The notes beneath the pieces were generated by a model. That model was not told the origin of the DNA, made no database searches, and saw nothing but the letters and a program-made list of their open reading frames with translations. A stretch of 64,000 bases of DNA from an uncultured beta proteobacterium (GTDB lineage Bacteria > Pseudomonadota > Gammaproteobacteria > Burkholderiales > SG8-41), in NCBI GenBank assembly GCA_903893565.1, contig CAITMU010000125.1:20578-84577 (forward strand). Direction: 5' to 3'. Of the stretch, positions 1 through 64,000 are shown piece after piece. A program made the translations under genes and the position numbers. The stretch's first letter is position 1, and the number at the start of each line of letters is the position of its first letter.

Positions 1-303
1 CGGAAAAATATGCGATTACAAACCGACCCCAGTGTTATTTACGGTATGAAAAATACCTATACCGGACATTTAAAACACCATGATCTTTTGGTGGATACCC
101 CGTGGAACACTTATACTCGTTCCGGATTGCCTCCCACACCGATTGCCCTTGCGGGTTTGGCGGCCTTAAAGGCAGCCTTACATCCTCGGGTGAGTGATAA
201 ACTTTACTTTGTTGCGCGGGGGGATGGTAGTTCGCAGTTTTCAACTACTCTTGAAGAACACAATCTGGCCGTTAAGCGCTATCAAAGATCAGGAAAACCG
301 TGA
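1..303 (+). CDS. mltG: Endolytic murein transglycosylase MltG/YceG, C-terminal part (5' end lies outside the window)
   Basis: The frame is open from base 1. The translation (LQTDPSVIYG...NTYTRSGLPPTPIALAGLAALKAALHP...LYFVARGDGSSQFSTTLEEHNLAV) matches the conserved YceG/MltG C-terminal domain. The gene order mltG-tmk-holB is canonical. Confidence 0.85.
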   Translation, partial: RKNMRLQTDPSVIYGMKNTYTGHLKHHDLLVDTPWNTYTRSGLPPTPIALAGLAALKAALHPRVSDKLYFVARGDGSSQFSTTLEEHNLAVKRYQRSGKP

Positions 304-920
304 TGCGAGGGCGATTTATTACGTTGGAAGGGATGGACGGGGCGGGTAAGAGCAGTCATTTAAGTTGGATCCCTGACTTTTTTGCCAGTCGTGGAATTAA
401 GCTATGCGTCACACGTGAGCCCGGCGGCACCCCCTTAGGGGAAGCCTTGCGCCAAATGCTTTTAAATACCACCCAAAAGTCTCACCCCGATACCGAGGCA
501 CTTTTGATGTTTGCGGCGCGCCGAGAGCATATCGCTCAAGTCATAGAACCCGCCTTATCCTCAGGACAATGGGTGCTTTGTGATCGATTTACTGATGCCA
601 CCTTTGCTTACCAGGCTGGAGGAAGTGGGTTGGATTGGGGGCGAATTGAGCAGCTAGAAGCTTGGGTGCAAGGTGAGCTTCAACCCCACTTAACCTTGTA
701 TTTTGATGTGCCGAGCCAAGTGGGAAAGCAAAGAACGCAATCGGTTCGTGAGCCCGATCGATTTGAATCCGAAGGGATGGCCTTTTTTGATCGAGTGCGG
801 GCTGGATATCTTAAAAGACTTAAACAATTTCCTCATCGTATGCATCTGATTGACAGCACTCAAAGTTATGAGGATGTTAAAGTAATGGTTGAGAGTATAA
901 TCTTAAGTAATTGTTTTTAA
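303..920 (+). CDS. tmk: Thymidylate kinase
   Basis: P-loop ITLEGMDGAGKSS at the N-terminus, a DRF motif, and about 205 aa. The ATG at 303 overlaps the mltG stop (TGATG). Confidence 0.95.
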   Translation: MRGRFITLEGMDGAGKSSHLSWIPDFFASRGIKLCVTREPGGTPLGEALRQMLLNTTQKSHPDTEALLMFAARREHIAQVIEPALSSGQWVLCDRFTDATFAYQAGGSGLDWGRIEQLEAWVQGELQPHLTLYFDVPSQVGKQRTQSVREPDRFESEGMAFFDRVRAGYLKRLKQFPHRMHLIDSTQSYEDVKVMVESIILSNCF

Positions 921-988
921 TTGATAAAGTTATTAAAACCGTATTATTAATGTTATTTATTGGAAATATATAATAAGACTATGATTTT

Positions 989-1993
989 ATGAGTTTTTAT
1001 AGTTGGCACAAGCCTGCTTTTGATGAATTAGTCCGTCGAGCCGATCGTCTACCGCATGCCCTATTAATACGGGGGGCATCGGGTATCGGTAAGCGGGCTT
1101 TTGCCACGGCATTAGCCCGAGGATTATTGTGCGAAAAGCCTCTTAGCACTCTGGTTGCTTGTGGACATTGCGTCGCATGCCATTGGTTTGACGAGGGCAG
1201 CCACCCTGATTTTAGGTTGCTTCAACCGGAAGCCGATCAAGAGGTTGGGGAGGAGGAGTCTAGTGAAACGGATAAAAAGAAGAAAAAAGACATTTCTGTC
1301 GCTCAAATTCGCCAATTACCCCACTTTATCAACATTAGTAGTCATCGAAGTGGTCCTAAAATCATCATCATTCAACCCGCGGAGGCCATGAATGTGAATG
1401 CGGCCAACGCGTTGCTCAAAAATTTGGAAGAGCCGCCTGAAAATACCTTTTTTTTGTTAGTGACCCACAGACCTCAAATGTTAGCCGCTACGATTCGTAG
1501 TCGTTGCCAGCAAATACCCTTACCGATGCCCACAAAGGAAGAGTCCTTGTCTTGGTTGGAAGGCGTGGGGGTCAAAAATGTGGCGGTTGCGCTGGCTCAA
1601 GCGGGTGGGGCTCCTTTGTTAGCGCAAGAGATGGACAATGAAGCCCATTGGGCCTTACGCGCTCAGTTCTTGCAGGCCTTGTCCGCTTCGCCCTTTGATC
1701 CGCTGGGTTTAGCCGAAAAAATGGCCAATGAATCGATTGCTCAATTAGTCGGATGGTTACAAAGATGGACCTATGATGTGTCACAAGTCTGTTTTTCCAT
1801 TGAGCCTCGCTATAACCCTGATTTTAAAGAGATTTTAAATAAACTATCCACCTCGGTCCGAGGGCTAGAGATGCTACGATTTCATCGGGAGTTGGTTCGC
1901 TTTCAGCGGGTCATTAACCATCCCTTGAATCCACGGCTACTGCTCGAATCGTTTTTCTTACGTTACGCTCAATTGGTCAGAAAAAAGAATTAA
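989..1993 (+). CDS. holB: DNA polymerase III delta-prime subunit
   Basis: Clamp-loader AAA+ fold with GASGIGKRAF, the zinc module CGHCVACHWF and the SRC motif (IRSRCQ). It lies immediately downstream of tmk. Confidence 0.9.
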   Translation: MSFYSWHKPAFDELVRRADRLPHALLIRGASGIGKRAFATALARGLLCEKPLSTLVACGHCVACHWFDEGSHPDFRLLQPEADQEVGEEESSETDKKKKKDISVAQIRQLPHFINISSHRSGPKIIIIQPAEAMNVNAANALLKNLEEPPENTFFLLVTHRPQMLAATIRSRCQQIPLPMPTKEESLSWLEGVGVKNVAVALAQAGGAPLLAQEMDNEAHWALRAQFLQALSASPFDPLGLAEKMANESIAQLVGWLQRWTYDVSQVCFSIEPRYNPDFKEILNKLSTSVRGLEMLRFHRELVRFQRVINHPLNPRLLLESFFLRYAQLVRKKN

Positions 1994-1998
1994 TCATC

Positions 1999-2775
1999 AT
2001 GTATATCGATTCACACTGTCATCTGGATTTTCCGGATTTAGTTGGACGCCTCGATGAAATATTACACCGAATGCAGGAAAACTCGGTGGATCGGGCCCTT
2101 TGCGTGAGTGTCAATCTGCAGGATTTTCCACAAGTGCTGGCCCTGGCAGAAAAGCATCCCCATTTGTATGCCTCAGTGGGTATTCATCCTGATTATCCGG
2201 ATGTTCCAGAAACCACGGTCGAAGAGTTAGTGCGTCTATCCCTGCACCCCAAAATCGTAGCGATTGGTGAAACCGGATTAGACTATTACCGGCTCACCGG
2301 TGACCTCGATTGGCAACGTGAGCGTTTTCGTATTCATATTCGTGCCGCCGTCAAAACTCAAAAGCCCTTGATTATTCATACGCGCTCATCAAGCGAAGAC
2401 ACCATTCGCTTGATGCAGGAGGAGGGGGCCAGTCAAGCCGGTGGTGTCATGCACTGCTTTACGGAGTCATGGGAGATTGCAGAGGCGGCCATGGCGATGG
2501 GGTTTTATATCTCTTTTTCTGGAATCGTGACTTTCAAAAGCGCTAAAGCCTTGAAAGAAGTCGCCCAAAAAATGCCCTTAGATCGCATGCTGATTGAAAC
2601 CGATTCACCCTATCTTGCCCCCGTGCCTTTTAGAGGTAAGATTAATGAGCCGGGCTATGTACGATATGTGGCAGAAGAAATTGCTCGCTTAAGGCAATGT
2701 CCGGTTGAGGATATTGCTGAGGCCACCAGTGCTAATTTTTTAAAATTATTCAAAATCAAGGAGGGGAGGGCATGA
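1999..2775 (+). CDS. TatD-family metal-dependent hydrolase (YcfH-like)
   Basis: N-terminal IDSHCHLD metal-binding motif, C-terminal LIETDSPYLAP, 258 aa. It follows holB, as in many proteobacteria. Confidence 0.9.
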   Translation: MYIDSHCHLDFPDLVGRLDEILHRMQENSVDRALCVSVNLQDFPQVLALAEKHPHLYASVGIHPDYPDVPETTVEELVRLSLHPKIVAIGETGLDYYRLTGDLDWQRERFRIHIRAAVKTQKPLIIHTRSSSEDTIRLMQEEGASQAGGVMHCFTESWEIAEAAMAMGFYISFSGIVTFKSAKALKEVAQKMPLDRMLIETDSPYLAPVPFRGKINEPGYVRYVAEEIARLRQCPVEDIAEATSANFLKLFKIKEGRA

Positions 2776-3425
2776 TCCAATGGCTACCGAAGGTGTTGTT
2801 GTCCATCGCATTGTTAGGCCTAACAGGTGTTTACGCGCCGCTCATACAGGCTGACACCTATAACGATGTTTTACGTGCCGTTGAAATGAATTTTGCAAAA
2901 GAAGTCAATGGATTACTTAAAAAAGGGGTCGATGTTGATACCACCAATCAGGAGGGCGAAAGCTTACTTTTAATGGCATGCAAAGCGGGCAATCGCGATG
3001 TGGTTGAAGTTTTGTTAAATGCCAAGGCTAACGTTAATCTTCTGAATCAATGGGGCGAATCAGCGATTATGTTAGCGTCCTTAAAAGGATATACCTCAAT
3101 TGTAAAATTACTGCATAGTCATGGCGCCCACATTGAGAAGCGAGGATGGAACGCATTCATGTATGCCGCGGCTAATGGGCACTTAGACATCTTGCGGTTT
3201 TTGTTTGAACAGGGGGCAAAACTAAATTCATATTCTGAAAACGGCACTACGGCGCTGATGATGGCGGCTCGAGAAGGACAAACTGAAGCTGTTTTATGGC
3301 TCATGTCTAAAGGGGCCGATATTAATCACAAGTCAGACAGTGGTTATACCCCGATGAAAGTGGCTAAGATGAGGGGCATGGAGGATATTGTGAAATTATT
3401 ATCCAAGGCGGGGGCCAAAGAATAA
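2772..3425 (+). CDS. Secreted ankyrin-repeat protein
   Basis: N-terminal signal peptide (LLSIALLGLTGVYAPLIQA) followed by about five ankyrin repeats (for example GESLLLMACKAGNRDVVEVLL, GTTALMMAAREGQTEAVLWLMSKGADIN). The start overlaps the tatD stop (ATGA). Confidence 0.85.
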   Translation: MIQWLPKVLLSIALLGLTGVYAPLIQADTYNDVLRAVEMNFAKEVNGLLKKGVDVDTTNQEGESLLLMACKAGNRDVVEVLLNAKANVNLLNQWGESAIMLASLKGYTSIVKLLHSHGAHIEKRGWNAFMYAAANGHLDILRFLFEQGAKLNSYSENGTTALMMAAREGQTEAVLWLMSKGADINHKSDSGYTPMKVAKMRGMEDIVKLLSKAGAKE

Positions 3426-3554
3426 GGCTATTTTTGGATATAGAAAAATTGATCAAACCAAGCAGGGGTAATACGACAGAATGCAGCTATGTGTTGGTAT
3501 TTATAATGTAATAAAATTATATAGTTTGAATGTTTCTGTCCTACACTGTATTCA

Positions 3555-3593
3555 TTGACACGACTCTCTAATATGTACATAATAATGTACATA
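3555..3593 (+). promoter_or_regulatory. Near-consensus sigma70 promoter with overlapping direct-repeat operator, upstream of the toxin-antitoxin operon
   Basis: TTGACA (3555-3560), a 17-nt spacer, then CATAAT (3578-3583). ATGTACATA occurs twice (3573-3581 and 3585-3593, 12 bp apart), and each copy contains the palindrome TGTACA. An AAGGGG RBS and the ATG at 3609 follow. Confidence 0.5.
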
Positions 3594-3608
3594 TTTACAA
3601 GGGGTTTT

Positions 3609-3833
3609 ATGCGGGAAGCTACGTTCACCATGTTGCGCAATCACGCCAAGGATTATTTTGATGCCGTCGAAGGGGGGGATACGGTTCGTATCTTTCGCAA
3701 CGGCAAAGCCATTGCCGAAATTGTGCCGGTCCGTTCGGGTGTTCCATCCTGGAAAAGGCAAGCCACACCCTTGACGGTTAAGGGCTTGTCATTGAGTCGG
3801 GAAATACTGAGCGATCGTGAAAAGTCGGCGTGA
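3609..3833 (+). CDS. Type II antitoxin, Phd/YefM-like (partner of the PIN toxin)
   Basis: 74 aa (MREATFTMLRNHAKDYFDAVEGGDTVRIFRNGKAIAEIVP...), an N-terminal fold typical of Phd/YefM antitoxins. There is a good RBS, and the stop overlaps the toxin GTG start (GTGA). The longer ORF-track start at 3555 would begin inside the promoter. Confidence 0.8.
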   Translation: MREATFTMLRNHAKDYFDAVEGGDTVRIFRNGKAIAEIVPVRSGVPSWKRQATPLTVKGLSLSREILSDREKSA

Positions 3834-4246
3834 AGGTATTTCTGGATACCTCGGCTTTTGCGAAGCGATATGTTGCAGAGCAAGGATCGGACAAAGTGTT
3901 AGAGTTGTGCCAGCAGGCAGATAGTCTCGTCGTTAGTGTCATTTGCCTACCGGAATTAATCTCCACGCTGTCCCGCCTTCTACGGGAAAAGAAATTCGCC
4001 AAAGCGGATTACCAAAAACTGAAGGCTGAGGCGATGGCGGATCTGGCGGATGCCGACATCTGCCTGATCACACCGGACATTCTGGTCTCAGTGGTTCCCC
4101 TGCTGGAGACGTATCCACTTCGAGCAATGGATGCCCTTCATATAGCCTGTGTGCTTGCCGTCAAGCCTGACATTTTTATTTCGGCTGACCATAGGCAACT
4201 TTCGGCAGCACGAATGGCGGGGCTCAAGATTGTTGATGTGTCATGA
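3830..4246 (+). CDS. vapC: PIN-domain ribonuclease toxin (VapC family)
   Basis: 138 aa with the four PIN acidic positions in the expected context: FLDTSA (D6), LPELIS, RAMDALHIA and ISADHRQ. It has a 4-nt overlap with the upstream antitoxin. Confidence 0.9.
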   Translation: MKVFLDTSAFAKRYVAEQGSDKVLELCQQADSLVVSVICLPELISTLSRLLREKKFAKADYQKLKAEAMADLADADICLITPDILVSVVPLLETYPLRAMDALHIACVLAVKPDIFISADHRQLSAARMAGLKIVDVS

Positions 4247-4315
4247 GTCTCTAACGCAAATAAAAGGCGCTGTCCGGCCAAAAGATGCATTTGAGCACCT
4301 CAACTCCACATTAGC

Positions 4316-4513
4316 CCTCAAGAGATAGCATGGAGCCATTCGAGGAGAATTGTCCCATCCCATCAGCACACGAGAAATGTTACTGAGGCTCGCTATTTTT
4401 TGATTCAGTTTCTGCTCAATCAGTGCAATCTCTCCAAGCGGGCGATTGCTGAATCGATTGGCGTGAGTCCTGAAGTGGACCCCATCTTCTCGCAACACTA
4501 TCAATTACCATAA
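4316..4513 (+). pseudogene. Start-less remnant of a helix-turn-helix gene (possible recombinase or transposase accessory fragment)
   Basis: An open frame with no ATG reads ...RYFLIQFLLNQCNLSKRAIAESIGVSPEVDPIFSQHYQLP*. The segment LSKRAIAESIGVSPE looks like an HTH motif. It is flanked by non-coding AT-rich DNA and ends 70 bp before the dif-like site. Confidence 0.3.
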
Positions 4514-4582
4514 ATACAATGATGTGTTGCATTAAAAATGGTAGTTTTAAGCTAATTAAGCAACACTAATAAATGTACTATT

Positions 4583-4610
4583 GATTCGTATAATGTATAT
4601 TATGTAAAGT
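4583..4610 (+). other. dif: Candidate dif site (XerC/XerD chromosome dimer resolution site)
   Basis: GATTCGTATAA-TGTATA-TTATGTAAAGT matches 23/28 positions of the E. coli dif core GGTGCGCATAA-TGTATA-TTATGTTAAAT, including the entire central hexamer and the inner arm halves. It is intergenic and occurs once in the window. Confidence 0.7.
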
Positions 4611-4876
4611 AATGGATGGGGTAACATTCGATTATTCACATTAAGTTCGGGCTCTTATTGAACCCAACCCCAGGGACTCACCCCAACAAAACACGATACG
4701 CCCGCCACAAAGAGATCCGGCACAGGAAAAACGGACGTCAAACAAACTCTATTCTGCGTGAATTGAAAATTACTTTAGATTACGTTCATGTAATACCGGA
4801 TAATCGAAATAAAGTGTTATAGAATTCAAACGCAATTTGAATAATTGCTACAACAATAAGAATGCAATAAATACCT

Positions 4877-5860
4877 ATGAGAAATAAAAATATGGAGGAA
4901 ACCCTATTGATCATCCTGTTAAGCTTTGTGGGACTCATGATGATGAATCCTGCTGTGGCTCTTGATTACCCTAATCGTCATATAAGACTAGTCGTGCCAT
5001 GGCCTCCTGGCGGAGGCATTGATATTACAGCGCGTGCTATAAGCCCGAAGTTAACAGAAAATTTAGGTCAATCGGTGATAATCGATAACCGTCCCGGTGC
5101 CGCTGGCATGATCGGCACCGATGCGACTGCACGGGCTGCACCGGATGGATATACCTTAATATTAGGTGCAGCCGGTCCACATGCGATATTGCCACTGTTA
5201 AATCCAAAGTGCCCCTACGGACTGAAAGAATTTGACGAAGTGATCCATTTCGCAGATACATTCTATGTCATGGTCGTTAACCCTTCCCTTCCCATCAATA
5301 CCGTTGAGCAATTGATTCAAGCCGCGAAGTTAAAACCAGGTGAATTAACGATCGGATCTTCCGGTTCAGCAACCCCAGCCTTTATCTCGGGTGAATTGTT
5401 TCGTGTTCGATCCGGTGTCAATCTCAATCCTGTTTTCTACAAAGGCGCTGGCACACCAGTGCTGGAAGTGATGGCCGGTCAGATTTCAATGACCATTGAG
5501 ACGATTTCACCGATATTGCCTTACGTTCAAAGCAAAAAATTAAGAGCGCTTGCGATGACCGCATCGCAGCGATCCAATCAAATTCCTACAGTGCCAACCT
5601 TTGCTGAATCAGGTTTTCCTGGTTTTGAAGTGGTTAATTGGTATGGAATTTTAGTCCCCGCAAAAACCCCCTCCACCATCATTCAAAGATTAAATAAAGA
5701 ATTGACCTCTCTTATCAAAATCCCTGAAGTGCATGACCGATTAGTGGGATTTGGATTAGAGGTTTTTACAAGCACTGCTGAAGAGTTTACGAAATTTCGA
5801 AAACTTGACATGGTTAAATGGGCAAAAATCATTAAGGATATCAATTTACAATATCAATAA
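4877..5860 (+). CDS. Bug/TctC-family periplasmic solute-binding protein (tripartite tricarboxylate transporter receptor)
   Basis: About 325 aa with a signal peptide and family-typical segments (YPNRHIRLVVPWPPGGGIDITAR, DNRPGAAGMIG, APDGYTL, YKGAG). It is paralogous to the ORFs at 37211 and 46910. Confidence 0.9.
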   Translation: MRNKNMEETLLIILLSFVGLMMMNPAVALDYPNRHIRLVVPWPPGGGIDITARAISPKLTENLGQSVIIDNRPGAAGMIGTDATARAAPDGYTLILGAAGPHAILPLLNPKCPYGLKEFDEVIHFADTFYVMVVNPSLPINTVEQLIQAAKLKPGELTIGSSGSATPAFISGELFRVRSGVNLNPVFYKGAGTPVLEVMAGQISMTIETISPILPYVQSKKLRALAMTASQRSNQIPTVPTFAESGFPGFEVVNWYGILVPAKTPSTIIQRLNKELTSLIKIPEVHDRLVGFGLEVFTSTAEEFTKFRKLDMVKWAKIIKDINLQYQ

Positions 5861-5917
5861 ATGATCTAAAGCCTTTAGGAGAAATGCTTTTTCAAAGACG
5901 CTGAAATGACGGCCTTA

Positions 5918-6709
5918 TTAAAGATCAATTCCATAATCTTGTTTGGCTTTTTTCATCACGTCAGGGCCAGGCATTTGATAGAGCATTTTTCGACTCACGA
6001 CCGTACCCATGATTTTATGAAGTTTAACGGCCGTCTCCGTCATTTTTATTAGCATGGCTAATCCGTCGACGATTAAGGCCCCTTCTATTTCTCTAAGCCC
6101 TCGCCTCGCTTGCATAACGGCATGTGAGCCACAAGGAATGATGACCTCTGCACCGGCTCTGACGGCTCTTTTTGCCGCAAGATCAAATTCGTTCATAATC
6201 CTTTCATGCGCCTTAGGATCAATAAATCCTTGCCGAAAATCAGTTAAATCTGGAATGTTCATCGCTTCAATAGACGCTAAGCGATCAGTAAGGCCATAGA
6301 GCATTAATTTTTGCTCATAAGACAGGGCAAATTTAGGATTGGGCGTTATGAGTGAAAAACGTCTTCCCATCATGCAAGCCATGAGAGCCGTTGTTTCCAG
6401 AAAACCCATAACGGGAATATCAAGAATTTCTCGCGCTTCGACTAAGGCTGGATCGGTGGAATTAAGACTCACGAATGCGTCGTAGCGTTTTTCTCCAGTC
6501 GCGGCTTTGCATTTTAAAACGTTTTCAATAATATCAGGCATGTCGATAGCCTGGAAAAAACGAAACTGTTCTCCTAGACCCCCTTTAGCCGTGCCATGCA
6601 CTTCAATCTCAACGCCCGGGTCGGCTATGGATCGAAGGTGTTGCTCTAAGGCTTCGTGAAAATTAGGATTTCTTTGTCGAGATGAAAATACCTGAACCCA
6701 TAATCGCAT
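5918..6709 (-). CDS. Asp/Glu/hydantoin-racemase-family protein
   Basis: About 263 aa with the racemase-like two-domain pattern (DAFVSLNSTDPALVEAREILDIPVMG ... AEVIIPCGSH). The start is set at the ATG at 6709 (MRLWVQV), which has a GGGGGG RBS. The longer ORF would overlap the upstream gene. Confidence 0.7.
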   Translation of the reverse strand: MRLWVQVFSSRQRNPNFHEALEQHLRSIADPGVEIEVHGTAKGGLGEQFRFFQAIDMPDIIENVLKCKAATGEKRYDAFVSLNSTDPALVEAREILDIPVMGFLETTALMACMMGRRFSLITPNPKFALSYEQKLMLYGLTDRLASIEAMNIPDLTDFRQGFIDPKAHERIMNEFDLAAKRAVRAGAEVIIPCGSHAVMQARRGLREIEGALIVDGLAMLIKMTETAVKLHKIMGTVVSRKMLYQMPGPDVMKKAKQDYGIDL

Positions 6710-6737
6710 GATTAAAATCCCCCCATTTATTTTTTTA

Positions 6738-7622
6738 TCATTTTTTATTTTTAAAGCCAAACAATTTAGCGGGGTTATCCACTAAGATCTTTTGCTGAAT
6801 ATTTTTATCAGGCATCCATTGAGCAATTAGATTAAATAAATCAATCGAATGGACTCGATGTGAATTGGATAGATAAGGGTAATCACTCCCCCAAATAACA
6901 TGATCGGGCGCTGCTTCAATCAGTGTTCTTGCTATGACAGTTGAGTCCTCAAACAAAGGTTCACTGGCCATTCGATAAGGAGCGGTTAATTTCATGTAAC
7001 AACGACCTGGGCCATGCTTTAAAAAATCAACCATTTTGAGAAGGCCGGGTTGTTTAGCACCATCACGGGCTAGGAACATTCCAAAGTGGGCCAAGGTAAA
7101 TTGAGATTTTAGATTTTTGTAGACATCTAACATCTCCACTATTAACCAACTGGGTGACAAAATATCCAGTTGCCAACCGATTTCAGCGCATCGGGCATCC
7201 AGTCTTAATAACCGTGGTAAATGTTTTTCCATGAGCCCAGCTTCCACAGGGCGATTGGGCGGACCTAAGTTAAATCGAATACCGACAACCCCAGCGCTGT
7301 GTAACCGGGCTAACTCAGCATCGCTAATGTTTTCATCAACATCGGCAATACCTTTGGCATTATCACCACACAGTTTGATCGCGTCCAGCATGCATGAGTT
7401 ATCACGACCGTAAGTGCTCGGTTGTGTAAATACCATACGCTCTATTCCGCATTGCGTCGCAAAGTCCTGATATTGCGCCATGTAATCAGCCAACGGAAGT
7501 GCGGGAGGAACGTTTCTTTTTTCAGCGCTATAAGGATAGGTGACAGGATCTCCAAATACATGCAGATGCGTGTCGCAACTCAATGGGGGGGCTTTTAAAA
7601 TCGGCTTTTTATTATCGATCAC
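6738..7622 (-). CDS. Amidohydrolase-2 family hydrolase (LigI/lactonase-like)
   Basis: N-terminal metal motif CDTHLHVF and C-terminal WGSDYPY, 294 aa. The start is GTG with an AGGAAG RBS. Confidence 0.85.
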   Translation of the reverse strand: MIDNKKPILKAPPLSCDTHLHVFGDPVTYPYSAEKRNVPPALPLADYMAQYQDFATQCGIERMVFTQPSTYGRDNSCMLDAIKLCGDNAKGIADVDENISDAELARLHSAGVVGIRFNLGPPNRPVEAGLMEKHLPRLLRLDARCAEIGWQLDILSPSWLIVEMLDVYKNLKSQFTLAHFGMFLARDGAKQPGLLKMVDFLKHGPGRCYMKLTAPYRMASEPLFEDSTVIARTLIEAAPDHVIWGSDYPYLSNSHRVHSIDLFNLIAQWMPDKNIQQKILVDNPAKLFGFKNKK

Positions 7623-7837
7623 TATGGCTTCTTCCTCTATTGTTAATGGCGGCTAGCGCATTGAGGATTTTTTTTCGTTCAATGGCGCTTTACAAGTATT
7701 CTGATACTACCAAATATTGTTAGAAAATTTGTCTTTTGAGTATTTTTTTAATAATAATCTAAGATAGGACATTCATGTAAAATGAATGATATAAAAATTC
7801 ACTGGTGTTGATCCAACTAAATGAGTCGGGGAAAATA

Positions 7838-8623
7838 ATGATGCAACCAAATAGAATTCGTCGGGTTATTGCGCAGGGTGGCGTTGCCGTGGGAATGCAA
7901 ATCATGGAATTTGGTACTCGTGGCATGGCAAAGATTTTAGCCACCACCGATATTGATTACGTGATCATTGATATGGAGCATAGTGGATTTGGCTTAGATC
8001 GTGTGGCCGACATCATTGCTTGGTTTAAGGCAACTGATATAGCCACGATTGTACGTGTGCCTGAAAATCTTTATCATTATTTGGCGGGTGCTCTGGATGC
8101 AGGTGCAACGGGAGTGCAAGTGGCGAGTATCGAAACCGCCGAGCAAGCTCGCGCTGTCATTCAATCAGTTAAGTATGCGCCGATGGGGAATCGTGGATTA
8201 GGATTAACTGCCGCACATAGTGATTTTAAAACCCCGAAGGCCTCAGAATATTTACCATTTAAAAATAAAGACACGGTCGTGATCATGCAAATTGAAACCG
8301 TTAAAGGTCTTGAGAATTGCGATGCAATTGCTGCGGTAGAAGGGTTGGATGTGCTTGCGGTGGGTGCAAATGACATGACTTTTTCTTTAGGTATTCATGG
8401 TCAATTTGAGCACCCTCTTCTGACTCAAGCGATGGAAAAAGTTATTGCCAGTTGTAAAAAACATGGAAAAATTGGTAAATGTCATCCTCACCATACTGAG
8501 CAAATCGCACAATTTGCCAAAATGGGATACTCCATGATGATGGCCAATAGTGATGTCTCGCACCTTCGTTCTGGAGTTAAGGCAAGCGTTGAGAAGCTTC
8601 GTAGCCAGAGTAAAATTTCTTGA
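7838..8623 (+). CDS. HpcH/HpaI-family 2-keto-3-deoxy-acid aldolase
   Basis: About 261 aa: DYVIIDMEHSG, IVRVPEN, MQIETVKGLEN and GANDMTFSLG are typical of class II HpcH/HpaI aldolases. The start is moved to the ATG at 7838, behind a GGGG RBS. Confidence 0.85.
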   Translation: MMQPNRIRRVIAQGGVAVGMQIMEFGTRGMAKILATTDIDYVIIDMEHSGFGLDRVADIIAWFKATDIATIVRVPENLYHYLAGALDAGATGVQVASIETAEQARAVIQSVKYAPMGNRGLGLTAAHSDFKTPKASEYLPFKNKDTVVIMQIETVKGLENCDAIAAVEGLDVLAVGANDMTFSLGIHGQFEHPLLTQAMEKVIASCKKHGKIGKCHPHHTEQIAQFAKMGYSMMMANSDVSHLRSGVKASVEKLRSQSKIS

Positions 8624-8938
8624 TTTGTAAGAATTAACGAATCTTATTTTTCAGGTCGTTTAATCCTATTTTTCATAGGGCAAGTTTTTTTGACGACACT
8701 TGACATGAAGCGAAGTGCAGTGCCATGCAGTGCGCGAAGCGGTGAACCTTTTTCGAACGGCAAATTCGAAATCGACCTCAATGCTGTCTGGGAGACGGCA
8801 CAGGAATGACTGCCAGAGTTGCCGAAGCCACTATCTGCAGTGAGGCAGAACACCTCGAATCAATCGGTTTGATAAGATTTTCTTCGAATTCAATCCTAAG
8901 TGTATTGCGCTTTTTTTTGACAGTTTTTTTTAAATCAC

Positions 8939-10135
8939 TTAAAAAGCGGAAAGACCCGTTTGCGCACGACCTAAAACTAATGCATGAATATCATGGGTGC
9001 CTTCCAGTGTATTGATCGTTTCCATATTCATCAGATGACGAATCACATGGTATTCATCAGAAATCCCATTACCCCCCAGCATATCGCGAGCGTTTCTAGC
9101 AACTTCCAGTGCTTTACCGGTGCAATTTCTTTTAACCAAAGAAACCATCTCAGGGGTGGCTTGCCCTTTTTCTCTCAAACGAGATAAATGTAAGCTCGAT
9201 AATAAACCCAACGTAATTTCAGTTTGCATATCCGCTAATTTTTTCTGGATCAATTGATTCGCCGCTAAGGGCTTGCCAAATTGCTTGCGATCCATCGTGT
9301 ATTGTCGAGCAATATGCCAACAGGCTTCTGCAGCGCCCATAGCGCCCCAACAAATGGAAAAGCGGGCATTGTTTAGGCAGCCAAAAGGTCCCTTCAAACC
9401 CTTGACACCGGGTAACAAATTTTCATCGGGCACGAATACTTCATCCATCGTGACTTCACCTGTTTGTGAAGCCCTGACTGAAAACTTACCCTCAATTTTT
9501 CGGGTAGATAGACCTTTCATGCCACGTTCTAAGATAAACCCTCTGACAACCCCCTCCTCGTCTTTGGCCCAAATAACCAGAACATGAGCGATCGGAGCGT
9601 GAGTAATCCAAAGCTTGCTGCCCGTTAAAGACCAGCCACCCGGAACCTTTTTGGCTCGAGATTTCATGCCGCCTGCATCAGAACCGTGATCAGGTTCTGT
9701 TAGCCCGAAACAGCCCAAGAGTTCACCCGTTGCCATTTTAGGAAGATATTTTTGGCGATGTTCCTCACTGCCATAGGCATAGATGGGGGTCATCGCAAGA
9801 CCGGTTTGTACGCTGCACGCGGATCTAAACGCAGTGTCAACCCGTTCTAATTCTCGCATGACAAGACCATAAGCAACATAACCGATACCGGCGCATCCAT
9901 ATCCTTCAAGAGGGGCCCCCAGAAAACCTAATTCCCCCATCTCTCGCATGACGATAGGATCGAAGGATTCGTTACGATTCCAATCACGGATTCGAGGGAG
10001 CAATTTTTCTTGTGCATAGGCGCGAGCCGTATCACGGATCATGCGTTCGTCATCCGTCAGTAAATCTTCAATCAGTAACGGGTCTTCCCATTTGAATTGT
10101 CCACCAATCAAAGTGACCTTCGTAAAATCAGTCAT
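8939..10135 (-). CDS. gcdH: Glutaryl-CoA dehydrogenase
   Basis: Acyl-CoA dehydrogenase fold with a GcdH-type N-terminus ([22 protein letters not shown]), LTEPDHGSD and a C-terminal [13 protein letters not shown]. The start is set at the ATG at 10135 (MTDFTK), because the longer ORF runs into the upstream terminator hairpin. Confidence 0.9.
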
Positions 10136-10170
10136 ATCAATCTCTCTGCATGCCGTTATAAAGCGATATT

Positions 10171-10203
10171 GAAAAAATAAAGGCCGGTGTGATTTCACCG
10201 GCC
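10171..10203 (-). terminator. Rho-independent terminator downstream of the thiolase gene
   Basis: An 8-bp GC-rich stem GGCCGGTG/CACCGGCC (10182-10189 and 10196-10203) with a 6-nt loop, followed on the minus strand by TTTATTTTTTC. A second perfect palindrome, GGGGGCAATTGCCCCC, lies about 30 bp further toward the thiolase stop. Confidence 0.6.
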
Positions 10204-10248
10204 GGTCTTAGATTACTTGAACCGGAGGGGGCAATTGCCCCCGTTCGA

Positions 10249-11451
10249 TTACACGCGTTCCAGAATAACCGCGGTGCCCTGCCCTCCACCAATACAAAGA
10301 CTGACGAGCGCATAACGTCCGCCGGTGCGTTGCAATTGACGTGCGGCTGTTAAAGCAATTCTCGCTCCAGAGGCCCCTAAGGGATGACCGATCGCAATGG
10401 CTCCACCGTTCGGATTAACACGCGGATCATCGAAAGCGACGTCCAAGCCTTTTAAACAACCCAAGACTTGCGCGGCAAAGGCTTCATTAATTTCAATGAT
10501 GTCCATGTCTTTAATGCTCATGCCTAAACGAGCCAATGCCTTTTTCGAGGCGGCTACTGGACCAATACCCATGATATGAGGAGGAGCCCCGTGAGAGGCA
10601 GAGGCAATAATACGCACCAACGGTTTAATACCCGCTTTTTCGCCAGCCGCTTTGGAACCGACGGTGAGGCATACGGCGCCATCGTTAACACCCGAGGCAT
10701 TGCCCGCGGTGGTAATGCCATCTTTATAGAGCACCTTCATTTTGGCTAATGTGGCAACATCACTTTCGGGCCTGGGATGCTCATCATCACAGATGGCGGG
10801 AACTGGGCCTTTACGGGTCGGTGGTAATTCAATGGGGATAATTTCATCTTTAAAAAATCCGGCCGCCTTGGCTGCCGCATATTTTTTTTGTGAAGAAGCC
10901 GAATAGATGTCGGCTTGTTCACGGGTAATGCCGTATTCTTTTGCCAAATTGTCAGAGGTTTGGGGCATTTGGTCATCACCAAAACGCTTGACCAGTGCTG
11001 GGTTAGAAAACCGAGGGCCGATAGTGCTATCGTAGAATTTGATACCACGATCAAAGGCGGATTCTGATCGGCTCATGACAATGGGTGAACGGCTCATGCT
11101 TTCGACGCCACCCACAATAAATACATCGCCCTCGCCTGCCGTAATCGCGTGCGATGCATGCACTAAAGCGCCTAAGCCACTAGCGCAATTACGTTGAATC
11201 ACCGTACCCGGAGTCTCAATGGGTAAATCAGCCATTAAAAGCGCGTGACGAGCCACACAACGGCTGTCTTCACCGCCTTGATTGGCACAGCCCACGATCA
11301 CGTCTTCTATTTGGCTTGGCTTGAATGCGGAATTTGCCATGACCGATTTAATCACACTGCCCAACAAATCATCTGGACGCACTTTGGCTAATACGCCGCC
11401 ATGACGACCAAAGGGGCTACGCTTACCTTCATATAAATAGGCATCTAACAT
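10249..11451 (-). CDS. Acetyl-CoA C-acetyltransferase (thiolase II)
   Basis: Thiolase signatures: QRNCASGLGA (active-site Cys), IGHPLGASGARI and LCIGGGQGTAVILE. 400 aa. Confidence 0.95.
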   Translation of the reverse strand: MLDAYLYEGKRSPFGRHGGVLAKVRPDDLLGSVIKSVMANSAFKPSQIEDVIVGCANQGGEDSRCVARHALLMADLPIETPGTVIQRNCASGLGALVHASHAITAGEGDVFIVGGVESMSRSPIVMSRSESAFDRGIKFYDSTIGPRFSNPALVKRFGDDQMPQTSDNLAKEYGITREQADIYSASSQKKYAAAKAAGFFKDEIIPIELPPTRKGPVPAICDDEHPRPESDVATLAKMKVLYKDGITTAGNASGVNDGAVCLTVGSKAAGEKAGIKPLVRIIASASHGAPPHIMGIGPVAASKKALARLGMSIKDMDIIEINEAFAAQVLGCLKGLDVAFDDPRVNPNGGAIAIGHPLGASGARIALTAARQLQRTGGRYALVSLCIGGGQGTAVILERV

Positions 11452-11495
11452 TTTTAAATTCCTTTATTGTTTGAGGTTTTTTCGTTTTATTTTGA

Positions 11496-13025
11496 TTACG
11501 GTTCTGGCGTCAAAAGGGAAACGCCTAATTTAGCGCGACGTGTGAGCCAGATATTAGGACGATATCGTGGATCTGCATAAATTTTATTCATGCTACTTAA
11601 AATTCTGTAGATATTTTTCACGCCTAAAACATCGGCAAATTTAAAGGGCCCATTCGGATAGTTAAGTCCCAATGTGACCGCTTTGTCGATGTCGGCTGGA
11701 GAGGCGGTGCGACTTTGTGCAATCGAGCATCCAATATTGACAATCATGGCTACAATTCTTTGGGCAATAAAGCCCGGACTATCTCGACAAACCGTCACAG
11801 GTACGCCATCACTGGCGAGTAAGCCGTGAGCTGCCTCTTTATAGGCAGCTTGCGTCAATGGTGTACTCATTATAGTGCGCCGTTTCACCATCGGAAACAA
11901 CGTATCAACTGCCATGGTACGGGTCGGATCCAGTCCTTGGTCAGTGGCTGCTGTGGTCGCATCCTCTCCGATAGGAGTGACTAGAATCAAGGCTTTGGCA
12001 GAAGGAGTTTTACCTGTCTCAAGGTTTGCGCCCAACTGGCTTAGTAGAGCACTTAATTTGGCGTGGCCTTCGGCTTCCACCGGGCTAATCCACACTGAGT
12101 CTGGGCGAGATTTGGGAGCGGGAGCTTCTGGGGCCACAATCGCTTTCATATCAGCGTCGTAATTGTAAAAGCCTTTTTTACTTTTACGCCCTAGCACGCC
12201 AGCTTCATAACGCTCTTGCATGATTAAACTGGGTCTATAGCGCGGTTCTTGGAAAAACTGATTGTAAATCAGCGCTGATGCAGGTTGAGTGACATCCAAC
12301 CCCGTCAGTTCCATGAGCTCAAAGGGGCCCATACGAAAGCCACCGACGTCACGCATGACGCGGTCGACATCAGCGAAATTAGAGATGCCTTCATGAACAA
12401 GATGAGAGCCTTCGAGGGTGAATCCACGCCCTACTTGATTGACAAGAAATCCGGGTGCATCGATGAGTCTCACGGGTTCCCGGGTCATGCGGCGCCCCAG
12501 GTCCATCAACGCATCACAAACCCAACTCTCGGTTAATAGCCCTGAGATCACCTCGACTAACTTCATCAAGGGAACGGGGTTAAAGAAGTGGAATCCGGCA
12601 AAACGATGAGGCGTTTTTAACTTTGCACCAATGGTGGTGACTGACATCGAAGAGGTGTTCGAAACGAGAATACATTCGGGAGTTACGATCGACTCGAGTT
12701 CAGCAAATAAAGCGCGCTTGGCCTCAAGATTTTCAATAATCGCTTCGATTACGACGTGACAATTGCCCATCTGCTTATGGCTATCGACAATTTCGATGCG
12801 ATCTACGGAAGCTTTGGCTTCGGCTTTACTGATGGTGCCTTTTTCAGCAGCCCGATCTAGCATCTTACCGATGAACTCTTTGGCCTCTGCAGCACCACCG
12901 GGTCTGGCATCGGTCATTAAAACCTTCATGCCGCCTGCGGCTGTTACTTGGGCAATACCACGCCCCATGGCACCCGTACCAATCACTCCGACTGTCAAGT
13001 CAGGCCGAGAAATGTCCAACTTCAT
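11496..13025 (-). CDS. 3-hydroxyacyl-CoA dehydrogenase (long form with duplicated C-terminal domain)
   Basis: N-terminal Rossmann motif VGVIGTGAMGRGIA, then an HCDH catalytic region (NTSSMSV, FHFFNPVP) and a second C-terminal domain. 509 aa. Confidence 0.9.
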   Translation of the reverse strand: MKLDISRPDLTVGVIGTGAMGRGIAQVTAAGGMKVLMTDARPGGAAEAKEFIGKMLDRAAEKGTISKAEAKASVDRIEIVDSHKQMGNCHVVIEAIIENLEAKRALFAELESIVTPECILVSNTSSMSVTTIGAKLKTPHRFAGFHFFNPVPLMKLVEVISGLLTESWVCDALMDLGRRMTREPVRLIDAPGFLVNQVGRGFTLEGSHLVHEGISNFADVDRVMRDVGGFRMGPFELMELTGLDVTQPASALIYNQFFQEPRYRPSLIMQERYEAGVLGRKSKKGFYNYDADMKAIVAPEAPAPKSRPDSVWISPVEAEGHAKLSALLSQLGANLETGKTPSAKALILVTPIGEDATTAATDQGLDPTRTMAVDTLFPMVKRRTIMSTPLTQAAYKEAAHGLLASDGVPVTVCRDSPGFIAQRIVAMIVNIGCSIAQSRTASPADIDKAVTLGLNYPNGPFKFADVLGVKNIYRILSSMNKIYADPRYRPNIWLTRRAKLGVSLLTPEP

Positions 13026-14038
13026 AAAACCCCCTCAGAAAATTTATAGGCAAAAAGCCCTCACACAACCATAAGTCAGGCCGTCAAATCAAAAGTTTTG
13101 CCAAAGAAACAGTGGCTTAAACGAAATAATTGTCATTATTCAACGATTTTTACAATTATAGGCGTTGCTCTTCATGGTGGCAATCATACGTCGCGGAGCT
13201 TAATTGCCAGTCTTTTGGCGCAAAAAGAATAATGCTGACAAAAGGGTCCATACAACACTTAAATGGGGTCTATTCCATTGCCAAGAAAAAGTAAAGCACC
13301 TCTCAGAAAAGCGTAAAAATTGGCTGAAAATCCTGCCCGACGATGAATTTAAGGATCTTGATAAGATTAAGAAAAAGCACGATAAAATGATGAAGCTTAA
13401 AAATCCTAAAAAAACCCCCTTTTTTTTGCAGTGCGATTATCTTAGCCTATTCATTCTCGGAAATTAACTTGATCCAAGACCCTCGTCCACAGCATTCCAC
13501 AAAGGCCACAGACCCAAAAACACCTCGTGCTAGAGCCTCCTTAGGGCAAGTGGCTTCGACCATGTTTTGGTGTCTTTGTATGATAGGTCGAAAAAATACT
13601 TGGGAAAGAGATGGGGTGAAAATCTCGATCGGACAAGCCGTAATAGGTGGCGTTATCGCTGCCATAGTGATCGTTAGTGGTTTATTGCTTTTGGCACGTT
13701 GGGCCGTGCACTAAAAAAAATTAAATTTCATACTGGGATAAATAAAAAGAGAACACGATGAGTCATTTTCTATCAAAGTCGAAGCTTCAATCACATAATC
13801 AGTGTTCACGAAGACTTTGGCTAGAACTGAATCATCCCAAAACTGCCTCGAAATTTTTTTTATCAAAGGACTGCTAATTAGCCATCTAGCCAGAACTCCC
13901 AATGCAAAGGCAAAGCACTCCCCTTACTCCCGTCCTACAATAGTATTTTATTCTCGCATTTCTTCCGAATTTTTTTGCCTATACGATTCCATCACATTTT
14001 TTTTACAAAAAAGTTAAAGGTTTTTTCTCTTTTATTTC

Positions 14039-15742
14039 ATGCTTAAAATTCAAAATCGAGAAATACCAGAAGCGGTGGTCAAGCACCTTGAGGACCATGG
14101 CATTCATCCCTTGATGGCTCGCGTCTACGCGGCTCGAGGTATTGATCATATTGAATCGATAGAAACTTCTCTGGCCCGCTTGTTGCCCCCGACTGGCATG
14201 ATGAACGTTGAGTCCATGGCGCAAAAGCTCTCTCAAGCGATAGAAAAAAAAAGCCGCTTACTCATTATCGCCGATTATGATGCCGATGGCGCAACCGCTT
14301 GTGTCGTTGGATTACGGGCACTGCGAGCGATGGGGGCTCAGATTGATTATTTAGTTCCTAATCGATTTGAGTATGGCTATGGACTCACCGCAGAGATTGT
14401 GAATCTCGCGCATCAACAAAAAAATCCTGACATTATTATAACCGTTGATAATGGCATTGCCAGTGTTGAGGGTGTGCAACGAGCCAATGAATTGGGTATT
14501 CGAGTTTTAGTGACTGATCATCATTTACCGGGCGACGTGTTGCCCGCCGCTTGGGACATTATTAATCCCAATCAACAGGGTTGTCCTTTTGCTAGTAAGC
14601 ATTTAGCCGGTGTTGGGGTGATGTTTTATTTAGCGTTGGCCCTGCGCGCGTTACTGCGCCAAAAAGGACAGCAAAATTTACCCAACCTATCCCATTTGTT
14701 GGATTTGGTGGCTTTAGGAACGGTGGCTGATGTTGTCAAACTAGATGACAACAATCGCATCTTAGTCTCCCACGGCTTACAATTGATTCGTGCGGGGCGC
14801 GCTCATGCGGGTATTGTGGCATTACTTGAAGTCGCAGGACGAGACGCTTCACAACTCGTTTCCCAAGATTTGGGCTTTACTTTAGGACCTCGGTTAAACG
14901 CAGCCGGAAGGCTCACCGATATGAGCCTAGGTATTGAGTGCCTGCTCACCGATGACCCAACTAGAGCGAAAGTTTTAGCAATTGAACTAGACCGATTAAA
15001 TCAGCAGCGACGTCAAATAGAATCCACTATGCAAGCCTCAGCGATGGTTCGTTTGGAGTCCTTTGATCCCCAAGAAGCTTATACGGTATGCCTTTTAGAT
15101 ACCCAGTGGCATCAAGGCGTTATCGGTATTGTGGCTTCCCGTCTAAAGGACCAATTTCATCGCCCCACCGTGGCTTTTGCCAAGGGCGCTGATGGTTTAA
15201 TTAAAGGATCTGGGCGCTCGATTGCAGGTTTACACCTACGAGATGCCATCGATAGGGTCAGCAAAATAGACCCCCAACTTATTTTACAATTTGGGGGTCA
15301 TGCTGCTGCAGCCGGATTAACCCTACGAGAATGCGATTTTGAACGATTCAAAGCGCTATTTGAAGAAGTGGTTCAATGCCTCCTCACCCCAGAGGAGCTG
15401 CAACTCACGATCTATACCGATGGTTCATTACCCGCTTCATTGGTCAGTTTGGAGTCCGCCCAATTGATTCGTCAGGGCGTTTGGGGACAAGGTTTTGGGG
15501 AACCTCGATTTTCGGATACTTTTCAAGTTTTAAGGCAAAAAGTATTAAAAGACAAACATCTAAAATTAACCTTGGGTCGAGGCAGGAAGGCTTTTGAGGC
15601 TATATTTTTTAATGAAGTAGGCCCCTTGTCTGATTCTATTTTTGCGATTTACCGCTTGAATGTGAACGAATATAACGGCCTGCAAACCCCACAATTGATG
15701 CTCGAACATTGGCATGAAATCAGCAAACTAGAGGCTCAGTGA
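14039..15742 (+). CDS. recJ: Single-stranded-DNA-specific exonuclease RecJ
   Basis: DHH family motifs (IIADYDADGAT, VTDHHLP) and DHHA1 (GGHAAAAG), 567 aa. The recJ-prfB-lysS order is as in E. coli. Confidence 0.95.
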   Translation: MLKIQNREIPEAVVKHLEDHGIHPLMARVYAARGIDHIESIETSLARLLPPTGMMNVESMAQKLSQAIEKKSRLLIIADYDADGATACVVGLRALRAMGAQIDYLVPNRFEYGYGLTAEIVNLAHQQKNPDIIITVDNGIASVEGVQRANELGIRVLVTDHHLPGDVLPAAWDIINPNQQGCPFASKHLAGVGVMFYLALALRALLRQKGQQNLPNLSHLLDLVALGTVADVVKLDDNNRILVSHGLQLIRAGRAHAGIVALLEVAGRDASQLVSQDLGFTLGPRLNAAGRLTDMSLGIECLLTDDPTRAKVLAIELDRLNQQRRQIESTMQASAMVRLESFDPQEAYTVCLLDTQWHQGVIGIVASRLKDQFHRPTVAFAKGADGLIKGSGRSIAGLHLRDAIDRVSKIDPQLILQFGGHAAAAGLTLRECDFERFKALFEEVVQCLLTPEELQLTIYTDGSLPASLVSLESAQLIRQGVWGQGFGEPRFSDTFQVLRQKVLKDKHLKLTLGRGRKAFEAIFFNEVGPLSDSIFAIYRLNVNEYNGLQTPQLMLEHWHEISKLEAQ

Positions 15743-15791
15743 GTCAGTGATCGGTTATAATTTAGCCTTTTGAAAAGAAGCCCTTATACCT

Positions 15792-16896
15792 ATGGAAGCT
15801 GAACGCATAAATATCATTGCTAAGCAATTGGGCGATATTGATTCACGTGCAACGGAGTTGCGGAGGTATCTTTGACTACGATAACAAACGTAATCGACTC
15901 GATGAGGTCACTCGCCTAGCCGAGGATCCGGCTATTTGGGCTGATAGCGCTCGCACTCAGGAACTTGGCAAAGAACGAAAAGCACTGGAATACACCGTGC
16001 ATTCGCTCACCACTTTGGCCAGTAACATTCGTGATACGACTGAGCTTTTTCAGTTAGCTAGAACAGAAGCGGATAATGAGACTTTAGAAGTCACTGCAGA
16101 AGAAACCCTGCATCTTCTTAATAAAGTGGAAGAACTTGAGTTTCGCCGTATGTTTTCGGGTGAAATGGACGCGAATAATTGCTTTTTAGATATTCAATCC
16201 GGATCAGGTGGCACTGAAGCTCAAGACTGGGCCTGTATCCTTGAGCGCATGTATTTACGCTATTGTGAAGGCAAGAAATTTAAGGTTGAATTACTCGAAG
16301 AGTCCGCGGGTGAAGTAGCAGGCATTAAAAGTGCCTCCATCAAGATTAGTGGCGATTATGCTTATGGTCATTTGAGAACCGAAAGTGGGGTTCATCGATT
16401 GGTCAGAAAATCTCCCTTCGACTCGAATAATCGACGTCATACTTCTTTTGCCAGTGTGTTTGTGTATCCTGAGGTCGATGATTCGATTCAAATCGATATC
16501 AATCCTGCCGATTTACGAACCGATACCTTCCGCGCTTCAGGGGCTGGGGGGCAGCACATTAATAAAACCGATTCTGCTGTTCGTATCACGCATGTGCCTA
16601 GCGGGATTGTCGTGCAATGTCAAAGTGACCGCTCTCAACATAGAAATCGGGCTGAGGCGATGATGATGCTTAAGTCAAGGCTCTTTGAACTGGAGTTACG
16701 AAAACGTAATGAAGAAAAGCAGGCCATGGAGGATGCCAAAACCGATATTGGTTGGGGCCATCAAATCCGCTCCTATGTGCTTGATCAATCGCGCATTAAA
16801 GATTTGCGCACTAATGTGGAAATAGGCAATACCCAGTCTGTACTCGATGGGGCTTTGGATATCTTTATCCAAGCCAGCCTAAAACAAGGACTCTAA
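15792..16896 (+). CDS. prfB: Peptide chain release factor 2, expressed via a +1 programmed ribosomal frameshift
   Basis: Frame 0 runs from the ATG at 15792 ([27 protein letters not shown]) to an in-frame TGA at 15873-15875. The slippery site CTT TGA C is preceded by the SD-like GGAGG (15862-15866). The +1 frame continues [11 protein letters not shown]..., with the SPF and GGQ ([10 protein letters not shown]) motifs. Confidence 0.95.
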
Positions 16897-16899
16897 GTC

Positions 16900-18399
16900 A
16901 TGGAAAATACACCGTCATTGCCCGAGATCGATACCAATAAAATCATCGAAGAGCGACGCGCAAAATTAACTGCCATTCGTGCCACAGGGATTGCTTTCCC
17001 AAACGATTTTGTGCAAAAAGATTTAGCCTCTTCCGTGAGTCAAGCGCACCAAGATAAGACCCACGAGATACTGGATCAGACGCCAATTGCTGCCACATTG
17101 GCCGGACGAATTATGTTTAAGCGAGTCATGGGTAAGGCTTGTTTTGCCAGTTTACAAGACACGACGGGCAGAATGCAGCTCTACTTATCTGAGGCCGACA
17201 CCGGTAAAAGCAGTGTAGACTTATTTAAGCACTATGACATTGGCGATATTATTGGGGTCAGTGGGATCTTATTTAAAACCAAAACGGGTGAATTGACCCT
17301 ACGGGTTAAGACGCTTCGATTGCTCACAAAGTCGCTTCGCCCCTTGCCTGAAAAATTTCATGGTCTGACGGACCAAGAAATAAAATACCGGCAGCGTTAT
17401 GTTGATCTGATTGTGAACGAGGACACGCGCAATACGTTTCGTAAGCGTTCTCGCATTATTCAAACCATTCGTGATATTTTCAATCAAGAAAATTATCTCG
17501 AAGTCGAAACCCCTATGATGCAGGCCATTCCCGGAGGGGCGGCAGCCAAGCCCTTCATTACGCATCACAATGCTCTGGATATGGCGCTCTACTTAAGGAT
17601 TGCCCCCGAACTTTATTTAAAGCGCTTGGTGGTCGGTGGATTTGAGCGGGTGTTTGAAATTAACCGCAATTTTCGCAATGAAGGCATGTCGACCCGACAT
17701 AACCCTGAATTTACCATGTTAGAATTTTATTGTGCCTATATGGAAGTCAATGGCATGATGGATTTTATTGAAAAATTGATTCGACAAGTCGCCGAAACAA
17801 CCGGTTCAGCACAAGTGAACTATCAGGGGCATTCGATTGATTTTGCCAAACCGTATCAGCGTCTGACCATTGCTCAAGCCATTACCCAATACAGCCCTCA
17901 TATTGGACCAGAGGTGTTGGAGGATAAATCCAAAATTATCCAGGAGCTTAAAAAATTGGGTGAAGAAATGGACGACAGTGTGGGTCTGGGTGCATTACAG
18001 CTCGCACTATTTGAGCATACGGCAGAGACCCAATTAATTACCCCAACTTTTTTAATTGATTATCCCGCTGAAGTGTCTCCTCTTGCCCGACGCAATGATA
18101 AGCGTCCTGAGGTCACAGAGCGATTTGAACTGTTTATTGCCGGTCGAGAAATTGCTAACGGTTTTTCTGAATTAAACGACCCCGAAGATCAAGCCGAACG
18201 GTTTTTAGAGCAAGTCAAACAAAAAGAAGCGGGGGACGACGAAGCCATGCACTACGACGCTGACTATATTCGAGCGCTTGAATATGGATTGCCTCCGACC
18301 GCTGGGGCGGGTATCGGGATTGATCGCCTGGTGATGTTACTTACGGATAGCCCTTCCATTCGTGATGTCATCTTATTTCCGCAGATGCGCCCTGAATAA
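16900..18399 (+). CDS. lysS: Lysine--tRNA ligase (class II)
   Basis: 499 aa with an N-terminal OB anticodon-binding domain and class II motifs ([39 protein letters not shown]). Confidence 0.95.
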
Positions 18400-18453
18400 A
18401 AAATTAATTTTTTTCGAATAATACTTATTTTTATAGCATTCTGAGCCCTCATC

Positions 18454-20406
18454 ATGGATCAACCCTTATGGACGCCCTCTGCAGAACGTATTCGTCAATC
18501 CCATCTCGTGGCGTTTACCGATTTTGTCAGTCAACGTTATAAGCGCACTTTTATCGACTATGCCGATTTGCATGCTTGGTCTTGTGAACAAAGAGAACAA
18601 TTTTGGTTGTGTGTATGGGATTTTTGTCAAACGAAGGGCTCGATCGGCGGATTAAGTCATTTGCAGAATCGAGATCAAATGCCCGGCGCGCGTTGGTTTC
18701 CTCAGGCTCAATTAAATTTTGCTGAAAATCTTTTAAGGCAGCGGGGTCCCGAGGACGCCATTGTTTTTTGGGGCGAAGATAAAGTTAAAACTCGCCTGAG
18801 TTGGGATGACTTACAGGCGGGCGTTTCACGGCTTGCGCAAGCTTTGCGCCAAATGGGGGTAAAAAAGGATGACCGGGTAGCGGCTTATCTGCCCAATATG
18901 CCGGAAGCTGTGATGGGAATGCTGGCAACAGCTAGTATTGGGGCAGTTTGGTCATCCTGCTCTCCGGATTTCGGTGCACAAGGGGTCTTGGATCGTTTTG
19001 GTCAAATTACACCAAAGGTATTATTGGCAATAGAAGGCTATTACTATCAGAACAAAGTGATTGATGTTCGCGACCGTGTGGCACAGATGGCGTCAGCTAT
19101 GCCTAGTTTAGAAAAAGTGATTTTGATTGATTACGCGCCCCCTGAATCGACCCCTGAGTTTATTCCCAAGGCGGTGCGTTGGGAGGAATTCTTATCCCCA
19201 TTTACCGCTGCACCCATCGAGTTTGAATCCCTGCCCTTTGATCAACCGCTTTATATCCTTTATTCCTCCGGCACGACTGGAGTGCCAAAATGTATTGTCC
19301 ATGGCGCAGGCGGCACCCTCTTACAGCATATGAAAGAGCATCGCTTGCACACCGATATCAAACCCGGTGATCGAGTTTTTTACTACACCACCTGTGGCTG
19401 GATGATGTGGAACTGGTTGGTTTCGAGTCTTGCCTCAGGAGCCACGTTGCTCTTGTATGATGGCTCTCCGTTTTTGTATCGAGGGAAAATCCTTTGGGAT
19501 TATGCTGAAAAAGAATCGATGAGTATTTTTGGCACTGCGGCTAAATACATTGACGCCATTGCAAAACTGAATTTGCAACCCAAAAAGACGCATCAATTAA
19601 GCGCTCTGAAAGCGGTACTCTCGACAGGCTCTCCCTTGGCGCCTGAGAGCTTTGATTACGTATTTAGTCACATTAAGTCTGATCTTCATCTGGCCTCCAT
19701 TTCTGGCGGGACGGATATTGTTTCTTGTTTTGCATTAGGCAATCCCAATGCACCAGTCTGGCGCGGTGAAATTCAGTGCGCAGGGCTCGGTATGAAGGTT
19801 CAAGTCTATGACGAAAAGGGTCATGCCATTTTGCAAGAAAAAGGGGAGCTCGTCTGTAGCGCGCCCTTCCCTTCGATGCCGTTGGGTTTTTGGAATGATC
19901 CCGAACAAAAAAAATATCACGATGCTTATTTTGCCAAATTCCCTAATGTCTGGTGCCATGGAGATTACTTAGAGGTGACGCAACATGGTGGGCTCATTAT
20001 CTATGGTCGTGCTGATGCTGTATTAAATCCAGGTGGTGTCAGAATCGGAACCGCAGAGATTTATCGTCAAGTGGAGCGTCTTGACGAAGTATTGGAAAGT
20101 ATCGCCATTGGACAAAATTGGAATAATGATGTTCGGGTCATACTTTTCGTTAAGCTAAAAGAAGGCTTAGTGCTCAACGAAGAGATTGTCAGTCGAATTA
20201 AACAACAAATCCGAGATAATACGACTCACCGACATGTACCGGATAAGGTACTACAGGTGGCCGATATTCCTAGAACTCGCAGTGGCAAGATTGTGGAACT
20301 TGCGGTTCGGGACGTCGTGCATAATGTGCCCATTAAAAATCAAGAAGCTTTGGCTAACCCAGAAGCGCTGGAATACTTTCGCCAGCGTATCGAATTACAA
20401 AGCTAG
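18454..20406 (+). CDS. Acetoacetyl-CoA synthetase
   Basis: 650 aa, AMP-binding signature YSSGTTGVPKCIVH, and N-terminal and overall architecture typical of acetoacetate-CoA ligases. Confidence 0.85.
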   Translation: MDQPLWTPSAERIRQSHLVAFTDFVSQRYKRTFIDYADLHAWSCEQREQFWLCVWDFCQTKGSIGGLSHLQNRDQMPGARWFPQAQLNFAENLLRQRGPEDAIVFWGEDKVKTRLSWDDLQAGVSRLAQALRQMGVKKDDRVAAYLPNMPEAVMGMLATASIGAVWSSCSPDFGAQGVLDRFGQITPKVLLAIEGYYYQNKVIDVRDRVAQMASAMPSLEKVILIDYAPPESTPEFIPKAVRWEEFLSPFTAAPIEFESLPFDQPLYILYSSGTTGVPKCIVHGAGGTLLQHMKEHRLHTDIKPGDRVFYYTTCGWMMWNWLVSSLASGATLLLYDGSPFLYRGKILWDYAEKESMSIFGTAAKYIDAIAKLNLQPKKTHQLSALKAVLSTGSPLAPESFDYVFSHIKSDLHLASISGGTDIVSCFALGNPNAPVWRGEIQCAGLGMKVQVYDEKGHAILQEKGELVCSAPFPSMPLGFWNDPEQKKYHDAYFAKFPNVWCHGDYLEVTQHGGLIIYGRADAVLNPGGVRIGTAEIYRQVERLDEVLESIAIGQNWNNDVRVILFVKLKEGLVLNEEIVSRIKQQIRDNTTHRHVPDKVLQVADIPRTRSGKIVELAVRDVVHNVPIKNQEALANPEALEYFRQRIELQS

Positions 20407-20516
20407 GCACAGGGCTTCATCCAGTAAAACACTTCATAGACGACCCGCTAACCTATTTTTTAAGGTGAATTATCACCCAAAGTGTACTGCTTGACGGGGC
20501 GCTAGAGTGGGCTTTA

Positions 20517-21317
20517 CTAATTCCAGATCTGCCACCAAGGCACATCGCGCTTGTACGAGCCATTCAGATATTTACTCTTCGGAAAGTTTTTTATCATAAT
20601 TCTTTCCGCATCAGACCTTAAATCATTAAGCCCTAACGCGTCATAGGACTTCACCATTAACAGTAAGCCCTCTTCGTTAGCTGGGGCCTCGGGGTAGGTC
20701 TTCAAACAATATTGCACCCGATTGGCGGTGGCTAAATAGGCCTTTCGATTGTAGTAATAGCGAGCCACATGAACTTCAAAACTCGCCAAGGCATTGACCA
20801 GATACTCCATACGCTGTATCGAGTCCGGTGCGTATTTACTTTGCGGGAACCGCGCCACTAATTGCTTAAAGCTATCGAAGGCATCCTTGGCCATTTTGGG
20901 ATCTCTTTCCGTCATGTCCTGATTGCTGACAAATCCAAAAATGCCCAAATCCTCATTAAAATTAGCCAATCCTTTAAGGTAATAAACGTAGTCTAGGCTC
21001 GGGTGATTGGGGTGATTTTTAATAAAGCGATCGGCCTCAGCGATCGTGCCGGCCGGGTCCTTATCTTTATAATGGGCATAGAGCATTTCGATTTGAGCTT
21101 GTTGCGCAAAGCGACCGTAGGGGAAGCGCGATTCTAGCTTTTGATAAAAGATGATCGCTTTTTCATAGTTCGTTTCATCTAGCTTGAGGCGAGCCTCTGC
21201 ATAGAGCTTTTCTGCTGACCAACCCTTGGTTTCATCAATTATCTCAGGCGTACTGCAGGAAACGAGCTGGAAGCCAAAGAAAAGCGCCAGTAAAAGGGTT
21301 AAACTATGCCGAATCAT
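20517..21317 (-). CDS. bamD: Outer membrane protein assembly factor BamD
   Basis: Lipobox LVSC and TPR-like helical repeats (YEKAIIFYQKLESRFPYGRFAQQAQ, NHPNHPSLDYVYYLKG). It is divergent from rluD, as is usual. Confidence 0.9.
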   Translation of the reverse strand: MIRHSLTLLLALFFGFQLVSCSTPEIIDETKGWSAEKLYAEARLKLDETNYEKAIIFYQKLESRFPYGRFAQQAQIEMLYAHYKDKDPAGTIAEADRFIKNHPNHPSLDYVYYLKGLANFNEDLGIFGFVSNQDMTERDPKMAKDAFDSFKQLVARFPQSKYAPDSIQRMEYLVNALASFEVHVARYYYNRKAYLATANRVQYCLKTYPEAPANEEGLLLMVKSYDALGLNDLRSDAERIMIKNFPKSKYLNGSYKRDVPWWQIWN

Positions 21318-21340
21318 ATATAAACCACCGAATTGAACAC

Positions 21341-22339
21341 TTGAAAATAAGTAAAAATTATAACGTAATAACCCCTCCCGCGTTAGAGGAAGCCCCCTTA
21401 CCGATCGAATTATCCGTGCCCGCCGACTGTGCAGGTCTGCGTTTTGATCAAACCTTGGCCAAATTGTTACCCCAACACTCTCGAAGTCGTCTTTCAGCTT
21501 GGCTGAAGGCGGGTCACATTCAGCTGGATCATCAACTGTCGAGTCCCAGTCAGAAAGTCTGGGAATATCAGAAAATTCAATTTATACCATTGACTGACCC
21601 TAAAGTGTCAGTTTTTGCTGCCCAGAGTATTCCGATTAACGTCGTGTTTGAGGATGCAGCACTTATTATTATCAATAAACCTGCCGGTCTGGTTGTCCAT
21701 CCGGGCAGCGGCAATTGGGATGGAACACTCTTAAACGCGCTACTGAACCATTACCCTCCACTGAAAGAAATACCGCGCGCAGGGATTGTGCATCGTTTGG
21801 ATAAGGATACGAGTGGCTTATTGGTCGTTGCCAAAACCCTTATTGCCCAAACCTCTCTCGTGCGTCAATTGCAAGTGCATAGCGTGACCCGCGAGTATGT
21901 GGCGGTCGTTCACGGCTTAGTTTCTCATTCGGGGGTGGTCGATGCGCCCATTGGTCGTCATAAAACACAGCGCACCCGCATGGCGGTAGCGCCCAATGGG
22001 AAGGAGGCGATTACCCATTATGAACCGATCGAATCGTTAATGATGGCAACGGTTTTATGCTGTCGACTAGAGACGGGACGCACGCATCAGATTCGAGTTC
22101 ATATGACGAGCATTGGGCATCCATTAATCGGAGATCCCGTTTATGGCAGCAAACGTAAGGCACCGGAATTTAGTCGTCAGGCCTTGCATGCTGAAAAACT
22201 AGCGCTTACGCACCCGATCAATGGACAAAGATTGACTTGGCAGGCACCGATACCGGAAGACATCAAAACGTTGATCGAGGGCTTACGTCAAGATCCTGAA
22301 TCGAAGGGAAAGCATAACAGTGCGTCAAAACGAATCTAA
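21341..22339 (+). CDS. rluD: 23S rRNA pseudouridine synthase D
   Basis: An S4-like N-terminal domain plus the RluA-family catalytic motif HRLDKDTSGLLVVAK. The exact start (TTG at 21341) is uncertain. Confidence 0.9.
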   Translation: MKISKNYNVITPPALEEAPLPIELSVPADCAGLRFDQTLAKLLPQHSRSRLSAWLKAGHIQLDHQLSSPSQKVWEYQKIQFIPLTDPKVSVFAAQSIPINVVFEDAALIIINKPAGLVVHPGSGNWDGTLLNALLNHYPPLKEIPRAGIVHRLDKDTSGLLVVAKTLIAQTSLVRQLQVHSVTREYVAVVHGLVSHSGVVDAPIGRHKTQRTRMAVAPNGKEAITHYEPIESLMMATVLCCRLETGRTHQIRVHMTSIGHPLIGDPVYGSKRKAPEFSRQALHAEKLALTHPINGQRLTWQAPIPEDIKTLIEGLRQDPESKGKHNSASKRI

Positions 22340-23093
22340 GCCGCATTGGCCAGCACAGTGGATTCGTCCCGATTGGCCGGCCCCGGCAAGGGTCAAGGCC
22401 TTTATCACCACTCGCCATGCAGGGGCGAGTCTGGGACCGTATTCAAGCTTTAATCTCGCCTTACACTGCGGGGATGATTCGGCAAAGGTTCTGCAAAATC
22501 GCGCGACTTTACGACAATTTTTACCGCAAGAACCTTTTTGGTTACATCAAATCCATGGCACTGACGTGGTGAGTGCCGATCAGCCTGCCTCTTTAGAACC
22601 GGCGCAAGCCGATGCCTGTATCGCTCAGTTACCCCATCATGTTTGCCCCATCATGGTTGCCGATTGCTTGCCGATCCTATTGGCCTGTGAGAGTGGGCAA
22701 CGGGTTGCCGCCGTGCATGCGGGGTGGCGGGGACTAGCCGCCGGTATCATTGAAAAAACGGTCCTTACTTTGAGCCTTCAGGGCAGTGCCCCTGAACGTC
22801 TAATGGCTTACATTGGTCCGGGAATCGGTGCGAGTGCTTTTGAAGTGGGAGAAGAGGTTTATGACACATTTTTACGTCAGAATCCCCATAATCGTTCTGC
22901 CTTTATTCGCTCACCGCTTCAACGCTGGCATGCCGATTTGCATGCCCTGGCCTTAGTAGCGCTAAAAAGCGCCGGGGTTCACAAAGTTTATGGACAACCG
23001 GTTTGCACTTATTCAGATCCAGAAAGGTTTTATTCTTATCGAAGAGATCGAATAACCGGGCGCATGGCGGCTTTCATTTGGTTAGACTCATGA
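22320..23093 (+). CDS. pgeF: YfiH/PgeF-family (DUF152, laccase-domain) protein
   Basis: Conserved AAVHAGWRG and the C-terminal FYSYRRD motif. It follows rluD with a 20-nt overlap, as in the rluD-yfiH pairing of other proteobacteria. Confidence 0.85.
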   Translation: MRQNESKPHWPAQWIRPDWPAPARVKAFITTRHAGASLGPYSSFNLALHCGDDSAKVLQNRATLRQFLPQEPFWLHQIHGTDVVSADQPASLEPAQADACIAQLPHHVCPIMVADCLPILLACESGQRVAAVHAGWRGLAAGIIEKTVLTLSLQGSAPERLMAYIGPGIGASAFEVGEEVYDTFLRQNPHNRSAFIRSPLQRWHADLHALALVALKSAGVHKVYGQPVCTYSDPERFYSYRRDRITGRMAAFIWLDS

Positions 23094-23190
23094 ACTGCAG
23101 ACTATTTTAGGCTTGGATTCACGTATACTGTTTTGGATGGAAGCCATCAAATAATCCGTTACGGCTTCGAATAAGAAAACGATAGACCCT

Positions 23191-24096
23191 ATGACTACCC
23201 TGAGTTGGATTTTAATGGCCACCGTGAGCGGGGGCATGCTTTCTGTATTTTGTGCTTGGCTCATCGCCAAGCGCGCTAGTGCCGCCCAAGTTCATATCTT
23301 GATAAGCTATGCTGTGGGGGCTTTGCTCGGGGCTGTTTTTATTGAACTGCTCCCCCATGCTTTTATGAAAAGCGAACATTCGCATCAAACCGCTGCCACT
23401 CTTTTGGCGGGGTTATTACTTTTTTTTATCCTAGAAAAAATGGTATTGTGGCGGCATTGCCATTTGGAGCAATGCGAAGCTCATCTGCCCTTGGAGGTCC
23501 CTGCTAAGCCTGAGCCCTCCCAGGTGAACTCTCACGCTCAGCCCCCGTTAGGCTCAACGCATGGGGAGACTTCGCTTTCCCATTCCCATTCCCACTCCCA
23601 TTCCCACTCCCATTCCCATTCTGAGCTGTCTCACGATAATGGTCGCAGCGGTTTAATGATCCTCATCGGCGACACTTTCCATAATTTTGTCGATGGTATT
23701 CTTATTGCTGCAGCTTTTTTAGCCGATACGCAATTAGGCATAGTGACCTCCGTGGCGATCATTACGCATGAAGTACCGCAAGAAGTCAGTAATTTTCTCA
23801 TCCTGATCCACTCAGGATATAGTCGAAAAAAAGCCTTTGCGTTAAATTTACTATCCAGTGGTGCCATGGTGATAGGGGGGGTCTTGTCTTATTTTGCCCT
23901 TCAAACCCTGCAGCAATGGGTTGATACACTGATTGCTTTGGCCTCAGCCAGCATGCTCTACGTAGCTGTTGCCGATTTGATCCCTACCCTCCACCGAAGG
24001 ACGGATCTGAAAGCCACTGCAGAGCAAGTTTGTTTGATCGCGCTGGGAATCGCCACAATTGGTATCATGAGTGTGTTGGCCCATGGGTTGGAGTAA
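23191..24096 (+). CDS. ZIP-family divalent metal transporter (ZupT/GufA-like) with a His/Ser-rich loop
   Basis: Multi-pass membrane protein with the ZIP motifs DTFHNFVDGILIA and ITHEVPQEVSNF. The central loop reads SLSHSHSHSHSHSHSHSELSHD. Confidence 0.85.
   Translation: MTTLSWILMATVSGGMLSVFCAWLIAKRASAAQVHILISYAVGALLGAVFIELLPHAFMKSEHSHQTAATLLAGLLLFFILEKMVLWRHCHLEQCEAHLPLEVPAKPEPSQVNSHAQPPLGSTHGETSLSHSHSHSHSHSHSHSELSHDNGRSGLMILIGDTFHNFVDGILIAAAFLADTQLGIVTSVAIITHEVPQEVSNFLILIHSGYSRKKAFALNLLSSGAMVIGGVLSYFALQTLQQWVDTLIALASASMLYVAVADLIPTLHRRTDLKATAEQVCLIALGIATIGIMSVLAHGLE
23581..23622. repeat. In-frame hexanucleotide microsatellite (CAYTCC)7 encoding (His-Ser)7
   Basis: The sequence cattcccattcccactcccattcccactcccattcccattct was read directly. 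It lies inside the cytoplasmic loop of the ZIP transporter gene. Confidence 0.9.
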
Positions 24097-24215
24097 ATCC
24101 CCCCCAGCCTTTTACATGACCCACCTTCCCTGCCTTTTTTTTGCCAAGAAACATAAGCCAAGCGGATTAAGCCACTGTAGAATATCTCTCAAAGCCTAAA
24201 ATAGAATTGCTATTT

Positions 24216-26015
24216 ATGTCTCAATCCCAAGAAAATGTATGGCAGGAATTAACCGAACTGGCTGATTGGGTCATTAAGGCGCAAAAGCAGATCTTGGGCA
24301 CGATGACCCATTCATTGGATGAATCCGCAGCCCCGATCGATACCAGCCAAATTTTAAAAGCTTTCGCTGAGGATTATTTGCGAAATCCCTTTAAATGGCA
24401 GTCGATGCAACAGAATTGGTATTCTGAGCAATTAGCTTTATGGACGAAAATGACAGGCGACCCCAGTTCCAGCCTAGAAGTGCCAACCCTAGATCGTCGT
24501 TTTCAGGCACCGGAATGGCAAGAACCTTATTTTCTTTGGTTAAGTCAATCGTATTTGATTAACTCGCGTTTTTTAGGCTCGCTCACTCAAACCGCGGATC
24601 TGCCTCAACAAGAAAAAAGAAAAGCAGACTTTTTGCTTCGCCAGTGGATTGAGGCCGCTTCCCCAGCTAACTTTGGTTGGAGCAATCCAGAGGCTTTAAA
24701 GTTGGCACAACAAACGCATGGTGAAAGTCTCGTCAAGGGTTTAGAAAATCTACGGAAAGATCTCCCTAAAGGGATGGTTTCCATGATCGATGAAAATGCC
24801 TTTGAGGTCGGACGTAATATTGCCATCACCCCTGGGGCGGTTGTCTTCGAAAATGAACTCATTCAACTGATTCAGTATAGTCCGATGACTCCCACGGTGC
24901 ACCAACGTCCGTTACTCATGGTGCCCCCCTTCATTAATAAATTTTATATATTGGATCTTCAACCCTATAACTCACTCGTGCGATTCGCCGTTGAGCAAGG
25001 TCATACGGTTTTTATGGTGTCGTGGCGAAATGCGGATCTTTCAATCGCAAACGCGACTTGGGATGATTACGTTAACCTCGGGGTCATTGAAGCCATCAAA
25101 GTGATTCGTCGCATCACCAAAGTCAAACAAATCGATGGCTTAGGGTTTTGTGTGGGCGGCACTTTAATGGCAACCGCACAAGCGGTGTTACTGGCCCAGC
25201 GAAAAAAATATTTGGCTAGCCTCACCCTCATGGCCACGATGCTCGATTTTAGTGATACGGGGGACTTGTCCATTTTTATCGATGAAGCGTATGTCAAACT
25301 TCGAGAAAAAAGGGCCAGCGAGTCAAGCTTGGTCAAAGCACGTGAATTATCCGCCACCTTTGCGAGCCTTCGCCCCACGGATTTGATCTGGAACTACGTG
25401 GTCAATAATTATCTGAAAGGTCAAACACCTAAGCCATTTGATTTACTGTTCTGGAATAATGACGGTACTAATATACCCAGCAACATGTTTGCTTGGTATG
25501 TGCGCCATACTTATTTGGAAAATAAACTGCGTGAACCCAATGCGTTAAAAGTGTGTGGTAAGCCCCTAGATTTGAGTAAAATTATAATCCCCACCTATAT
25601 CGTTGCCACTTCCGAAGATCATATTGTTCCTTGGAAAACAGCCTTCAATAGCACCCAGATTTTAAAAGGGCCTATACGATTTACACTGTCGGCCAGCGGA
25701 CATATCGCTGGCATTATCAATCCGGCTTCAAAAAATCAGCGCCAATATTGGACCGATGGGCCCCTCTCATCCGATGCGCAGTCCTGGTTGGCGGGCGCAA
25801 AAGAGTGTTCCGGCAGCTGGTGGAATGATTGGAATCAGTGGATGGAGCAACAAGGCCAAAAAAAGGTTTCGGCTAGACTCACGCTAGGTAGCCCGGAGTA
25901 TCCGGTCATTGAACCCGCACCGGGTCGGTATTGCAAGGTATTAGCTGAGCACTTGATCAGCACAGACAGTAACAATCACGAAATGAATCAATCCAATATT
26001 CAAAAGGAGACATAA
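24216..26015 (+). CDS. phaC: Class I poly(3-hydroxyalkanoate) synthase
   Basis: About 599 aa with the lipase-box GFCVGG, a conserved C-terminal region (SGHIAGIINP) and phaB/phaR downstream. The ATG at 24216 is preferred over the TTG at 24207. Confidence 0.9.
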   Translation: MSQSQENVWQELTELADWVIKAQKQILGTMTHSLDESAAPIDTSQILKAFAEDYLRNPFKWQSMQQNWYSEQLALWTKMTGDPSSSLEVPTLDRRFQAPEWQEPYFLWLSQSYLINSRFLGSLTQTADLPQQEKRKADFLLRQWIEAASPANFGWSNPEALKLAQQTHGESLVKGLENLRKDLPKGMVSMIDENAFEVGRNIAITPGAVVFENELIQLIQYSPMTPTVHQRPLLMVPPFINKFYILDLQPYNSLVRFAVEQGHTVFMVSWRNADLSIANATWDDYVNLGVIEAIKVIRRITKVKQIDGLGFCVGGTLMATAQAVLLAQRKKYLASLTLMATMLDFSDTGDLSIFIDEAYVKLREKRASESSLVKARELSATFASLRPTDLIWNYVVNNYLKGQTPKPFDLLFWNNDGTNIPSNMFAWYVRHTYLENKLREPNALKVCGKPLDLSKIIIPTYIVATSEDHIVPWKTAFNSTQILKGPIRFTLSASGHIAGIINPASKNQRQYWTDGPLSSDAQSWLAGAKECSGSWWNDWNQWMEQQGQKKVSARLTLGSPEYPVIEPAPGRYCKVLAEHLISTDSNNHEMNQSNIQKET

Positions 26016-26016
26016 A

Positions 26017-26760
26017 TTGAGTCAACGTACAGCAATTGTCACAGGGGGCATGGGAGGATTAGGAGAGGCTATCTGCATCAAACTCGCTCGTATGGGCTAT
26101 AAAGTGATCACGACTTGTTCGCCGGGCAATACCAAGGTTGAGCAATGGTTGGCTGAAATGGTTAAACAAGGTTTTCATTTTAGTGCCTATGCGGTGGATG
26201 TCTCTGATTTCGAATCGTGCCAAAAAGGGGTCGCCGCCATACAAGCTGAATGTGGCCCTATCGATATATTAATCAATAATGCGGGCATTACCCGCGACAC
26301 CACGTTTCGAAAAATGGACAAATCGGCCTGGGATGCGGTCATCCATACCAACTTAGACTCGGTCTTTAATATGACCAAGCCCTTGATCGATCCCATGGCT
26401 GAAAGAGGTTGGGGTCGGGTCATTAATGTGTCTTCGGTCAATGGTCAAAAAGGAGCCTTTGGACAGACCAATTACTCAGCCGCTAAGGCGGGTATGCACG
26501 GTTTTACCAAGGCTGCCGCTCTGGAGTATGCCCGTAAAGGCGTGACGGTCAATACCATCTCCCCGGGCTATATCGGCACTAAAATGGTGATGGACATCCC
26601 TAAAGAAGTGCTCGATAGCAAAATTATCCCTCAAATACCCTTGGGGCGGCTTGGAAAGCCCGAAGAAGTGGCAGGACTGGTCGCCTATTTATGCTCTGAT
26701 GAAGCCGCTTTCGTGACGGGAGCCAATATTGCAATCAATGGTGGTCAGCACATGCAATAA
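26017..26760 (+). CDS. phaB: Acetoacetyl-CoA reductase (SDR)
   Basis: TGGMGGLG cofactor motif, NNAG, and catalytic YSAAK. 247 aa, starting 2 nt after the phaC stop. Confidence 0.9.
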   Translation: MSQRTAIVTGGMGGLGEAICIKLARMGYKVITTCSPGNTKVEQWLAEMVKQGFHFSAYAVDVSDFESCQKGVAAIQAECGPIDILINNAGITRDTTFRKMDKSAWDAVIHTNLDSVFNMTKPLIDPMAERGWGRVINVSSVNGQKGAFGQTNYSAAKAGMHGFTKAAALEYARKGVTVNTISPGYIGTKMVMDIPKEVLDSKIIPQIPLGRLGKPEEVAGLVAYLCSDEAAFVTGANIAINGGQHMQ

Positions 26761-26918
26761 AATATTTTTTTCTGTGCGTTGCACCATTTTGTGTCAGACT
26801 AATGCTCTTATCATCCGGTAAATGGACTGATTTTTTTGGGTTCATTTACGGCATTAGCTTAACAAATCTTTAACTCAGTCTTATCGATTCAACTCCACTA
26901 ACAAAAAAATTAATTCTT

Positions 26919-27536
26919 TTGCAGGAGCTCGCTTTGAGTGAAAAAATTCGTCTGATTAAAAAATATCCCAACCGACGTTTATATGATACTGAAACCAGTA
27001 TCTACATCACGCTCAGTGATATTAAAAAACTCGTGCAAAATAATACGCCCTTTCGAGTTGAAGATGCTAAGAGCAAGGAAGATATAACCCGAAGTATCCT
27101 CATGCAAATCATTCTTGAGGAAGAAACGCTGGGTTCGCCCATCTTTTCTTGTGATCTACTGTCTCAGATCATTCGTTTTTACGGCCACACCATGCAAGGG
27201 ATGATGGGCACGTTTCTTGAGAAAAACGTACACACCTTCATGGATATCCAAAATAAGATGCACAATCAGTCCTCGCAACTCTTTTCCACTAACCCCATGG
27301 CCAATGTGGACGCTTGGAACGAATTTCTAAAAATGCAAGGACCTGCAGTTCAGGGGTTAATGGGGCAATACCTTGAACAGAGTGCTCAGGCCTTTGTTGA
27401 CATGCAGCAAAGATTACAAAATCAAACCAAAAACATGTTTTCTTTTCCGTTTCCCGGATTTACTAATCCCAGCGAATCGACCAACACGGATAGTGACAGT
27501 GCTCAGAGTAATCCGAAGCCTGGGGCCGATAAATAG
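26919..27536 (+). CDS. phaR: PHA synthesis repressor PhaR
   Basis: The hallmark N-terminus IKKYPNRRLYDTETSIYITLSDIKKLV and a central PHB-binding-type region. The start is ambiguous (TTG at 26919 or TTG at 26934). Confidence 0.9.
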   Translation: MQELALSEKIRLIKKYPNRRLYDTETSIYITLSDIKKLVQNNTPFRVEDAKSKEDITRSILMQIILEEETLGSPIFSCDLLSQIIRFYGHTMQGMMGTFLEKNVHTFMDIQNKMHNQSSQLFSTNPMANVDAWNEFLKMQGPAVQGLMGQYLEQSAQAFVDMQQRLQNQTKNMFSFPFPGFTNPSESTNTDSDSAQSNPKPGADK

Positions 27537-27691
27537 ACCGAGCTTACGAAATATTACATGCCTTGATTGCGGGGTTCGTGAGATTTTTGTAGCGATGACC
27601 ACGAAATTTTGCCTGAAACCTTAAGACGGTTTTACCCTTCCACCCCTATTAATTTAAGCGCTTGAAATCTTTCAAGCCACGATATCGTTTC

Positions 27692-29023
27692 ATGAAAAAA
27701 AATACCATGGCAGTTAAAAAAGTCGGATTCGTCTCTTTGGGGTGTCCCAAAGCTCTGGTGGATTCTGAGCACATATTGACCCAGTTAAGGGCTGAAGGCT
27801 ATCAGATTAGTGCTTCTTATCAAGACGCCGACCTGGTCGTGGTCAATACCTGTGGATTCATCGACTCTGCGGTTGAAGAATCCCTGGATGCGATTGGGGA
27901 AGCGTTACAAGAAAATGGAAAAGTCATTGTTACCGGATGTTTGGGGGCTAAAGGCGATATTGTCAAAAAAGCCCATCCCCGTGTATTAGCGGTCACCGGT
28001 CCCCATGCCACCGATGAGGTCATGCAGGCCGTGCACAAGCACTTGCCCCATCAGCATGACCCCCATATTGATTTAATTCCGCCTCAGGGCATCAAGCTCA
28101 CCCCCAAACATTATGCCTATTTGAAAATTTCAGAAGGTTGTAACCATCGTTGCAGTTTTTGCATTATTCCCTCTTTACGAGGTGATTTGGTGAGTCGCCC
28201 GATTGGGGATGTGATGCAGGAAGCAGAACATTTGGTCAATGCAGGGGTCAAGGAATTACTGGTCATTTCTCAAGATACGAGTGCTTACGGTGTGGATGTG
28301 AAATACCGTATGGGTTTTTGGGGGGGTAAACCCCTCAAAACCCGCATGCTGCAATTAACAGAGGCGCTCGGAAGTCTTGGGGCTTGGGTGAGATTACACT
28401 ATGTCTATCCTTACCCCCATGTGGATGAGATCATCCCGCTGATGGCCTCGGGGCGTGTTTTGCCTTACTTGGACATTCCATTCCAACACGCGAGTCAACG
28501 AATATTAAAACTCATGAAACGCCCGGCTAACACAGAAAATACGTTAGCGAGAATAAAACTATGGCGTTCGATTTGTCCTGATCTAACGATACGGAGTACT
28601 TTTATTGCTGGGTTTCCTGGAGAAACTGAAGCGGAGTTTCAAGAATTACTGGATTTTTTAGAGGAGGCTCAATTAGATCGCGTGGGATGCTTTGCTTATT
28701 CCCCGGTTGAGGGAGCCACCGCTAATCGACTGCCGGATGCTGTGCCCGATGCGCTTCGTGAAGAGCGACGTGAGCGTTTGATGAAAACACAGGAAAAGAT
28801 CAGTCGCGCGAAACTGAAGAGCAAAGTGGGTCAAGAGTTAACCGTTTTAGTCGATGCCAATGATGGGACGCAAGCCCTGGCCCGTAGTAGCGCCGATGCG
28901 CCTGAAATTGATGGTCAGGTTATTATTGCGAATCCTGGCACTGTGGCCCCTGGAGAATTTGTAAAAGTCAAAATCACACGAGCCAATGCGCACGATCTTT
29001 TTGCCAGGCGGCTAAAACTCTGA
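27692..29023 (+). CDS. rimO: Ribosomal protein S12 methylthiotransferase RimO
   Basis: UPF0004 N-domain ([16 protein letters not shown]), radical-SAM CNHRCSFC, and a C-terminal TRAM domain. The ATG at 27692 was chosen; 27707 is an alternative. Confidence 0.9.
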
Positions 29024-29121
29024 GCGACGAGCCAATGGGTTTTGTGAAATCACAAGCGAACGCGAGTTCGCCATGATGAGACAAGGGATAGAGCGCTCTA
29101 CATTACAGAAGCCCTCGAAGA

Positions 29122-31068
29122 TCATGGGGGTAATTTCTGATCGCTATTGACTGAAAAAAATTGTATGGCTTCTGATTGTAAGCGAGTGCGTTTCATGGGC
29201 GGCAGGCTTCGCCAAATGCGTTTTCCATAACGCTTTTCGACCAAGCGCGGATCGCAGATCATCAAGACCCCTCGATCATTTTCATCCCGAATTAACCGCC
29301 CTGCGCCTTGTTTTAAACTGATCACCGCCTGTGGCACCTGATAGTCCATGAAGGCATTGCGTCCTTGCTCGTTCATTTTTTCAATACGTGCGGCTAGTAC
29401 GGGATCATCTGGAGGGGAAAAAGGCAAACGATCAATGACGACCACCGATAAAGCCTCCCCCCTGACGTCGACCCCTTCCCAAAACGATTGACTCGCGACC
29501 AACACCGCGTTGCCTAATTCACGAAACCGATCCAATAACTCCGTGCGCGATCCCTCCCCCTGTAGCAACACCGGATAGATCAACCCCTGCACTTCAAATG
29601 CCTCACGTAACAACTGCGCCGCCTCGCGCATCGCCCTTAAGCTCGTGAAAAGCAAAAACGCCCTTCCCCCGCTTGCTTTGATGATGGGCAGTGCCTCATT
29701 GACCACGGTAGCGGTATGTTCTCGATCATTGGGATTGGGAAGATTTTCCGGCACGTAAAGTAAGCTATTGCGCTCGTAGTCAAAGGGGCTGGGCCAACTT
29801 TCCGTTTGTACGCCTTCTAGCCCCAACTCATCGCAGTAATGTTTAAAATTTCCATTCACCGATAAGGTGGCTGATGTAAATACCCAAGAGCGTGAAGTTT
29901 CGGTAATTTGTTTTCTGAAAATATCAGCAATGGATAAGGGGGTTGCATGTAATTGAAGGGAGGAACCAAAAAGCTCGCTCCAACGCACAAAACTTAAATC
30001 CTTTGCTTCGGTCCAACGAGAAATTTTTTGAGCTAACTCCTGCGCACGTCCACGACAATGTTCTAAACCTTCACTGCGTTCAGCCTGGGATTCTAACAAC
30101 ACGAAAAGTTCAGACAACTTAACGCTCGTGTCTTTTAAAGCCGACATAAAGGTCTCATCTTCGATCAATTGCTGATATCGGATTCGCCCCACCTCTTCGC
30201 GCCGACTCAAACGAAGATCGCGCGCCGCTTTATCAAGAGCGATCGCGGCCTCGGGCAAGGGTGCGAAGTCGCGTGCCGAGGCGATGGCCTCCATTCGTGC
30301 ATCGCGCGCCAGATCAATCAGTAAAGCGGTGGAAACGGTTTCACCAAAAAACAAACTGGCCGTATCAGGTAACTGGTGCGCTTCATCAAAAATGACCGTA
30401 TTACAAGAGGGCAAGAGCTCGGAAATGCCTTCATCTCGTAAGGCTACATCGGCGAAGAACAAATGATGATTCACTACCACCACATCGGCGGCTAGGGCTT
30501 GTTTGCGGGCCTTCATCACAAAACATTGTTCATAATCTTCGCATTGCGAACCTAGGCAATTCTCCCGATTGGAGGTAACGAGCGACCAGACCGAGGCGTT
30601 TTCTGGCACGTCGGCGCAATCGGCCCGATCCCCACTTTGTGTGCGTTGGGAAAAGCGTGCAATGAGCTGAAGGTAACGTACATCATCGCGGCTACTTAAT
30701 CGGCCGTCAGCCTGCGTGTTAGCCAGATGATGGTGGCAGACATAATTTGCTCTACCCTTCAAGAGCGCCACAGACACAGGGGCCTTTAACGCTTTTCGCA
30801 CTGTGGGAATATCGCGGTCAAAGAGCTGGTCCTGCAGATTTTTCGTGCCGGTTGAGACGATCACTTTGCCCCCAGACAATAATGCGGGAACAAGATAGGC
30901 AAAGGTTTTTCCCGTGCCTGTGCCGGCTTCAGCCACTATCGGCTTTTGACTGCGAATGGCCTTGTCAATTTGCTTGGCCATTTCGACTTGTCCTGGTCGG
31001 GCACGAAATTCGGGCACCACTTCTGACAATGAGCCGTTTAATGCGAAGATCTTTTCAATTTCAGACAT
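29122..31068 (-). CDS. DinG/YoaA-family ATP-dependent DNA helicase (XPD-like, Fe-S)
   Basis: Walker A AEAGTGTGKT, DEAH box (IFDEAHQL), a Cys cluster (YVCHHH ... NCLGSQCEDYEQCF), and C-terminal helicase motifs. 648 aa. Confidence 0.85.
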   Translation of the reverse strand: MSEIEKIFALNGSLSEVVPEFRARPGQVEMAKQIDKAIRSQKPIVAEAGTGTGKTFAYLVPALLSGGKVIVSTGTKNLQDQLFDRDIPTVRKALKAPVSVALLKGRANYVCHHHLANTQADGRLSSRDDVRYLQLIARFSQRTQSGDRADCADVPENASVWSLVTSNRENCLGSQCEDYEQCFVMKARKQALAADVVVVNHHLFFADVALRDEGISELLPSCNTVIFDEAHQLPDTASLFFGETVSTALLIDLARDARMEAIASARDFAPLPEAAIALDKAARDLRLSRREEVGRIRYQQLIEDETFMSALKDTSVKLSELFVLLESQAERSEGLEHCRGRAQELAQKISRWTEAKDLSFVRWSELFGSSLQLHATPLSIADIFRKQITETSRSWVFTSATLSVNGNFKHYCDELGLEGVQTESWPSPFDYERNSLLYVPENLPNPNDREHTATVVNEALPIIKASGGRAFLLFTSLRAMREAAQLLREAFEVQGLIYPVLLQGEGSRTELLDRFRELGNAVLVASQSFWEGVDVRGEALSVVVIDRLPFSPPDDPVLAARIEKMNEQGRNAFMDYQVPQAVISLKQGAGRLIRDENDRGVLMICDPRLVEKRYGKRIWRSLPPMKRTRLQSEAIQFFSVNSDQKLPP

Positions 31069-31200
31069 AAAACGGATCAGTATTAAAAAGCAATGAACAC
31101 ATCAACAAAAATACCTTATGTAATTATGTAAACAAACGATTCTCAATGGTTTCTTGTGATCTCTTAAGGCTAAATAGGACTTAGCCCCAACAAAAGCCTC

Positions 31201-31227
31201 TGTGTGAGTGAGTGTGTGTGTGTATGT
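31201..31227. repeat. Imperfect (TG)n alternating purine-pyrimidine tract
   Basis: The sequence tgtgtgagtgagtgtgtgtgtgtatgt lies between the stop of the CitE-like gene and the start region of the helicase gene. Confidence 0.8.
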
Positions 31228-31243
31228 TTAGGCAAACCAAGCC

Positions 31244-32122
31244 CTAGTCTGCAATGGCATCCCCCCAGGACAAAACCTGACGTGCACTGGCGGCCATCGC
31301 ATAATCAATTAATTTGCCATCGAGGGTGGTAGCAGCCGATCCACGGGCGACCGCTTCGTCAAACACGGCTAAGACTTTTTTATAGTAATCCATTTCAGCC
31401 CGAGTCGGCGTGAATGCACGGTTAACGATCGCCACCTGATTCGGATGAATAATGGATTTACCTCGATAGCCTAGTTTTCGAGCCGCTTGAGAGCAAGCCA
31501 TGAGGCCTTCGGGGTCTTTAATATTGGCGTAAGAGCCGTCGATGACTAGCTCAACGCCGGCGGCCCGAGCGGCTAACAAAATACGAGAGCGAATATAAAG
31601 AACCTCCTCCCCCACTGCCGTCCACTGATATCCGAGATCTTTTTGCAGGTCTCCATCTTGAGCCGTTCCTGCTACCACACAAAAGATACGAGGACTGGCC
31701 GATAAAATTTCATAGGCAAACCATACCCCTTTAGCGGACTCTAAACTCGGTCCTATGCCGATAGAGCCTTCTTTTAAGCCCCGTTGTTTCTCGAGTGTCG
31801 TGAGTAGACTATCTATATGGCGTATATCATCAGCCGATTCTGCTTTCGTCAAACGAATACCGAGCAGTCCTTCGGTGACCACCGCATTCAAGTCCTCTTC
31901 GATCAAACCGGTTTGCACCGCATTGACCCGCACATACAGAGCGTTTTGCGCATGATGTTTTTCAATATACTGACGCGCTAATAAACGGGCCTTGGGTTTT
32001 TCTGCCACTGGCACCGAGTCTTCTAAGTCAAAAACGAGTGCATCCGCACCATAGCTAGGCGCTTTGAGCAGCATGTCTTCACGGTTAGCCGGCATGATCA
32101 AGAGGCTACGCAGGGGTCTCAT
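31244..32122 (-). CDS. CitE/HpcH-family acyl-CoA lyase (citryl-, malyl- or citramalyl-CoA lyase-like), copy 1
   Basis: 292 aa with N-terminal RSLLIMPANR, FDLEDSV and the C-terminal IHPNQV motif typical of CitE-like lyases. Confidence 0.85.
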   Translation of the reverse strand: MRPLRSLLIMPANREDMLLKAPSYGADALVFDLEDSVPVAEKPKARLLARQYIEKHHAQNALYVRVNAVQTGLIEEDLNAVVTEGLLGIRLTKAESADDIRHIDSLLTTLEKQRGLKEGSIGIGPSLESAKGVWFAYEILSASPRIFCVVAGTAQDGDLQKDLGYQWTAVGEEVLYIRSRILLAARAAGVELVIDGSYANIKDPEGLMACSQAARKLGYRGKSIIHPNQVAIVNRAFTPTRAEMDYYKKVLAVFDEAVARGSAATTLDGKLIDYAMAASARQVLSWGDAIAD

Positions 32123-32415
32123 CGGTTTTTATGTTCTTTTACAGTCAAAATATTGGAAGCTTCAGGGAAGCAAAAAAATAAAGAATGAGCGATGTTCTCC
32201 TAAAGAGCTTCATGCCCATCCCTATGGCTTTGGATAGTGTAGCGCAGTTAAAAGCCTTTAAAAGCCTTTTTGCAGCGCTTTTTTTCTGAACGGCCCCCAC
32301 GGTTAATAAGAGGGGGTTTGGGAGGCAGATGGCGGTGGGCTCGCAGGCTCTGGCATTGACCTTTCGGTCGCTACGACAACCAAGGCGAAGGCTTTGTAGT
32401 GCACAGTCAAGGCGA

Positions 32416-32865
32416 TTAAGTCGGACGTCGTTTGAGTAAAAAAGCTTGCACGGCTTCTTGAACTCTTTCCCCTTTTTGGTTATACACTTCGAGAGAGCGC
32501 TTCATAATGCCACGGTCGCTTCGAGAGGATTCACGTTTTTCCAGCACTTTGAGTTTGGCGTGGATGGTGTCGCCAGCTTTGACGGGATTGGTAAATTTTA
32601 GGCTATCAAAGCCCAAGAATGCGATCAAGGTATCGTCATATAAATGCAACTGAAAAATCAACCCTGCTGCAATCGCGTATACCAAAGGGCCATGCGCAAT
32701 ACGGGTGCCAAACTGCGTTGTCTTACAATACTCTTCATTGATATGTAGGGGGTTGTAGTCGCCTGACAAACCGGCAAAGGTGACAATATCGGCTTCTGTG
32801 ACCGTGCGGGCAGGACTTTCAAACTCGGCTCCAATCTCCCACTCTTCCCAATATAAACCTCTCAT
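32416..32865 (-). CDS. MaoC-like (R)-specific enoyl-CoA hydratase/dehydratase
   Basis: 149-aa single hot-dog fold with GDYNPLHIN and the RIAHG motif. Confidence 0.85.
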   Translation of the reverse strand: MRGLYWEEWEIGAEFESPARTVTEADIVTFAGLSGDYNPLHINEEYCKTTQFGTRIAHGPLVYAIAAGLIFQLHLYDDTLIAFLGFDSLKFTNPVKAGDTIHAKLKVLEKRESSRSDRGIMKRSLEVYNQKGERVQEAVQAFLLKRRPT

Positions 32866-32891
32866 GATGTAAGCGTCCTCTTAGTCGACGG

Positions 32892-34082
32892 TTAATGGAT
32901 AGCGCCCAATTGGCGCAGTTGTGCAATGCGTTCAGGCGTCAGTTGGAGTAAATCGGTGAGCAGTGTCTCGGTGTGCTCTCCTAGCATGGGCGCTGGACTG
33001 GAGAGGGTTTTATCAATGCCTTCAAACTTTATGGGGTTTCCGGGCATTCTCACACGTCCGACTTGGGGGTGCATGTATTCAACAATCATCTCGCGCTCTG
33101 CCACCGGTGGCTCACCGAAGGCTCCGTCTAGATTGTTCACGGGGGCGGCGGGCACTTGCGCAGCATAAAGCTTATCTAACCAATGTTGGCGAGTGTTATT
33201 GACCAACACGGTTTCGAGCAGGGGAATTAAAATGTGACGGTTAACCAATCGTTGGGCGTTGCTAGCAAACCGCTCATCGTGAGCCCATTCGGGGTGCTCT
33301 ACAACATCACACAATCGGACCCAGAAATTCTCTTGTCGGGTCGCAATCACAATAAATCCATCTTGTACCGCAAACGCTTGCCAGGGCACACTGAATTCAT
33401 GGGCACTGCCCTGGGGTTTAGGCACTTCACCCGCGGTAAGGTAGTGAGTGGCCATGTAGCTTAAGAGATTTAACATGCCATCGAACATCGAGGTCTCAAC
33501 CCGGCAACCCTGCCCGGTGCGTTCTCGTTGATAAAGGGCGGCCAAAATCGCTTTGCAAGAAAATATTCCGCCACTTAAATCCGCTAACGGAATGCCCACA
33601 CGCGCGGGCGCCCTGTCGGGTTCTCCGGTAATGGCCATATAGCCACTAATGGCTTGAATCACCAAATCCAGGGCGGGGAAATCCTTATAGGCGCCTTGGC
33701 TACCAAAGCCTGTGACGGAGCATTGAATAATCCGAGGATTGATTAAGGACAATCGGGGGTAGTCTATTTCTAAGCGCTCTAATACGCCTGCCCTAAAATT
33801 ATCGACCACCACATCAGAGAGCCGCACTAAATCATAGAAAACCTGGCGACCTTCTACGGTTTTTAGATTGATAACAATACTTTTTTTATTACGGTTAAAC
33901 GTCAGAAAGAGCGTACTAATGCCTTTGTAGGGGGCCACCGAGGGTATGCGTCCCAGATCCCCTTCGGGGGCTTCAATTTTTATGACTTCAGCGCCTAAGT
34001 CAGATAGCACCTGACTGCCATAAGTGCCGGCAATAATTTGACCTAATTCAAGCACTCGTATGCCGGCTAGTGCATGTTCCAT
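32892..34082 (-). CDS. Family III CoA-transferase (CaiB/BaiF/Frc type)
   Basis: N-terminus GIRVLELGQIIAGTYGSQVLSDLGAEVIKIE and 396 aa, typical of the family. Confidence 0.9.
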   Translation of the reverse strand: MEHALAGIRVLELGQIIAGTYGSQVLSDLGAEVIKIEAPEGDLGRIPSVAPYKGISTLFLTFNRNKKSIVINLKTVEGRQVFYDLVRLSDVVVDNFRAGVLERLEIDYPRLSLINPRIIQCSVTGFGSQGAYKDFPALDLVIQAISGYMAITGEPDRAPARVGIPLADLSGGIFSCKAILAALYQRERTGQGCRVETSMFDGMLNLLSYMATHYLTAGEVPKPQGSAHEFSVPWQAFAVQDGFIVIATRQENFWVRLCDVVEHPEWAHDERFASNAQRLVNRHILIPLLETVLVNNTRQHWLDKLYAAQVPAAPVNNLDGAFGEPPVAEREMIVEYMHPQVGRVRMPGNPIKFEGIDKTLSSPAPMLGEHTETLLTDLLQLTPERIAQLRQLGAIH

Positions 34083-34083
34083 A

Positions 34084-35226
34084 CTAAAGCCCTAGACCCT
34101 TGGCAATAATGTTGCGCTGTATTTCAGAGGTACCCGCGCCAATGGTGGCTAGCCTAGAGTCCCGATAAAAGCGTTGCAAGGGATATTCCATGCAATAGCC
34201 GTAGCCGCCTAAGATTTGTAATCCCTTGTCAGCGACCATTTTGTAGGTTTCCCCAGTATGAAGCTTCACCACTGCGGCATCATGTCGGGTGGCTTTGCCT
34301 TGATCCATGAGCCACGCAAAACGATAGACCAATGTTCTTGAAATATCGAGGGCCGCTTTCATATCCGCTAGTTGGTGGGAAATGGCCTGAAAGCTACCAA
34401 TGGGTTGACCAAACTGACGACGCGTTTTGGCATAGTTCAAAGCGTATTCAAATGCTGCGGTGGCTGCCCCCGTACGCGCGGCTGATAGACATAGGCGTTC
34501 ATACCAGATGTATGCATCCACTGAGCGCCAGCCCTGACCGACTGTTCCCAAGACCGCGGATTCAGGCACCTTTACTTGATTGTAAAACACTTGCGTCGTG
34601 CCGATAGCACGTTGGCCTAGGGTTTTAATTTTTTTTACTTCAATTCCAGGCAGTTTGGTATCAATCAAAAAATTAGTAATGCCCTGATGTTTTTTTTCAT
34701 GGGTTGAAGTGCGAGCCACTAACAAGCAATAATCACTAATGTCCATTCCCGAAGTGAACACCTTTTGCCCATTGATTTCGTAGCCTTCATCGCATCGAGT
34801 GGCTTGCGTCTTAAGAGAAGCGGCGTCTGATCCAGAATGGGGCTCGGTGATGGCAAAGCACACTGAGATATCTCCCTTGGCCACGCGCGGCAGTAACAGG
34901 GCTTTTTGTTCCGGGGAGCCATCTCTCATCACCGCATAGCCGCCGTAGGTAATGGTACGAAACACCCACATCGCTAGCTCTTCAAATGCATAGCCACACT
35001 CTTCAAGCAAGATAGCCAGATCCATTGCTGAGCCCCCCGCCCCGCCATATTCGGGCGGCACGATGAGCCCAAACCATCCGTTTTTTGCTAGTGCTTGATA
35101 AGCCTCGCGCGGAGGCATCGCTTCGTTATCACAGCGCTCAGCGTAATCGGGCGGACAGGCTGTTCGCAGTAACGTTTGTAGATGTGCGCGCAGTTCTTCC
35201 TGATCGTTTGAAAAAGAAAAGTCCAT
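34084..35226 (-). CDS. Acyl-CoA dehydrogenase
   Basis: 380 aa: ITEPHSGSDAAS, the C-terminal IGAGTSEIQRNIIA, and a catalytic-base region YCMEYPLQRFYRD. Confidence 0.9.
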   Translation of the reverse strand: MDFSFSNDQEELRAHLQTLLRTACPPDYAERCDNEAMPPREAYQALAKNGWFGLIVPPEYGGAGGSAMDLAILLEECGYAFEELAMWVFRTITYGGYAVMRDGSPEQKALLLPRVAKGDISVCFAITEPHSGSDAASLKTQATRCDEGYEINGQKVFTSGMDISDYCLLVARTSTHEKKHQGITNFLIDTKLPGIEVKKIKTLGQRAIGTTQVFYNQVKVPESAVLGTVGQGWRSVDAYIWYERLCLSAARTGAATAAFEYALNYAKTRRQFGQPIGSFQAISHQLADMKAALDISRTLVYRFAWLMDQGKATRHDAAVVKLHTGETYKMVADKGLQILGGYGYCMEYPLQRFYRDSRLATIGAGTSEIQRNIIAKGLGL

Positions 35227-35229
35227 GAT

Positions 35230-36114
35230 TTATCCGTTACTTTGATCTAGAGCCAGCACCCGCTGGGCTCGGGCATACATGGCATAGTCGACCAATTTAC
35301 CCTCGAGTTGGATGGCACCGACGCCTTGCTTTTCTGCTGCTTCGAAGGCTTCAACCACACGTTGATAATAGGCCACTTGCTCTTTCGGAACGGCATAGGC
35401 TTGACGAATGGGTTGGATTTGCTTGGGATGAATGGGGGTGCGCCCTAAAAATCCTAATCGAGCTGAGAGGATGGAATCTTGCAGTAGGCCCGCTTCGTTG
35501 GCTAAATCGGAAAAAACGCCATCCAAGGGATAGGCACCTGCCGCACGGGTATCGCATAACACTTTTGAGCGTGAATACAAAAGTTCTACCCCTTCGATAG
35601 ACCACGCGCAGCCCAAATCGGTTTGCAAGTCCCCGTCCCTAGCGCTACCAATACAGGTGGCTGTCACGCGGGGGGAAGCTTTAATCAGCTCAAAGCAACG
35701 ATACACGCCCAGAGCACTTTCGATCATGAGACATATTTCTATGGATTCAGTTTTCAAACCACGCATTTTTTCTAGCCGCTCGATCATTGCAGCGCAGTCG
35801 CGCACGGCATCAACAGTCTCCGCTTTGGGTAAAAAAATCATGTCCAGCCCAGGGCGCACGACGGCTTCCAAATCGCTTTCTAACAGGCCGGTATCTGGCG
35901 CATTGGTGCGAACAAAAATTCCTTTATTGAGGCTACCCGTTTCTGCTACGGCCTGAATCTGTGCGGCAACCAATCCACGTGCCTCGGTTTTAGCGGCAAG
36001 GGCCACCGAATCTTCAAGATCAAAAATGACCGCATCGGCTTCTGATTCCAACGCTTTTTCCATCACTCGTTGTTTTGAGCCTGGAGCAAATAAGGCTGTC
36101 CTAATGGGTTTCAA
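35230..36114 (-). CDS. CitE/HpcH-family acyl-CoA lyase, copy 2
   Basis: RTALFAPGSK, FDLEDSV and IHPKQI motifs. The start is set at the TTG at 36114, behind a GGGAG RBS. The ORF-track start at 36153 would add a poly-Ser leader encoded by a (TCA)5 repeat. Confidence 0.8.
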   Translation of the reverse strand: MKPIRTALFAPGSKQRVMEKALESEADAVIFDLEDSVALAAKTEARGLVAAQIQAVAETGSLNKGIFVRTNAPDTGLLESDLEAVVRPGLDMIFLPKAETVDAVRDCAAMIERLEKMRGLKTESIEICLMIESALGVYRCFELIKASPRVTATCIGSARDGDLQTDLGCAWSIEGVELLYSRSKVLCDTRAAGAYPLDGVFSDLANEAGLLQDSILSARLGFLGRTPIHPKQIQPIRQAYAVPKEQVAYYQRVVEAFEAAEKQGVGAIQLEGKLVDYAMYARAQRVLALDQSNG

Positions 36115-36180
36115 AGGCTGACTCCCTGATGATGATGATGAAAATATAAGCAAGGCGTCATACTGATGTCCCGATCGAGT

Positions 36181-37116
36181 CTACTTCGCATAGGATTCGA
36201 CTTTGAGGGGGGGGTTACCGATTTCGGACAATCGTCCCTCTTCATTCATCAATAGTACAAAACCTTCGAGTGCTTTTAGCGCCGGTGGCATACCGAAATT
36301 GGCGCTTGTCTGAAAAATCACTTCCATGACTTCTCGAGGGGTAGCGCCTTGTCGCATGGATCCTCGCATATGAGCCAGCGCTTGCGTGGCTTCGCCAATA
36401 GCGAGGCAATCACCAACCATACAGAGTAATCGGGTCTTATCGTCGAGGATCGAACGAGTGTACATATTGGCGTAACAAAATTTAACCCATAGTCCAGCAA
36501 ACTCGCTATCAATGGTATCGAGCCAGCTCAAGAGGTTAATGTGGTGACCGGGTCGCATTAATAGACCTTGACTGACGCCGTGCCATCCATGTTTTTCGAT
36601 GAGCGTTGCAGTGCGTGGATCATCGCGGTCTTGTGCGTTCCATCGCTTTTGTTCTGATTCACGATCGCGTTGGTGATTGTTACCTTCGAGAGGTAATTGC
36701 GTGGCTTGTAATTCGCTCAATAAATGTAATTCTTGCGCTATCGCATAAAAAGTTCGAATGGCCGGATCGACCGTGGTATGGCCGCCATATACCATGCATT
36801 GCAAAATGATTTCTGTAATCTCTCGTAACGCCACTTTTGCAGTCAGAGCGGCCCGTATTGTTTCATCCAATAACGGTTGAGATTTGGCCATGGTGTATTG
36901 ACCGATCAATACGAGTAGTCGGGTTCGAGTATCGAGTGCCGGTCGACTCGACAGACCCCGAATCTGATAGTCTAACCACGATTGGGTAAAGTGCTGATCG
37001 AGGGCATCGCGTTGCGCCAAACGCGCTACAAAGGCTTGCCCTTGAATTTTAATGCCCGTTTGAAGCGTATCGGCGCCGTATTTATTTTGTAACGGGTCTT
37101 GCATGGTGTGTTTCAC
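36181..37116 (-). CDS. Carboxymuconolactone-decarboxylase (AhpD-like) family protein, two-domain
   Basis: Two tandem CMD-like segments (TRLLVLIGQYTMAK...ITEIILQCMVYGG and TRLLCMVGDCLAIG...VMEVIFQTSANFGMPPAL). 311 aa. Confidence 0.7.
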   Translation of the reverse strand: MKHTMQDPLQNKYGADTLQTGIKIQGQAFVARLAQRDALDQHFTQSWLDYQIRGLSSRPALDTRTRLLVLIGQYTMAKSQPLLDETIRAALTAKVALREITEIILQCMVYGGHTTVDPAIRTFYAIAQELHLLSELQATQLPLEGNNHQRDRESEQKRWNAQDRDDPRTATLIEKHGWHGVSQGLLMRPGHHINLLSWLDTIDSEFAGLWVKFCYANMYTRSILDDKTRLLCMVGDCLAIGEATQALAHMRGSMRQGATPREVMEVIFQTSANFGMPPALKALEGFVLLMNEEGRLSEIGNPPLKVESYAK

Positions 37117-37210
37117 AAGGGGGCTGAACCCAATATAAAAGATTCACAAAAAATTATGCTCGTTCTACGAGTTTTTACATGAAATGAACACGCAACGGCA
37201 CATTGGAAAA

Positions 37211-38194
37211 TCATTCAATTTTTAAGCCAATGGCTCGAACAATTTTTCCATATTTTTCAATTTCAGATTTAAAGTAATTGAGCATCTGAGCGGCATTGCG
37301 GCTATTGGTTTCTACACCCAGGGCTGAGAAGCGCTCTTTTAAATCAACCGCCGAAACCGCTTTTGCCATATCCCGATCCAATCGATTGATGACCTCCTGC
37401 GGAGTGGCTGCGGGAACGAAAACAGCGTTCCATAACACATGTTCGTAGCCCGTTACTCCGGCCTCATCCATCGTCATGATATCGGGGGCGATGGAGGATC
37501 GTTTAGCGGTGGTGACGGCTAAACCGCGTACTTTGGCGTTTCGCACATGAGGCAATCCTGCCGCCATACCTGAAAAATAAGCCGCAATTTGACCATTAAT
37601 GACGTCGACTAAGGCTTGGCCACCTCCCTTGTAAGGGATGTGCTGCATCTGTGCCCCAGTCATCGAACGGAACAATTCGTAGGCGAAATGATCCGAATTG
37701 CCATTACCCGATGAGGCCATATTTAAAGCGCCCGATTTGGACTTAGCTAGCGTAATGAGATCTTTGACCGAATGAATCGGTAGGGTGATATTAACGACCA
37801 ATAGATGGGGGCCTTCGACAGACTGACCCACGGGGGTGAGATCGCGAAGCGCGTCATAAGACAACTTGTCATAAGCCGTATAAGCCACGGCGATACCGGT
37901 GTTAGCATATAAAGAGATATAGCCGTCGGGCGAGGATTTGGCAACGTAATCCGCAGCAATATTGGCCCCTGCACCGGGTCGATTTTCAAATACGACCGAT
38001 TGACCGAGTGAATCAGACATCTTTTGCGCGACAAGACGCCCGATCACATCACTGGAGCTACCCGCAGGAAAGCCTATGATCATACGTAAGCTTTTCTGTG
38101 GGAACCCTGTTGCGGCCCATAAGGGCCTACCCCCTAAAAGCCCCATGATACAAAGGGCTATGAGGGGGAAGTGTCCACGCCTGATGCGAGGCAT
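37211..38194 (-). CDS. Bug/TctC-family periplasmic solute-binding protein
   Basis: Signal peptide, then FPQKSLRMIIGFPAGSSSDVIGR, ENRPGAGANI, SPDGY and YKGGGQ. It is a paralog of the ORFs at 4877 and 46910. Confidence 0.9.
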   Translation of the reverse strand: MPRIRRGHFPLIALCIMGLLGGRPLWAATGFPQKSLRMIIGFPAGSSSDVIGRLVAQKMSDSLGQSVVFENRPGAGANIAADYVAKSSPDGYISLYANTGIAVAYTAYDKLSYDALRDLTPVGQSVEGPHLLVVNITLPIHSVKDLITLAKSKSGALNMASSGNGNSDHFAYELFRSMTGAQMQHIPYKGGGQALVDVINGQIAAYFSGMAAGLPHVRNAKVRGLAVTTAKRSSIAPDIMTMDEAGVTGYEHVLWNAVFVPAATPQEVINRLDRDMAKAVSAVDLKERFSALGVETNSRNAAQMLNYFKSEIEKYGKIVRAIGLKIE

Positions 38195-38195
38195 A

Positions 38196-39590
38196 TTAGC
38201 CCATAAATCCGACTTGGGGTGCGGGTACGACGTGCATCTCGGTCATCGCCATAACCTCCTCAGCGCTAAATCCTGGGGCGACTTCTTCAAGAACAAAATG
38301 ATTTCCGTTCCATCGTAGCAAAGCCAGATCAGTGACCACATAACTCACACAGCCCTGACCGGTTAGCGGATAACTACATTTTTTTCTTAACTTGGGTCGC
38401 CCCTTGCTATCGGCATGCTCGAGAACAATGATCAGATCGCCTTTACCGGAGAGCAAATCCATGGCGCCACCGATCCCGCCTCGTTTAGCGTCTGCAGTAC
38501 TCCAATTGGCTACGCTAGCGGTTTCATCGACCTCATAGGCCCCTAAAATCACGGTATCAATGTGTCCACCGCGAGCCATTTCAAATGAGGTCACACTGTC
38601 AAAAAAGGAGGCGCCAGGCTTTAATTCCACGAACTGACCCGCGGCGTTGTAAACATCAGGATCAACAACACCGTCTTCTTTGATCATCTGACCATAACCC
38701 AGAACACCATTTTCTGCATGCAAAATGACGTGCCGTTCCTGTAGATAGTTTGACACCATCGTCGGAATACCCACGCCAAGGTTGACGTAGGTATCATCTT
38801 TCACCAATGCAGCTGCACGCTTGGCAATTCCCGCACGGGTAAGAGCGGGTTTGCCGTTATATAGGCGGGGTTTATCAGAGGGTCTACGTTCGGCTCTGCG
38901 AGCTATCTTGGCATCGGCCGGTTGTGTGGATTTCACCACACGAGAAACAAAAATACCGGGTAAATCGATTAATTCAGGCGGGATACCACCGGGTTCAACA
39001 ATCTCATCAACTTCAACAATGGCGTGTCGGGCTGCTTTTGCAAAACTGGGGTTAAAGTTTTGACTGCCACCGCGAAACTGAACGTTACCCAAGGTATCTG
39101 CCCGGTAGCCGCGTAACAAGGCAAAATCCAGATGAATGGCATGTTCGAGGACATATTGTTTTCCGCCAAAATCGCGCATTTCACGGCCCTTGACCAAGTC
39201 GGTGCCCACGCTCGTGGGGGAATAAAAGGCGGGAATGCCTGCCCCACCCGCGCGACAACGCTCAACCAAAATGCCTTGGGGGACGAGTTCGACTTCCATT
39301 TCGCCATTGGCAATCTGTTCTTCGCTCGCCGTTGGGGTGCCAGGGCGCACAGAGAAGGCTGCGATGAGCTTTTTGACTTGTTTGCTTTCGGCCAATATTT
39401 GACCACGGGTTGCACCTGGGTCCCCAAGCGAGTTACACACCAACGTTAACTGCTTTGCGCCTTTATCGCGCAATGCCAGAATCAAACTGGTCGCAAAGCG
39501 GTGGGCTACCCCAAAACCTGCAATTGCCACTGTCGATCCGTCTGCCAAATCTGCAATCGCCTCTGCTGGCGAAGCTATAACCTTATTCAT
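38196..39590 (-). CDS. Fused A/B-subunit class I 3-oxoacid/acyl CoA-transferase
   Basis: 464 aa. The N-terminal half resembles subunit A (LADGSTVAIAGFG). The C-terminal half resembles subunit B and carries the catalytic-Glu motif in the form HAENGVLG. Confidence 0.85.
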   Translation of the reverse strand: MNKVIASPAEAIADLADGSTVAIAGFGVAHRFATSLILALRDKGAKQLTLVCNSLGDPGATRGQILAESKQVKKLIAAFSVRPGTPTASEEQIANGEMEVELVPQGILVERCRAGGAGIPAFYSPTSVGTDLVKGREMRDFGGKQYVLEHAIHLDFALLRGYRADTLGNVQFRGGSQNFNPSFAKAARHAIVEVDEIVEPGGIPPELIDLPGIFVSRVVKSTQPADAKIARRAERRPSDKPRLYNGKPALTRAGIAKRAAALVKDDTYVNLGVGIPTMVSNYLQERHVILHAENGVLGYGQMIKEDGVVDPDVYNAAGQFVELKPGASFFDSVTSFEMARGGHIDTVILGAYEVDETASVANWSTADAKRGGIGGAMDLLSGKGDLIIVLEHADSKGRPKLRKKCSYPLTGQGCVSYVVTDLALLRWNGNHFVLEEVAPGFSAEEVMAMTEMHVVPAPQVGFMG

Positions 39591-40126
39591 GTGTAATGTT
39601 CTCTCTTAGAAAAATTAGCCCTGATTTTATAGGTTTGAAGTCAGGGGCAAAAACCTTATTTTATAATAGCCCCTGTTCAGGGTCTCATTTTTTTGTGCTT
39701 CAACCTTAGCAGTATCATTTTACTGCGTCAATGCGGGGTCTGATGATTAATTTTGAATAAAAAATGAGCCCCTGCCCCCCCTAACCCTCCGATTTGCCTG
39801 CCTAACCCATCATTCCATTTCGTGGAACTATTCTTCTTCGTTGTTTTAGGAGCGGATTTTGATCAAAAACACCTTTTAAAAGGCATCTGGCATCGATCAG
39901 AATGTAATGTCCTTTTCTATGGAGGGGGTATTTCTGTCGATTGGGATTGGATATTGCGTTTATTTTTTTGTGAACGAATGAATGATGAAATCAAAACCTA
40001 AAGAGTAGATGGGGTTCGTCGTATTTTTTTAATGCCTCATGTTGTCATTGGATTTGCTCGCAATGGGCAGGGCCAATACAATGACGGGCGGGTTAATTAA
40101 CTATCGATAAAGAAAGGATTACTGAA

Positions 40127-40870
40127 TTGAAATACGAGGCTCAAATCGCTGAAACCATTATTCTTCATGGCCATGAAGGAGATACTATAGACGCCTACAT
40201 GGCCCGACCCTTAGGTGCGGGTCCTTTTCCAGGGGTTGTGATTATTCATCATATGCCCGGTTGGGATGGGCCGTCTAAGGAAATTGCCCGTCGTTTTGCT
40301 CATCATGGCTATGTAGCCCTATCTCCTAACTTACAGTATCGAGAAGGTAAAGCCACTGCGGAAGAAAATAGTGCCAGTGTGCGCACTGCAGGCGGTATGC
40401 CGGATGATAGGACCATGGGGGATGTGCAGGCTGCCATTGATCAGCTTCGCAACCTGCCTTATTTGAACGGCAAAGTGGGCGTCATTGGCTATTGTTCTGG
40501 AGGCCGGCAAGCGTATCTAGCGGGTTGCACTTTAAAAGGCATTGATGCCGTGATAAGTTGTTACGGAGGCGGGGTCGTTGCCAGCGGCGAGGATCTCACG
40601 CCACGTCAACCCAAAGCACCTATTGATTTTACCGAACAGTTAAGCTGCCCCATACTTGGATTATTTGGTGAGGAGGATACTCGGCCTTCACCAGCGGATG
40701 CCGCAATCACCGAGGCCGCGTTAAAAAAATACAATAAGCAGTATGAAATTGTAATGATGCCCAAAGCGGGACATGCTTTTTTTGCTGTTGATCGTGTGCA
40801 ATACCGAGTCCAGGCGGCATTAGACGGTTGGAAAAAAGTTTTTTCCTGGTTTGGTCAGCATCTGAGTTAA
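40127..40870 (+). CDS. Dienelactone hydrolase family protein
   Basis: Alpha/beta hydrolase with nucleophile elbow GYCSGG and a C-terminal AGHAF motif. 247 aa, TTG start. Confidence 0.85.
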   Translation: MKYEAQIAETIILHGHEGDTIDAYMARPLGAGPFPGVVIIHHMPGWDGPSKEIARRFAHHGYVALSPNLQYREGKATAEENSASVRTAGGMPDDRTMGDVQAAIDQLRNLPYLNGKVGVIGYCSGGRQAYLAGCTLKGIDAVISCYGGGVVASGEDLTPRQPKAPIDFTEQLSCPILGLFGEEDTRPSPADAAITEAALKKYNKQYEIVMMPKAGHAFFAVDRVQYRVQAALDGWKKVFSWFGQHLS

Positions 40871-40962
40871 CGAGTATTGAATCGGAAAGATTTCCCCGCT
40901 CTGGGGTTTTTTTGGCGTTAGCCCAAACCTAAGAGCGGGGATTGGACCCATTGTCCCATTGT

Positions 40963-42138
40963 TTATTGGTCCTCTGAGCTGTAGGATTTCTTTCGCGCCT
41001 CTTCAGACTTGGCAAATCGATGTCCCATCCAAGCCCCCGTCATTAATATGGCAGAGTTGCCAATAAACACTACCGCATAGCCGGCTGCCGTGCCCAGTGC
41101 ACCAAAGGCCAAAGGTAAAATGCACTGTGACATTTGATTAAGACAAATGCGCAATCCCGTGGCCTCAGCGGCTCTTCCGGGGGGGGAGTGATTAAACACC
41201 ATCGCCATTGACAAAGGTTGACCGACCCCACAACCCAAACCCAAGAAAAACGAAACCGCGGCCAGGGCCCAAACGGAATGAAATAATGGCATGACACAAA
41301 AACAAAGGCCTGCTAAAAACAGGGCTACGTTCATCAACTTAGCATCTCCCATACGACGAACGACCCAAGGCACTAAAGCCCTAACCACAATCACTGCGAC
41401 GGCAAATACACTTAACACTGCGCCAATAGCCGTTGCACTTAAACCATTGCTATGGCCGTAAATCGGGAGAAAGAATTGGTAGACATCCCACGCTGAGGAA
41501 ATGATGGCGCCAGAAAATAAGGTTTGACGAAGGGCTTTATTGGCCAACAAATCTTTCAAACTATTTTTTGTGGGCACTTTCTGCGGGCGCGGTAACACCG
41601 GAATCCAGCGCTTTCCCAATGCGGTCAAGATTACGACCAAAATCAAAGGCATGGATAAAACGGCAAAGGTGGTGGCATGGCCCACATGATCAATTAATAA
41701 ACCAGCCGTTAATGGACCAAAAAATGATGCAATCGCATAAATAAGACTCAATATGCTGAAGTTACTCGCTCTGTCCTTTGGTGAGGACATAGCACCGACC
41801 AAGGTTTGCATCGACAATTGAAAAATAATAAAGGACATGCCAATCATGGGGGCAGCAAGGTAGAGCGTCTTTAGATCCGGCCACAGCCAAGGCAGAATCA
41901 AGCCTAAAAAGATACCACATGCGCCTAAAAACAAAGGTAATCGATAGCCGATTCTGTCTGCTAATCGACCAGCGGGAAGTGCGAAAACCATCGGAAAAGC
42001 CGAATATAAGGCAACGATACTTCCGACGACGAAAGAGTTGCCCCCTTGCTCAATGGCAAACAGTGGGACAGCCAGTTTGCTCCCAGCAAATCCCACATGG
42101 GCAAGGAATGCGACGCCAATCAGACTGTAGACAATCAC
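40963..42138 (-). CDS. MFS transporter
   Basis: About 12 predicted hydrophobic spans and an MFS loop motif (PAGRLADRIGYR). It is clearly paralogous to the ORF at 54143. Confidence 0.85.
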   Translation of the reverse strand: MIVYSLIGVAFLAHVGFAGSKLAVPLFAIEQGGNSFVVGSIVALYSAFPMVFALPAGRLADRIGYRLPLFLGACGIFLGLILPWLWPDLKTLYLAAPMIGMSFIIFQLSMQTLVGAMSSPKDRASNFSILSLIYAIASFFGPLTAGLLIDHVGHATTFAVLSMPLILVVILTALGKRWIPVLPRPQKVPTKNSLKDLLANKALRQTLFSGAIISSAWDVYQFFLPIYGHSNGLSATAIGAVLSVFAVAVIVVRALVPWVVRRMGDAKLMNVALFLAGLCFCVMPLFHSVWALAAVSFFLGLGCGVGQPLSMAMVFNHSPPGRAAEATGLRICLNQMSQCILPLAFGALGTAAGYAVVFIGNSAILMTGAWMGHRFAKSEEARKKSYSSEDQ

Positions 42139-42390
42139 AACTTAAATATTTCCTTTAAAACCAATGAGTTAATTATTCTCGCTGGTCTTTCAATCTCACA
42201 TTTCACCGGGCCCGATGGCAAGAAAAATCTCGGTTTTGCCGATGTCAAAAAATAAACCCTTCATTAAAGGCTCAAGAACTTTGTTCAATCGGGCCGATGT
42301 TAGGTTTGCCTTGGGTTAGCTGTTTGACCCATAAACTAGCTTTCGTTTTTTTCCTTTGGACTTTCTTTGGGTCTAGTAGGGGTCGATTTA

Positions 42391-42510
42391 AAAAGAGTAT
42401 TACACCCTGATTTTAATTGTCTGTATTTAATTTAAAACAATCGAAGGTATAAAAGAGTATTACACCCTGATTTTAATTGTCTGTATTTAATTTAAAACAA
42501 TCGAAGGTAT
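42391..42510. repeat. Perfect 60-bp tandem direct duplication (2 copies)
   Basis: The unit aaaagagtattacaccctgattttaattgtctgtatttaatttaaaacaatcgaaggtat occupies 42391-42450 and recurs without mismatch at 42451-42510. Confidence 0.95.
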
Positions 42511-42541
42511 ATTACTTTTAATACTTTTTAATTTTAACACA

Positions 42542-42606
42542 CCCCCTTTCCCCCTCTGCTTCTGCTTTCCCTTCTCTTTTTCCCTTCCCCCCCTTCTACC
42601 CCCCCT
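42542..42606. repeat. 65-nt polypyrimidine tract with six C-runs on the + strand (G-runs on the - strand)
   Basis: There are only 3 purines in 65 nt. The C-runs are C5 (42542-46), C5 (42550-54), C3 (42569-71), C3 (42582-84), C7 (42587-93) and C7 (42599-605). Confidence 0.9.
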
Positions 42607-42824
42607 ATTAATGAATCGTATCGAATATATTATGGGCCCCAATAACAATTTAAAAAAATAGATGGAGAGTAAGGTTTTTGTAAGGTTGGCATAGGCATCA
42701 TGGCTTAACGATGAAGGATTAATTTTTTAGTGGTATAAATTTTCAAAAACCCAAAATAAAGTAAAAAACACCTTTAAGTCATCATACTCAGTTAGTCGTT
42801 AGGTTAATGATAAGGAGCTGTATC

Positions 42825-43421
42825 ATGAAAAAGATGGCATGGTTTACATTCGCATCAATGAGCTTACTCATGTTATTGGTCTCAGATGTCAACGCCCGCC
42901 TCTCCAATGGGAATGGGGGCAATGGAGCAAAAGCAGGTCGTGCCGCCAATGGTATGCAGGGGGTAAATGTTGCGCACGCGGCCAATGTTGCGCCAGTGGC
43001 AAATCGTGCCCCTGTGGCAAATCGTACGCTCGTGGTTAGTCGCGCAACGGTAGCCAATCTATCCCATGTCACAAATGGGCGACATGGGATACGTGGAAGT
43101 GTTTATATCAGCGCTCCTTTTTTTGGGGTTAGTCCCTTGAATTACTATCCGAGTGCTTATGACTCAGCCTATTACTCGGCCCCTATCGGGGTTCAGCAAT
43201 CCAATGGGTATGTGGAACAAATTGCCCTAAGTTATAACGACTCCCCAATGCCCAACGAAAGTTTCCCCGTCGCGCCTTCTACGATTTCCATGTCGCCTCC
43301 CATCGCAAGCGAGCCGTCATGGTTTTACTGCATGGATACCAAAACCTATTACCCCTACGTTCAGACTTGCCAGTCACCTTGGCAACGTGTAACGCCCCAA
43401 ATCCTGCAACCTTCTTATTAA
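42825..43421 (+). CDS. Small secreted Tyr/Pro-rich protein with a C-terminal WFYC...YYPYVQTC...W motif, copy 1 (has a hexapeptide-repeat insert)
   Basis: AAGGAG RBS 7 nt before the ATG. Signal peptide MKKMAWFTFASMSLLMLLVSDVNA. The C-terminal 28 residues are identical to copy 2. 198 aa. Confidence 0.7.
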   Translation: MKKMAWFTFASMSLLMLLVSDVNARLSNGNGGNGAKAGRAANGMQGVNVAHAANVAPVANRAPVANRTLVVSRATVANLSHVTNGRHGIRGSVYISAPFFGVSPLNYYPSAYDSAYYSAPIGVQQSNGYVEQIALSYNDSPMPNESFPVAPSTISMSPPIASEPSWFYCMDTKTYYPYVQTCQSPWQRVTPQILQPSY

Positions 43422-43635
43422 ACGCCTCATGAATGCCCTTAACTTGAAATTGACTGAAAAAGCCCTCTTTATGTTGAACGTTCTGTCGACGCCTGTGTAC
43501 TAATACCCGAGCATGAGAGTAAAAAAGATTATGTTGATGTAGATACAATTAGTAACAAAAAACCAAGCATCCAGAGCAAACGATATTTTAAAATTGCACT
43601 CAAAGTCAGTAGATGAATAAAAAAGGAGTCTTATC

Positions 43636-44052
43636 ATGAAAAAGATCGTATTGTTGGCCTTAACTGCAATGAGCTTAATCATGTTACTGGGCAGTAACGC
43701 CAACGCGCGCTACTATGGGCATGGTCATGGTCATGTGGGGATATACTTAGGCGCGCCCTTTATTGGAGTGAATCCATGGGGTTATTATCCGAGTCCTTAT
43801 TACTCTCCCTACTACACGCCACCGGTTGTCATTCAGCAGCCCAATGTGTATGTGGAACAAGCGGCTCCAAGCTATAATTATGCCCCGATACCCAACGCGA
43901 GCCCCTCTACCCCGCCCCCTACGACGGCTATGGCGCCCCAAGCCGGTGTAGACCATTCCTGGTTTTACTGTATGGATACCAAAACCTATTACCCTTACGT
44001 TCAAACGTGCCAATCGCCCTGGCAACGTGTAACGCCACAACCCCCACGTTAA
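43636..44052 (+). CDS. Small secreted Tyr/Pro-rich protein with a C-terminal WFYC...YYPYVQTC...W motif, copy 2
   Basis: AAGGAG-type RBS and the same start context as copy 1 (ATGAAAAAGAT). Signal peptide MKKIVLLALTAMSLIMLLGSNANA, then a GHGHGH and Y/P-rich mature part. 138 aa. Confidence 0.75.
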   Translation: MKKIVLLALTAMSLIMLLGSNANARYYGHGHGHVGIYLGAPFIGVNPWGYYPSPYYSPYYTPPVVIQQPNVYVEQAAPSYNYAPIPNASPSTPPPTTAMAPQAGVDHSWFYCMDTKTYYPYVQTCQSPWQRVTPQPPR

Positions 44053-44118
44053 CCATTTAAAGTATTGATAGCCTTTATTCAATTTTGGGTTGAATGACAT
44101 TCTAGAAAGGTAAATGAA

Positions 44119-44664
44119 ATGAAATTGGCATACAAACCCCTCTTCGCCATCCTTGCCGTATCGTTGACCGGTTGCGTGAGCGTTCCAACGGGACCCTCAC
44201 GTCTAGCCTTACCAGGCAATGGCAAAAGCTTTGAACAATTCCAGGGCGATGACTTTTATTGCCGGCAATACGCTCAACAGTCCTCCGGTGTCTCGACTGC
44301 GAATGCCCAGCAAAATAGCGCTATACAAAGTGCTACTGTAGGCACTTTAGTCGGTGCTGCCGCTGGGGCACTGATCGGGGGCAATAGTCGAAGTGCTGGG
44401 ACCGGTGCAGGAGTGGGTTTACTCTTCGGGGCGGCTTCTGGCGCAAATGCCGGAGAACGTTCTGCCTATATGACCCAAAAACGATATGATGACGGTTATA
44501 CCCAATGTATGTATGCCAAGGGACATAAAGTCTCGGTTCCTGCGGGTATGGCACGTCAATACGAACCCGCGGTGCAACGCCCAACCTATCCTACTGCCCC
44601 CTCCTATCAATATTTACCCCCACCACCCCCAGGTTCAGCCCCTCCCCCCACCTCGACGAAGTAA
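44119..44664 (+). CDS. Glycine-zipper lipoprotein, copy 1 (Pro-rich C-terminal tail)
   Basis: Lipobox LTGC. Gly-zipper segment GTLVGAAAGALIGGNSRSAGTGAGVGLLFGAASGANAG. Conserved Cys pair (DDFYCRQY ... YTQCMYAKGHKV). The tail reads YLPPPPPGSAPPPTSTK. Confidence 0.8.
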   Translation: MKLAYKPLFAILAVSLTGCVSVPTGPSRLALPGNGKSFEQFQGDDFYCRQYAQQSSGVSTANAQQNSAIQSATVGTLVGAAAGALIGGNSRSAGTGAGVGLLFGAASGANAGERSAYMTQKRYDDGYTQCMYAKGHKVSVPAGMARQYEPAVQRPTYPTAPSYQYLPPPPPGSAPPPTSTK

Positions 44665-44717
44665 GTCATTTAAACGTTTTTTGCGTGGTCACGAGCGGGA
44701 ATTTCCGATTGATTTGA

Positions 44718-45043
44718 GTGGCTATTTGCTTAACCTTGATAGGGGTCCCCGTCGCACAGGCTCGGGTCGGCGTTGTCATTGGAGCCGGTCCCTAGGGTTA
44801 TTGTCCCGGCCCTTATTATTCCCCCCTACCCCTACCCATACCCATACCCATACCCATACCCCTAACTCTTACCCCCTTGTCGTTATGCAACAACCGAACG
44901 TGTATAGGGAATAATCGACCCCTCAGCCCGTATCAGATCCTTCCCGATACTCATGTCTCGCGTTCAAGGCGTATGACCCTGATGTCCAAACCTGTAGCAT
45001 GCATTGGTAAAAAGTTCCCCCTCCCCGCCCAAACCTTCATTAA
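44718..45043 (+). pseudogene. Decayed third copy of the secreted Tyr/Pro-rich motif protein
   Basis: Homology to copy 2 is spread over more than one frame. IGAGP*GYCPGPYYSP compares with IGVNPWGYYPSPYYSP, LVVMQQPNVYRE* with VVIQQPNVYVEQ, and YSCLAFKAYDPDVQTCSMHW*KVPPP with FYCMDTKTYYPYVQTCQSPWQRVTPQ. In-frame stops lie at 44793 (TAG), 44912 (TAA) and 45008 (TAA). The signal peptide is truncated. Confidence 0.6.
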
Positions 45044-45110
45044 CTTTGTTTTTGAAACTTGGGTTTTGTCTGTGTAGAATGCTCATACAATTGAAAAGGA
45101 GTGATTGAAA

Positions 45111-45554
45111 ATGGCAAATTTTTCTAAAGGGTTAATGGTATCTTTAGCCTTGATAGTGGTTGGCTGTGTCAGTGTCCCCACAGGCCCCTCTCATTTGGCA
45201 CTACCGGGCGAAGGTAAGAGTTTTGAGCAATTTCAGGTCGATGATTTTTCATGTCGTCAGTATGGCCAACAAGTCGCAGGCACTTCTACCAAAGAGGCGC
45301 AAGAAAATAGTGCGCTCAAAAGTGCGGCCATTGGAACTGCAGTGGGTGCAGCGGCCGGTGCGCTCTTAGGAGGCAATTCTAAAAGTGCCGGAGCGGGCGC
45401 TGGGATAGGACTTTTATTCGGTGCGACCACTGGGGCTGATGCTGGTGAGCGATCGGCTCATATGGCTCAAAGACGCTATGACGATGGCTATACGCAATGC
45501 ATGTATGCTAAAGGCCATAAAGTCTCTCTTCCAGGGGGGATGACCCATCGATGA
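45111..45554 (+). CDS. Glycine-zipper lipoprotein, copy 2
   Basis: AAGGAG RBS 9 nt upstream of the ATG at 45111. Lipobox VVGC. Collinear with copy 1 (CVSVPTGPSHLALPGEGKSFEQFQVDDFSCRQY ... RYDDGYTQCMYAKGHKVS) but lacking the Pro-rich tail. Confidence 0.8.
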   Translation: MANFSKGLMVSLALIVVGCVSVPTGPSHLALPGEGKSFEQFQVDDFSCRQYGQQVAGTSTKEAQENSALKSAAIGTAVGAAAGALLGGNSKSAGAGAGIGLLFGATTGADAGERSAHMAQRRYDDGYTQCMYAKGHKVSLPGGMTHR

Positions 45555-45582
45555 GGGATTCTTTTTTATAAAAAGTGTTGGC

Positions 45583-45602
45583 GAGGGATTGCTTTATCCC
45601 TC
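45583..45602. terminator. Hairpin between convergent genes (possible terminator)
   Basis: GAGGGAT (45583-89), a 6-nt loop, then ATCCCTC (45596-602), overlapping the amidase stop codon. The flanking T-runs are weak, so the terminator function is uncertain. Confidence 0.35.
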
Positions 45603-46881
45603 AATCATTTTGTAACACGCTCTCCACCCAAGCCGCATGACTGAGCAATATATGGTCATCACCAAAAGCACCCACCAACTGCACTCCGACAGGTAGCCCT
45701 AAGGGCCCAATATGGGCGGGCACCGTAATAGCAGGACCGTGGAGCGCCGTCCATACGGCATTAAAGGTCGCCTCCCCTGTGCTATTTAAAGTAAGGGGGG
45801 CTTCACCACAGGCGCTGGGCACCAGTAAGAAGTCATATTGGGCGAATACATCGCGTAACTGCAAGCGCGCATCAGCCATTTTTTTCTGCGCTTGAATATA
45901 TTCGTCTAAGCTTCGGCTAGCCCATGTGCTAATCCGGGGTTGCAAAGACGCACTGATCTGATCACGATGGGCGCGTATCTCAGGGCTTAACGCCCGAAAC
46001 GCTTCGTAATCATTAATGACCGCATGGGCATTCAGTAAGTCGTCAAAATTCTTAGGTAAATCAAACGCAGTGACTGTAGACCCAGCAAGAGTTAATTTTT
46101 TTGCTGCTTTTCCCATCGCAGCGATGGTGGCCGGTTCAGCCGACGGCCATTGCGGTGTGTGGCAATATCCTATCGAGAGGGGTTTTTTGGTAAAAAATGC
46201 CATCGGCTGTGTTTCAGACACCCAGCTAAAGCTTAAAGCCACGTCTTGTACACTGCGCGCGATTAATCCGACCGTATCTAAGGATTCGGAGTTGGGCTTC
46301 ACTCCTGCACGGTTAATTAAACCAAACGAAGGTTTAAATCCCACTAACCCACAAAAAGAGGCGGGTCTTAATACGGAACCACCGGTTTGTGTGCCTAATG
46401 CGAGAGGCATCATGAAATCGGCCACCCCGGCTGCCGATCCGCTAGAAGAGCCCCCCGGTGTGTGGGCAAGATTTAACGGGTTATGCGTCTTATTCGGGTG
46501 ACGCATGGCAAACTCCGTCGTGACGGTTTTACCCATAATCACCGCTCCTGCTTTACGTAAAGCGGACACACACGCCGCATCGGCATGAGCGACATGGCCT
46601 TCATAAATAGGCGAACCATACTGAGCCGGTAGCCCCGCCACGTCGATAATATCCTTGATGCCCACCGGAATGCCGTGCAGGGGGCTTAATCGCTCAGTCG
46701 CATCACACTGTTGCGCTTGCGCCAAGATCGAAGCTTCGTCCCAATAAACCCACGCGTTAACCGCAGGTTCTCGCGCCTTGATCTGTGCAATACAGTGTTT
46801 GGCTAATTCAACGGCGCTGACTTCCCCCGCTTGCATACGAAGGCTCAGCTCAGAGAGCGATAAACGGTTCCACTGGGTCAT
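45601..46881 (-). CDS. Amidase (amidase-signature family)
   Basis: AS signature GGSSSGSAAGVA with an upstream Lys region (GIPVGIKD). 426 aa. Confidence 0.9.
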   Translation of the reverse strand: MTQWNRLSLSELSLRMQAGEVSAVELAKHCIAQIKAREPAVNAWVYWDEASILAQAQQCDATERLSPLHGIPVGIKDIIDVAGLPAQYGSPIYEGHVAHADAACVSALRKAGAVIMGKTVTTEFAMRHPNKTHNPLNLAHTPGGSSSGSAAGVADFMMPLALGTQTGGSVLRPASFCGLVGFKPSFGLINRAGVKPNSESLDTVGLIARSVQDVALSFSWVSETQPMAFFTKKPLSIGYCHTPQWPSAEPATIAAMGKAAKKLTLAGSTVTAFDLPKNFDDLLNAHAVINDYEAFRALSPEIRAHRDQISASLQPRISTWASRSLDEYIQAQKKMADARLQLRDVFAQYDFLLVPSACGEAPLTLNSTGEATFNAVWTALHGPAITVPAHIGPLGLPVGVQLVGAFGDDHILLSHAAWVESVLQND

Positions 46882-46909
46882 AGGTTGATTAACCTTTTTT
46901 TGAAAACAA

Positions 46910-47890
46910 TTATTCTAATTTAGCACCAGAGGCTTTGGCGACTTTTTGCCATTTAATAATTTCCGATTGCAGGTAACTACTTAATGCCTCGGGCGAACTG
47001 GGAAACGGATCCACACCCAAGGAGGCTAGACGGGTTTTTATGTCGGGGATTTTTAAACTTGCGACGAGTTCACGGTTAAGCTTGTCATTTAAATCACGCG
47101 GTAAACGTGCAGGGGCAAACATGGCATACCAAGTGGTGGCCTCATAGCCCACGACCCCAGACTCAGCCACTGTGGGTAATTCGGGTAACGCGCTGGTGCG
47201 ATGTGCACCCGTGACGGCCAGTGCTCTTAAACGACCGCTTTGCACATTCGGCACCCCGGAGAGCATATTGTTAAACATGAGTGAAGTGTGCCCTGCCATT
47301 AGATCAATAGTGGCAGGAGATGCCCCTTTGTAAGGTACATGAACCATCTTCAGTCCTGCCATGGACAAAAACAGTTCCGCCGCCAAATGGGGAGCGCTGC
47401 CTGCACCTGAGGAAGCATAGATAAGCTGTCCAGGATGAGATTTAGATAACTTAATTAATTCTTTTATGGAACGAGCGGGAATAGACGGATGAATCACCAC
47501 GATGAGTGAAGAGGCCGCGATTTGCGAAATTGCCGTAAAGTCTTTCACCGGATCATAGGGCATCTTAGGGTAAATACTCGGATTAATACCCATCGAAGAA
47601 CTAGTCACTAACAAGGTATATCCATCAGGCGGTGATTTTGCCACCATGTCGGAACCAATAATGCTACCACTGCCCGCACGGTTATCTACGATGAACATTT
47701 GCCCCATGGCTTCGCTAAATTTTGGCGCTAAGGTTCTCGCCAATATATCGACTGGTCCGCTCGGTGCAAAAGGCACCACAATACGCACGGGTTTGACCGG
47801 ATAAACAGACTGCGCCCATGAGGGGACCCATGCCAGTAAGGTAACTAACGAATACAGCCAAGCTAATCGCTTTACCAAGGATTGGATCAC
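46910..47890 (-). CDS. Bug/TctC-family periplasmic solute-binding protein
   Basis: Signal peptide, then YPVKPVRIVVPFAPSGPVDILAR, DNRAGSGSII, PPDGYT and YKGASP. It lies upstream of, and co-oriented with, the amidase gene. Confidence 0.9.
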   Translation of the reverse strand: MIQSLVKRLAWLYSLVTLLAWVPSWAQSVYPVKPVRIVVPFAPSGPVDILARTLAPKFSEAMGQMFIVDNRAGSGSIIGSDMVAKSPPDGYTLLVTSSSMGINPSIYPKMPYDPVKDFTAISQIAASSLIVVIHPSIPARSIKELIKLSKSHPGQLIYASSGAGSAPHLAAELFLSMAGLKMVHVPYKGASPATIDLMAGHTSLMFNNMLSGVPNVQSGRLRALAVTGAHRTSALPELPTVAESGVVGYEATTWYAMFAPARLPRDLNDKLNRELVASLKIPDIKTRLASLGVDPFPSSPEALSSYLQSEIIKWQKVAKASGAKLE

Positions 47891-48126
47891 GACATTATCT
47901 CCAGTGTAAAAAAATACGTCATTTTGCCACTGAAGCGAAATAATTGCGCATTCATTTTCGTTTTACCATCCTTACTATGGGGGGTAGATCGAGGAAAACC
48001 ATAGAAAAATGGTAACTATTTAGGCTGAAGGGGTTTTACTTTAATGGGTAGGAGTGTACGAATAGCAAAAATTCCAGTAAGCCACGCATCAAGTGATGGC
48101 CTAAGAAAAACCCTTAATCCTTGCGT

Positions 48127-48156
48127 CCCTCTCCCCTCCCCTCACCCCCTCACCCC
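48127..48156. repeat. C-run tract (five runs of C3-C5 with 1-3 nt spacers); a G-quadruplex-type motif on the - strand
   Basis: The sequence is ccctctcccctcccctcaccccctcacccc. The complement reads GGGG TGA GGGGG TGA GGGG A GGGG AGA GGG. Confidence 0.8.
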
Positions 48157-48368
48157 TCGGGCAAGAGTGCGCGAAGGGTAAAAGGGGCACCCAGATCATG
48201 CGCTTAAGAAAGCATGGCATTTAGACAAAAATTATTTACCCCGTCTTGTTGCTCGACGCTGGTAGTTTCATACCTATTGGGAGTTTAAGCGACCTAAAAT
48301 AAAAAACAGCTGATTAACCAAATGCGCTCTTCGATAGCAGGGATTTGTGTTTCCTATAAAGAGTTGAG

Positions 48369-49094
48369 CTAACCCATATGCATTCCGCCATTAACCGCTA
48401 AAGTCTCTCCCGTAATAAAACCAGACTCTTCATCTGCAAGAAATAAAATCGCTCGCGCAATTTCCTCAGGATGCCCGAGTCGCTTGACAGGAATACGCTC
48501 TACGATAGCTTTAAGCGTCTCTTCTGGAATGGTACTTAACATCTCGGTTTTAATAAATCCGGGCTCAATGGCATTTACCGTTATTCCTTTAGAGGCCGTT
48601 TCTAAAGCCAATGATTTGGTAAGGCCAATAACCCCTGCTTTAGCTGCTGAGTAGTTCGTTTGCCCAAATTGACCAGTGACCCCAACGATCGAGCTTAGAT
48701 TGATAATCCGACCAAAACCCTTCATTTTCATCGAATCAATCACAGTGCGGCACATATAAAAACAAGAGCTAAGATCCGTGTCAATAACCGCCTTCCATTC
48801 CTCAATTGTCATTTTTTGTAAAGTATGGTCACGTGTAATGCCCGCATTGTTTACAAGAACATCAATAGCGCCAATCTCATCAAGTATCTTTCTGACACCC
48901 GCCATGCAAGCATGAGGATCGGCGACATCCCATTTATAAATAGGGATACTCGTTTCATTTCGGAACGATTGTGCCGCAACATCATCGTGTACGTAGTTTG
49001 AAACAACACGATAGCCTTTTTCCAGAAAAGCTTTTGCGGTTACCGCTCCAATACCCCTGGTGCCTCCAGTAATAAGCACTGTTTTGCCACTCAT
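48369..49094 (-). CDS. Acetoacetyl-CoA reductase-like SDR, second copy
   Basis: TGGTRGIG, NNAG, YSAAK and a C-terminal NGGMHMG. It is closely collinear with phaB at 26017. The ATG at 49094 has an AAGGA RBS. Confidence 0.85.
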   Translation of the reverse strand: MSGKTVLITGGTRGIGAVTAKAFLEKGYRVVSNYVHDDVAAQSFRNETSIPIYKWDVADPHACMAGVRKILDEIGAIDVLVNNAGITRDHTLQKMTIEEWKAVIDTDLSSCFYMCRTVIDSMKMKGFGRIINLSSIVGVTGQFGQTNYSAAKAGVIGLTKSLALETASKGITVNAIEPGFIKTEMLSTIPEETLKAIVERIPVKRLGHPEEIARAILFLADEESGFITGETLAVNGGMHMG

Positions 49095-49198
49095 GAGATA
49101 CATCCTTCGATAAGTTATTTCGTTAAAAGAAAAATACTCAATACTACTTTCTGAGTGATGGAATAGATTAATCTAATCTATTGAAGGCCCATACAACA

Positions 49199-50980
49199 TC
49201 AATGAAGTACATAGGTTCCGGGGGCAGGACCCAGGGTATTCATTTGGCTATTGGCTGCACCGAGATAAATAGGGGTATCAAGCTGTGAGTCGGAGTGCTC
49301 ATTGAGCCAATTGAGCCAATAGGGCCACCAAGAGCCAGATTCAATTGGAGCCTTTTCTAACCAGACCTGCGCGTTTAATGATTCATTGCCACTAGAGCGC
49401 TTCAAGTGCTGAAAGCTTGAATGCTTTTTTGATGCCGGTGGGTTGATGATACCTGCATTGTGCCCGCCCGAAGTTAAGACAAATTCAATATCTCCCTGCA
49501 CATATTGATGTAATTTATATACAGAGCGCCAAGGGGCAACAAAATCTTGTTTGGCTGCGAGTGCAAAGATAGGCGCTTTAATGTCTGATAAATCGATTGG
49601 GCGGCTATCCAGCTTGTAGCGCCCCATTGCCAAGTCATTATTTAAATACATGTGGGTTAGATACTGTAAGTGCATGCAGATAGGTAACCTCGTACCATCA
49701 GCATTCCACGCCATCAAATCGCTCATCTCAGGACGTTCGCCTAAAACATACTCTTTAGTCATCTGCGCCCATTTTCGATCAGCAGAGCCAATCATTTGAA
49801 AAGCCCCAGACATTTTGGCGCTATCCAAGTAGCCACTGGGTCGCATCACACTTTCAATTAAACTAATTTGGTATTTATCAATAAATACCCCAATGTCGCC
49901 TGGTTGCGTGAAATCAGTTTGAGCCGCTAGCAAAGTAATGCTAGCCAGTCTTTTATCTTGATCTCTTGCCAACTTAGCCGCCACCATCGATAAAAGCGTT
50001 CCACCAAGACAGTAACCCACTCCATGAATCCGTTGGTTATTTAAAATTTGGTTGATTCGATCCATCGCCTGTAAAACGCCTAAATTTACATAATCTTCTA
50101 AACCAAGAGATCGATCTTCAGAAGTCGGGTTTTTCCAAGAAATGATAAAAACAGAATACCCATGGTCAACCAAATATTTAACCATTGAATTTTCTGGGCG
50201 TAGGTCAAGAATGTAATACTTCATGATCCATGCGGGTACGATTAAGATAGGCTCTAGCTTGGCTTTCAAGGTTGTGGGTTTATATTGAATGAGCTCCATC
50301 AGCTCATTGCGAAGTACAACCACGCCTTCTGTGATTGCGAGTTCACGCCCCACTTTAAAATATTTAATCCCTTCAGGCGGCAACTTTAGATATAGCCTAT
50401 ATGCATCATTTAAGAAATTGGCATATCCATCAAAAAGATTAAGCCCTTTTGTTGCTATCGTTTTATCTATCAGTACGGGGTTTGTATATAAAAAGTTGGC
50501 TGGAGATAAACACTCTAAAAACTGTAACATTGTAAATCGTAAAACATCTGTTTTATGCTGATTAACACCTGGCACAGAACCGAATGCATTCATCCACCAT
50601 TGTTTTACGAACATAAATGATTGGCTGTAGAAATTAAATGGCCAAAGATTCCAGTTTTTATATGAAAAACGATTTTCTTCTTTGATGAGAGTGGGGGGAA
50701 CTTGTGCAAATGCACAGGCCAGATGAGAAACGAAGGCGGGCATATCTATTAATCCGGCTTGCATTTCACTAAATATTTCGTGCCTAAAATTCGCATCATG
50801 TATTAAATGCAAACACCACTCTTGTAAGCTAAAGGCAATTTGTACGGGAGTCGATGATTCAACACTGTATCTTTGTGAGGCTGGATCAGCTTTAATGAAG
50901 CTAAAGCAGTCTTTTACTGTCTTTGATGGATCTGGTTTTGTTGAGTTCAAATTTGAGGATTTCATATCCATTATCTTCAC
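49199..50980 (-). CDS. Second PHA synthase (class I-like, PhaC2-type)
   Basis: About 590 aa with lipase-box GYCLGG, SGGHNAGIINP and overall collinearity with phaC at 24216. The start is ambiguous (GTG at 50980, ATG at 50971 or 50965), with no clear RBS. Confidence 0.85.
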   Translation of the reverse strand: MKIMDMKSSNLNSTKPDPSKTVKDCFSFIKADPASQRYSVESSTPVQIAFSLQEWCLHLIHDANFRHEIFSEMQAGLIDMPAFVSHLACAFAQVPPTLIKEENRFSYKNWNLWPFNFYSQSFMFVKQWWMNAFGSVPGVNQHKTDVLRFTMLQFLECLSPANFLYTNPVLIDKTIATKGLNLFDGYANFLNDAYRLYLKLPPEGIKYFKVGRELAITEGVVVLRNELMELIQYKPTTLKAKLEPILIVPAWIMKYYILDLRPENSMVKYLVDHGYSVFIISWKNPTSEDRSLGLEDYVNLGVLQAMDRINQILNNQRIHGVGYCLGGTLLSMVAAKLARDQDKRLASITLLAAQTDFTQPGDIGVFIDKYQISLIESVMRPSGYLDSAKMSGAFQMIGSADRKWAQMTKEYVLGERPEMSDLMAWNADGTRLPICMHLQYLTHMYLNNDLAMGRYKLDSRPIDLSDIKAPIFALAAKQDFVAPWRSVYKLHQYVQGDIEFVLTSGGHNAGIINPPASKKHSSFQHLKRSSGNESLNAQVWLEKAPIESGSWWPYWLNWLNEHSDSQLDTPIYLGAANSQMNTLGPAPGTYVLH

Positions 50981-51595
50981 ATTTATAATTATTCAGTTTT
51001 TAAAACAGCAGATCTAACTTTGATTGAATACTGTTTAATAAGAAGTCTTTAACCTTATTGCTTTTCTTAGAATTATTTTTGATATAGGTAAAGAAAAGAA
51101 AATTTACATGAAAATTTTCTTTGACATGAGTCAATGATTTTAAAAATCCTAATGGTTTGGCCTACGGCAGGCGAAGGGGCTTATCCAATTGAAAGTGTCG
51201 CAAAAGTGGGCTTAACCGTTGGGTCCCATCCTTTTGCGTGGATTTAAATGCAAAGTGTCATTCACGCACCAAATGACTGTTACACAAAATAGGCTGACCA
51301 CATTAAGGCGCTAATAGGGTTTCCCTGCAATCATGAAGCAGCGCGCCGGTGGGTTTGGTCAAAATACTGTGGTCTTTGATCGCGTCAATTCCCCTTTTAT
51401 CATGCACGCCATTTCAAGTGAGGCTCTTTGTGGCAACGATAGGCCAGTCATTTTTGTTACAAAAAATGAGGTAAGAAAAAAAATTAAGGTTTTTTTTGCT
51501 TTATTCAATATCTAAAAAAATCAGCTACAATAAAAAAATAAAAAAAAGATGAGTTCTTCTATTGAGTCTTAACGTTTCATCAAAAAGCAAACCTC

Positions 51596-52594
51596 ATGAA
51601 AGCCATTTGGTATACGCATCAAGGTAAGCCCTCCGAAGTGCTGCAATGGGGTGAGCAGCCCACCCCCCAAGCAGGCCCTGGCCAAGTCAGGGTCAAACTC
51701 ATGGCCTCTGCCGTAAACCCTGCCGACACCAATCGAACCGTCGGCAGAAGCTACGCTATGGAAGCCCCACTGATTATCCCTAATAGCGATGGGAGTGGCT
51801 TAATCGATCAAGTGGGCGACGGTGTTCCGCCTCGATGGCTAGGTCAGAGAGTGTGGCTTTATAACGGCCAACGCGGCGGACGACACTTAGGAACTGCCTG
51901 TGAGTATATTGCTCTGGATGTGGGATTGGTGGCCCCATTACCAGATAACACCAGTTATTTTGAAGGTGCTTGCTTAGGCATTCCGTGCATGACGGCGCAC
52001 CGAGCGGTGCGCTTAGGAGGCGAGCTTGAGGGGAAAAATGTGCTGGTCACAGGCGGGGCTGGGGCCGTAGGTCACTACGCCATTCAGTGGGCCAAACATG
52101 CAGGGGCTCGCGTGTTCGCCACAGTCAGCAGCCCGAGTAAAGCAGAGCATGCCCAGAATGCGGGGGCCGATGAATGTGTCAATTATCGACAAGACAATGT
52201 GCTCAATCGTATAACCGAGCTGACTAAGGGAGCGGGTATTGATCATGTGGTGGATGTGGATTTTGGCGGTAATATTGCACACACCCTTGCGCTCTTAAGG
52301 GCTAATGGCAGCCTTGCCTACTACGCTACGAAAGGAAACCCACAGCCAAAGATCCCTGCCGCAGAGTTGATGCGTAAAAATATCTCTCTTTTCAGTATTT
52401 TGTTAAATGGGGTCGTTGCCAGTGAACGCATTCGCGCCCAAAATGAAATTACGGAAGCCTTGGAAGTCAACGCGTTACAGCACACGGTCTCAGAGGTGTT
52501 TAGCCTTCAAGACACAGCCCTTGCCCATGAGGCGGTTGAATTTCACCCCAAACGTGGAACAGTCGTTATCCAGTGTGCTGAGAACACGAACTAA
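51596..52594 (+). CDS. NADPH:quinone oxidoreductase / zinc-type alcohol dehydrogenase superfamily (MDR)
   Basis: 332 aa with a GroES-like N-domain and the Rossmann motif VTGGAGAVGHYAIQ. Confidence 0.85.
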   Translation: MKAIWYTHQGKPSEVLQWGEQPTPQAGPGQVRVKLMASAVNPADTNRTVGRSYAMEAPLIIPNSDGSGLIDQVGDGVPPRWLGQRVWLYNGQRGGRHLGTACEYIALDVGLVAPLPDNTSYFEGACLGIPCMTAHRAVRLGGELEGKNVLVTGGAGAVGHYAIQWAKHAGARVFATVSSPSKAEHAQNAGADECVNYRQDNVLNRITELTKGAGIDHVVDVDFGGNIAHTLALLRANGSLAYYATKGNPQPKIPAAELMRKNISLFSILLNGVVASERIRAQNEITEALEVNALQHTVSEVFSLQDTALAHEAVEFHPKRGTVVIQCAENTN

Positions 52595-52626
52595 AAACGA
52601 CTGCCAACCATTCGGCTTTTTTTTAA

Positions 52627-53811
52627 TTAGCCCTTTGTTGCGACCTTTCGATAGTTTGGCACGTGATGGGATCGTACGTAGACAAAGCCATCAAATAAGC
52701 GTCGCTGTGTACGAAAAAAAGCCCCCTGCTCGGCATGCCACTGTCCGTCCTTAACACTCACATCCGCAGCAACCGTTAAGATGCCTGAGGGCATGGCAAT
52801 TCTAATCGGCGCATTTAAATCTTCGCTGACCCGAGTGCACTCATGCACCACGGATCCTTTGATACGGGCGGCGACCGCAGTACACAAAGACACGGTCAAG
52901 GGTAGCGCCCGGTGCGGTTGGCCATTGGAGATCATGCGTGCGGTTAAATCAATGTCTTGGGCCTGGATGATCTCGCCTGTGAGCAATGGCGCATCGGATG
53001 GAGGTGCCACAAAGCCCACAAAAGGAACGCTTGATTTTTTTGCCGCTGCCTCTAATGAGGGGGTGATACCCATCGCCACACTCGCGATTAAACGTATGTG
53101 GGAAAGTGTTTTCATTAGCGCTTCGTTAGCCTCGATCGCCTCTGGCATTTCAGTGCCTTTTAATCCCAAATCTTGAGCGCGAACGAATACGGTTGCATTG
53201 GCAGCATCGACCATGGAAACGCGAATTTTACCCAAACCCGGCACGTTGATCTCATCGACGACGTTACCGGTGGGTAAGAGCTTACCGGTGGTCGCTCCCC
53301 CAGGCAGTAAGAACTCAAGGCGCACGGCTGAACCCGTTGCGGCCACACCGGGAATACTTAAATCCCCATCCACGGCCGATAAGCCCTCATCCAAGTCGAA
53401 GCGGGCTTGAATGATTTTTTTGGTATTGGTATTGTGAATACGAACTAAGGCTTTTGAGCCCTTGATTGTAATTAAGCCTTCATCCACGGCGAAGGGGCCC
53501 ATGGCTGAGGACATATTGCCGCAATTGGCCGAGTAATCGACTTCGGCTTTTTTAACCTGTACTTGGGCAAAGGTGTAGTCAATATCGGCGTCTTCTCTCG
53601 TTGAAGGGCCCACCACGCACACTTTAGACACAGAGGAGACGCCGCCACCCATGCCATCGAGTTGTCGACCATAGGGATCCGGGCTACCAATGGCGGCAAG
53701 AAAGATCTCATCCCAGAGGGCTTTATCCGTGGGTAAGTCCCGGGCATGAAAGACGATGGCGTTACTGGTGCCGCCTCGCATGAAGACTGCAGGTAATTTC
53801 ATTTGTTTCAT
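52627..53811 (-). CDS. PrpF-family isomerase (methylaconitate isomerase / 4-oxalomesaconate tautomerase-like)
   Basis: N-terminal FMRGGTSNAIVF, SKVCVVGPS, GNCGNMSSA-like (ANCGNMSSAMGPF), and a C-terminal RTQRRLFDG. 394 aa. Confidence 0.85.
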   Translation of the reverse strand: MKQMKLPAVFMRGGTSNAIVFHARDLPTDKALWDEIFLAAIGSPDPYGRQLDGMGGGVSSVSKVCVVGPSTREDADIDYTFAQVQVKKAEVDYSANCGNMSSAMGPFAVDEGLITIKGSKALVRIHNTNTKKIIQARFDLDEGLSAVDGDLSIPGVAATGSAVRLEFLLPGGATTGKLLPTGNVVDEINVPGLGKIRVSMVDAANATVFVRAQDLGLKGTEMPEAIEANEALMKTLSHIRLIASVAMGITPSLEAAAKKSSVPFVGFVAPPSDAPLLTGEIIQAQDIDLTARMISNGQPHRALPLTVSLCTAVAARIKGSVVHECTRVSEDLNAPIRIAMPSGILTVAADVSVKDGQWHAEQGAFFRTQRRLFDGFVYVRSHHVPNYRKVATKG

Positions 53812-54142
53812 GATGTTATCCTAAAAAAAAATCAATCAATCAATTGATCCGAATCGGTGAGAGTGAAGTGCTTAAGTGAAAGTGGGCTTGCAAAACGAGG
53901 CTCAATGGGAGTCAGACGCTCACAACGTGTCACTCATTTTATGAACGACACCGCTTACCTTTTAACAAAGTGGATCCACAGTGACTATATCCGTAAAGTA
54001 TAGCAGAGCCTCGAAAAAACGTTCCGACTCAAAAATGAAAATGTTCAAGATGTGAAACCGCCTGCATCAATGGACTGAGAGGAGACAGAATAAGTCTCTC
54101 AAGGTCTTAATAAAAGACCCGCAATAAGGTATCCTCGGCCTC

Positions 54143-55261
54143 ATGTATATGATTATCGCCTTTAGCATCGCCATTCACACGAGCTACATCGGTAGCCGAA
54201 TCGTGGTGTCCTTGTACGCCCTACAAATGGGGGCCAGTCAATTTACGATTGGTGTACTGGCAGCGCTTTATTCAACCGTGCCACTGATTTTAGGCGTCTA
54301 TTCCGGTAAATTAGTTGACTCCACCGGCACACGATGGCCGCTCATCGGAGGCGCCATTGTCATACTCATTGGCACATTGATTGGTTACTTTGAAAAAACC
54401 ATCAATGGGTTGTTGTTCACCGCGTTGCTGGCAGGAGCGGGATTTGTATTTTTTAATGTCGCCATTCAAACCCTTACTGGCTCCTACGGCCCTGTGGCAG
54501 AGCGCTCACGTAACTTTAGCATGCTCTCCATCGGATACTCTATTTCCACCTTTATTGGTCCGGTGTCGGTGGGCTTAGCCATTGATCATATCGGTCATCA
54601 GGGTGCGTTTTTAATGCTGTGCTTGTTTACGGCCCCCCCCATTATTGGGCTTCTATTGATTCGACGTTTTAATGTCGTCAAAGGCTCCCATCGCCCCAAA
54701 GAAAAAACCAGTACCCTTGATTTATTACGACAGCCCCCTGTTCGAAGCATGGTGATTATCAGCGGTATGGTGGTAGGGGCTTGGGATTTGTTTTCTTTTT
54801 ATCTACCCATTTATGCTCATTCGTTGCATTTATCTGCCACTCTCATCGGCACGATTCTGGGTACCTACGCGATTGCCGCATTAATGACTCGATTTGCCAT
54901 GCCCGCTTTATTACGTCGCTATCGCGCCGAACGCGTTATGTTTGTTAGTCTTTTATTTGCCGCGGTTTGCTTTGGATTTTTCCCTCTTTTTGAAAATTTC
55001 AGTTACATTTTATTCATCTCCTTTCTGCTGGGCTTAGGTCTAGGCTGTGGGCAGCCTTTATCGATGTTAATTGCCTATAACCGCTCTCCCCCGGGTCGCG
55101 AAGGTGAGGTCACGGGTTTACGATTAACGGCTAACAATGTGGCACGGGTTTTCATTCCCATGATTTGTGCATTTTTGGGAACAAGCTTTGGGGCCTCCCC
55201 CGTGTTTTGGTTAAATGCGCTTAATTTAGGGGCTGTGAGCCTACTCATTTCCAAGCAATAG
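54143..55261 (+). CDS. MFS transporter (paralog of the ORF at 40963)
   Basis: Collinear similarity to the other MFS protein, for example NFSMLSIGYSISTFIGPVSVGLAIDHIGHQ compared with NFSILSLIYAIASFFGPLTAGLLIDHVGHA. 372 aa. Confidence 0.85.
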   Translation: MYMIIAFSIAIHTSYIGSRIVVSLYALQMGASQFTIGVLAALYSTVPLILGVYSGKLVDSTGTRWPLIGGAIVILIGTLIGYFEKTINGLLFTALLAGAGFVFFNVAIQTLTGSYGPVAERSRNFSMLSIGYSISTFIGPVSVGLAIDHIGHQGAFLMLCLFTAPPIIGLLLIRRFNVVKGSHRPKEKTSTLDLLRQPPVRSMVIISGMVVGAWDLFSFYLPIYAHSLHLSATLIGTILGTYAIAALMTRFAMPALLRRYRAERVMFVSLLFAAVCFGFFPLFENFSYILFISFLLGLGLGCGQPLSMLIAYNRSPPGREGEVTGLRLTANNVARVFIPMICAFLGTSFGASPVFWLNALNLGAVSLLISKQ

Positions 55262-55329
55262 ATCACGATTAATCGTCTACATTCAGTGGTTTTTATTGAT
55301 TCATTAAAATAATTTTTTCTGTCATCACA

Positions 55330-56157
55330 ATGGATATTCAAGACACGATTAAAAAAGATGTCACCGCCGCATTGCAAGAAGATGTTGGTGAGGGTGACTG
55401 GACGGCCTTACTCACCGATGAGAATCAGCAATCCGAAGCTCGCATTCTGTCTCGAAGTCGTGCCGTTATTGCTGGCAGCGCATGGTTCGATGCCGTTTTT
55501 AAGCAACTCGACCCCAACGCCTATATTCAGTGGTCAGTCCACGATGGCCAGAGTGTTGCGCCTAATACGCAACTTTGTAAAATTTCTGGAAAAACACGTG
55601 CCCTTCTGACAGGTGAAAGAACGGCCCTGAATTTCCTACAATCTTTGTCTGCCGTGGCCACGCGCACGGCAGAATATGTCACAGCGGTTCAAGGGACGAG
55701 GGCAAAAATACTCGACACCCGAAAAACACTTCCTGGACTTCGCTTAGCGCAAAAATATGCAGTCAAAGCCGGCGGTGGGGTCAATCATCGCATTGGTTTA
55801 TATGATGGTGTGCTTATTAAAGAAAATCATATCGCTGCGTTGGGGGGCGTGAGGGCTGCCTTAATGAAGGCTCGTCAACTCGCCCCAACCGGTATGATGA
55901 TTCAGATTGAGGTTGAGACGCTTAGTCAGCTCGATGAAGCCTTGGAGTGTGGCGCTAAACTCATTTTGCTCGACAATATGGGGCTCGAGGTCCTGCGTCA
56001 TGCAGTACAAAGAACGAATGGACAAGCCGAGTTAGAAGCCTCTGGTGGTATCACGATGAGCAATGTGAGAGACATTGCACTAACCGGTGTCGATCGAATT
56101 TCAATTGGCGCACTCACCAAGGACATTCAAGCGATCGATCTATCGATGCGCTTTTAA
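55330..56157 (+). CDS. nadC: Nicotinate-nucleotide pyrophosphorylase (carboxylating)
   Basis: 275 aa: LTGERTALNFLQ, DTRKTLPGLR, NHRIGLYD and the SGGIT motif. Confidence 0.95.
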   Translation: MDIQDTIKKDVTAALQEDVGEGDWTALLTDENQQSEARILSRSRAVIAGSAWFDAVFKQLDPNAYIQWSVHDGQSVAPNTQLCKISGKTRALLTGERTALNFLQSLSAVATRTAEYVTAVQGTRAKILDTRKTLPGLRLAQKYAVKAGGGVNHRIGLYDGVLIKENHIAALGGVRAALMKARQLAPTGMMIQIEVETLSQLDEALECGAKLILLDNMGLEVLRHAVQRTNGQAELEASGGITMSNVRDIALTGVDRISIGALTKDIQAIDLSMRF

Positions 56158-56163
56158 AACGTT

Positions 56164-57576
56164 TTAGGACTGACAGCGGTTTTCGATATAGTCCTTGATG
56201 GCATCAGAATCCACATGCATCACATCCATACGTTGGGGCAAGCGCTCTAAGCCCCGGCAGTTTTCTGGGCATGGGGGTTCACGTCCCAAAACCTCTTGAA
56301 TAATCTCGGCGAATTTGACGGGTTGCGCCGTTTCAAGAAAAATTAATGGCACTCCCGGGGTTCTATGTTCCAGTCCTACCTTGATCGCATCGGCGGTATG
56401 CGTGTCGACCATCACATCGTATTTTTTATAAATATCTCGTATGGTTTTTAAACGATCGGCATGCTGACTCGTGCCCGAGACGATCCCCGATTCGGCCAAG
56501 CGATTCATGTAAGGCGTACCCTGTAAATTAAATTCCCCGCCTCGCTCAACGGCCTGCCATAGGGCAGATAATTTATGGGTATCACGTTCAACAAGATCGA
56601 ACACAAAGCGCTCGAAATTAGAGGCTTTGGAGATATCCATCGAAGGACTGGAGGTTTGCTTAACCTCAGAGGAGACACGAGGACGGTAAATACCGGTTTT
56701 AAAGAACTCATCCAATACATTGTTCTCGTTAGTGGCCAGTATCAGTTGATGAATCGGCAGTCCCATTTGTCGGGCGATGTAGCCAGCCAGAACGTTACCA
56801 AAATTGCCCGTTGGCACGGCAAAACTCACGACTTCGGAGTCGTTTTTTGTGGCGGCAAAATAGCCTTTGAAATAATAGACCACTTGGGCTGCAACCCGAG
56901 CCCAGTTAATCGAGTTCACGGTTCCGATATGAAACCGTCTTTTAAACGATTCATCATGTGAGACTTGTTTAACCATATCCTGACAATCGTCAAACACCCC
57001 TTTGATAGCGATGTTGAAAATATTAGGATCCGATAAAGAATACATCTGTGCCGTTTGAAAACGACTCATCTTGCCATGAGGCGAGAGCATAAAGACACGA
57101 ATACCGCGTTTGCCACGCATGGCATACTCGGCCGCTGAACCGGTGTCTCCCGAGGTGGCGCCCAGAATATTGAGTTGCCCTTTTTGGCTCGTTAAGACGA
57201 ACTCGAAGAGGTTTCCTAACAACTGCAACGCCAGGTCCTTGAAAGCCAAGGTCGGGCCATTGGATAAACCGAGCAAGTGTAAGCCCGGTTCCAGTGTTTT
57301 TAGCGGCGTAATCGCCTCAGAACAAAACACTTTGGCGGTATAGGTTTTTTTGATGAGCTTCTTAAGATCCGTTGGCGCAATATCATCGATGTAGTGGGAT
57401 AAAATATCAAAGGCCAAATCGGCATAGGACATTTTTCTTAAACGAGACAACGAGGCCTTCGAGTATTGGGGATAGGTTTGTGGCATCGCCAATCCACCAT
57501 CGGTGGCTAGACCTTCGAGTAAAATCTCACGAAAAGAGCGAGGAGTCATCCCTCCCCGGGTACTGATATAGCGCAC
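56164..57576 (-). CDS. thrC: Threonine synthase
   Basis: N-terminus MRYISTRGG (GTG start), PLP-lysine motif GPTLAFKD, 470 aa. The start overlaps the hom stop by 1 nt (TAGTG). Confidence 0.95.
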   Translation of the reverse strand: MRYISTRGGMTPRSFREILLEGLATDGGLAMPQTYPQYSKASLSRLRKMSYADLAFDILSHYIDDIAPTDLKKLIKKTYTAKVFCSEAITPLKTLEPGLHLLGLSNGPTLAFKDLALQLLGNLFEFVLTSQKGQLNILGATSGDTGSAAEYAMRGKRGIRVFMLSPHGKMSRFQTAQMYSLSDPNIFNIAIKGVFDDCQDMVKQVSHDESFKRRFHIGTVNSINWARVAAQVVYYFKGYFAATKNDSEVVSFAVPTGNFGNVLAGYIARQMGLPIHQLILATNENNVLDEFFKTGIYRPRVSSEVKQTSSPSMDISKASNFERFVFDLVERDTHKLSALWQAVERGGEFNLQGTPYMNRLAESGIVSGTSQHADRLKTIRDIYKKYDVMVDTHTADAIKVGLEHRTPGVPLIFLETAQPVKFAEIIQEVLGREPPCPENCRGLERLPQRMDVMHVDSDAIKDYIENRCQS

Positions 57577-58889
57577 TAGCTGTCCAATTCTTCGAGGCGA
57601 ATCCGTGTGACCTTACCAGTCACCACCGCCAACGCTTCTATTTTCGCGATGGCTTGGTTCACTTGTTTTTCAAGGGTTTGATGCGTCAACATAATGATGT
57701 TGACGGAAGTTTCACCTTCAGTGGGTTCTTTTTGAACCATGGCGCCGATGGAAATACCTAAGTCAGCCAATATGCGAGTGATATCGGCGAGCACCCCAGG
57801 CTGATCCAACACCTGCAAGCGTAAATAATAGGCCGTATTCACTTCATCCATCGGCAGCAAAGCGATGTCTGACAACTGGTCAGGCTGAAAGGCCAAGTGG
57901 GGCACTCGGTGCTCCGGGTCCGCTGTCAGCGTTCGGGCCACATCAATCAAATCCCCAATCACAGCCGAACCGGTTGGCTCTGCGCCAGCGCCAGCGCCGT
58001 AAAACATCGTTTGACCGACGGCATCGCCCTTCACTACTATGGCGTTCATCACCCCTTCCACATTGGCGATTAAACGCTCTTTAGGAATTAAGGTCGGGTG
58101 CACCCGCAACTCGATTCCAGCTGCGGTACGCTTGGTAATGCCGAGCAATTTGATCCGATAACCGAGCTCTTCAGCAAAACGGATATCTTCCCTCGTGAGC
58201 TTTGATATGCCTTCGGTGTAGGCCGCAGAAAATTGCATCGGAATACCAAAACCGATGGCCGACATGAGGGTGAGCTTGTGGGCCGCATCAATGCCTTCAA
58301 TATCAAAGGTCGGATCCGCCTCTGCATAGCCAAGCGCTTTGGCTTGCTCCAGCACTTGTGCAAAGGAGGCGCCGGTTTCACGCATTTTCGATAAAATAAA
58401 GTTGGAGGTGCCATTGATAATGCCAACAATCCATTCAATGCGATTGGCTGCCAAGCCCTCACGTAAGGATTTGATGATGGGCACCCCACCGGCGACCGCA
58501 GCTTCAAAGGCGACCATCACGCCCTTTTTGTGTGCTGCGGCAAATATTTCATTGCCATGATGCGCGAGTAAGGCCTTATTGGCCGTCACCACGTGCTTGC
58601 CATTTTCAATGGCCTTCATGACCAATTGCTTAGCCACACCGGTGCCACCGATGAGTTCCACCACAATATCGATGGCCGGGTCATTCACCACGCTAAAGGC
58701 ATCATCGGTGATCGTTGCCTCACCCTGGGTGATTGCCTTGGCGCGCGCCGTGTCCTTGTCCGCCACGGTAGTAATAACAATGGCTCTACCGGCACGCCGA
58801 GAAATTTCTTCTCGGTTACGCAGTAGCACTGAAAAAGTGCCCCCACCTACCGTGCCGATGCCGAGTAATCCAACTTGGATCGGTTTCAT
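57576..58889 (-). CDS. hom: Homoserine dehydrogenase
   Basis: Rossmann motif [12 protein letters not shown], a catalytic domain, and a C-terminal ACT domain. 437 aa. Confidence 0.95.
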
Positions 58890-60070
58890 ATTAATCCATC
58901 CTTACGAAACATTTCCTTGATTCCCCGCACGGCCTGGCGAGTACGGGCTTCGTTTTCAATCAACGCAAAGCGTACGTGGTTATCGCCGTAGTGGCCGAAC
59001 CCGATACCGGGGGCCACTGCAATCTTGGCCTCGTTTAAGAGTTTTTTAGAAAACTCGAGAGAACCCATCTTTTTGTAAGCCTCTGGAATCGGGGCCCAGA
59101 TATACATGGTGGCCTTGGGAATATCCACCATCCAACCCAAAGCGTGCAGTCCCGCACACAAAACATCACGTCGATTTTGGTAAGTCGCACGCACCTCTTC
59201 CACACACTCTTGGGGTCCTTCAAGCGCAATGATGGAGGCGACTTGGATAGGAGTGAAAGTCCCATAATCATGGTAACTTTTCATACGGCCCAAGGCCGAT
59301 ACGAGGGCCGGATTACCCACCATGTAGCCCACCCGCCAACCGGCCATGTTGTAGCTCTTGGACATTGTAAAAAATTCCACTGCCACATCCTTGGCCCCAG
59401 GCACTTCCAATATCGAGGGCGCGCGATAGCCATCGAAAACAATGTCAGCGTAGGCTAAATCATGCACCACATAAATGTTATGTTCACGGGCAATCGCCAC
59501 CAGGCGCTCAAAAAAGCTCAGATCAACACACTGAGTGGTGGGATTACTAGGAAAATTCACAATCAACATTTTTGGTTTGGGATAGCCATCCCGGATGGCT
59601 TTTTCTAGCTCATCAAAAAAGTTAACATCGGCACTCATCGGCACGTGACGAATGTCGGCTCCCGCAATCACAGGACCGTAAATGTGGATGGGATAACTGG
59701 GATTGGGTACTAAAACCACATCCCCACGCTCCAAAGTAGCAAGGGCTAAATGGGCAATCCCTTCCTTGGATCCGATGGTGACAATAGCTTCGGTGTCAGG
59801 ATCTAAATCAACGTTATAGCGTGTTTTATACCAGTTACAGATGGCTTTACGAAGACGATGGATACCTTTGGAGACCGAATATCCATGGGTATCGGTTCGT
59901 TGGATCGACTCCACCAATTTGTCCACAATGTGTCGAGGTGTGGGGCCATCAGGATTACCCATACTAAAGTCGATCACGTCTTCTCCCCGTCGACGCGCGG
60001 CAAGTTTGAGCTCTCCTGTGACGTTAAAAACGTAAGGAGGTAGACGCTTAATTCGAGGAAAATCTTCCAT
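58886..60070 (-). CDS. Class I/II PLP-dependent aminotransferase (AlaC-like)
   Basis: PLP-lysine context [13 protein letters not shown] and N-terminal RLPPYVF. It lies upstream of hom-thrC with a 4-nt overlap. Confidence 0.9.
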
Positions 60071-60163
60071 GTGACCGTTTCTGTTGAGCTTTGTAAGCGT
60101 ATAATTTTATCCGACCATGGAACTGCTTGCAAATCAGAAACTTATCAAACTTTGTGAATTTTT

Positions 60164-60532
60164 ATGAAACTGCACTTGGCCACCTCATTAGGCAGTCACC
60201 GTTTTACCGGCTATGGGTCGGGTTATGTGCTGGTTAATCAACAGCGTTTTGAGCGTCCCATTGTCGTAAGCGCGAGCCAAATCTTTGAAAACTTGGATGC
60301 GCTCGATTTAGAGTCTGCCCAGTCCGGGCACCGGGATTTTCTGATTGATTTGAAGCCTGATATATTATTATTTGGTACAGGCAATCAGCATCGTTTTCCG
60401 AGTCCCGCCTGTCGTTTAGCCTTTGCCCGAGCCAATATTGGGCTAGAAAGTATGGATACGGCCGCCGCGTGTCGCACTTTTAATATTTTGATCGCGGAAG
60501 AAAGAAATGTCATTGCAGCAGTTCTGGTGTAA
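60164..60532 (+). CDS. Mth938-like (DUF498/NDUFAF3-like) domain protein
   Basis: 122 aa: ILLFGTGNQHRFP and GLESMDTAAACRTFNILIAEERNVIAAVL are typical of the family. Confidence 0.8.
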   Translation: MKLHLATSLGSHRFTGYGSGYVLVNQQRFERPIVVSASQIFENLDALDLESAQSGHRDFLIDLKPDILLFGTGNQHRFPSPACRLAFARANIGLESMDTAAACRTFNILIAEERNVIAAVLV

Positions 60533-60556
60533 TTCCCCTATTGCTAGTATAGGCAC

Positions 60557-61501
60557 TTAAGACTCGTCTAGACCCGCCAAGGTGCGCACGTGTAACTCGA
60601 CGCATCGTCCTAGGGCTTCGATCCCGTAGCCGCCCTCCAACATAGATACCAGCCGTCCATGAGCCGAACGTTCTGCCACTTGCATCATTTGTTGGGTTAA
60701 CCAGCCATAATCCTCGTCCTGCCATTGAAGAGAGGCCAAAGGGTCGTCTTCATGAGCATCAAAACCTGCCGAAATAAGGATCAATTCGGGAGAAAAGTCT
60801 GCCAATGCAGGCAACCAGTGATCTTGAACCGCACTGCGCAGGGCTTGAGAGCCGCTTCGAGCCGGTAAAGGAATGTTGACCATACGCTTGGATCGACCTT
60901 CAACCCCACTATAGGGATAAAAAGGATGCTGGAAAGTCGACACCATTAGGACTCTTGGGTCATGGGCAAAGATATTTTCTGTCCCGTTGCCATGATGAAC
61001 ATCAAAATCGATGATGGCGATCCGTTTAAGCCCATAAGTCTCCAGAGCATGGGCTGCTGCCACACAAACGTGATTGATTATGCAAAACCCCATAGACCTA
61101 GCCCGCTCTGCATGATGACCAGGGGGGCGAACTGCACAAAAAGCATTTTTAACCTCCCCTCGCATGACCGCATCAATGGCACTCACCCCAGCGCCGGCGG
61201 CAGTGTAGGCGGCGTTGAGGGAAAAAGGATTCATTGCGGTGTCTGGATCCAACTGAACGAGTCCTTGGTTGGGGCTCGCTTGCTCCAATTCATCAAGGTA
61301 GGCGGCCTCGTGCACGCGTTCGACTTGCTCACGGGTAGCAGCCCCCGCGGTCATCACCAAGACGGATTGTATAAGCCCCGTGTCTTTCAATTGATTCTCG
61401 ATGGCTTTCAGGCGCGCTGGGGACTCCGGGTGGCCGGGGCCCATATCGTGGAGAACCCCTTGAGGATGTGTCAAATACAGCGTTTTTAAAGGGACCGGCA
61501 C
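60557..61501 (-). CDS. Histone deacetylase-family (acetylpolyamine/acetoin-utilization type) deacetylase
   Basis: RPPGHHA, the IIDFDVHHGNGTE metal/catalytic motif, and GGY near the C-terminus. 314 aa. Confidence 0.9.
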   Translation of the reverse strand: MPVPLKTLYLTHPQGVLHDMGPGHPESPARLKAIENQLKDTGLIQSVLVMTAGAATREQVERVHEAAYLDELEQASPNQGLVQLDPDTAMNPFSLNAAYTAAGAGVSAIDAVMRGEVKNAFCAVRPPGHHAERARSMGFCIINHVCVAAAHALETYGLKRIAIIDFDVHHGNGTENIFAHDPRVLMVSTFQHPFYPYSGVEGRSKRMVNIPLPARSGSQALRSAVQDHWLPALADFSPELILISAGFDAHEDDPLASLQWQDEDYGWLTQQMMQVAERSAHGRLVSMLEGGYGIEALGRCVELHVRTLAGLDES

Positions 61502-61517
61502 AGGAGGACTCTCAATC

Positions 61518-62738
61518 TTAGCGCGAGGGCAAATATTGGATGGGATCGACGGGTTTACCTAGGCGACGAATTTCAAAATGCAATTGCACCTTGTCGGAAT
61601 CCGTATCCCCCATTTCAGCAATCTTTTGGCCTTTGCTAACCGTCTGGCCTTCTTTGACTAACAATTTACTGTTATGACCGTAGACACTCAGAAAACTACG
61701 GTTGTGACGGATCACCACGAGGTTACCCAATCCGCGAATGCCCGTACCACTGAAAATGACTTTGCCTGCGCCACTGGCATTAACCCCTTGACCCATTGCC
61801 CCCGGAATCAGAACCCCTTTACTGGATTCCTCATTGTAGCCAGCGCTCAAAGAGCCATTGGTTGGCCAAGCCCAATCGATAGCCTCTAGTCCTTGCCCCG
61901 CATCCACAATCGTGGCCGATTCCTGAGGCTTCACTGCAGTCCCATCGGTTATCGTTTTTGACATTCGAGCGTAGTTGGCTTTGGAATAAGGCACGATCTC
62001 TCCCATTGGAGAGGCTCTTACCTTGGTGTCGGTGGCTTTATCAGGGGCTTTTTCGATGGGTTTTTCTTTGTCTTTAACTGATAATTTATCTCCGGGCGAG
62101 ACTGTGGCTGGGGTAGTGGATAAGACTTCTTTTTCCGGCAAGAACACCAAGGGTTTCTTGGTCTCCGGTTTGACGGCCCCAGCGGCACTGTCAAGATTGG
62201 GGCTTGGGGTGGTGGCAGGGGTGGCAGCCGGAGCGCTGAGGTTTTTAGGTGCGGGGCTCAGGCGTAATTGTTGCCCTGCCCGGATGCTATCCGGTTCAAT
62301 CCCATTCCATTCGGCAAGATCTAAAAAATTCAGTCGATTAGCCCGTGCTATGGCAAACAAGGTGTCACCCTGTTTTACGGTATAAGGCTCGTCGTTATTA
62401 ACGCTAGGGGCTATATTTTTGGGCGGTGGTGCCACAGCACCCAAGGGCTTCGGGAGGGGGGATGGATTGAGCGGTGAGGGGGAGGCGCTTGGGACGGATT
62501 GGGGTGAGGCACTCAGCGCAGAAGGTTTGGATGGGGATGGGGATGGGGATGACGGTGCGGGAAGGGGCACTGGGGACTGAGAACTCGAAGCTTTAATGGC
62601 GGGCAAGCCTTCGGCGTTTAAACGGCCTTGTGAGCCCTCCAAAACTGGGGCTGGCAGGTTTGCAGTACACCCGAACAAAAAAGCCCCGAGCAACGAAAAC
62701 GTGAGCCAAGCCAAACGAGCCAACCGTTCTAGACTCAT
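61518..62738 (-). CDS. nlpD: LysM + M23 peptidase lipoprotein (NlpD-like)
   Basis: Lipobox LFGC, a Pro/Ser-rich linker, a LysM domain (YTVKQGDTLFAIARANRL...) and a C-terminal M23 domain (LVVIRHNRSFLSVYGHNSKLLVKEGQTV). It sits in the surE-pcm-nlpD context. Confidence 0.85.
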   Translation of the reverse strand: MSLERLARLAWLTFSLLGAFLFGCTANLPAPVLEGSQGRLNAEGLPAIKASSSQSPVPLPAPSSPSPSPSKPSALSASPQSVPSASPSPLNPSPLPKPLGAVAPPPKNIAPSVNNDEPYTVKQGDTLFAIARANRLNFLDLAEWNGIEPDSIRAGQQLRLSPAPKNLSAPAATPATTPSPNLDSAAGAVKPETKKPLVFLPEKEVLSTTPATVSPGDKLSVKDKEKPIEKAPDKATDTKVRASPMGEIVPYSKANYARMSKTITDGTAVKPQESATIVDAGQGLEAIDWAWPTNGSLSAGYNEESSKGVLIPGAMGQGVNASGAGKVIFSGTGIRGLGNLVVIRHNRSFLSVYGHNSKLLVKEGQTVSKGQKIAEMGDTDSDKVQLHFEIRRLGKPVDPIQYLPSR

Positions 62739-62744
62739 GACGCG

Positions 62745-63404
62745 CTAACCCGTTCCAGGTAAAAGAGGGACAAACTTCACAGGGTCTAATTTTTTTTCGG
62801 TATACCCTTTTTCTGTCCGTTGAATGACTGAGAGGTATTGCACAGATCCTTTTAGAAGCGGCAATATCATTCTACCGCCTAGCCTTAACTGCTCGAGAAG
62901 GGGTTGAGGCACATGGGTGGCCGCTGCGGTCATTAAGATGACATCAAAGGGCGCTGAGGTTGGCACCCCGGCGTGGCCGTCACCGTGCCTTAAGCGTACA
63001 TTGATCACTTGTGCATTTCTTAAATTAGTACGAGCACGAGCCGTTAACAGTAAGAGCCGTTCAACCGAATGCACCAATTTACACACTCGTGCCAACACGG
63101 CGCATTGGTAGCCGCATCCCGTGCCAATTTCAAGCACTGAATTTAATTCTCCATTAGCACGGGCCAATTCGGTCATACGCGCAACCGTTAAGGGCTGAGA
63201 GATGGTTTGACCAAATCCAATCGGCAGTGATATGTCTTCATAGGCACGGTGAGATAAGGCCTCATCGACAAAAAGGTGTCTCGGAACCTCCCCCATCGCG
63301 GAAAGGACGATTTCGTCTTTGATGCCTTGCTGTCGTAAACGCTCGACCATCCGCATACGAGTGCGTTGGGAGGTCATGCCAATTCCGGATCGATCAACGT
63401 TCAT
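62745..63404 (-). CDS. pcm: Protein-L-isoaspartate O-methyltransferase
   Basis: SAM motif LEIGTGCGYQ, ISQP motif, 219 aa. Confidence 0.95.
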   Translation of the reverse strand: MNVDRSGIGMTSQRTRMRMVERLRQQGIKDEIVLSAMGEVPRHLFVDEALSHRAYEDISLPIGFGQTISQPLTVARMTELARANGELNSVLEIGTGCGYQCAVLARVCKLVHSVERLLLLTARARTNLRNAQVINVRLRHGDGHAGVPTSAPFDVILMTAAATHVPQPLLEQLRLGGRMILPLLKGSVQYLSVIQRTEKGYTEKKLDPVKFVPLLPGTG

Positions 63405-63411
63405 AGAATGC

Positions 63412-64000
63412 TCAAGCCCCTAGCCATTGACTAATGGTGGACATTTGTTCAAATCGGGTCAAATCGAGTTGCAACGGTGTAATGGAAACATGGTTCGTTG
63501 TCACGGAATAAAAGTCCGTTCCCGGACCCGCATCCTGAGCTTGTCCGGCAGCCCCAATCCAATACTGGGTTTCCCCACGAGGATTAATCGCTTTGACAAC
63601 GGGTTCGGCTTTATGACGTTTGCCAAGTCGAGTCACTTCAATGCCTTGCAAGTCCTCGTAAGCGATATCAGGGACGTTCACATTCAGTAGTATAGCCTCT
63701 TTAATTGGGTGAAAAAAATATCGCTCGACTAAATCACGGGCCACCCGCCCAGCCGTATCAAATAAGTCGCGGCCTTCACCCGATAAAGAAATCGCCATAG
63801 AGGGGATACCGAGTAAAAACCCTTCCGTCGCAGCGGCCACCGTGCCCGAATAAATGGTGTCATCGCCCATATTGGCGCCGTGATTAATCCCAGAGACCAC
63901 AAGGTCCGGTAGATGATCAAGCATCCCAGTCACCGCAAGATGGACACAATCGGTGGGAGTACCATTAACGTAAAAAAAACCATTACTGGCTTTTTTAAGG
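63412..64000 (-). CDS. surE: 5'/3'-nucleotidase SurE (N-terminus outside the window)
   Basis: The frame stays open to the window edge (…[18 protein letters not shown]…). [11 protein letters not shown] and the YSGTVAAA motif are present, and pcm lies downstream. Confidence 0.9.

What the first reader, a model, noticed from the sequence alone, without database searches (positions are those of the whole stretch)
4583..4610. Candidate dif (XerC/XerD) site, suggesting the window spans the replication terminus
Bases 4583-4610 read GATTCGTATAA-TGTATA-TTATGTAAAGT. Compared with the E. coli dif core as I remember it (GGTGCGCATAA-TGTATA-TTATGTTAAAT), 23 of 28 positions agree. The matches include the whole 6-bp central region and the inner, mutually palindromic halves of both arms (ATAA / TTAT). 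The site is intergenic, lies in AT-rich DNA, and I saw no second copy in the window.

There is anecdotal by-eye support from KOPS orientation. The E. coli-type KOPS motif GGGNAGGG occurs on the + strand to the left (2763-2770). Its complement occurs just to the right (5281-5288 and 5286-5293). Both orientations point at the site. I also saw one opposing copy at 62559-62566, and several right-side copies fall inside C-rich tracts, so this tally is not decisive.
Basis: partly seen in the sequence, partly recalled or inferred. Interest (0 to 1): 0.7.

Follow-up and report, generated by a model that had tools for sequence, protein, structure and literature searches.

The report
Chromosomal dif site at replichore junction
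The 28-bp sequence is a textbook XerC/XerD chromosome-dimer-resolution site (dif) of an uncultured marine betaproteobacterium. It sits where the chromosome's directional FtsK-guiding motifs converge, so it is real but of an ordinary, well-known kind.

Summary

- **Strength of the match.** A weight matrix built from 48 published proteobacterial dif sites scores it 35.8 bits. The median for those sites is 32.2, the next best hit in the window is 10 bits, and chance expects about 4e-6 such hits per 4-Mb genome.
- **The arms are attested elsewhere.** The XerC arm equals that of the Acinetobacter ADP1 site. The XerD arm equals that of the Bordetella pertussis site.
- **Conservation.** The identical 28-mer occurs once each in 9 contigs of a distant lineage (housekeeping proteins 34-63% identical). 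Their flanks are unrelated to the window's, but the site lies downstream of tmk-holB-tatD there too.
- **Polarity.** GGGNAGGG motifs run 4(+):1(-) over 22 kb to the left and 2(+):19(-) over 59 kb to the right. The GC-skew change point lies within about 0.6 kb of the site.
- **Controls.** E. coli dif behaves the same way. Two of three relatives without a dif after tatD show no polarity switch, and the third is mixed.

Verdict: a genuine chromosomal dif at the replichore junction, and a new member of a known kind. Single copy per chromosome, the global skew maximum and Xer activity could not be tested.

The parts
4583..4593 (+). dif, XerC-binding arm GATTCGTATAA
   Evidence: Identical to the XerC arm of the Acinetobacter sp. 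ADP1 dif listed in Carnoy & Roten 2009, Table 1. It is the only match with <=1 mismatch in the window.
4594..4599 (+). dif central region TGTATA (6 bp), where strand exchange takes place
   Evidence: Identical to the E. coli central region. Its 6-bp length is the length found in all proteobacterial dif sites analysed in PMC2731167.
4600..4610 (+). dif, XerD-binding arm TTATGTAAAGT
   Evidence: Identical to the XerD arm of the Bordetella pertussis, Geobacter sulfurreducens and Caulobacter crescentus dif sites in PMC2731167 Table 1. The whole site scores 35.8 bits on a 48-site weight matrix.
2763..2770 (+). Nearest left-arm KOPS (GGGNAGGG), pointing rightwards at dif
   Evidence: Three more + strand copies lie at -13609, -5544 and -5013 on same-species contigs that extend the window leftwards, against one - strand copy at -1175.
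5281..62281 (-). Right-arm KOPS: 19 copies of GGGNAGGG on the - strand, pointing leftwards at dif. Starts are 5281, 5286, 10277, 19229, 19864, 23982, 29473, 29552, 29661, 33508, 39770, 42582, 44640, 44824, 44830, 45019, 48134, 57550 and 62274. Two opposing + copies lie at 40065 and 62559.
   Evidence: This is the most skewed and most abundant of 42 G6-A-N control patterns. Copies fall in + genes, - genes and intergenic DNA alike. A 3rd-order Markov model expects 4.5 copies on the - strand and 2.3 on the + strand. Collapsed to loci more than 500 bp apart, the count is 13 against 2 (p = 0.007).
300..3425 (+). Conserved left-flank housekeeping cluster tmk-holB-tatD-ankyrin gene, which ends the left replichore
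   Evidence: Pfam assignments. The same cluster precedes the identical 28-mer in the distant MAG lineage and precedes a variant dif in L021.
3426..4582 (.). Strain-variable accessory islet between the core genes and dif. It holds a Phd/YefM-VapC(PIN) toxin-antitoxin pair (3609-4246, +) with an operator-like palindrome at 3571-3596, and a short HTH-like ORF fragment (4400-4513, +).
   Evidence: This DNA is absent from relatives, where dif lies about 90 bp after tatD or 56 bp after the ankyrin-like gene. The sister contig L005 carries an extra 294 bp with a VapC N-terminal fragment.

Best explanation
Bases 4583-4610 are the chromosomal dif site of this bacterium. The organism is an uncultured marine betaproteobacterium (Burkholderiales-like), judged from NCBI names attached to a 99%-identical Maf cluster representative and a 100%-identical TatD fragment.

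**Mechanism, inferred from the established E. coli/V. cholerae model and not shown here.**
1. XerC binds the left arm GATTCGTATAA and XerD binds the right arm TTATGTAAAGT.
2. After replication, a chromosome dimer traps two dif copies at the septum.
3. FtsK hexamers read GGGNAGGG (KOPS) motifs, which point towards dif from both sides, and translocate DNA until they reach XerCD-dif.
4. FtsK-gamma activates XerD to exchange the first pair of strands across the 6-bp TGTATA centre. XerC resolves the Holliday junction, giving two monomers.

**Shown here.**
- The sequence architecture and its strength.
- Strict conservation of the site inside diverged or unrelated flanks.
- Its intergenic, low-GC setting.
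- Convergence of KOPS polarity, and a GC-skew change point, at the site.

The window therefore spans the junction of the two replichores, with about 4.6 kb of one arm and 59 kb of the other.
For: **1. Sequence.** The site matches E. coli dif at 23/28 and the published Bordetella pertussis and Acinetobacter ADP1 dif sites at 26/28 each. Each arm is identical to one of those two. The weight-matrix score is 35.8 bits against a median of 32.2 for 48 published sites. The next best window hit is 10 bits, and chance expects 6e-8 per window.

**2. Published dif hallmarks (PMC2731167).**
- 16 self-complementary positions, against 16.3 +/- 3.0 reported.
- 21% GC against 47% for the window.
- Non-coding location and a 6-bp centre.

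**3. Conservation.**
- The exact 28-mer occurs once per contig in 3 GTDB MAGs and 6 metagenome contigs.
- Nine of these contigs belong to a lineage whose FabG, FabF, YceG, Tmk, HolB and TatD are only 34-63% identical to the window's.
- Their flanks show no significant similarity to the window's (z about 0).
- Within that lineage the immediate flanks vary while the 28-mer is invariant.
- The site is also present in three same-species contigs, L004, L005 and L007.

**4. Polarity in the window lineage.**
- KOPS run 4:1 over the 22-kb left arm and 2:19 over the 59-kb right arm. Fisher p = 0.005, or 0.014 after collapsing clusters.
- The motif is over-represented only on the presumed leading strand: 19 observed against 4.5 expected.
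- Its strand is independent of gene strand.
- The resulting skew, 22-23 of 25-26 motifs or about 0.88, matches published KOPS values of 0.80-1.0 (PMC3384302).

**5. Polarity in the sister lineage.** Every left copy is on the + strand and every right copy on the - strand. The nearest copy is 84 bp to the right of the site.

**6. GC skew.**
- The two-segment change point is at window 3.9-4.2 kb.
- On the left arm the + strand is G-rich even in the - strand genes rne (+0.045) and maf (+0.04). On the right arm - strand genes average -0.04.

**7. Controls.**
- E. coli MG1655 dif +/-25 kb gives KOPS 6:0 | 0:3, with a local GC skew that is not cleanly inverted (-0.008 | -0.048).
- Relative L021 has a variant dif (31.7 bits) at the same tatD-ank position. 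Its skew flips from +0.03 to -0.11, and its few KOPS (2:1 left, 0:1 right) are compatible with a switch.
- Relatives L020 and L022 have no dif within 10 kb of tatD, and their KOPS and skew do not flip. L023 also lacks a dif, but its few KOPS are mixed (1:1 left, 1:2 right) and its skew goes from +0.031 to -0.012.
Against: - No complete replicon is available. Single copy per chromosome and coincidence with the global cumulative GC-skew maximum are therefore untested.
- Right-arm GC skew is close to zero: the replication component is -0.007 on all positions and +0.014 on third codon positions, neither significant. Within the 73-kb window-plus-L004 composite the raw cumulative maximum falls at window 29.2 kb, not at the site.
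- The left-arm KOPS count in the window's own lineage is small (4:1).
- GGGNAGGG ranks only third among all skewed octamer families on the right arm, so it would not have stood out de novo.
- prfB-lysS-recJ and other housekeeping genes at 14-29 kb lie head-on to the inferred fork direction.
- xerC, xerD and ftsK are not in the window, so their presence in this genome is assumed, not shown.
Confidence: 0.9

Rival explanations
1. The site is a junction (attL/attR-type) or secondary dif-like site left by an integrative mobile element exploiting Xer (IMEX). The primary dif used for dimer resolution would then lie elsewhere.
For: - DNA immediately to the left of the site is accessory and varies between strains: a Phd/VapC toxin-antitoxin pair, an HTH-like ORF fragment, and a 294-bp indel carrying a VapC fragment in L005.
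- Inoviruses do use this kind of site. IMG/VR contig L012 carries Zot, DUF2523 and G2P replication genes next to AGTTCGTATAATGTATATTATGTAAAAT.
Against: - No second dif-like site or half-site pair exists in the window or in L004/L005. The next best hit is 10 bits in the window, and there are no full-site matches with <=11 mismatches of note in 1-10000.
- No phage, integrase or replication genes flank the site.
- The identical site sits at the same syntenic position in a distant lineage that lacks the accessory DNA.
- KOPS converge on this site itself.
Confidence: 0.04
2. It is a functional XerCD dif site, but the replication forks do not normally meet here. Under this reading dif and the terminus are displaced from one another, or the window's right arm was recently rearranged.
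For: - GC skew on the right arm is about zero, and it is positive over 14-29 kb where housekeeping genes (recJ, prfB, lysS, acs) lie on the + strand.
- Nothing to the right of the site is syntenic with the sister lineage.
- In published genomes dif lies anywhere from a few hundred bp to about 100 kb from the skew maximum (PMC2731167 Table 1).
Against: - KOPS polarity stays leftward throughout the right arm, including 14-29 kb, where copies at 19229, 19864 and 23982 are all on the - strand.
- The skew change point coincides with the site.
- The true E. coli dif shows equally untidy local skew.
Confidence: 0.1
3. It is a chance AT-rich palindrome, or another protein's operator such as a toxin-antitoxin or transcription-factor site, that merely resembles dif.
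For: The region is AT-rich. A genuine operator-like palindrome, ATATGTACATAATAATGTACATAT, lies 1 kb away at 3571-3596.
Against: - Chance expects 6e-8 such sites per window, or 3e-6 even with a 30% GC background.
- The site is conserved 28/28 in unrelated flanks and next to different neighbouring genes.
- The asymmetric outer arms match known XerC and XerD arms specifically.
Confidence: 0.01

Closest known systems
E. coli K-12 dif (GGTGCGCATAATGTATATTATGTTAAAT), the XerC/XerD/FtsK chromosome dimer resolution site
   Same: - 11 + 6 + 11 architecture, with an identical TGTATA centre and identical inner arm halves, 23/28 overall.
- Intergenic and low in GC.
- Flanked by converging GGGNAGGG motifs.
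   Different: - Five outer-arm substitutions, at positions 2, 4, 7, 24 and 27.
- Orientation relative to KOPS is opposite. Here the XerC arm faces the arm whose KOPS are on the + strand, whereas in MG1655 the XerD arm does. I know of no evidence that this matters.
- KOPS are about four times denser here: 1 per 3 kb, against 1 per 12 kb published.
Predicted dif of Bordetella pertussis (AATTCGCATAATGTATATTATGTAAAGT) and of Acinetobacter sp. ADP1 (GATTCGTATAATGTATATTATGTTAAAT), from Carnoy & Roten 2009
   Same: 26/28 to each. The XerD arm is identical to B. pertussis and the XerC arm identical to ADP1. B. pertussis is also a betaproteobacterium rich in TctC/Bug receptors, as this window is.
   Different: The combination of arms is new relative to that table. 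Those sites are themselves computational predictions.
IMEX attachment sites (CTXphi/TLC at V. cholerae dif1, the gonococcal genetic island difA/difB)
   Same: The sequence type is the same. Accessory DNA abuts the site. An inovirus contig carries a near-identical site.
   Different: There is no second flanking site and there are no element genes in the window.
Acinetobacter plasmid pdif modules and plasmid cer/psi sites
   Same: These are XerC/XerD-type sites. pdif modules often carry toxin-antitoxin genes, and a toxin-antitoxin pair lies next to this site.
   Different: - The replicon is chromosomal, carrying holB, tmk, the fab cluster, prfB, lysS, thrC and others.
- The site is single rather than a flanking pair of sites.
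- It has a 6-bp centre and no accessory-sequence requirement is implied, unlike cer (8-bp centre; PMC2731167).

Membership tests
Chromosomal dif (XerC/XerD dimer-resolution site) | 28 bp made of two partly palindromic 11-bp arms around a 6-bp centre, homologous to experimentally characterised dif sites | tested here: met
   23/28 to E. coli dif. The score is 35.8 bits on a 48-site matrix whose median is 32.2, with 16 self-complementary positions. Criteria are taken from PMC2731167.
Chromosomal dif (XerC/XerD dimer-resolution site) | Non-coding location, and G+C below the genome average | tested here: met
   No ORF of 60 aa or more in 4505-4876, and the gene calls on L004/L005 leave the site in an uncalled gap. 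The site is 21% GC and the window 47%.
Chromosomal dif (XerC/XerD dimer-resolution site) | Present in different strains of the species and conserved in relatives | tested here: met
   Identical in the same-species contigs L004, L005 and L007, and in 9 contigs of a lineage with 34-63% protein identity. A variant site occupies the same synteny position in L021.
Chromosomal dif (XerC/XerD dimer-resolution site) | Single copy per chromosome | tested here: inconclusive
   Single in about 82 kb of composite sequence, and one match per MAG or contig in relatives. No closed genome is available.
Chromosomal dif (XerC/XerD dimer-resolution site) | Located at the replichore junction, shown by KOPS convergence and a GC-skew switch | tested here: met
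   Met locally. KOPS run 4:1 on the left and 2:19 on the right, and the skew change point is at 3.9-4.2 kb. The global skew maximum could not be tested.
Chromosomal dif (XerC/XerD dimer-resolution site) | Cognate xerC, xerD and ftsK (with gamma domain) encoded in the genome | not testable with these tools
   None of the three is in the window.
Chromosomal dif (XerC/XerD dimer-resolution site) | XerCD binding and FtsK-dependent recombination at the site | not testable with these tools
   This needs an experiment.
IMEX (integrative mobile element exploiting Xer) junction | Element bounded by two dif-like sites and carrying phage or element genes | tested here: not met
   There is no second site above 10 bits and no half-site pair. 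No PHROG hits were found for the adjacent small ORFs, and no Zot, Rep or integrase gene is present.
pdif module (Acinetobacter-type) | Cargo flanked by a pair of XerC/D-like sites, usually on plasmids | tested here: not met
   The site is single and the context is chromosomal housekeeping genes.

The most novel reading that the evidence does not exclude
The strip between the last core gene and dif (3426-4582) may be a chromosomal counterpart of Xer-dependent 'dif modules'. Under this reading, small toxin-antitoxin cassettes are repeatedly inserted at and lost from the XerC side of dif by Xer recombination. That would explain three observations:
- The strip varies between strains.
- It is absent from relatives.
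- It holds a Phd/VapC pair plus VapC and HTH fragments.

A related reading starts from the 28/28-identical dif and its tmk-holB-tatD left flank, which are shared by lineages labelled Betaproteobacteria and Acidiferrobacteraceae/Arenicellales. This could reflect an unusually stable, anciently fixed replichore end.
Probability: 0.1. Interest if true: 0.4.

Novelty: new member of a known kind. Interest (0 to 1): 0.2.

Why it matters
The site anchors the replication and segregation map of an uncultured marine betaproteobacterium that is known only from metagenomic contigs. It marks the replichore junction, gives the orientation of 80 kb of sequence relative to fork movement, and shows that E. coli-type GGGNAGGG KOPS are used, at unusually high density. 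It is useful for scaffolding or validating MAGs and as a landing site for finding Xer-exploiting mobile elements. It adds no new biology to the XerCD/dif/FtsK paradigm.

Tried and rejected
- **Rfam.** Scans of the whole window at gathering thresholds, of 4200-4950 at E<=1, and of L008/L011 gave nothing at or near the site. The only hit was one tRNA, in L008.
- **tRNAs.** No tRNA or tmRNA genes were found in the window.
- **Second site or IMEX scar.** I scanned the window for a second dif, and the window's first 10 kb plus L005 for half-sites or an IMEX scar. Nothing turned up. The palindrome at 3571-3596 is an operator-like inverted repeat upstream of the antitoxin gene, not a Xer site.
- **Flank homology.** I tested whether the window's flanks are homologous to those of the sister lineage. 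They are not (z about 0). A short C-rich match at a similar offset (+47 against +52) is not significant.
- **Small ORFs next to the site.** Pfam and PHROGs searches of the 87-aa ORF at 4241-4504 (- strand) found no family.
- **Splitting GC skew.** Separating replication and coding components with third-codon positions was inconclusive on the right arm.
- **De novo octamer ranking.** GGGNAGGG ranks third of 2758 families on the right arm. That supports it as an a priori test but not as a discovery.
- **My remembered dif orientation.** I recalled that E. coli dif lies XerC-arm-first on the MG1655 + strand. The sequence shows the reverse.
- **Extending the left arm.** Using Maf and RluC homologues I reached only 22 kb, because the available contigs are short.

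Full report
**Observation.** Window 4583-4610 reads GATTCGTATAA-TGTATA-TTATGTAAAGT.
- It matches the E. coli dif core at 23 of 28 positions, including the complete central hexamer and the inner halves of both arms. Nothing else on either strand of the window comes within 9 mismatches.
- Under the window's base composition, 7e-5 sites at >=23/28 are expected per window.
- The site is intergenic. No ORF of 60 aa or more lies in 4505-4876, and the independent gene calls on same-species contigs leave the gap between the PIN and TctC genes empty.
- It is AT-rich: 21% GC for the site and 34% for 4505-4876, against 47% for the window.

**How dif-like is it?** Table 1 of Carnoy & Roten 2009 (PMC2731167) lists 48 representative proteobacterial dif sites.
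- The window's XerC arm GATTCGTATAA is identical to that of Acinetobacter sp. ADP1. Its XerD arm TTATGTAAAGT is identical to that of Bordetella pertussis, and also to those of Geobacter and Caulobacter. Overall identity is 26/28 to each of the first two and 25/28 to Pseudomonas aeruginosa. Every one of the five 'mismatches' to E. coli is therefore an attested dif variant.
- A log-odds matrix built from the 48 sites scores the site 35.8 bits. The median of the 48 is 32.2 and their range 6.3-41.6.
- The next best position in the window, apart from the site's own reverse strand, scores 10 bits.
- The exact tail probability is 4.6e-13 per position. That is 6e-8 per window and about 4e-6 per 4-Mb genome, or 3e-6 per window even with a 30% GC background.
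- It has 16 self-complementary positions, against the 16.3 +/- 3.0 reported for dif sites.

**Conservation.**
- The exact 28-mer was found once each in three GTDB MAGs labelled Acidiferrobacteraceae or Arenicellales and in six JGI metagenome contigs.
- These loci fall into two flank families. The window type comprises L004, L005 and L007, at about 47% GC. The 'MAG type' comprises L001-L003, L006 and L008-L011, at about 53% GC.
- MAG-type housekeeping proteins are only 34-63% identical to the window's: FabG 60%, FabF 61-63%, YceG 37-42%, Tmk 43%, HolB 34-38% and TatD 55%.
- Their DNA flanks show no significant similarity to the window's, with local alignment z about 0 against shuffles. The 28-mer is nevertheless 28/28 identical.
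- Within the MAG type, the bases immediately around the site vary while the 28-mer is invariant.
- In both lineages the site lies downstream of the same cluster...fabG-acpP-fabF-pabC-yceG-tmk-holB-(pilZ)-tatD. Nothing to the right of the site is shared: bactofilin and a response regulator in the MAG type, TctC and others in the window.

**Organism.** A cluster representative 99% identical to the Maf of the same-species contig, and a 100% identical TatD fragment, are named by NCBI as 'MAG... [Betaproteobacteria bacterium]'. The next relatives are 'Burkholderiales bacterium'.
- The window carries core chromosomal genes: tmk, holB, tatD, recJ, prfB, lysS, bamD, rluD, thrC, hom, nadC, pcm and surE.
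- It also carries several TctC/Bug receptors and PHA-synthesis genes.
- This is therefore a main chromosome, not a plasmid.

**Is it at the replichore junction?** I extended the window leftwards with same-species contigs (L004, L015, L024) to give a 22.3-kb left arm.
- GGGNAGGG occurs 4 times on the + strand and once on the - strand to the left. To the right it occurs twice on the + strand and 19 times on the - strand. Fisher's exact p is 0.005. It is 0.014 when right-arm copies less than 500 bp apart are collapsed, giving 13 against 2.
- The closest flanking copies are + at 2763 and - at 5281, so the switch brackets the site.
- The bias is not a composition effect. Right-arm GC skew is only -0.011, and GGGNAGGG is the most skewed and most abundant of 42 control patterns with the same composition. 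A 3rd-order Markov model expects 2.3 (+) and 4.5 (-) copies, with a maximum of 9 in 60 simulations.
- It is not a coding-strand effect either. The - strand copies lie in + genes (6), - genes (7) and intergenic DNA (6).
- The overall leading-strand skew of about 0.88 is in the published range for KOPS: 0.91-1.0 in E. coli and 0.80-0.92 in V. cholerae (PMC3384302).
- In the MAG-type loci every left copy is + and every right copy is -. The first - copy lies 84 bp from the site.

**GC skew.**
- Cumulative G-C rises steadily from -9 kb to about +5 kb, then plateaus and declines. The best two-segment change point is at window 3.9-4.2 kb.
- Left-arm + genes have skew +0.096, and right-arm + genes +0.027 (p = 0.009).
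- The two left-arm - strand genes are still G-rich on the + strand: maf +0.04 and rne +0.045. Right-arm - genes average -0.04.
- The right arm's replication component is close to zero, however: -0.007 on all positions and +0.014 on third positions, neither significant. Within the 73-kb window-plus-L004 composite the raw cumulative maximum is at window 29 kb.

**Controls.**
- Positive: in E. coli MG1655, +/-25 kb around the real dif gives KOPS 6:0 | 0:3. Local GC skew there is -0.008 | -0.048, so it is not cleanly inverted either.
- Comparative: four relatives were found through TatD at 71-79% identity.
  - L021, a 947-kb contig, has a dif-like CGTGCGTATAATGTGTATTATGTCAAAT (31.7 bits) 56 bp after the ankyrin-like gene that follows tatD. 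Its GC skew flips from +0.029 to -0.109. KOPS there are few (2:1 left, 0:1 right).
  - L020 and L022 have no site above 10 bits within 10 kb. Their KOPS stay on the + strand on both sides, and their skew stays positive.
  - L023 also has no site above 10 bits, but its few KOPS are mixed (1:1 left, 1:2 right) and its skew goes from +0.031 to -0.012, so it is not a clean negative.
- Across the clearer of these loci, polarity flips where a dif is present and does not where it is absent.

**Surroundings and the mobile-element rival.**
- Between the ankyrin gene (2772-3425, overlapping the tatD stop) and dif lies 1.16 kb that relatives lack. It holds a Phd/YefM-VapC pair (3609-4246) and a short HTH-like ORF (4400-4513).
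- The sister contig L005 has a further 294 bp with a VapC N-terminal fragment.
- This looks like accessory DNA accumulating next to dif, as happens with Xer-exploiting elements. A viral-contig scan did find an inovirus-like contig (Zot, DUF2523, G2P Rep) abutting a near-identical site.
- The window itself has no second dif-like site or half-site pair. It has no phage or element genes, and the small ORFs have no PHROG hits.
- The same site exists at the same position in lineages without the islet.
- The site is therefore the resident dif, not an element junction.

**Mechanism (inferred).** By homology with the E. coli and V. cholerae system, XerC binds the left arm and XerD the right arm. FtsK is guided by the converging KOPS, reaches the XerCD-dif synapse at the septum and activates XerD. 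Two sequential strand exchanges across TGTATA then convert a chromosome dimer into monomers. None of the proteins is in the window, and no activity was tested.

**One difference from E. coli.** Relative to KOPS polarity the site is in the opposite orientation to MG1655 dif. To my knowledge orientation is not critical for dif function.

**Verdict.** The finding is correct and well supported. It is a canonical dif site at a replichore junction in an uncultured betaproteobacterium. That makes it a new member of a very well-known kind, useful for annotation but not surprising.

Noticed in passing
window 3555-4246 (+), palindrome at 3571-3596: A Phd/YefM-type antitoxin and a PIN (VapC) toxin pair lie here. 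A perfect inverted repeat, ATATGTACAT-AATA-ATGTACATAT, sits just upstream and is probably the autoregulatory operator. The pair is absent from relatives that carry dif directly after tatD or the ankyrin gene.
   Followed up: partly
L005:12466-12760, compared with window about 3455-3470: A same-species contig has an extra 294 bp between the ankyrin gene and the antitoxin. It encodes a VapC-like N-terminus (MFALDTSVLSDAVKSEPHPA...). The strip beside dif is therefore a strain-variable graveyard of toxin-antitoxin remnants.
   Followed up: partly
window 4400-4513 (+) and 4241-4504 (-): These short ORFs have no family hit. The + strand one reads ...LSKRAIAESIGVS..., which looks like a helix-turn-helix fragment and is probably a pseudogene remnant next to dif.
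   Followed up: partly
L012 (IMGVR_UViG_3300005086_000096):131-158: This 5.3-kb inovirus-like contig (Zot, DUF2523, G2P-type Rep) begins 130 bp before the dif-like site AGTTCGTATAATGTATATTATGTAAAAT. It is probably a filamentous prophage integrated at a host dif (an IMEX) in another bacterium.
   Followed up: partly
L001/L006/L008/L009/L011, +50 to +150 right of dif (alignment A2 columns about 220-329): In the sister lineage a non-coding block between dif and the bactofilin gene is almost invariant, more conserved than the bases immediately around dif. It has no Rfam hit. It could be a 5' leader or small RNA. It also contains the first - strand KOPS, at +84.
   Followed up: partly
L021:11473-11500 (JGI Ga0597486_0025, 947-kb contig): A relative with 71% TatD identity carries a different dif variant, CGTGCGTATAATGTGTATTATGTCAAAT, at the same tatD-ankyrin-dif position. 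Three other relatives (75-79% TatD identity) have no dif within 10 kb. The tatD-dif linkage is therefore recurrent but not universal.
   Followed up: yes
window 15792-16896 (+): prfB (release factor 2) shows the canonical programmed +1 frameshift. A short [30 protein letters not shown], ends at CTT TGA C (15870), and the main frame continues in +1.
   Followed up: yes
window 4877-5860, 37211-38194, 46910-47890: The window holds three TctC/Bug-family periplasmic receptor genes, and relatives hold more. It also has many CoA-transferase, acyl-CoA dehydrogenase and HpcH-aldolase genes. This profile is typical of Burkholderiales-type organic-acid metabolism.
   Followed up: no
window 24207-27536 and 49199-50980: There are two PHA synthase (PhaC) genes. 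One sits with an SDR-type reductase gene (phaB-like) and a PHB-accumulation regulator gene (phaR-like). The second lies in a low-GC stretch (about 40% at 49-52 kb).
   Followed up: no
window 13026-14038: A 1-kb stretch upstream of recJ has no convincing ORF and low GC. In many proteobacteria xerD and dsbC lie near recJ, but no xer gene is present here.
   Followed up: partly
window 44119-45554: Two glycine-zipper (YMGG-like) small protein genes and C-rich intergenic tracts hold a cluster of four - strand GGGNAGGG copies (44640-45019). These inflate the raw KOPS count, so I also report cluster-collapsed counts.
   Followed up: yes

Follow-up and report, generated by a model that had tools for sequence, protein, structure and literature searches.

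A predicted OmpR-box-associated gene pair of Betaproteobacteria encodes an exported two-cysteine protein and a glycine-zipper lipoprotein

Introduction

In Escherichia coli, the ymgG-ymgD genes encode a YMGG-type glycine-zipper protein beside a small Sec-exported protein of unknown function and are reportedly under envelope-stress (Rcs) control. A lipoprotein–partner pair is also found in the H1-T6SS of Pseudomonas aeruginosa (TagQ-TagR), where the partner is periplasmic and is anchored by a lipoprotein of the outer membrane. That glycine-zipper lipoproteins stabilise the outer membrane of E. coli is a recent insight. Two of them, SlyB and YfgH, do so under stress, a function marked by stress-induced oligomeric rings or nanodomains in the outer membrane and by SDS/EDTA sensitivity of deletion mutants; YfgH is induced by outer-membrane stress, and the roles of glycine-zipper lipoproteins outside E. 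coli are relatively unexplored (bioRxiv 10.64898/2025.12.22.696046). The literature assigns SlyB to the PhoPQ pathway.

Here, we describe a gene pair in which a predicted Sec-exported protein (P) is encoded directly upstream of a predicted glycine-zipper lipoprotein (GZ). The P-GZ operon is widespread in Betaproteobacteria yet undescribed, and searches of the literature on its motifs, on YMGG-like proteins, and on OmpR together with Burkholderia returned no study of the pair.

Results

Organisation of the locus

The window, meaning the whole 64-kb stretch of DNA that was analysed, carries five P and GZ elements. The initial annotation had read these in the order P1, P2, GZ1, a decayed P3 and GZ2, and all five were recovered at the positions and with the motifs given there; these and all other features described below are on the + strand. 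Metabolic genes flank the locus, no Rfam family is found anywhere in the 64-kb window, and a predicted terminator-like stem-loop with a weak T-run (45583..45602, from a pattern scan) is placed between GZ2 and a convergent amidase gene. Across the loci that we collected, the genomic setting of the pair is chromosomal and variable.

P1 (42825..43421, 198 aa) and P2 (43636..44052, 138 aa) were both assigned from their open reading frames and sequence, and the AGGAG-N7-ATGAAAAAGAT context of ribosome-binding site and start proposed to be common to them is real. P2 is the canonical P. It comprises a signal peptide (cleaved ANA/R), an HGHGH run, VGIYLGAP, a Tyr/Pro-rich disordered region, QQPNVYVEQ, a Pro-rich linker and the C-terminal module. 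P1 is a member of the same family (orthologue P0002). Its Sec signal peptide is cleaved after VNA, and the Tyr/Pro-rich region and the C-terminal module with two Cys are both present. P1 also has an insertion rich in Asn, Ala and Val, within which an 18-nt tandem repeat lies at 42996-43035. No GZ gene directly follows P1, which is an extra, fast-evolving copy of the secreted P.

The P family and its C-terminal module

The P family comprises 3,791 representative clusters at E≤1e-3 (clusters at 50% identity). Its architecture consists of a signal peptide followed by a start rich in His, a short hydrophobic stretch (R.GV.IG.P), a region of Tyr/Pro low complexity and a two-Cys C-terminus, with an invariant PxVYVEQ motif, and P is predicted from this and from structural models to be a Sec-exported, mostly disordered protein. 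The AlphaFold2 model of P2 is confident only at residues ~105-135 (pLDDT ~90, with short strands) and lies at ~50 elsewhere.

The C-terminus is an aromatic module of ~30 residues, W-Y-Y-C-x5-YYPYV-x2-C-x3-W-x2-V, which in P2 reads WFYC-x12-C-x3-W-x2-V. Exactly two Cys are present in 76/81 P proteins, always 13 residues apart, so that the Cys pair first noticed at this locus is conserved family-wide. The 28-residue block SWFYCMDTKTYYPYVQTCQSPWQRVTPQ is indeed identical in P1 and P2, and the DNA of this block has 9 synonymous and 0 non-synonymous differences, which argues that both genes are translated and under selection.

P fits its description as an uncharacterised protein. It has no match in Pfam-A at E≤1, a chance-level match only in NCBIfam, and none in PHROGs or PADLOC; family members are named only ‘hypothetical protein’. 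Searching PDB sequences with the P profile returned antibody CDR noise only, and Foldseek found nothing in the PDB at E≤0.001 for the AlphaFold2 model of P, the domain being too small within a mostly low-confidence, disordered model.

The composition of P invites two functional readings that differ from the one we prefer. In the first, P would be a periplasmic metal-binding or pH-sensing protein, with its His-rich N-terminus and many Tyr residues, that buffers or senses metals such as Cu, Ni or Zn and is tethered, or handed over, by GZ at the outer membrane. At least two His lie in the 16 residues preceding the R.GV motif in 73% of P proteins, often as HGHGH or HHHGGHHH runs, but about 11% have no His before this motif, the runs differ in length and position, genes for metal resistance or transport are not conserved in the neighbourhood, and the element upstream of the operon (described below) has been likened to OmpR boxes only. 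We consider this reading very improbable. In the second, P would be a Tyr/Pro-rich adhesive or self-assembling structural protein of the surface or matrix, and GZ its outer-membrane export or anchoring factor. Tyr and Pro make up one third of mature P ahead of the first Cys, this region is predicted to be disordered, the short GV.IG segment is hydrophobic, and glycine-zipper proteins can form membrane assemblies (bioRxiv 10.64898/2025.12.22.696046). Against this, P has a Sec signal only, the conserved surroundings include no secretion system, usher or nucleator, and GZ has no β-barrel or pore-like domain. We consider this reading very improbable as well.

The GZ lipoproteins

GZ1 (44119..44664, 181 aa) was assigned as a YMGG-type glycine-zipper lipoprotein from its open reading frame, Pfam PF13441 and the family alignment, and GZ2 (45111..45554, 147 aa) as a second one from its open reading frame and PF13441. 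Both score above the PF13441 (Gly-zipper_YMGG) cut-off of 28.9 bits, GZ1 with 33.7 bits (E 3e-8) and GZ2 with 34.0 bits (E 2.4e-8), and in both proteins the match spans residues 66-109, corresponding to profile positions 1-44 of 45. The likely start of GZ2 is the ATG at 45111 rather than the TTG at 45105, because a GGAG stands 9 nt upstream of the former.

Taking a signal peptide ending in [LVI][ASTVI][GAS]C as the definition, a lipobox is present in 127/127 GZ proteins; that of GZ1 is LTGC, with Val as the +2 residue, and that of GZ2 is VVGC. The +2 residue across the family is A, V, T, M, S, L or I, and never Asp. GZ is thus a predicted lipoprotein and signal peptidase II substrate, and its predicted destination is the outer membrane. 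In GZ1, the lipobox is followed by an N-terminal helix with Cys48, the Gly-zipper hairpin, a C-terminal helix with Cys130 and a polyproline tail. AlphaFold2 models the helices at residues 38-55 and 115-133 with confidence, and the hairpin with low confidence (monomer model). Exactly two further Cys, 80-87 residues apart, occur in 116/127 GZ proteins, and the Cys pair and GZ motifs quoted in the initial annotation are conserved throughout the family. A polyproline tail is present in 97% of the family; GZ2 has none.

GZ, too, had been called uncharacterised, and relatives bear only the names ‘YMGG-like glycine zipper-containing protein’, as does the GZ2 orthologue, or ‘glycine zipper family protein’. 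Foldseek gave no PDB match at E≤0.001 for the AlphaFold2 model of GZ, which is mostly of low confidence. Among PDB sequences, the GZ profile found only the Gly-zipper stretch of a Legionella Dot/Icm OmpA-family protein (E 0.009).

Some glycine-zipper proteins are toxins, e.g. Caulobacter CdzC/D (literature), and GZ has weak matches in PHROGs to phage Gly-rich (Gly-zipper-type) families; P-GZ might on this basis be a toxin-immunity, bacteriocin or phage/defence module built around a membrane-active glycine-zipper protein. We regard this as almost certainly wrong, since GZ is a lipoprotein that is 50-70% identical across distant taxa, both proteins are under purifying selection, PADLOC gave no matches and PHROGs none for P, no transporter or processing genes accompany the pair, and its context is chromosomal and variable, with metabolic flanking genes.

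Pairing of P and GZ across genomes

Co-occurrence of the two families beyond this genome had been named beforehand as the point on which their proposed pairing would stand or fall, and it holds in both directions, over 162 unrelated loci in all. Starting from P, with an alignment of the C-terminal block as the query and one genome per species, P is followed at once by a GZ gene in the same orientation in 67/80 loci. When the search began instead from GZ in metagenomes, and all loci were pooled, P was directly upstream of 141/152 GZ genes, and several of the exceptions are at contig ends. The median gap between P and GZ is 14 nt, and the adjacency spans orders and even phyla. Clustering all flanking open reading frames of the 80 loci revealed no conserved third gene. 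TctC/Bug genes turn up in 35 loci, but Burkholderiales genomes carry them in very many copies. P-GZ appears, from these neighbourhoods, to be a self-contained bicistronic operon that is conserved in Betaproteobacteria and sporadic elsewhere; culturable bacteria that have the pair include Burkholderia cenocepacia, B. multivorans, Paraburkholderia and Rahnella.

The pairing bears on whether the two products act together. It is conceivable, although we think it unlikely, that P and GZ are co-expressed but work independently, GZ as a SlyB/OsmB-like stabiliser and P as a disordered periplasmic protectant, or chaperone-like protein, that docks on a general envelope component via its C-terminal module. 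This module is also found duplicated, and it occurs without an adjacent GZ in canonical P genes lacking GZ, in fusions to Spy/CpxP-like (LTXXQ) proteins and in Gly/Trp-rich proteins, so its target need not be GZ. Moreover, the 437 proteins retrieved include no natural fusion of P with GZ, and GZ genes without an upstream P still encode polyproline tails, which leaves a simple dependence of the tail on the partner unsupported. On the other hand, adjacency of about 90% both ways, with gaps of ~14 nt, is tighter than mere co-regulation predicts, and the tail-less GZ2 has a decayed P partner (a single case). Joint action of P and GZ is the reading that we carry forward.

An OmpR-box-like element upstream of P

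A direct repeat, GATACAATTAGTAACA (43542..43557), made up of two GWWACA half-sites 10 bp apart, ends 79 nt upstream of the P2 start codon. This repeat is the single match to the pattern GWWACANNNNGWWACA in the 64-kb window when both strands are considered, where 0.07 are expected and 7/100 shuffles reached one. Three GTxACA repeats spaced 10 bp, resembling OmpR boxes, precede about 40% of P-GZ operons, with the last repeat abutting the -35 region of the promoter; in one clade, the first two repeats form an everted palindrome, GTCACAATTTGTGAC. The P2 site is a two-repeat version and scores low (2.5) on the three-repeat matrix.

The repeats keep an exact 10-bp periodicity. Two strict half-sites at spacing 10 occur in 24/124 upstream regions. 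For each of the remaining spacings between 6 and 15 the number is 0-4; shuffles give 0.2, and the rate among control windows is 0.6%. With a position weight matrix, 53/122 upstream regions of other loci pass a 1% false-positive threshold, and two-fold cross-validation passes 33-41% of held-out regions, an optimistic figure in that related loci are not independent. Of the 51 strong matches within 1.17 Mb of loci, 44 are upstream of P, and another 5 represent these sites read from the opposite strand.

Published OmpR motifs are GTTACATTTTGTTACAT, which is that of E. coli, and KWWGTTACAT (PMC5438342), and TGTWACAW has also been reported (PMC3586657). The half-sites upstream of P match GTTACATTTTGTTACAT. 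The P2 site and the triple repeats of other operons have the sequence features expected of OmpR-regulon promoters, namely half-sites of the GTTACA type that stand in tandem ahead of the -35 region and are phased by 10 bp. The repeats are best described as a predicted box for an OmpR-type regulator, although other OmpR-family regulators bind similar direct repeats; RstA is one that could fit. The predicted box points to an envelope-stress role for the operon.

Duplication and decay of the P-GZ unit

The closest relative of GZ1 is GZ2 and vice versa, and likewise for P1 and P2, in agreement with the tandem duplication of a P-GZ unit that had been proposed. The duplication is lineage-specific, and an identical layout was found again in closely related metagenome contigs. 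GZ2 is 71% identical to GZ1, and pN/pS is 0.23 for GZ1/GZ2 and 0.39 for P1/P2, values consistent with purifying selection on both P and GZ. When compared with a locus from among the closest relatives (L081), P2, GZ1 and GZ2 have only 0-2 differences, too similar for dN/dS to inform.

P3 (44718..45031), delimited by DNA alignment to P1 and P2 and by three-frame translations, was correctly recognised as a true pseudogene. It retains remnants of all the P motifs (signal peptide, R.GV.IG.P, QQPNVY.E and the two-Cys block), but these are split over two frames, with in-frame stops, a frameshift and no intact start. A microsatellite, (CCCATA)6.5, lies at 44823-44861 and differs in copy number from L081, and in relatives no gene is called at the P3 position. 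A predicted sigma-70-like promoter, TTGAAA-17-TAGAAT (45052..45080; consensus scan, 10/12 matches), is located inside the P3 remnant. It may be a promoter of GZ2's own, perhaps newly gained, and may drive GZ2 independently.

The P2-GZ1 unit is intact and keeps the box, whereas the second unit is decaying, with P3 a pseudogene and the GZ2 tail lost. The GZ copy without a tail is, in this single case, the copy whose P partner decayed.

Discussion

A proposed joint function

We somewhat favour the interpretation that P-GZ is an envelope operon controlled by an OmpR-type regulator, with its two products acting together at the outer membrane. An OmpR-type response regulator would activate transcription via the two or three GTxACA repeats that abut the promoter, and the operon would accordingly belong to a regulon for osmotic, acid or envelope stress. 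The Gly-zipper hairpin of GZ would be held at its base by the two flanking helices through a Cys48-Cys130 disulfide, with the polyproline tail at the end, and the two Cys of the P C-terminal module would likewise form a disulfide. P and GZ would then cooperate on the periplasmic side of the outer membrane, most probably in a complex. Like the stress lipoproteins of the SlyB/YfgH/OsmB group, GZ may serve to anchor this complex or to remodel the membrane, and P would be its soluble partner.

How the two proteins might meet is suggested by an analogy. WW domains bind polyproline and have two Trp about 20 residues apart, without a Cys pair. The P module resembles them in its Trp-x19-Trp spacing, central YY, trailing Pro and short predicted strands, as well as in having a GZ partner with a polyproline tail; unlike WW domains, it contains a Cys pair. 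Profile comparison gave no basis for homology, with an hhalign probability of 5.3% and 7 columns aligned, out of register, against an approximate, hand-typed WW alignment. The only Pfam match of the module was to WWE, in 1/38 sequences at E 0.16, and it had no PDB sequence match. The WW resemblance is kept as an analogy and not as homology. Extending it, the P module could be a hitherto undescribed periplasmic docking domain for the polyproline tail of the cognate GZ, a disulfide-stabilised bacterial analogue of WW/SH3-polyproline recognition. Under OmpR control, it would attach a disordered layer rich in His, Tyr and Pro to the outer membrane on its inner face, and it would also recruit other periplasmic cargo to the membrane, such as Spy/CpxP-like chaperones. 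We rate this elaboration as quite improbable.

If P and GZ do form a complex, it would represent a new envelope-stress architecture, and new family and domain definitions would be justified. GZ stands as a distinct subfamily, abundant in Betaproteobacteria, with an obligate partner, and P is among the larger protein families still without a model or name; its two-Cys domain is small and modular. Genetics is feasible in the culturable hosts, and the predicted OmpR-type box offers a regulatory handle.

Comparison with known systems

Of the lipoprotein–partner systems, TagQ-TagR is similar in principle. GZ1 scores 25.3 bits (E 8.6e-6) on the TagQ model (NCBIfam NF041250), far from the cut-off of 300, with a match that covers the lipobox and Gly-rich part only, and T6SS genes are absent both from the window flanks and from the neighbourhood that is conserved across loci. 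In E. coli ymgG-ymgD, the gene order is reversed with respect to P-GZ, YmgG is without Cys-bearing helices and without a polyproline tail, and YmgD is a folded protein unrelated to P that has a Pfam family of its own, whereas P matches none.

For regulation, the closest parallels are the OmpR-activated promoters of ompF and ompC, which are alike in their direct GTxACA repeats, 10-bp phasing, two or three copies, and last repeat by the -35 region. They differ in that the P-GZ hosts considered here are Betaproteobacteria, for which the OmpR-type regulator is a predicted one.

GZ is also close to the enterobacterial outer-membrane stress lipoproteins of the Pfam Gly-zipper clan, SlyB/Pcp, YfgH, OsmB, YcfJ and YmgG, being likewise a small lipoprotein with a GxxxG-repeat helical hairpin. 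It lies below the cut-offs of the 2TM/Rick_17kDa, Gly-zipper_Omp and Gly-zipper_OmpA models; with PF05433 (Glycine zipper 2TM, SlyB-Pcp-17 kDa antigen), GZ1 scores 18.8 bits and GZ2 16.2 bits against a cut-off of 24.2, and the fold type is the same at clan level. GZ is nearly always encoded with a dedicated upstream partner gene, and we know of none for SlyB, YfgH or OsmB. Unlike in the SlyB/YfgH group, the zipper of GZ lies between additional conserved helices that carry a Cys pair, and the protein has a polyproline tail; the outer-membrane destination and the stress-type two-component control, both predicted for GZ, are features that it would share with that group.

Conserved pairing of P and GZ

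P, a secreted Tyr/Pro-rich protein with two cysteines, and GZ, a glycine-zipper lipoprotein, are encoded by a tight two-gene operon. A scan with the C-terminal block of P, using one genome per species, returned 80 loci, mostly from Burkholderiales, Rhodocyclales and other Betaproteobacteria, with a few metagenome-assembled genomes labelled Gammaproteobacteria, Nitrospiraceae, Sulfobium and Sphingomonadaceae. Directly downstream of P, on the same strand, 67 of these 80 loci carry a GZ-family ORF. A GZ scan of metagenome contigs added 80 further loci and, across the pooled loci, P lies directly upstream of 141/152 GZ genes; at least five of the exceptions sit on contigs that hold no upstream sequence. 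The gap between the two genes has a median of 14 nt (interquartile range 7–19). Co-occurrence beyond this genome, which the initial annotation had set as a test of the pairing, therefore holds in both directions. Burkholderia cenocepacia and Rahnella megaplasmids likewise carry the pair (annotated in Rahnella as ‘hypothetical protein’ and ‘glycine zipper family protein’), and a GZ homologue was found in B. multivorans, where GZ alone was looked at.

Literature searches found no published study of the P–GZ pair. In this module a glycine-zipper lipoprotein of the outer membrane comes with an obligate partner that is novel, and the control element is predicted to be of OmpR type.

In a single locus (L060, 5734–6707), a canonical P gene is followed by a gene for MlaC (PF05494, phospholipid transport) in place of GZ, which is notable because suppressors of a slyB deletion map to the Mla pathway (bioRxiv 10.64898/2025.12.22.696046).

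The host, an uncultured betaproteobacterium, has a G+C content of about 48%, and the genes flanking the pair in the window are metabolic (dienelactone hydrolase, MFS transporter, amidase, TctC receptor, SDR and PhaC). Clustering of all flanking ORFs yielded no third conserved gene beside P and GZ. A rival reading gives P a surface or matrix role, but no export machinery is conserved nearby. Genes for TctC/Bug-family receptors recur around the pair, in 35 of the 80 loci from the P scan and twice in the window (37211–38194 and 46910–47890); the probable reason is that Burkholderiales have very many copies of them, rather than a functional link.

Copies of the operon in the window

All five plus-strand elements listed in the initial annotation are present in the window, in the order P1, P2, GZ1, P3 and GZ2. 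P1 (42825–43421, 198 aa) and P2 (43636–44052, 138 aa) have the claimed Sec signal peptides, ending VNA|R and ANA|R respectively, share the start context AAGGAG-N7-ATGAAAAAGAT, and are identical over a C-terminal block of 28 residues, SWFYCMDTKTYYPYVQTCQSPWQRVTPQ. The DNA of this block differs between P1 and P2 by nine synonymous and no non-synonymous changes (16.3 synonymous and 67.7 non-synonymous sites), which argues that both genes are translated and under strong purifying selection.

P1 is evolving much faster than its neighbours, forming a local divergence hotspot: against its orthologue on a closely related contig (L081, 2749–3342) it shows 31 changes that are non-synonymous and 19 that are synonymous (dN/dS about 0.5), whereas P2, GZ1 and GZ2 show 0–2 differences from their L081 counterparts. 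The divergence may stem from relaxed selection, diversifying selection or recombination; despite it, the C-terminal module of P1 is invariant. An 18-nt tandem repeat (2.2 copies, 42996–43035) codes for VANRAP-type repeats in an N-terminal insertion that is specific to P1 and absent from P2 and the family consensus. P1 is separated from a divergent MFS transporter gene by a 686-bp A+T-rich intergenic region (42139–42824, about 40% G+C versus about 48% locally), in which there is no Rfam match and no repeat element of the type found upstream of P2.

GZ1 (44119–44664, + strand, 181 aa) and GZ2 (45111–45554, + strand, 147 aa) carry the expected lipoboxes (LTGC and VVGC, respectively) and share 71% identity. 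Between them lie the plus-strand remnants of P3 (44718–45031): a signal-peptide-like stretch, ARVGVVIGAGP, GYCPGPYYSP, PLVVMQQPNVYRE and YSCLAFKAYDPDVQTCSMHW.KVPPPRP. These occupy two reading frames that are interrupted by stops, and the start is not intact, bearing out the earlier call of a pseudogene; in closely related metagenome contigs the arrangement is the same and the P3 position carries no gene call. The (CCCATA)6.5 microsatellite at 44823–44861 derives from the former Tyr/Pro-coding region of P3, and is an actively slipping repeat because its copy number differs in L081 (about 4730–4750), which has three units fewer. GZ2 has no polyproline tail, a feature kept by 97% of family members, and a sigma-70-like promoter predicted inside the P3 remnant could drive GZ2 on its own. 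The second unit, P3–GZ2, looks to be decaying as a pair, with P3 dead and the GZ2 tail lost.

Within each family the two intact copies are mutual closest relatives (GZ1 with GZ2, P1 with P2), which makes the local amplification proposed initially lineage-specific.

The GZ family

GZ is a lipoprotein whose sorting signal is of the outer-membrane type and which carries a glycine-zipper hairpin. It clears the gathering cut-off of the Pfam model Gly-zipper_YMGG (PF13441) but that of no other glycine-zipper model; membership of the SlyB/2TM or TagQ families was ruled out by score. GZ matches over 2,300 clusters at 90% identity, and the rare names these carry are ‘YMGG-like glycine zipper-containing protein’, ‘Glycine-zipper domain’ and ‘outer membrane lipoprotein SlyB’.

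The family alignment has a fixed architecture, comprising the lipobox Cys, PTGPS..ALPG.GK.F.QF..DD..CRQYA, the zipper, QRRYD.GY.QCMYAKG, and a C-terminal tail that ends in a polyproline run, often PPPPGSAPPPPSAIVR. A lipobox is present in 127/127 non-redundant members, with the +2 residue never Asp, and 116 of the 127 have exactly two further Cys, 80–87 residues apart. AlphaFold2 is confident only for the Cys-bearing helices (38–55 and 115–133) that flank the zipper hairpin, a model that fits a disulfide clamp at the hairpin base. GZ is a distinct subfamily of the YMGG glycine-zipper family, differing from other members by the added Cys helices and tail.

The P family and its C-terminal module

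P is Sec-exported and largely disordered, with a compact two-Cys module. It has no match in Pfam or NCBIfam. With a profile built from 25 homologues, the number of matching representative clusters (50% identity level) is 3,791 at E ≤ 1e-3 and 1,690 at E ≤ 1e-10. A word-indexed profile search found at least 2,041 clusters at 90% identity, among which there was no name beyond ‘hypothetical protein’ and no Pfam domain. P and its module are undescribed to date.

From the N-terminus, P comprises the signal peptide, a His-rich start (at least two His in 73%), R.GV.IG.P, a Tyr/Pro-rich low-complexity region, PxVYVEQ (whose Tyr, Glu and Gln are fully or almost fully invariant), then a Pro/Ala/Gln linker and finally the module, W-Y-Y-C-x5-YYPYV-x2-C-x3-W-x2-V. 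The His-rich start could have a role related to metals or pH, for which the genomic context offers no support. The Cys spacing is 13 residues in 76/76 P proteins having exactly two Cys. In the AlphaFold2 model the module forms four short strands with a pLDDT of ∼90, and the remainder of P is near 50. The module has no relative among PDB sequences or Pfam, and a Foldseek search with the model of the whole protein gave no match.

Homology of the module to the WW domain was rejected when the homology test failed; a WW-like module binding its partner's polyproline tail would survive only as an analogy.

The module behaves as an independent domain, being duplicated in tandem in several proteins and fused to Gly/Trp-rich and LTXXQ (Spy/CpxP family, PF07813) proteins. 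It follows Gly/Trp-rich GWGWRG-type repeats, or occurs as two tandem copies per protein, in L047, L049 and L050 (about 5590–6093) and in the P-related proteins P0224, P0236, P0240, P0264 and P0290. The LTXXQ fusions (L078, 3823–4566; L079, 5371–6102; PF07813 E 1e-10) have no adjoining GZ gene, which suggests that the module is a portable domain for periplasmic targeting or docking. Such occurrence of the module without GZ lends support to the main alternative, that P and GZ are co-regulated stress proteins acting independently.

The synteny, for its part, supports the functional partnership of two envelope proteins first proposed for the pair. P and GZ are both under purifying selection, and a toxin–immunity, phage or defence reading is contradicted by this selection, by the conservation of the pair and by the lack of family matches. 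The Cys pairs of P and GZ would form periplasmic disulfides. At the outer membrane's inner face the two proteins would cooperate, probably by forming a complex. There, GZ may work like SlyB, YfgH and OsmB, a group of membrane-stabilising lipoproteins (bioRxiv 10.64898/2025.12.22.696046).

The upstream repeat element

A specific repeat element, which the initial annotation does not mention, lies upstream of the operon. K-mer enrichment over the 160 nt upstream of P gave position-locked words, which resolve to two or three G-T-x-A-C-A direct repeats with exact 10-bp phasing (consensus GTCACAATTTGTGACAATTTGTTACCC), 60–110 nt before the P start codon, the last repeat being about 20 nt upstream of a TAGCAT-like −10 element. 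With counts inflated by loci related by descent, a strict half-site pair at spacing 10 occurs in 24/124 upstream regions (0–4 regions at other spacings from 6 to 15, 0.2 in shuffles and 0.6% in control windows), and 53/122 regions exceed the 1% false-positive threshold of a position weight matrix. In two-fold cross-validation, 33–41% of held-out regions pass, and about 60% of operons are without the element at the chosen threshold. The 1.17 Mb of fetched loci contain 51 strong matches, of which 44 precede P and another five come from reading these sites on the other strand. A strong match on the opposite strand also lies upstream of two tandem GZ genes that have no P gene (L085, about 3000–5132). 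In the window, GATACAATTAGTAACA (43542–43557, + strand) ends 79 nt upstream of P2 and is the sole match to GWWACANNNNGWWACA in 64 kb (expected 0.07; one match was reached in 7/100 shuffles).

The element resembles an OmpR box, and similar repeats are bound by other OmpR-family regulators. Osmotic, acid or envelope stress may induce the operon through an OmpR-type regulator. Both the half-site and the phasing match the OmpR motifs of E. coli, GTTACATTTTGTTACAT and KWWGTTACAT (PMC5438342), and of Salmonella, TGTWACAW (PMC3586657).
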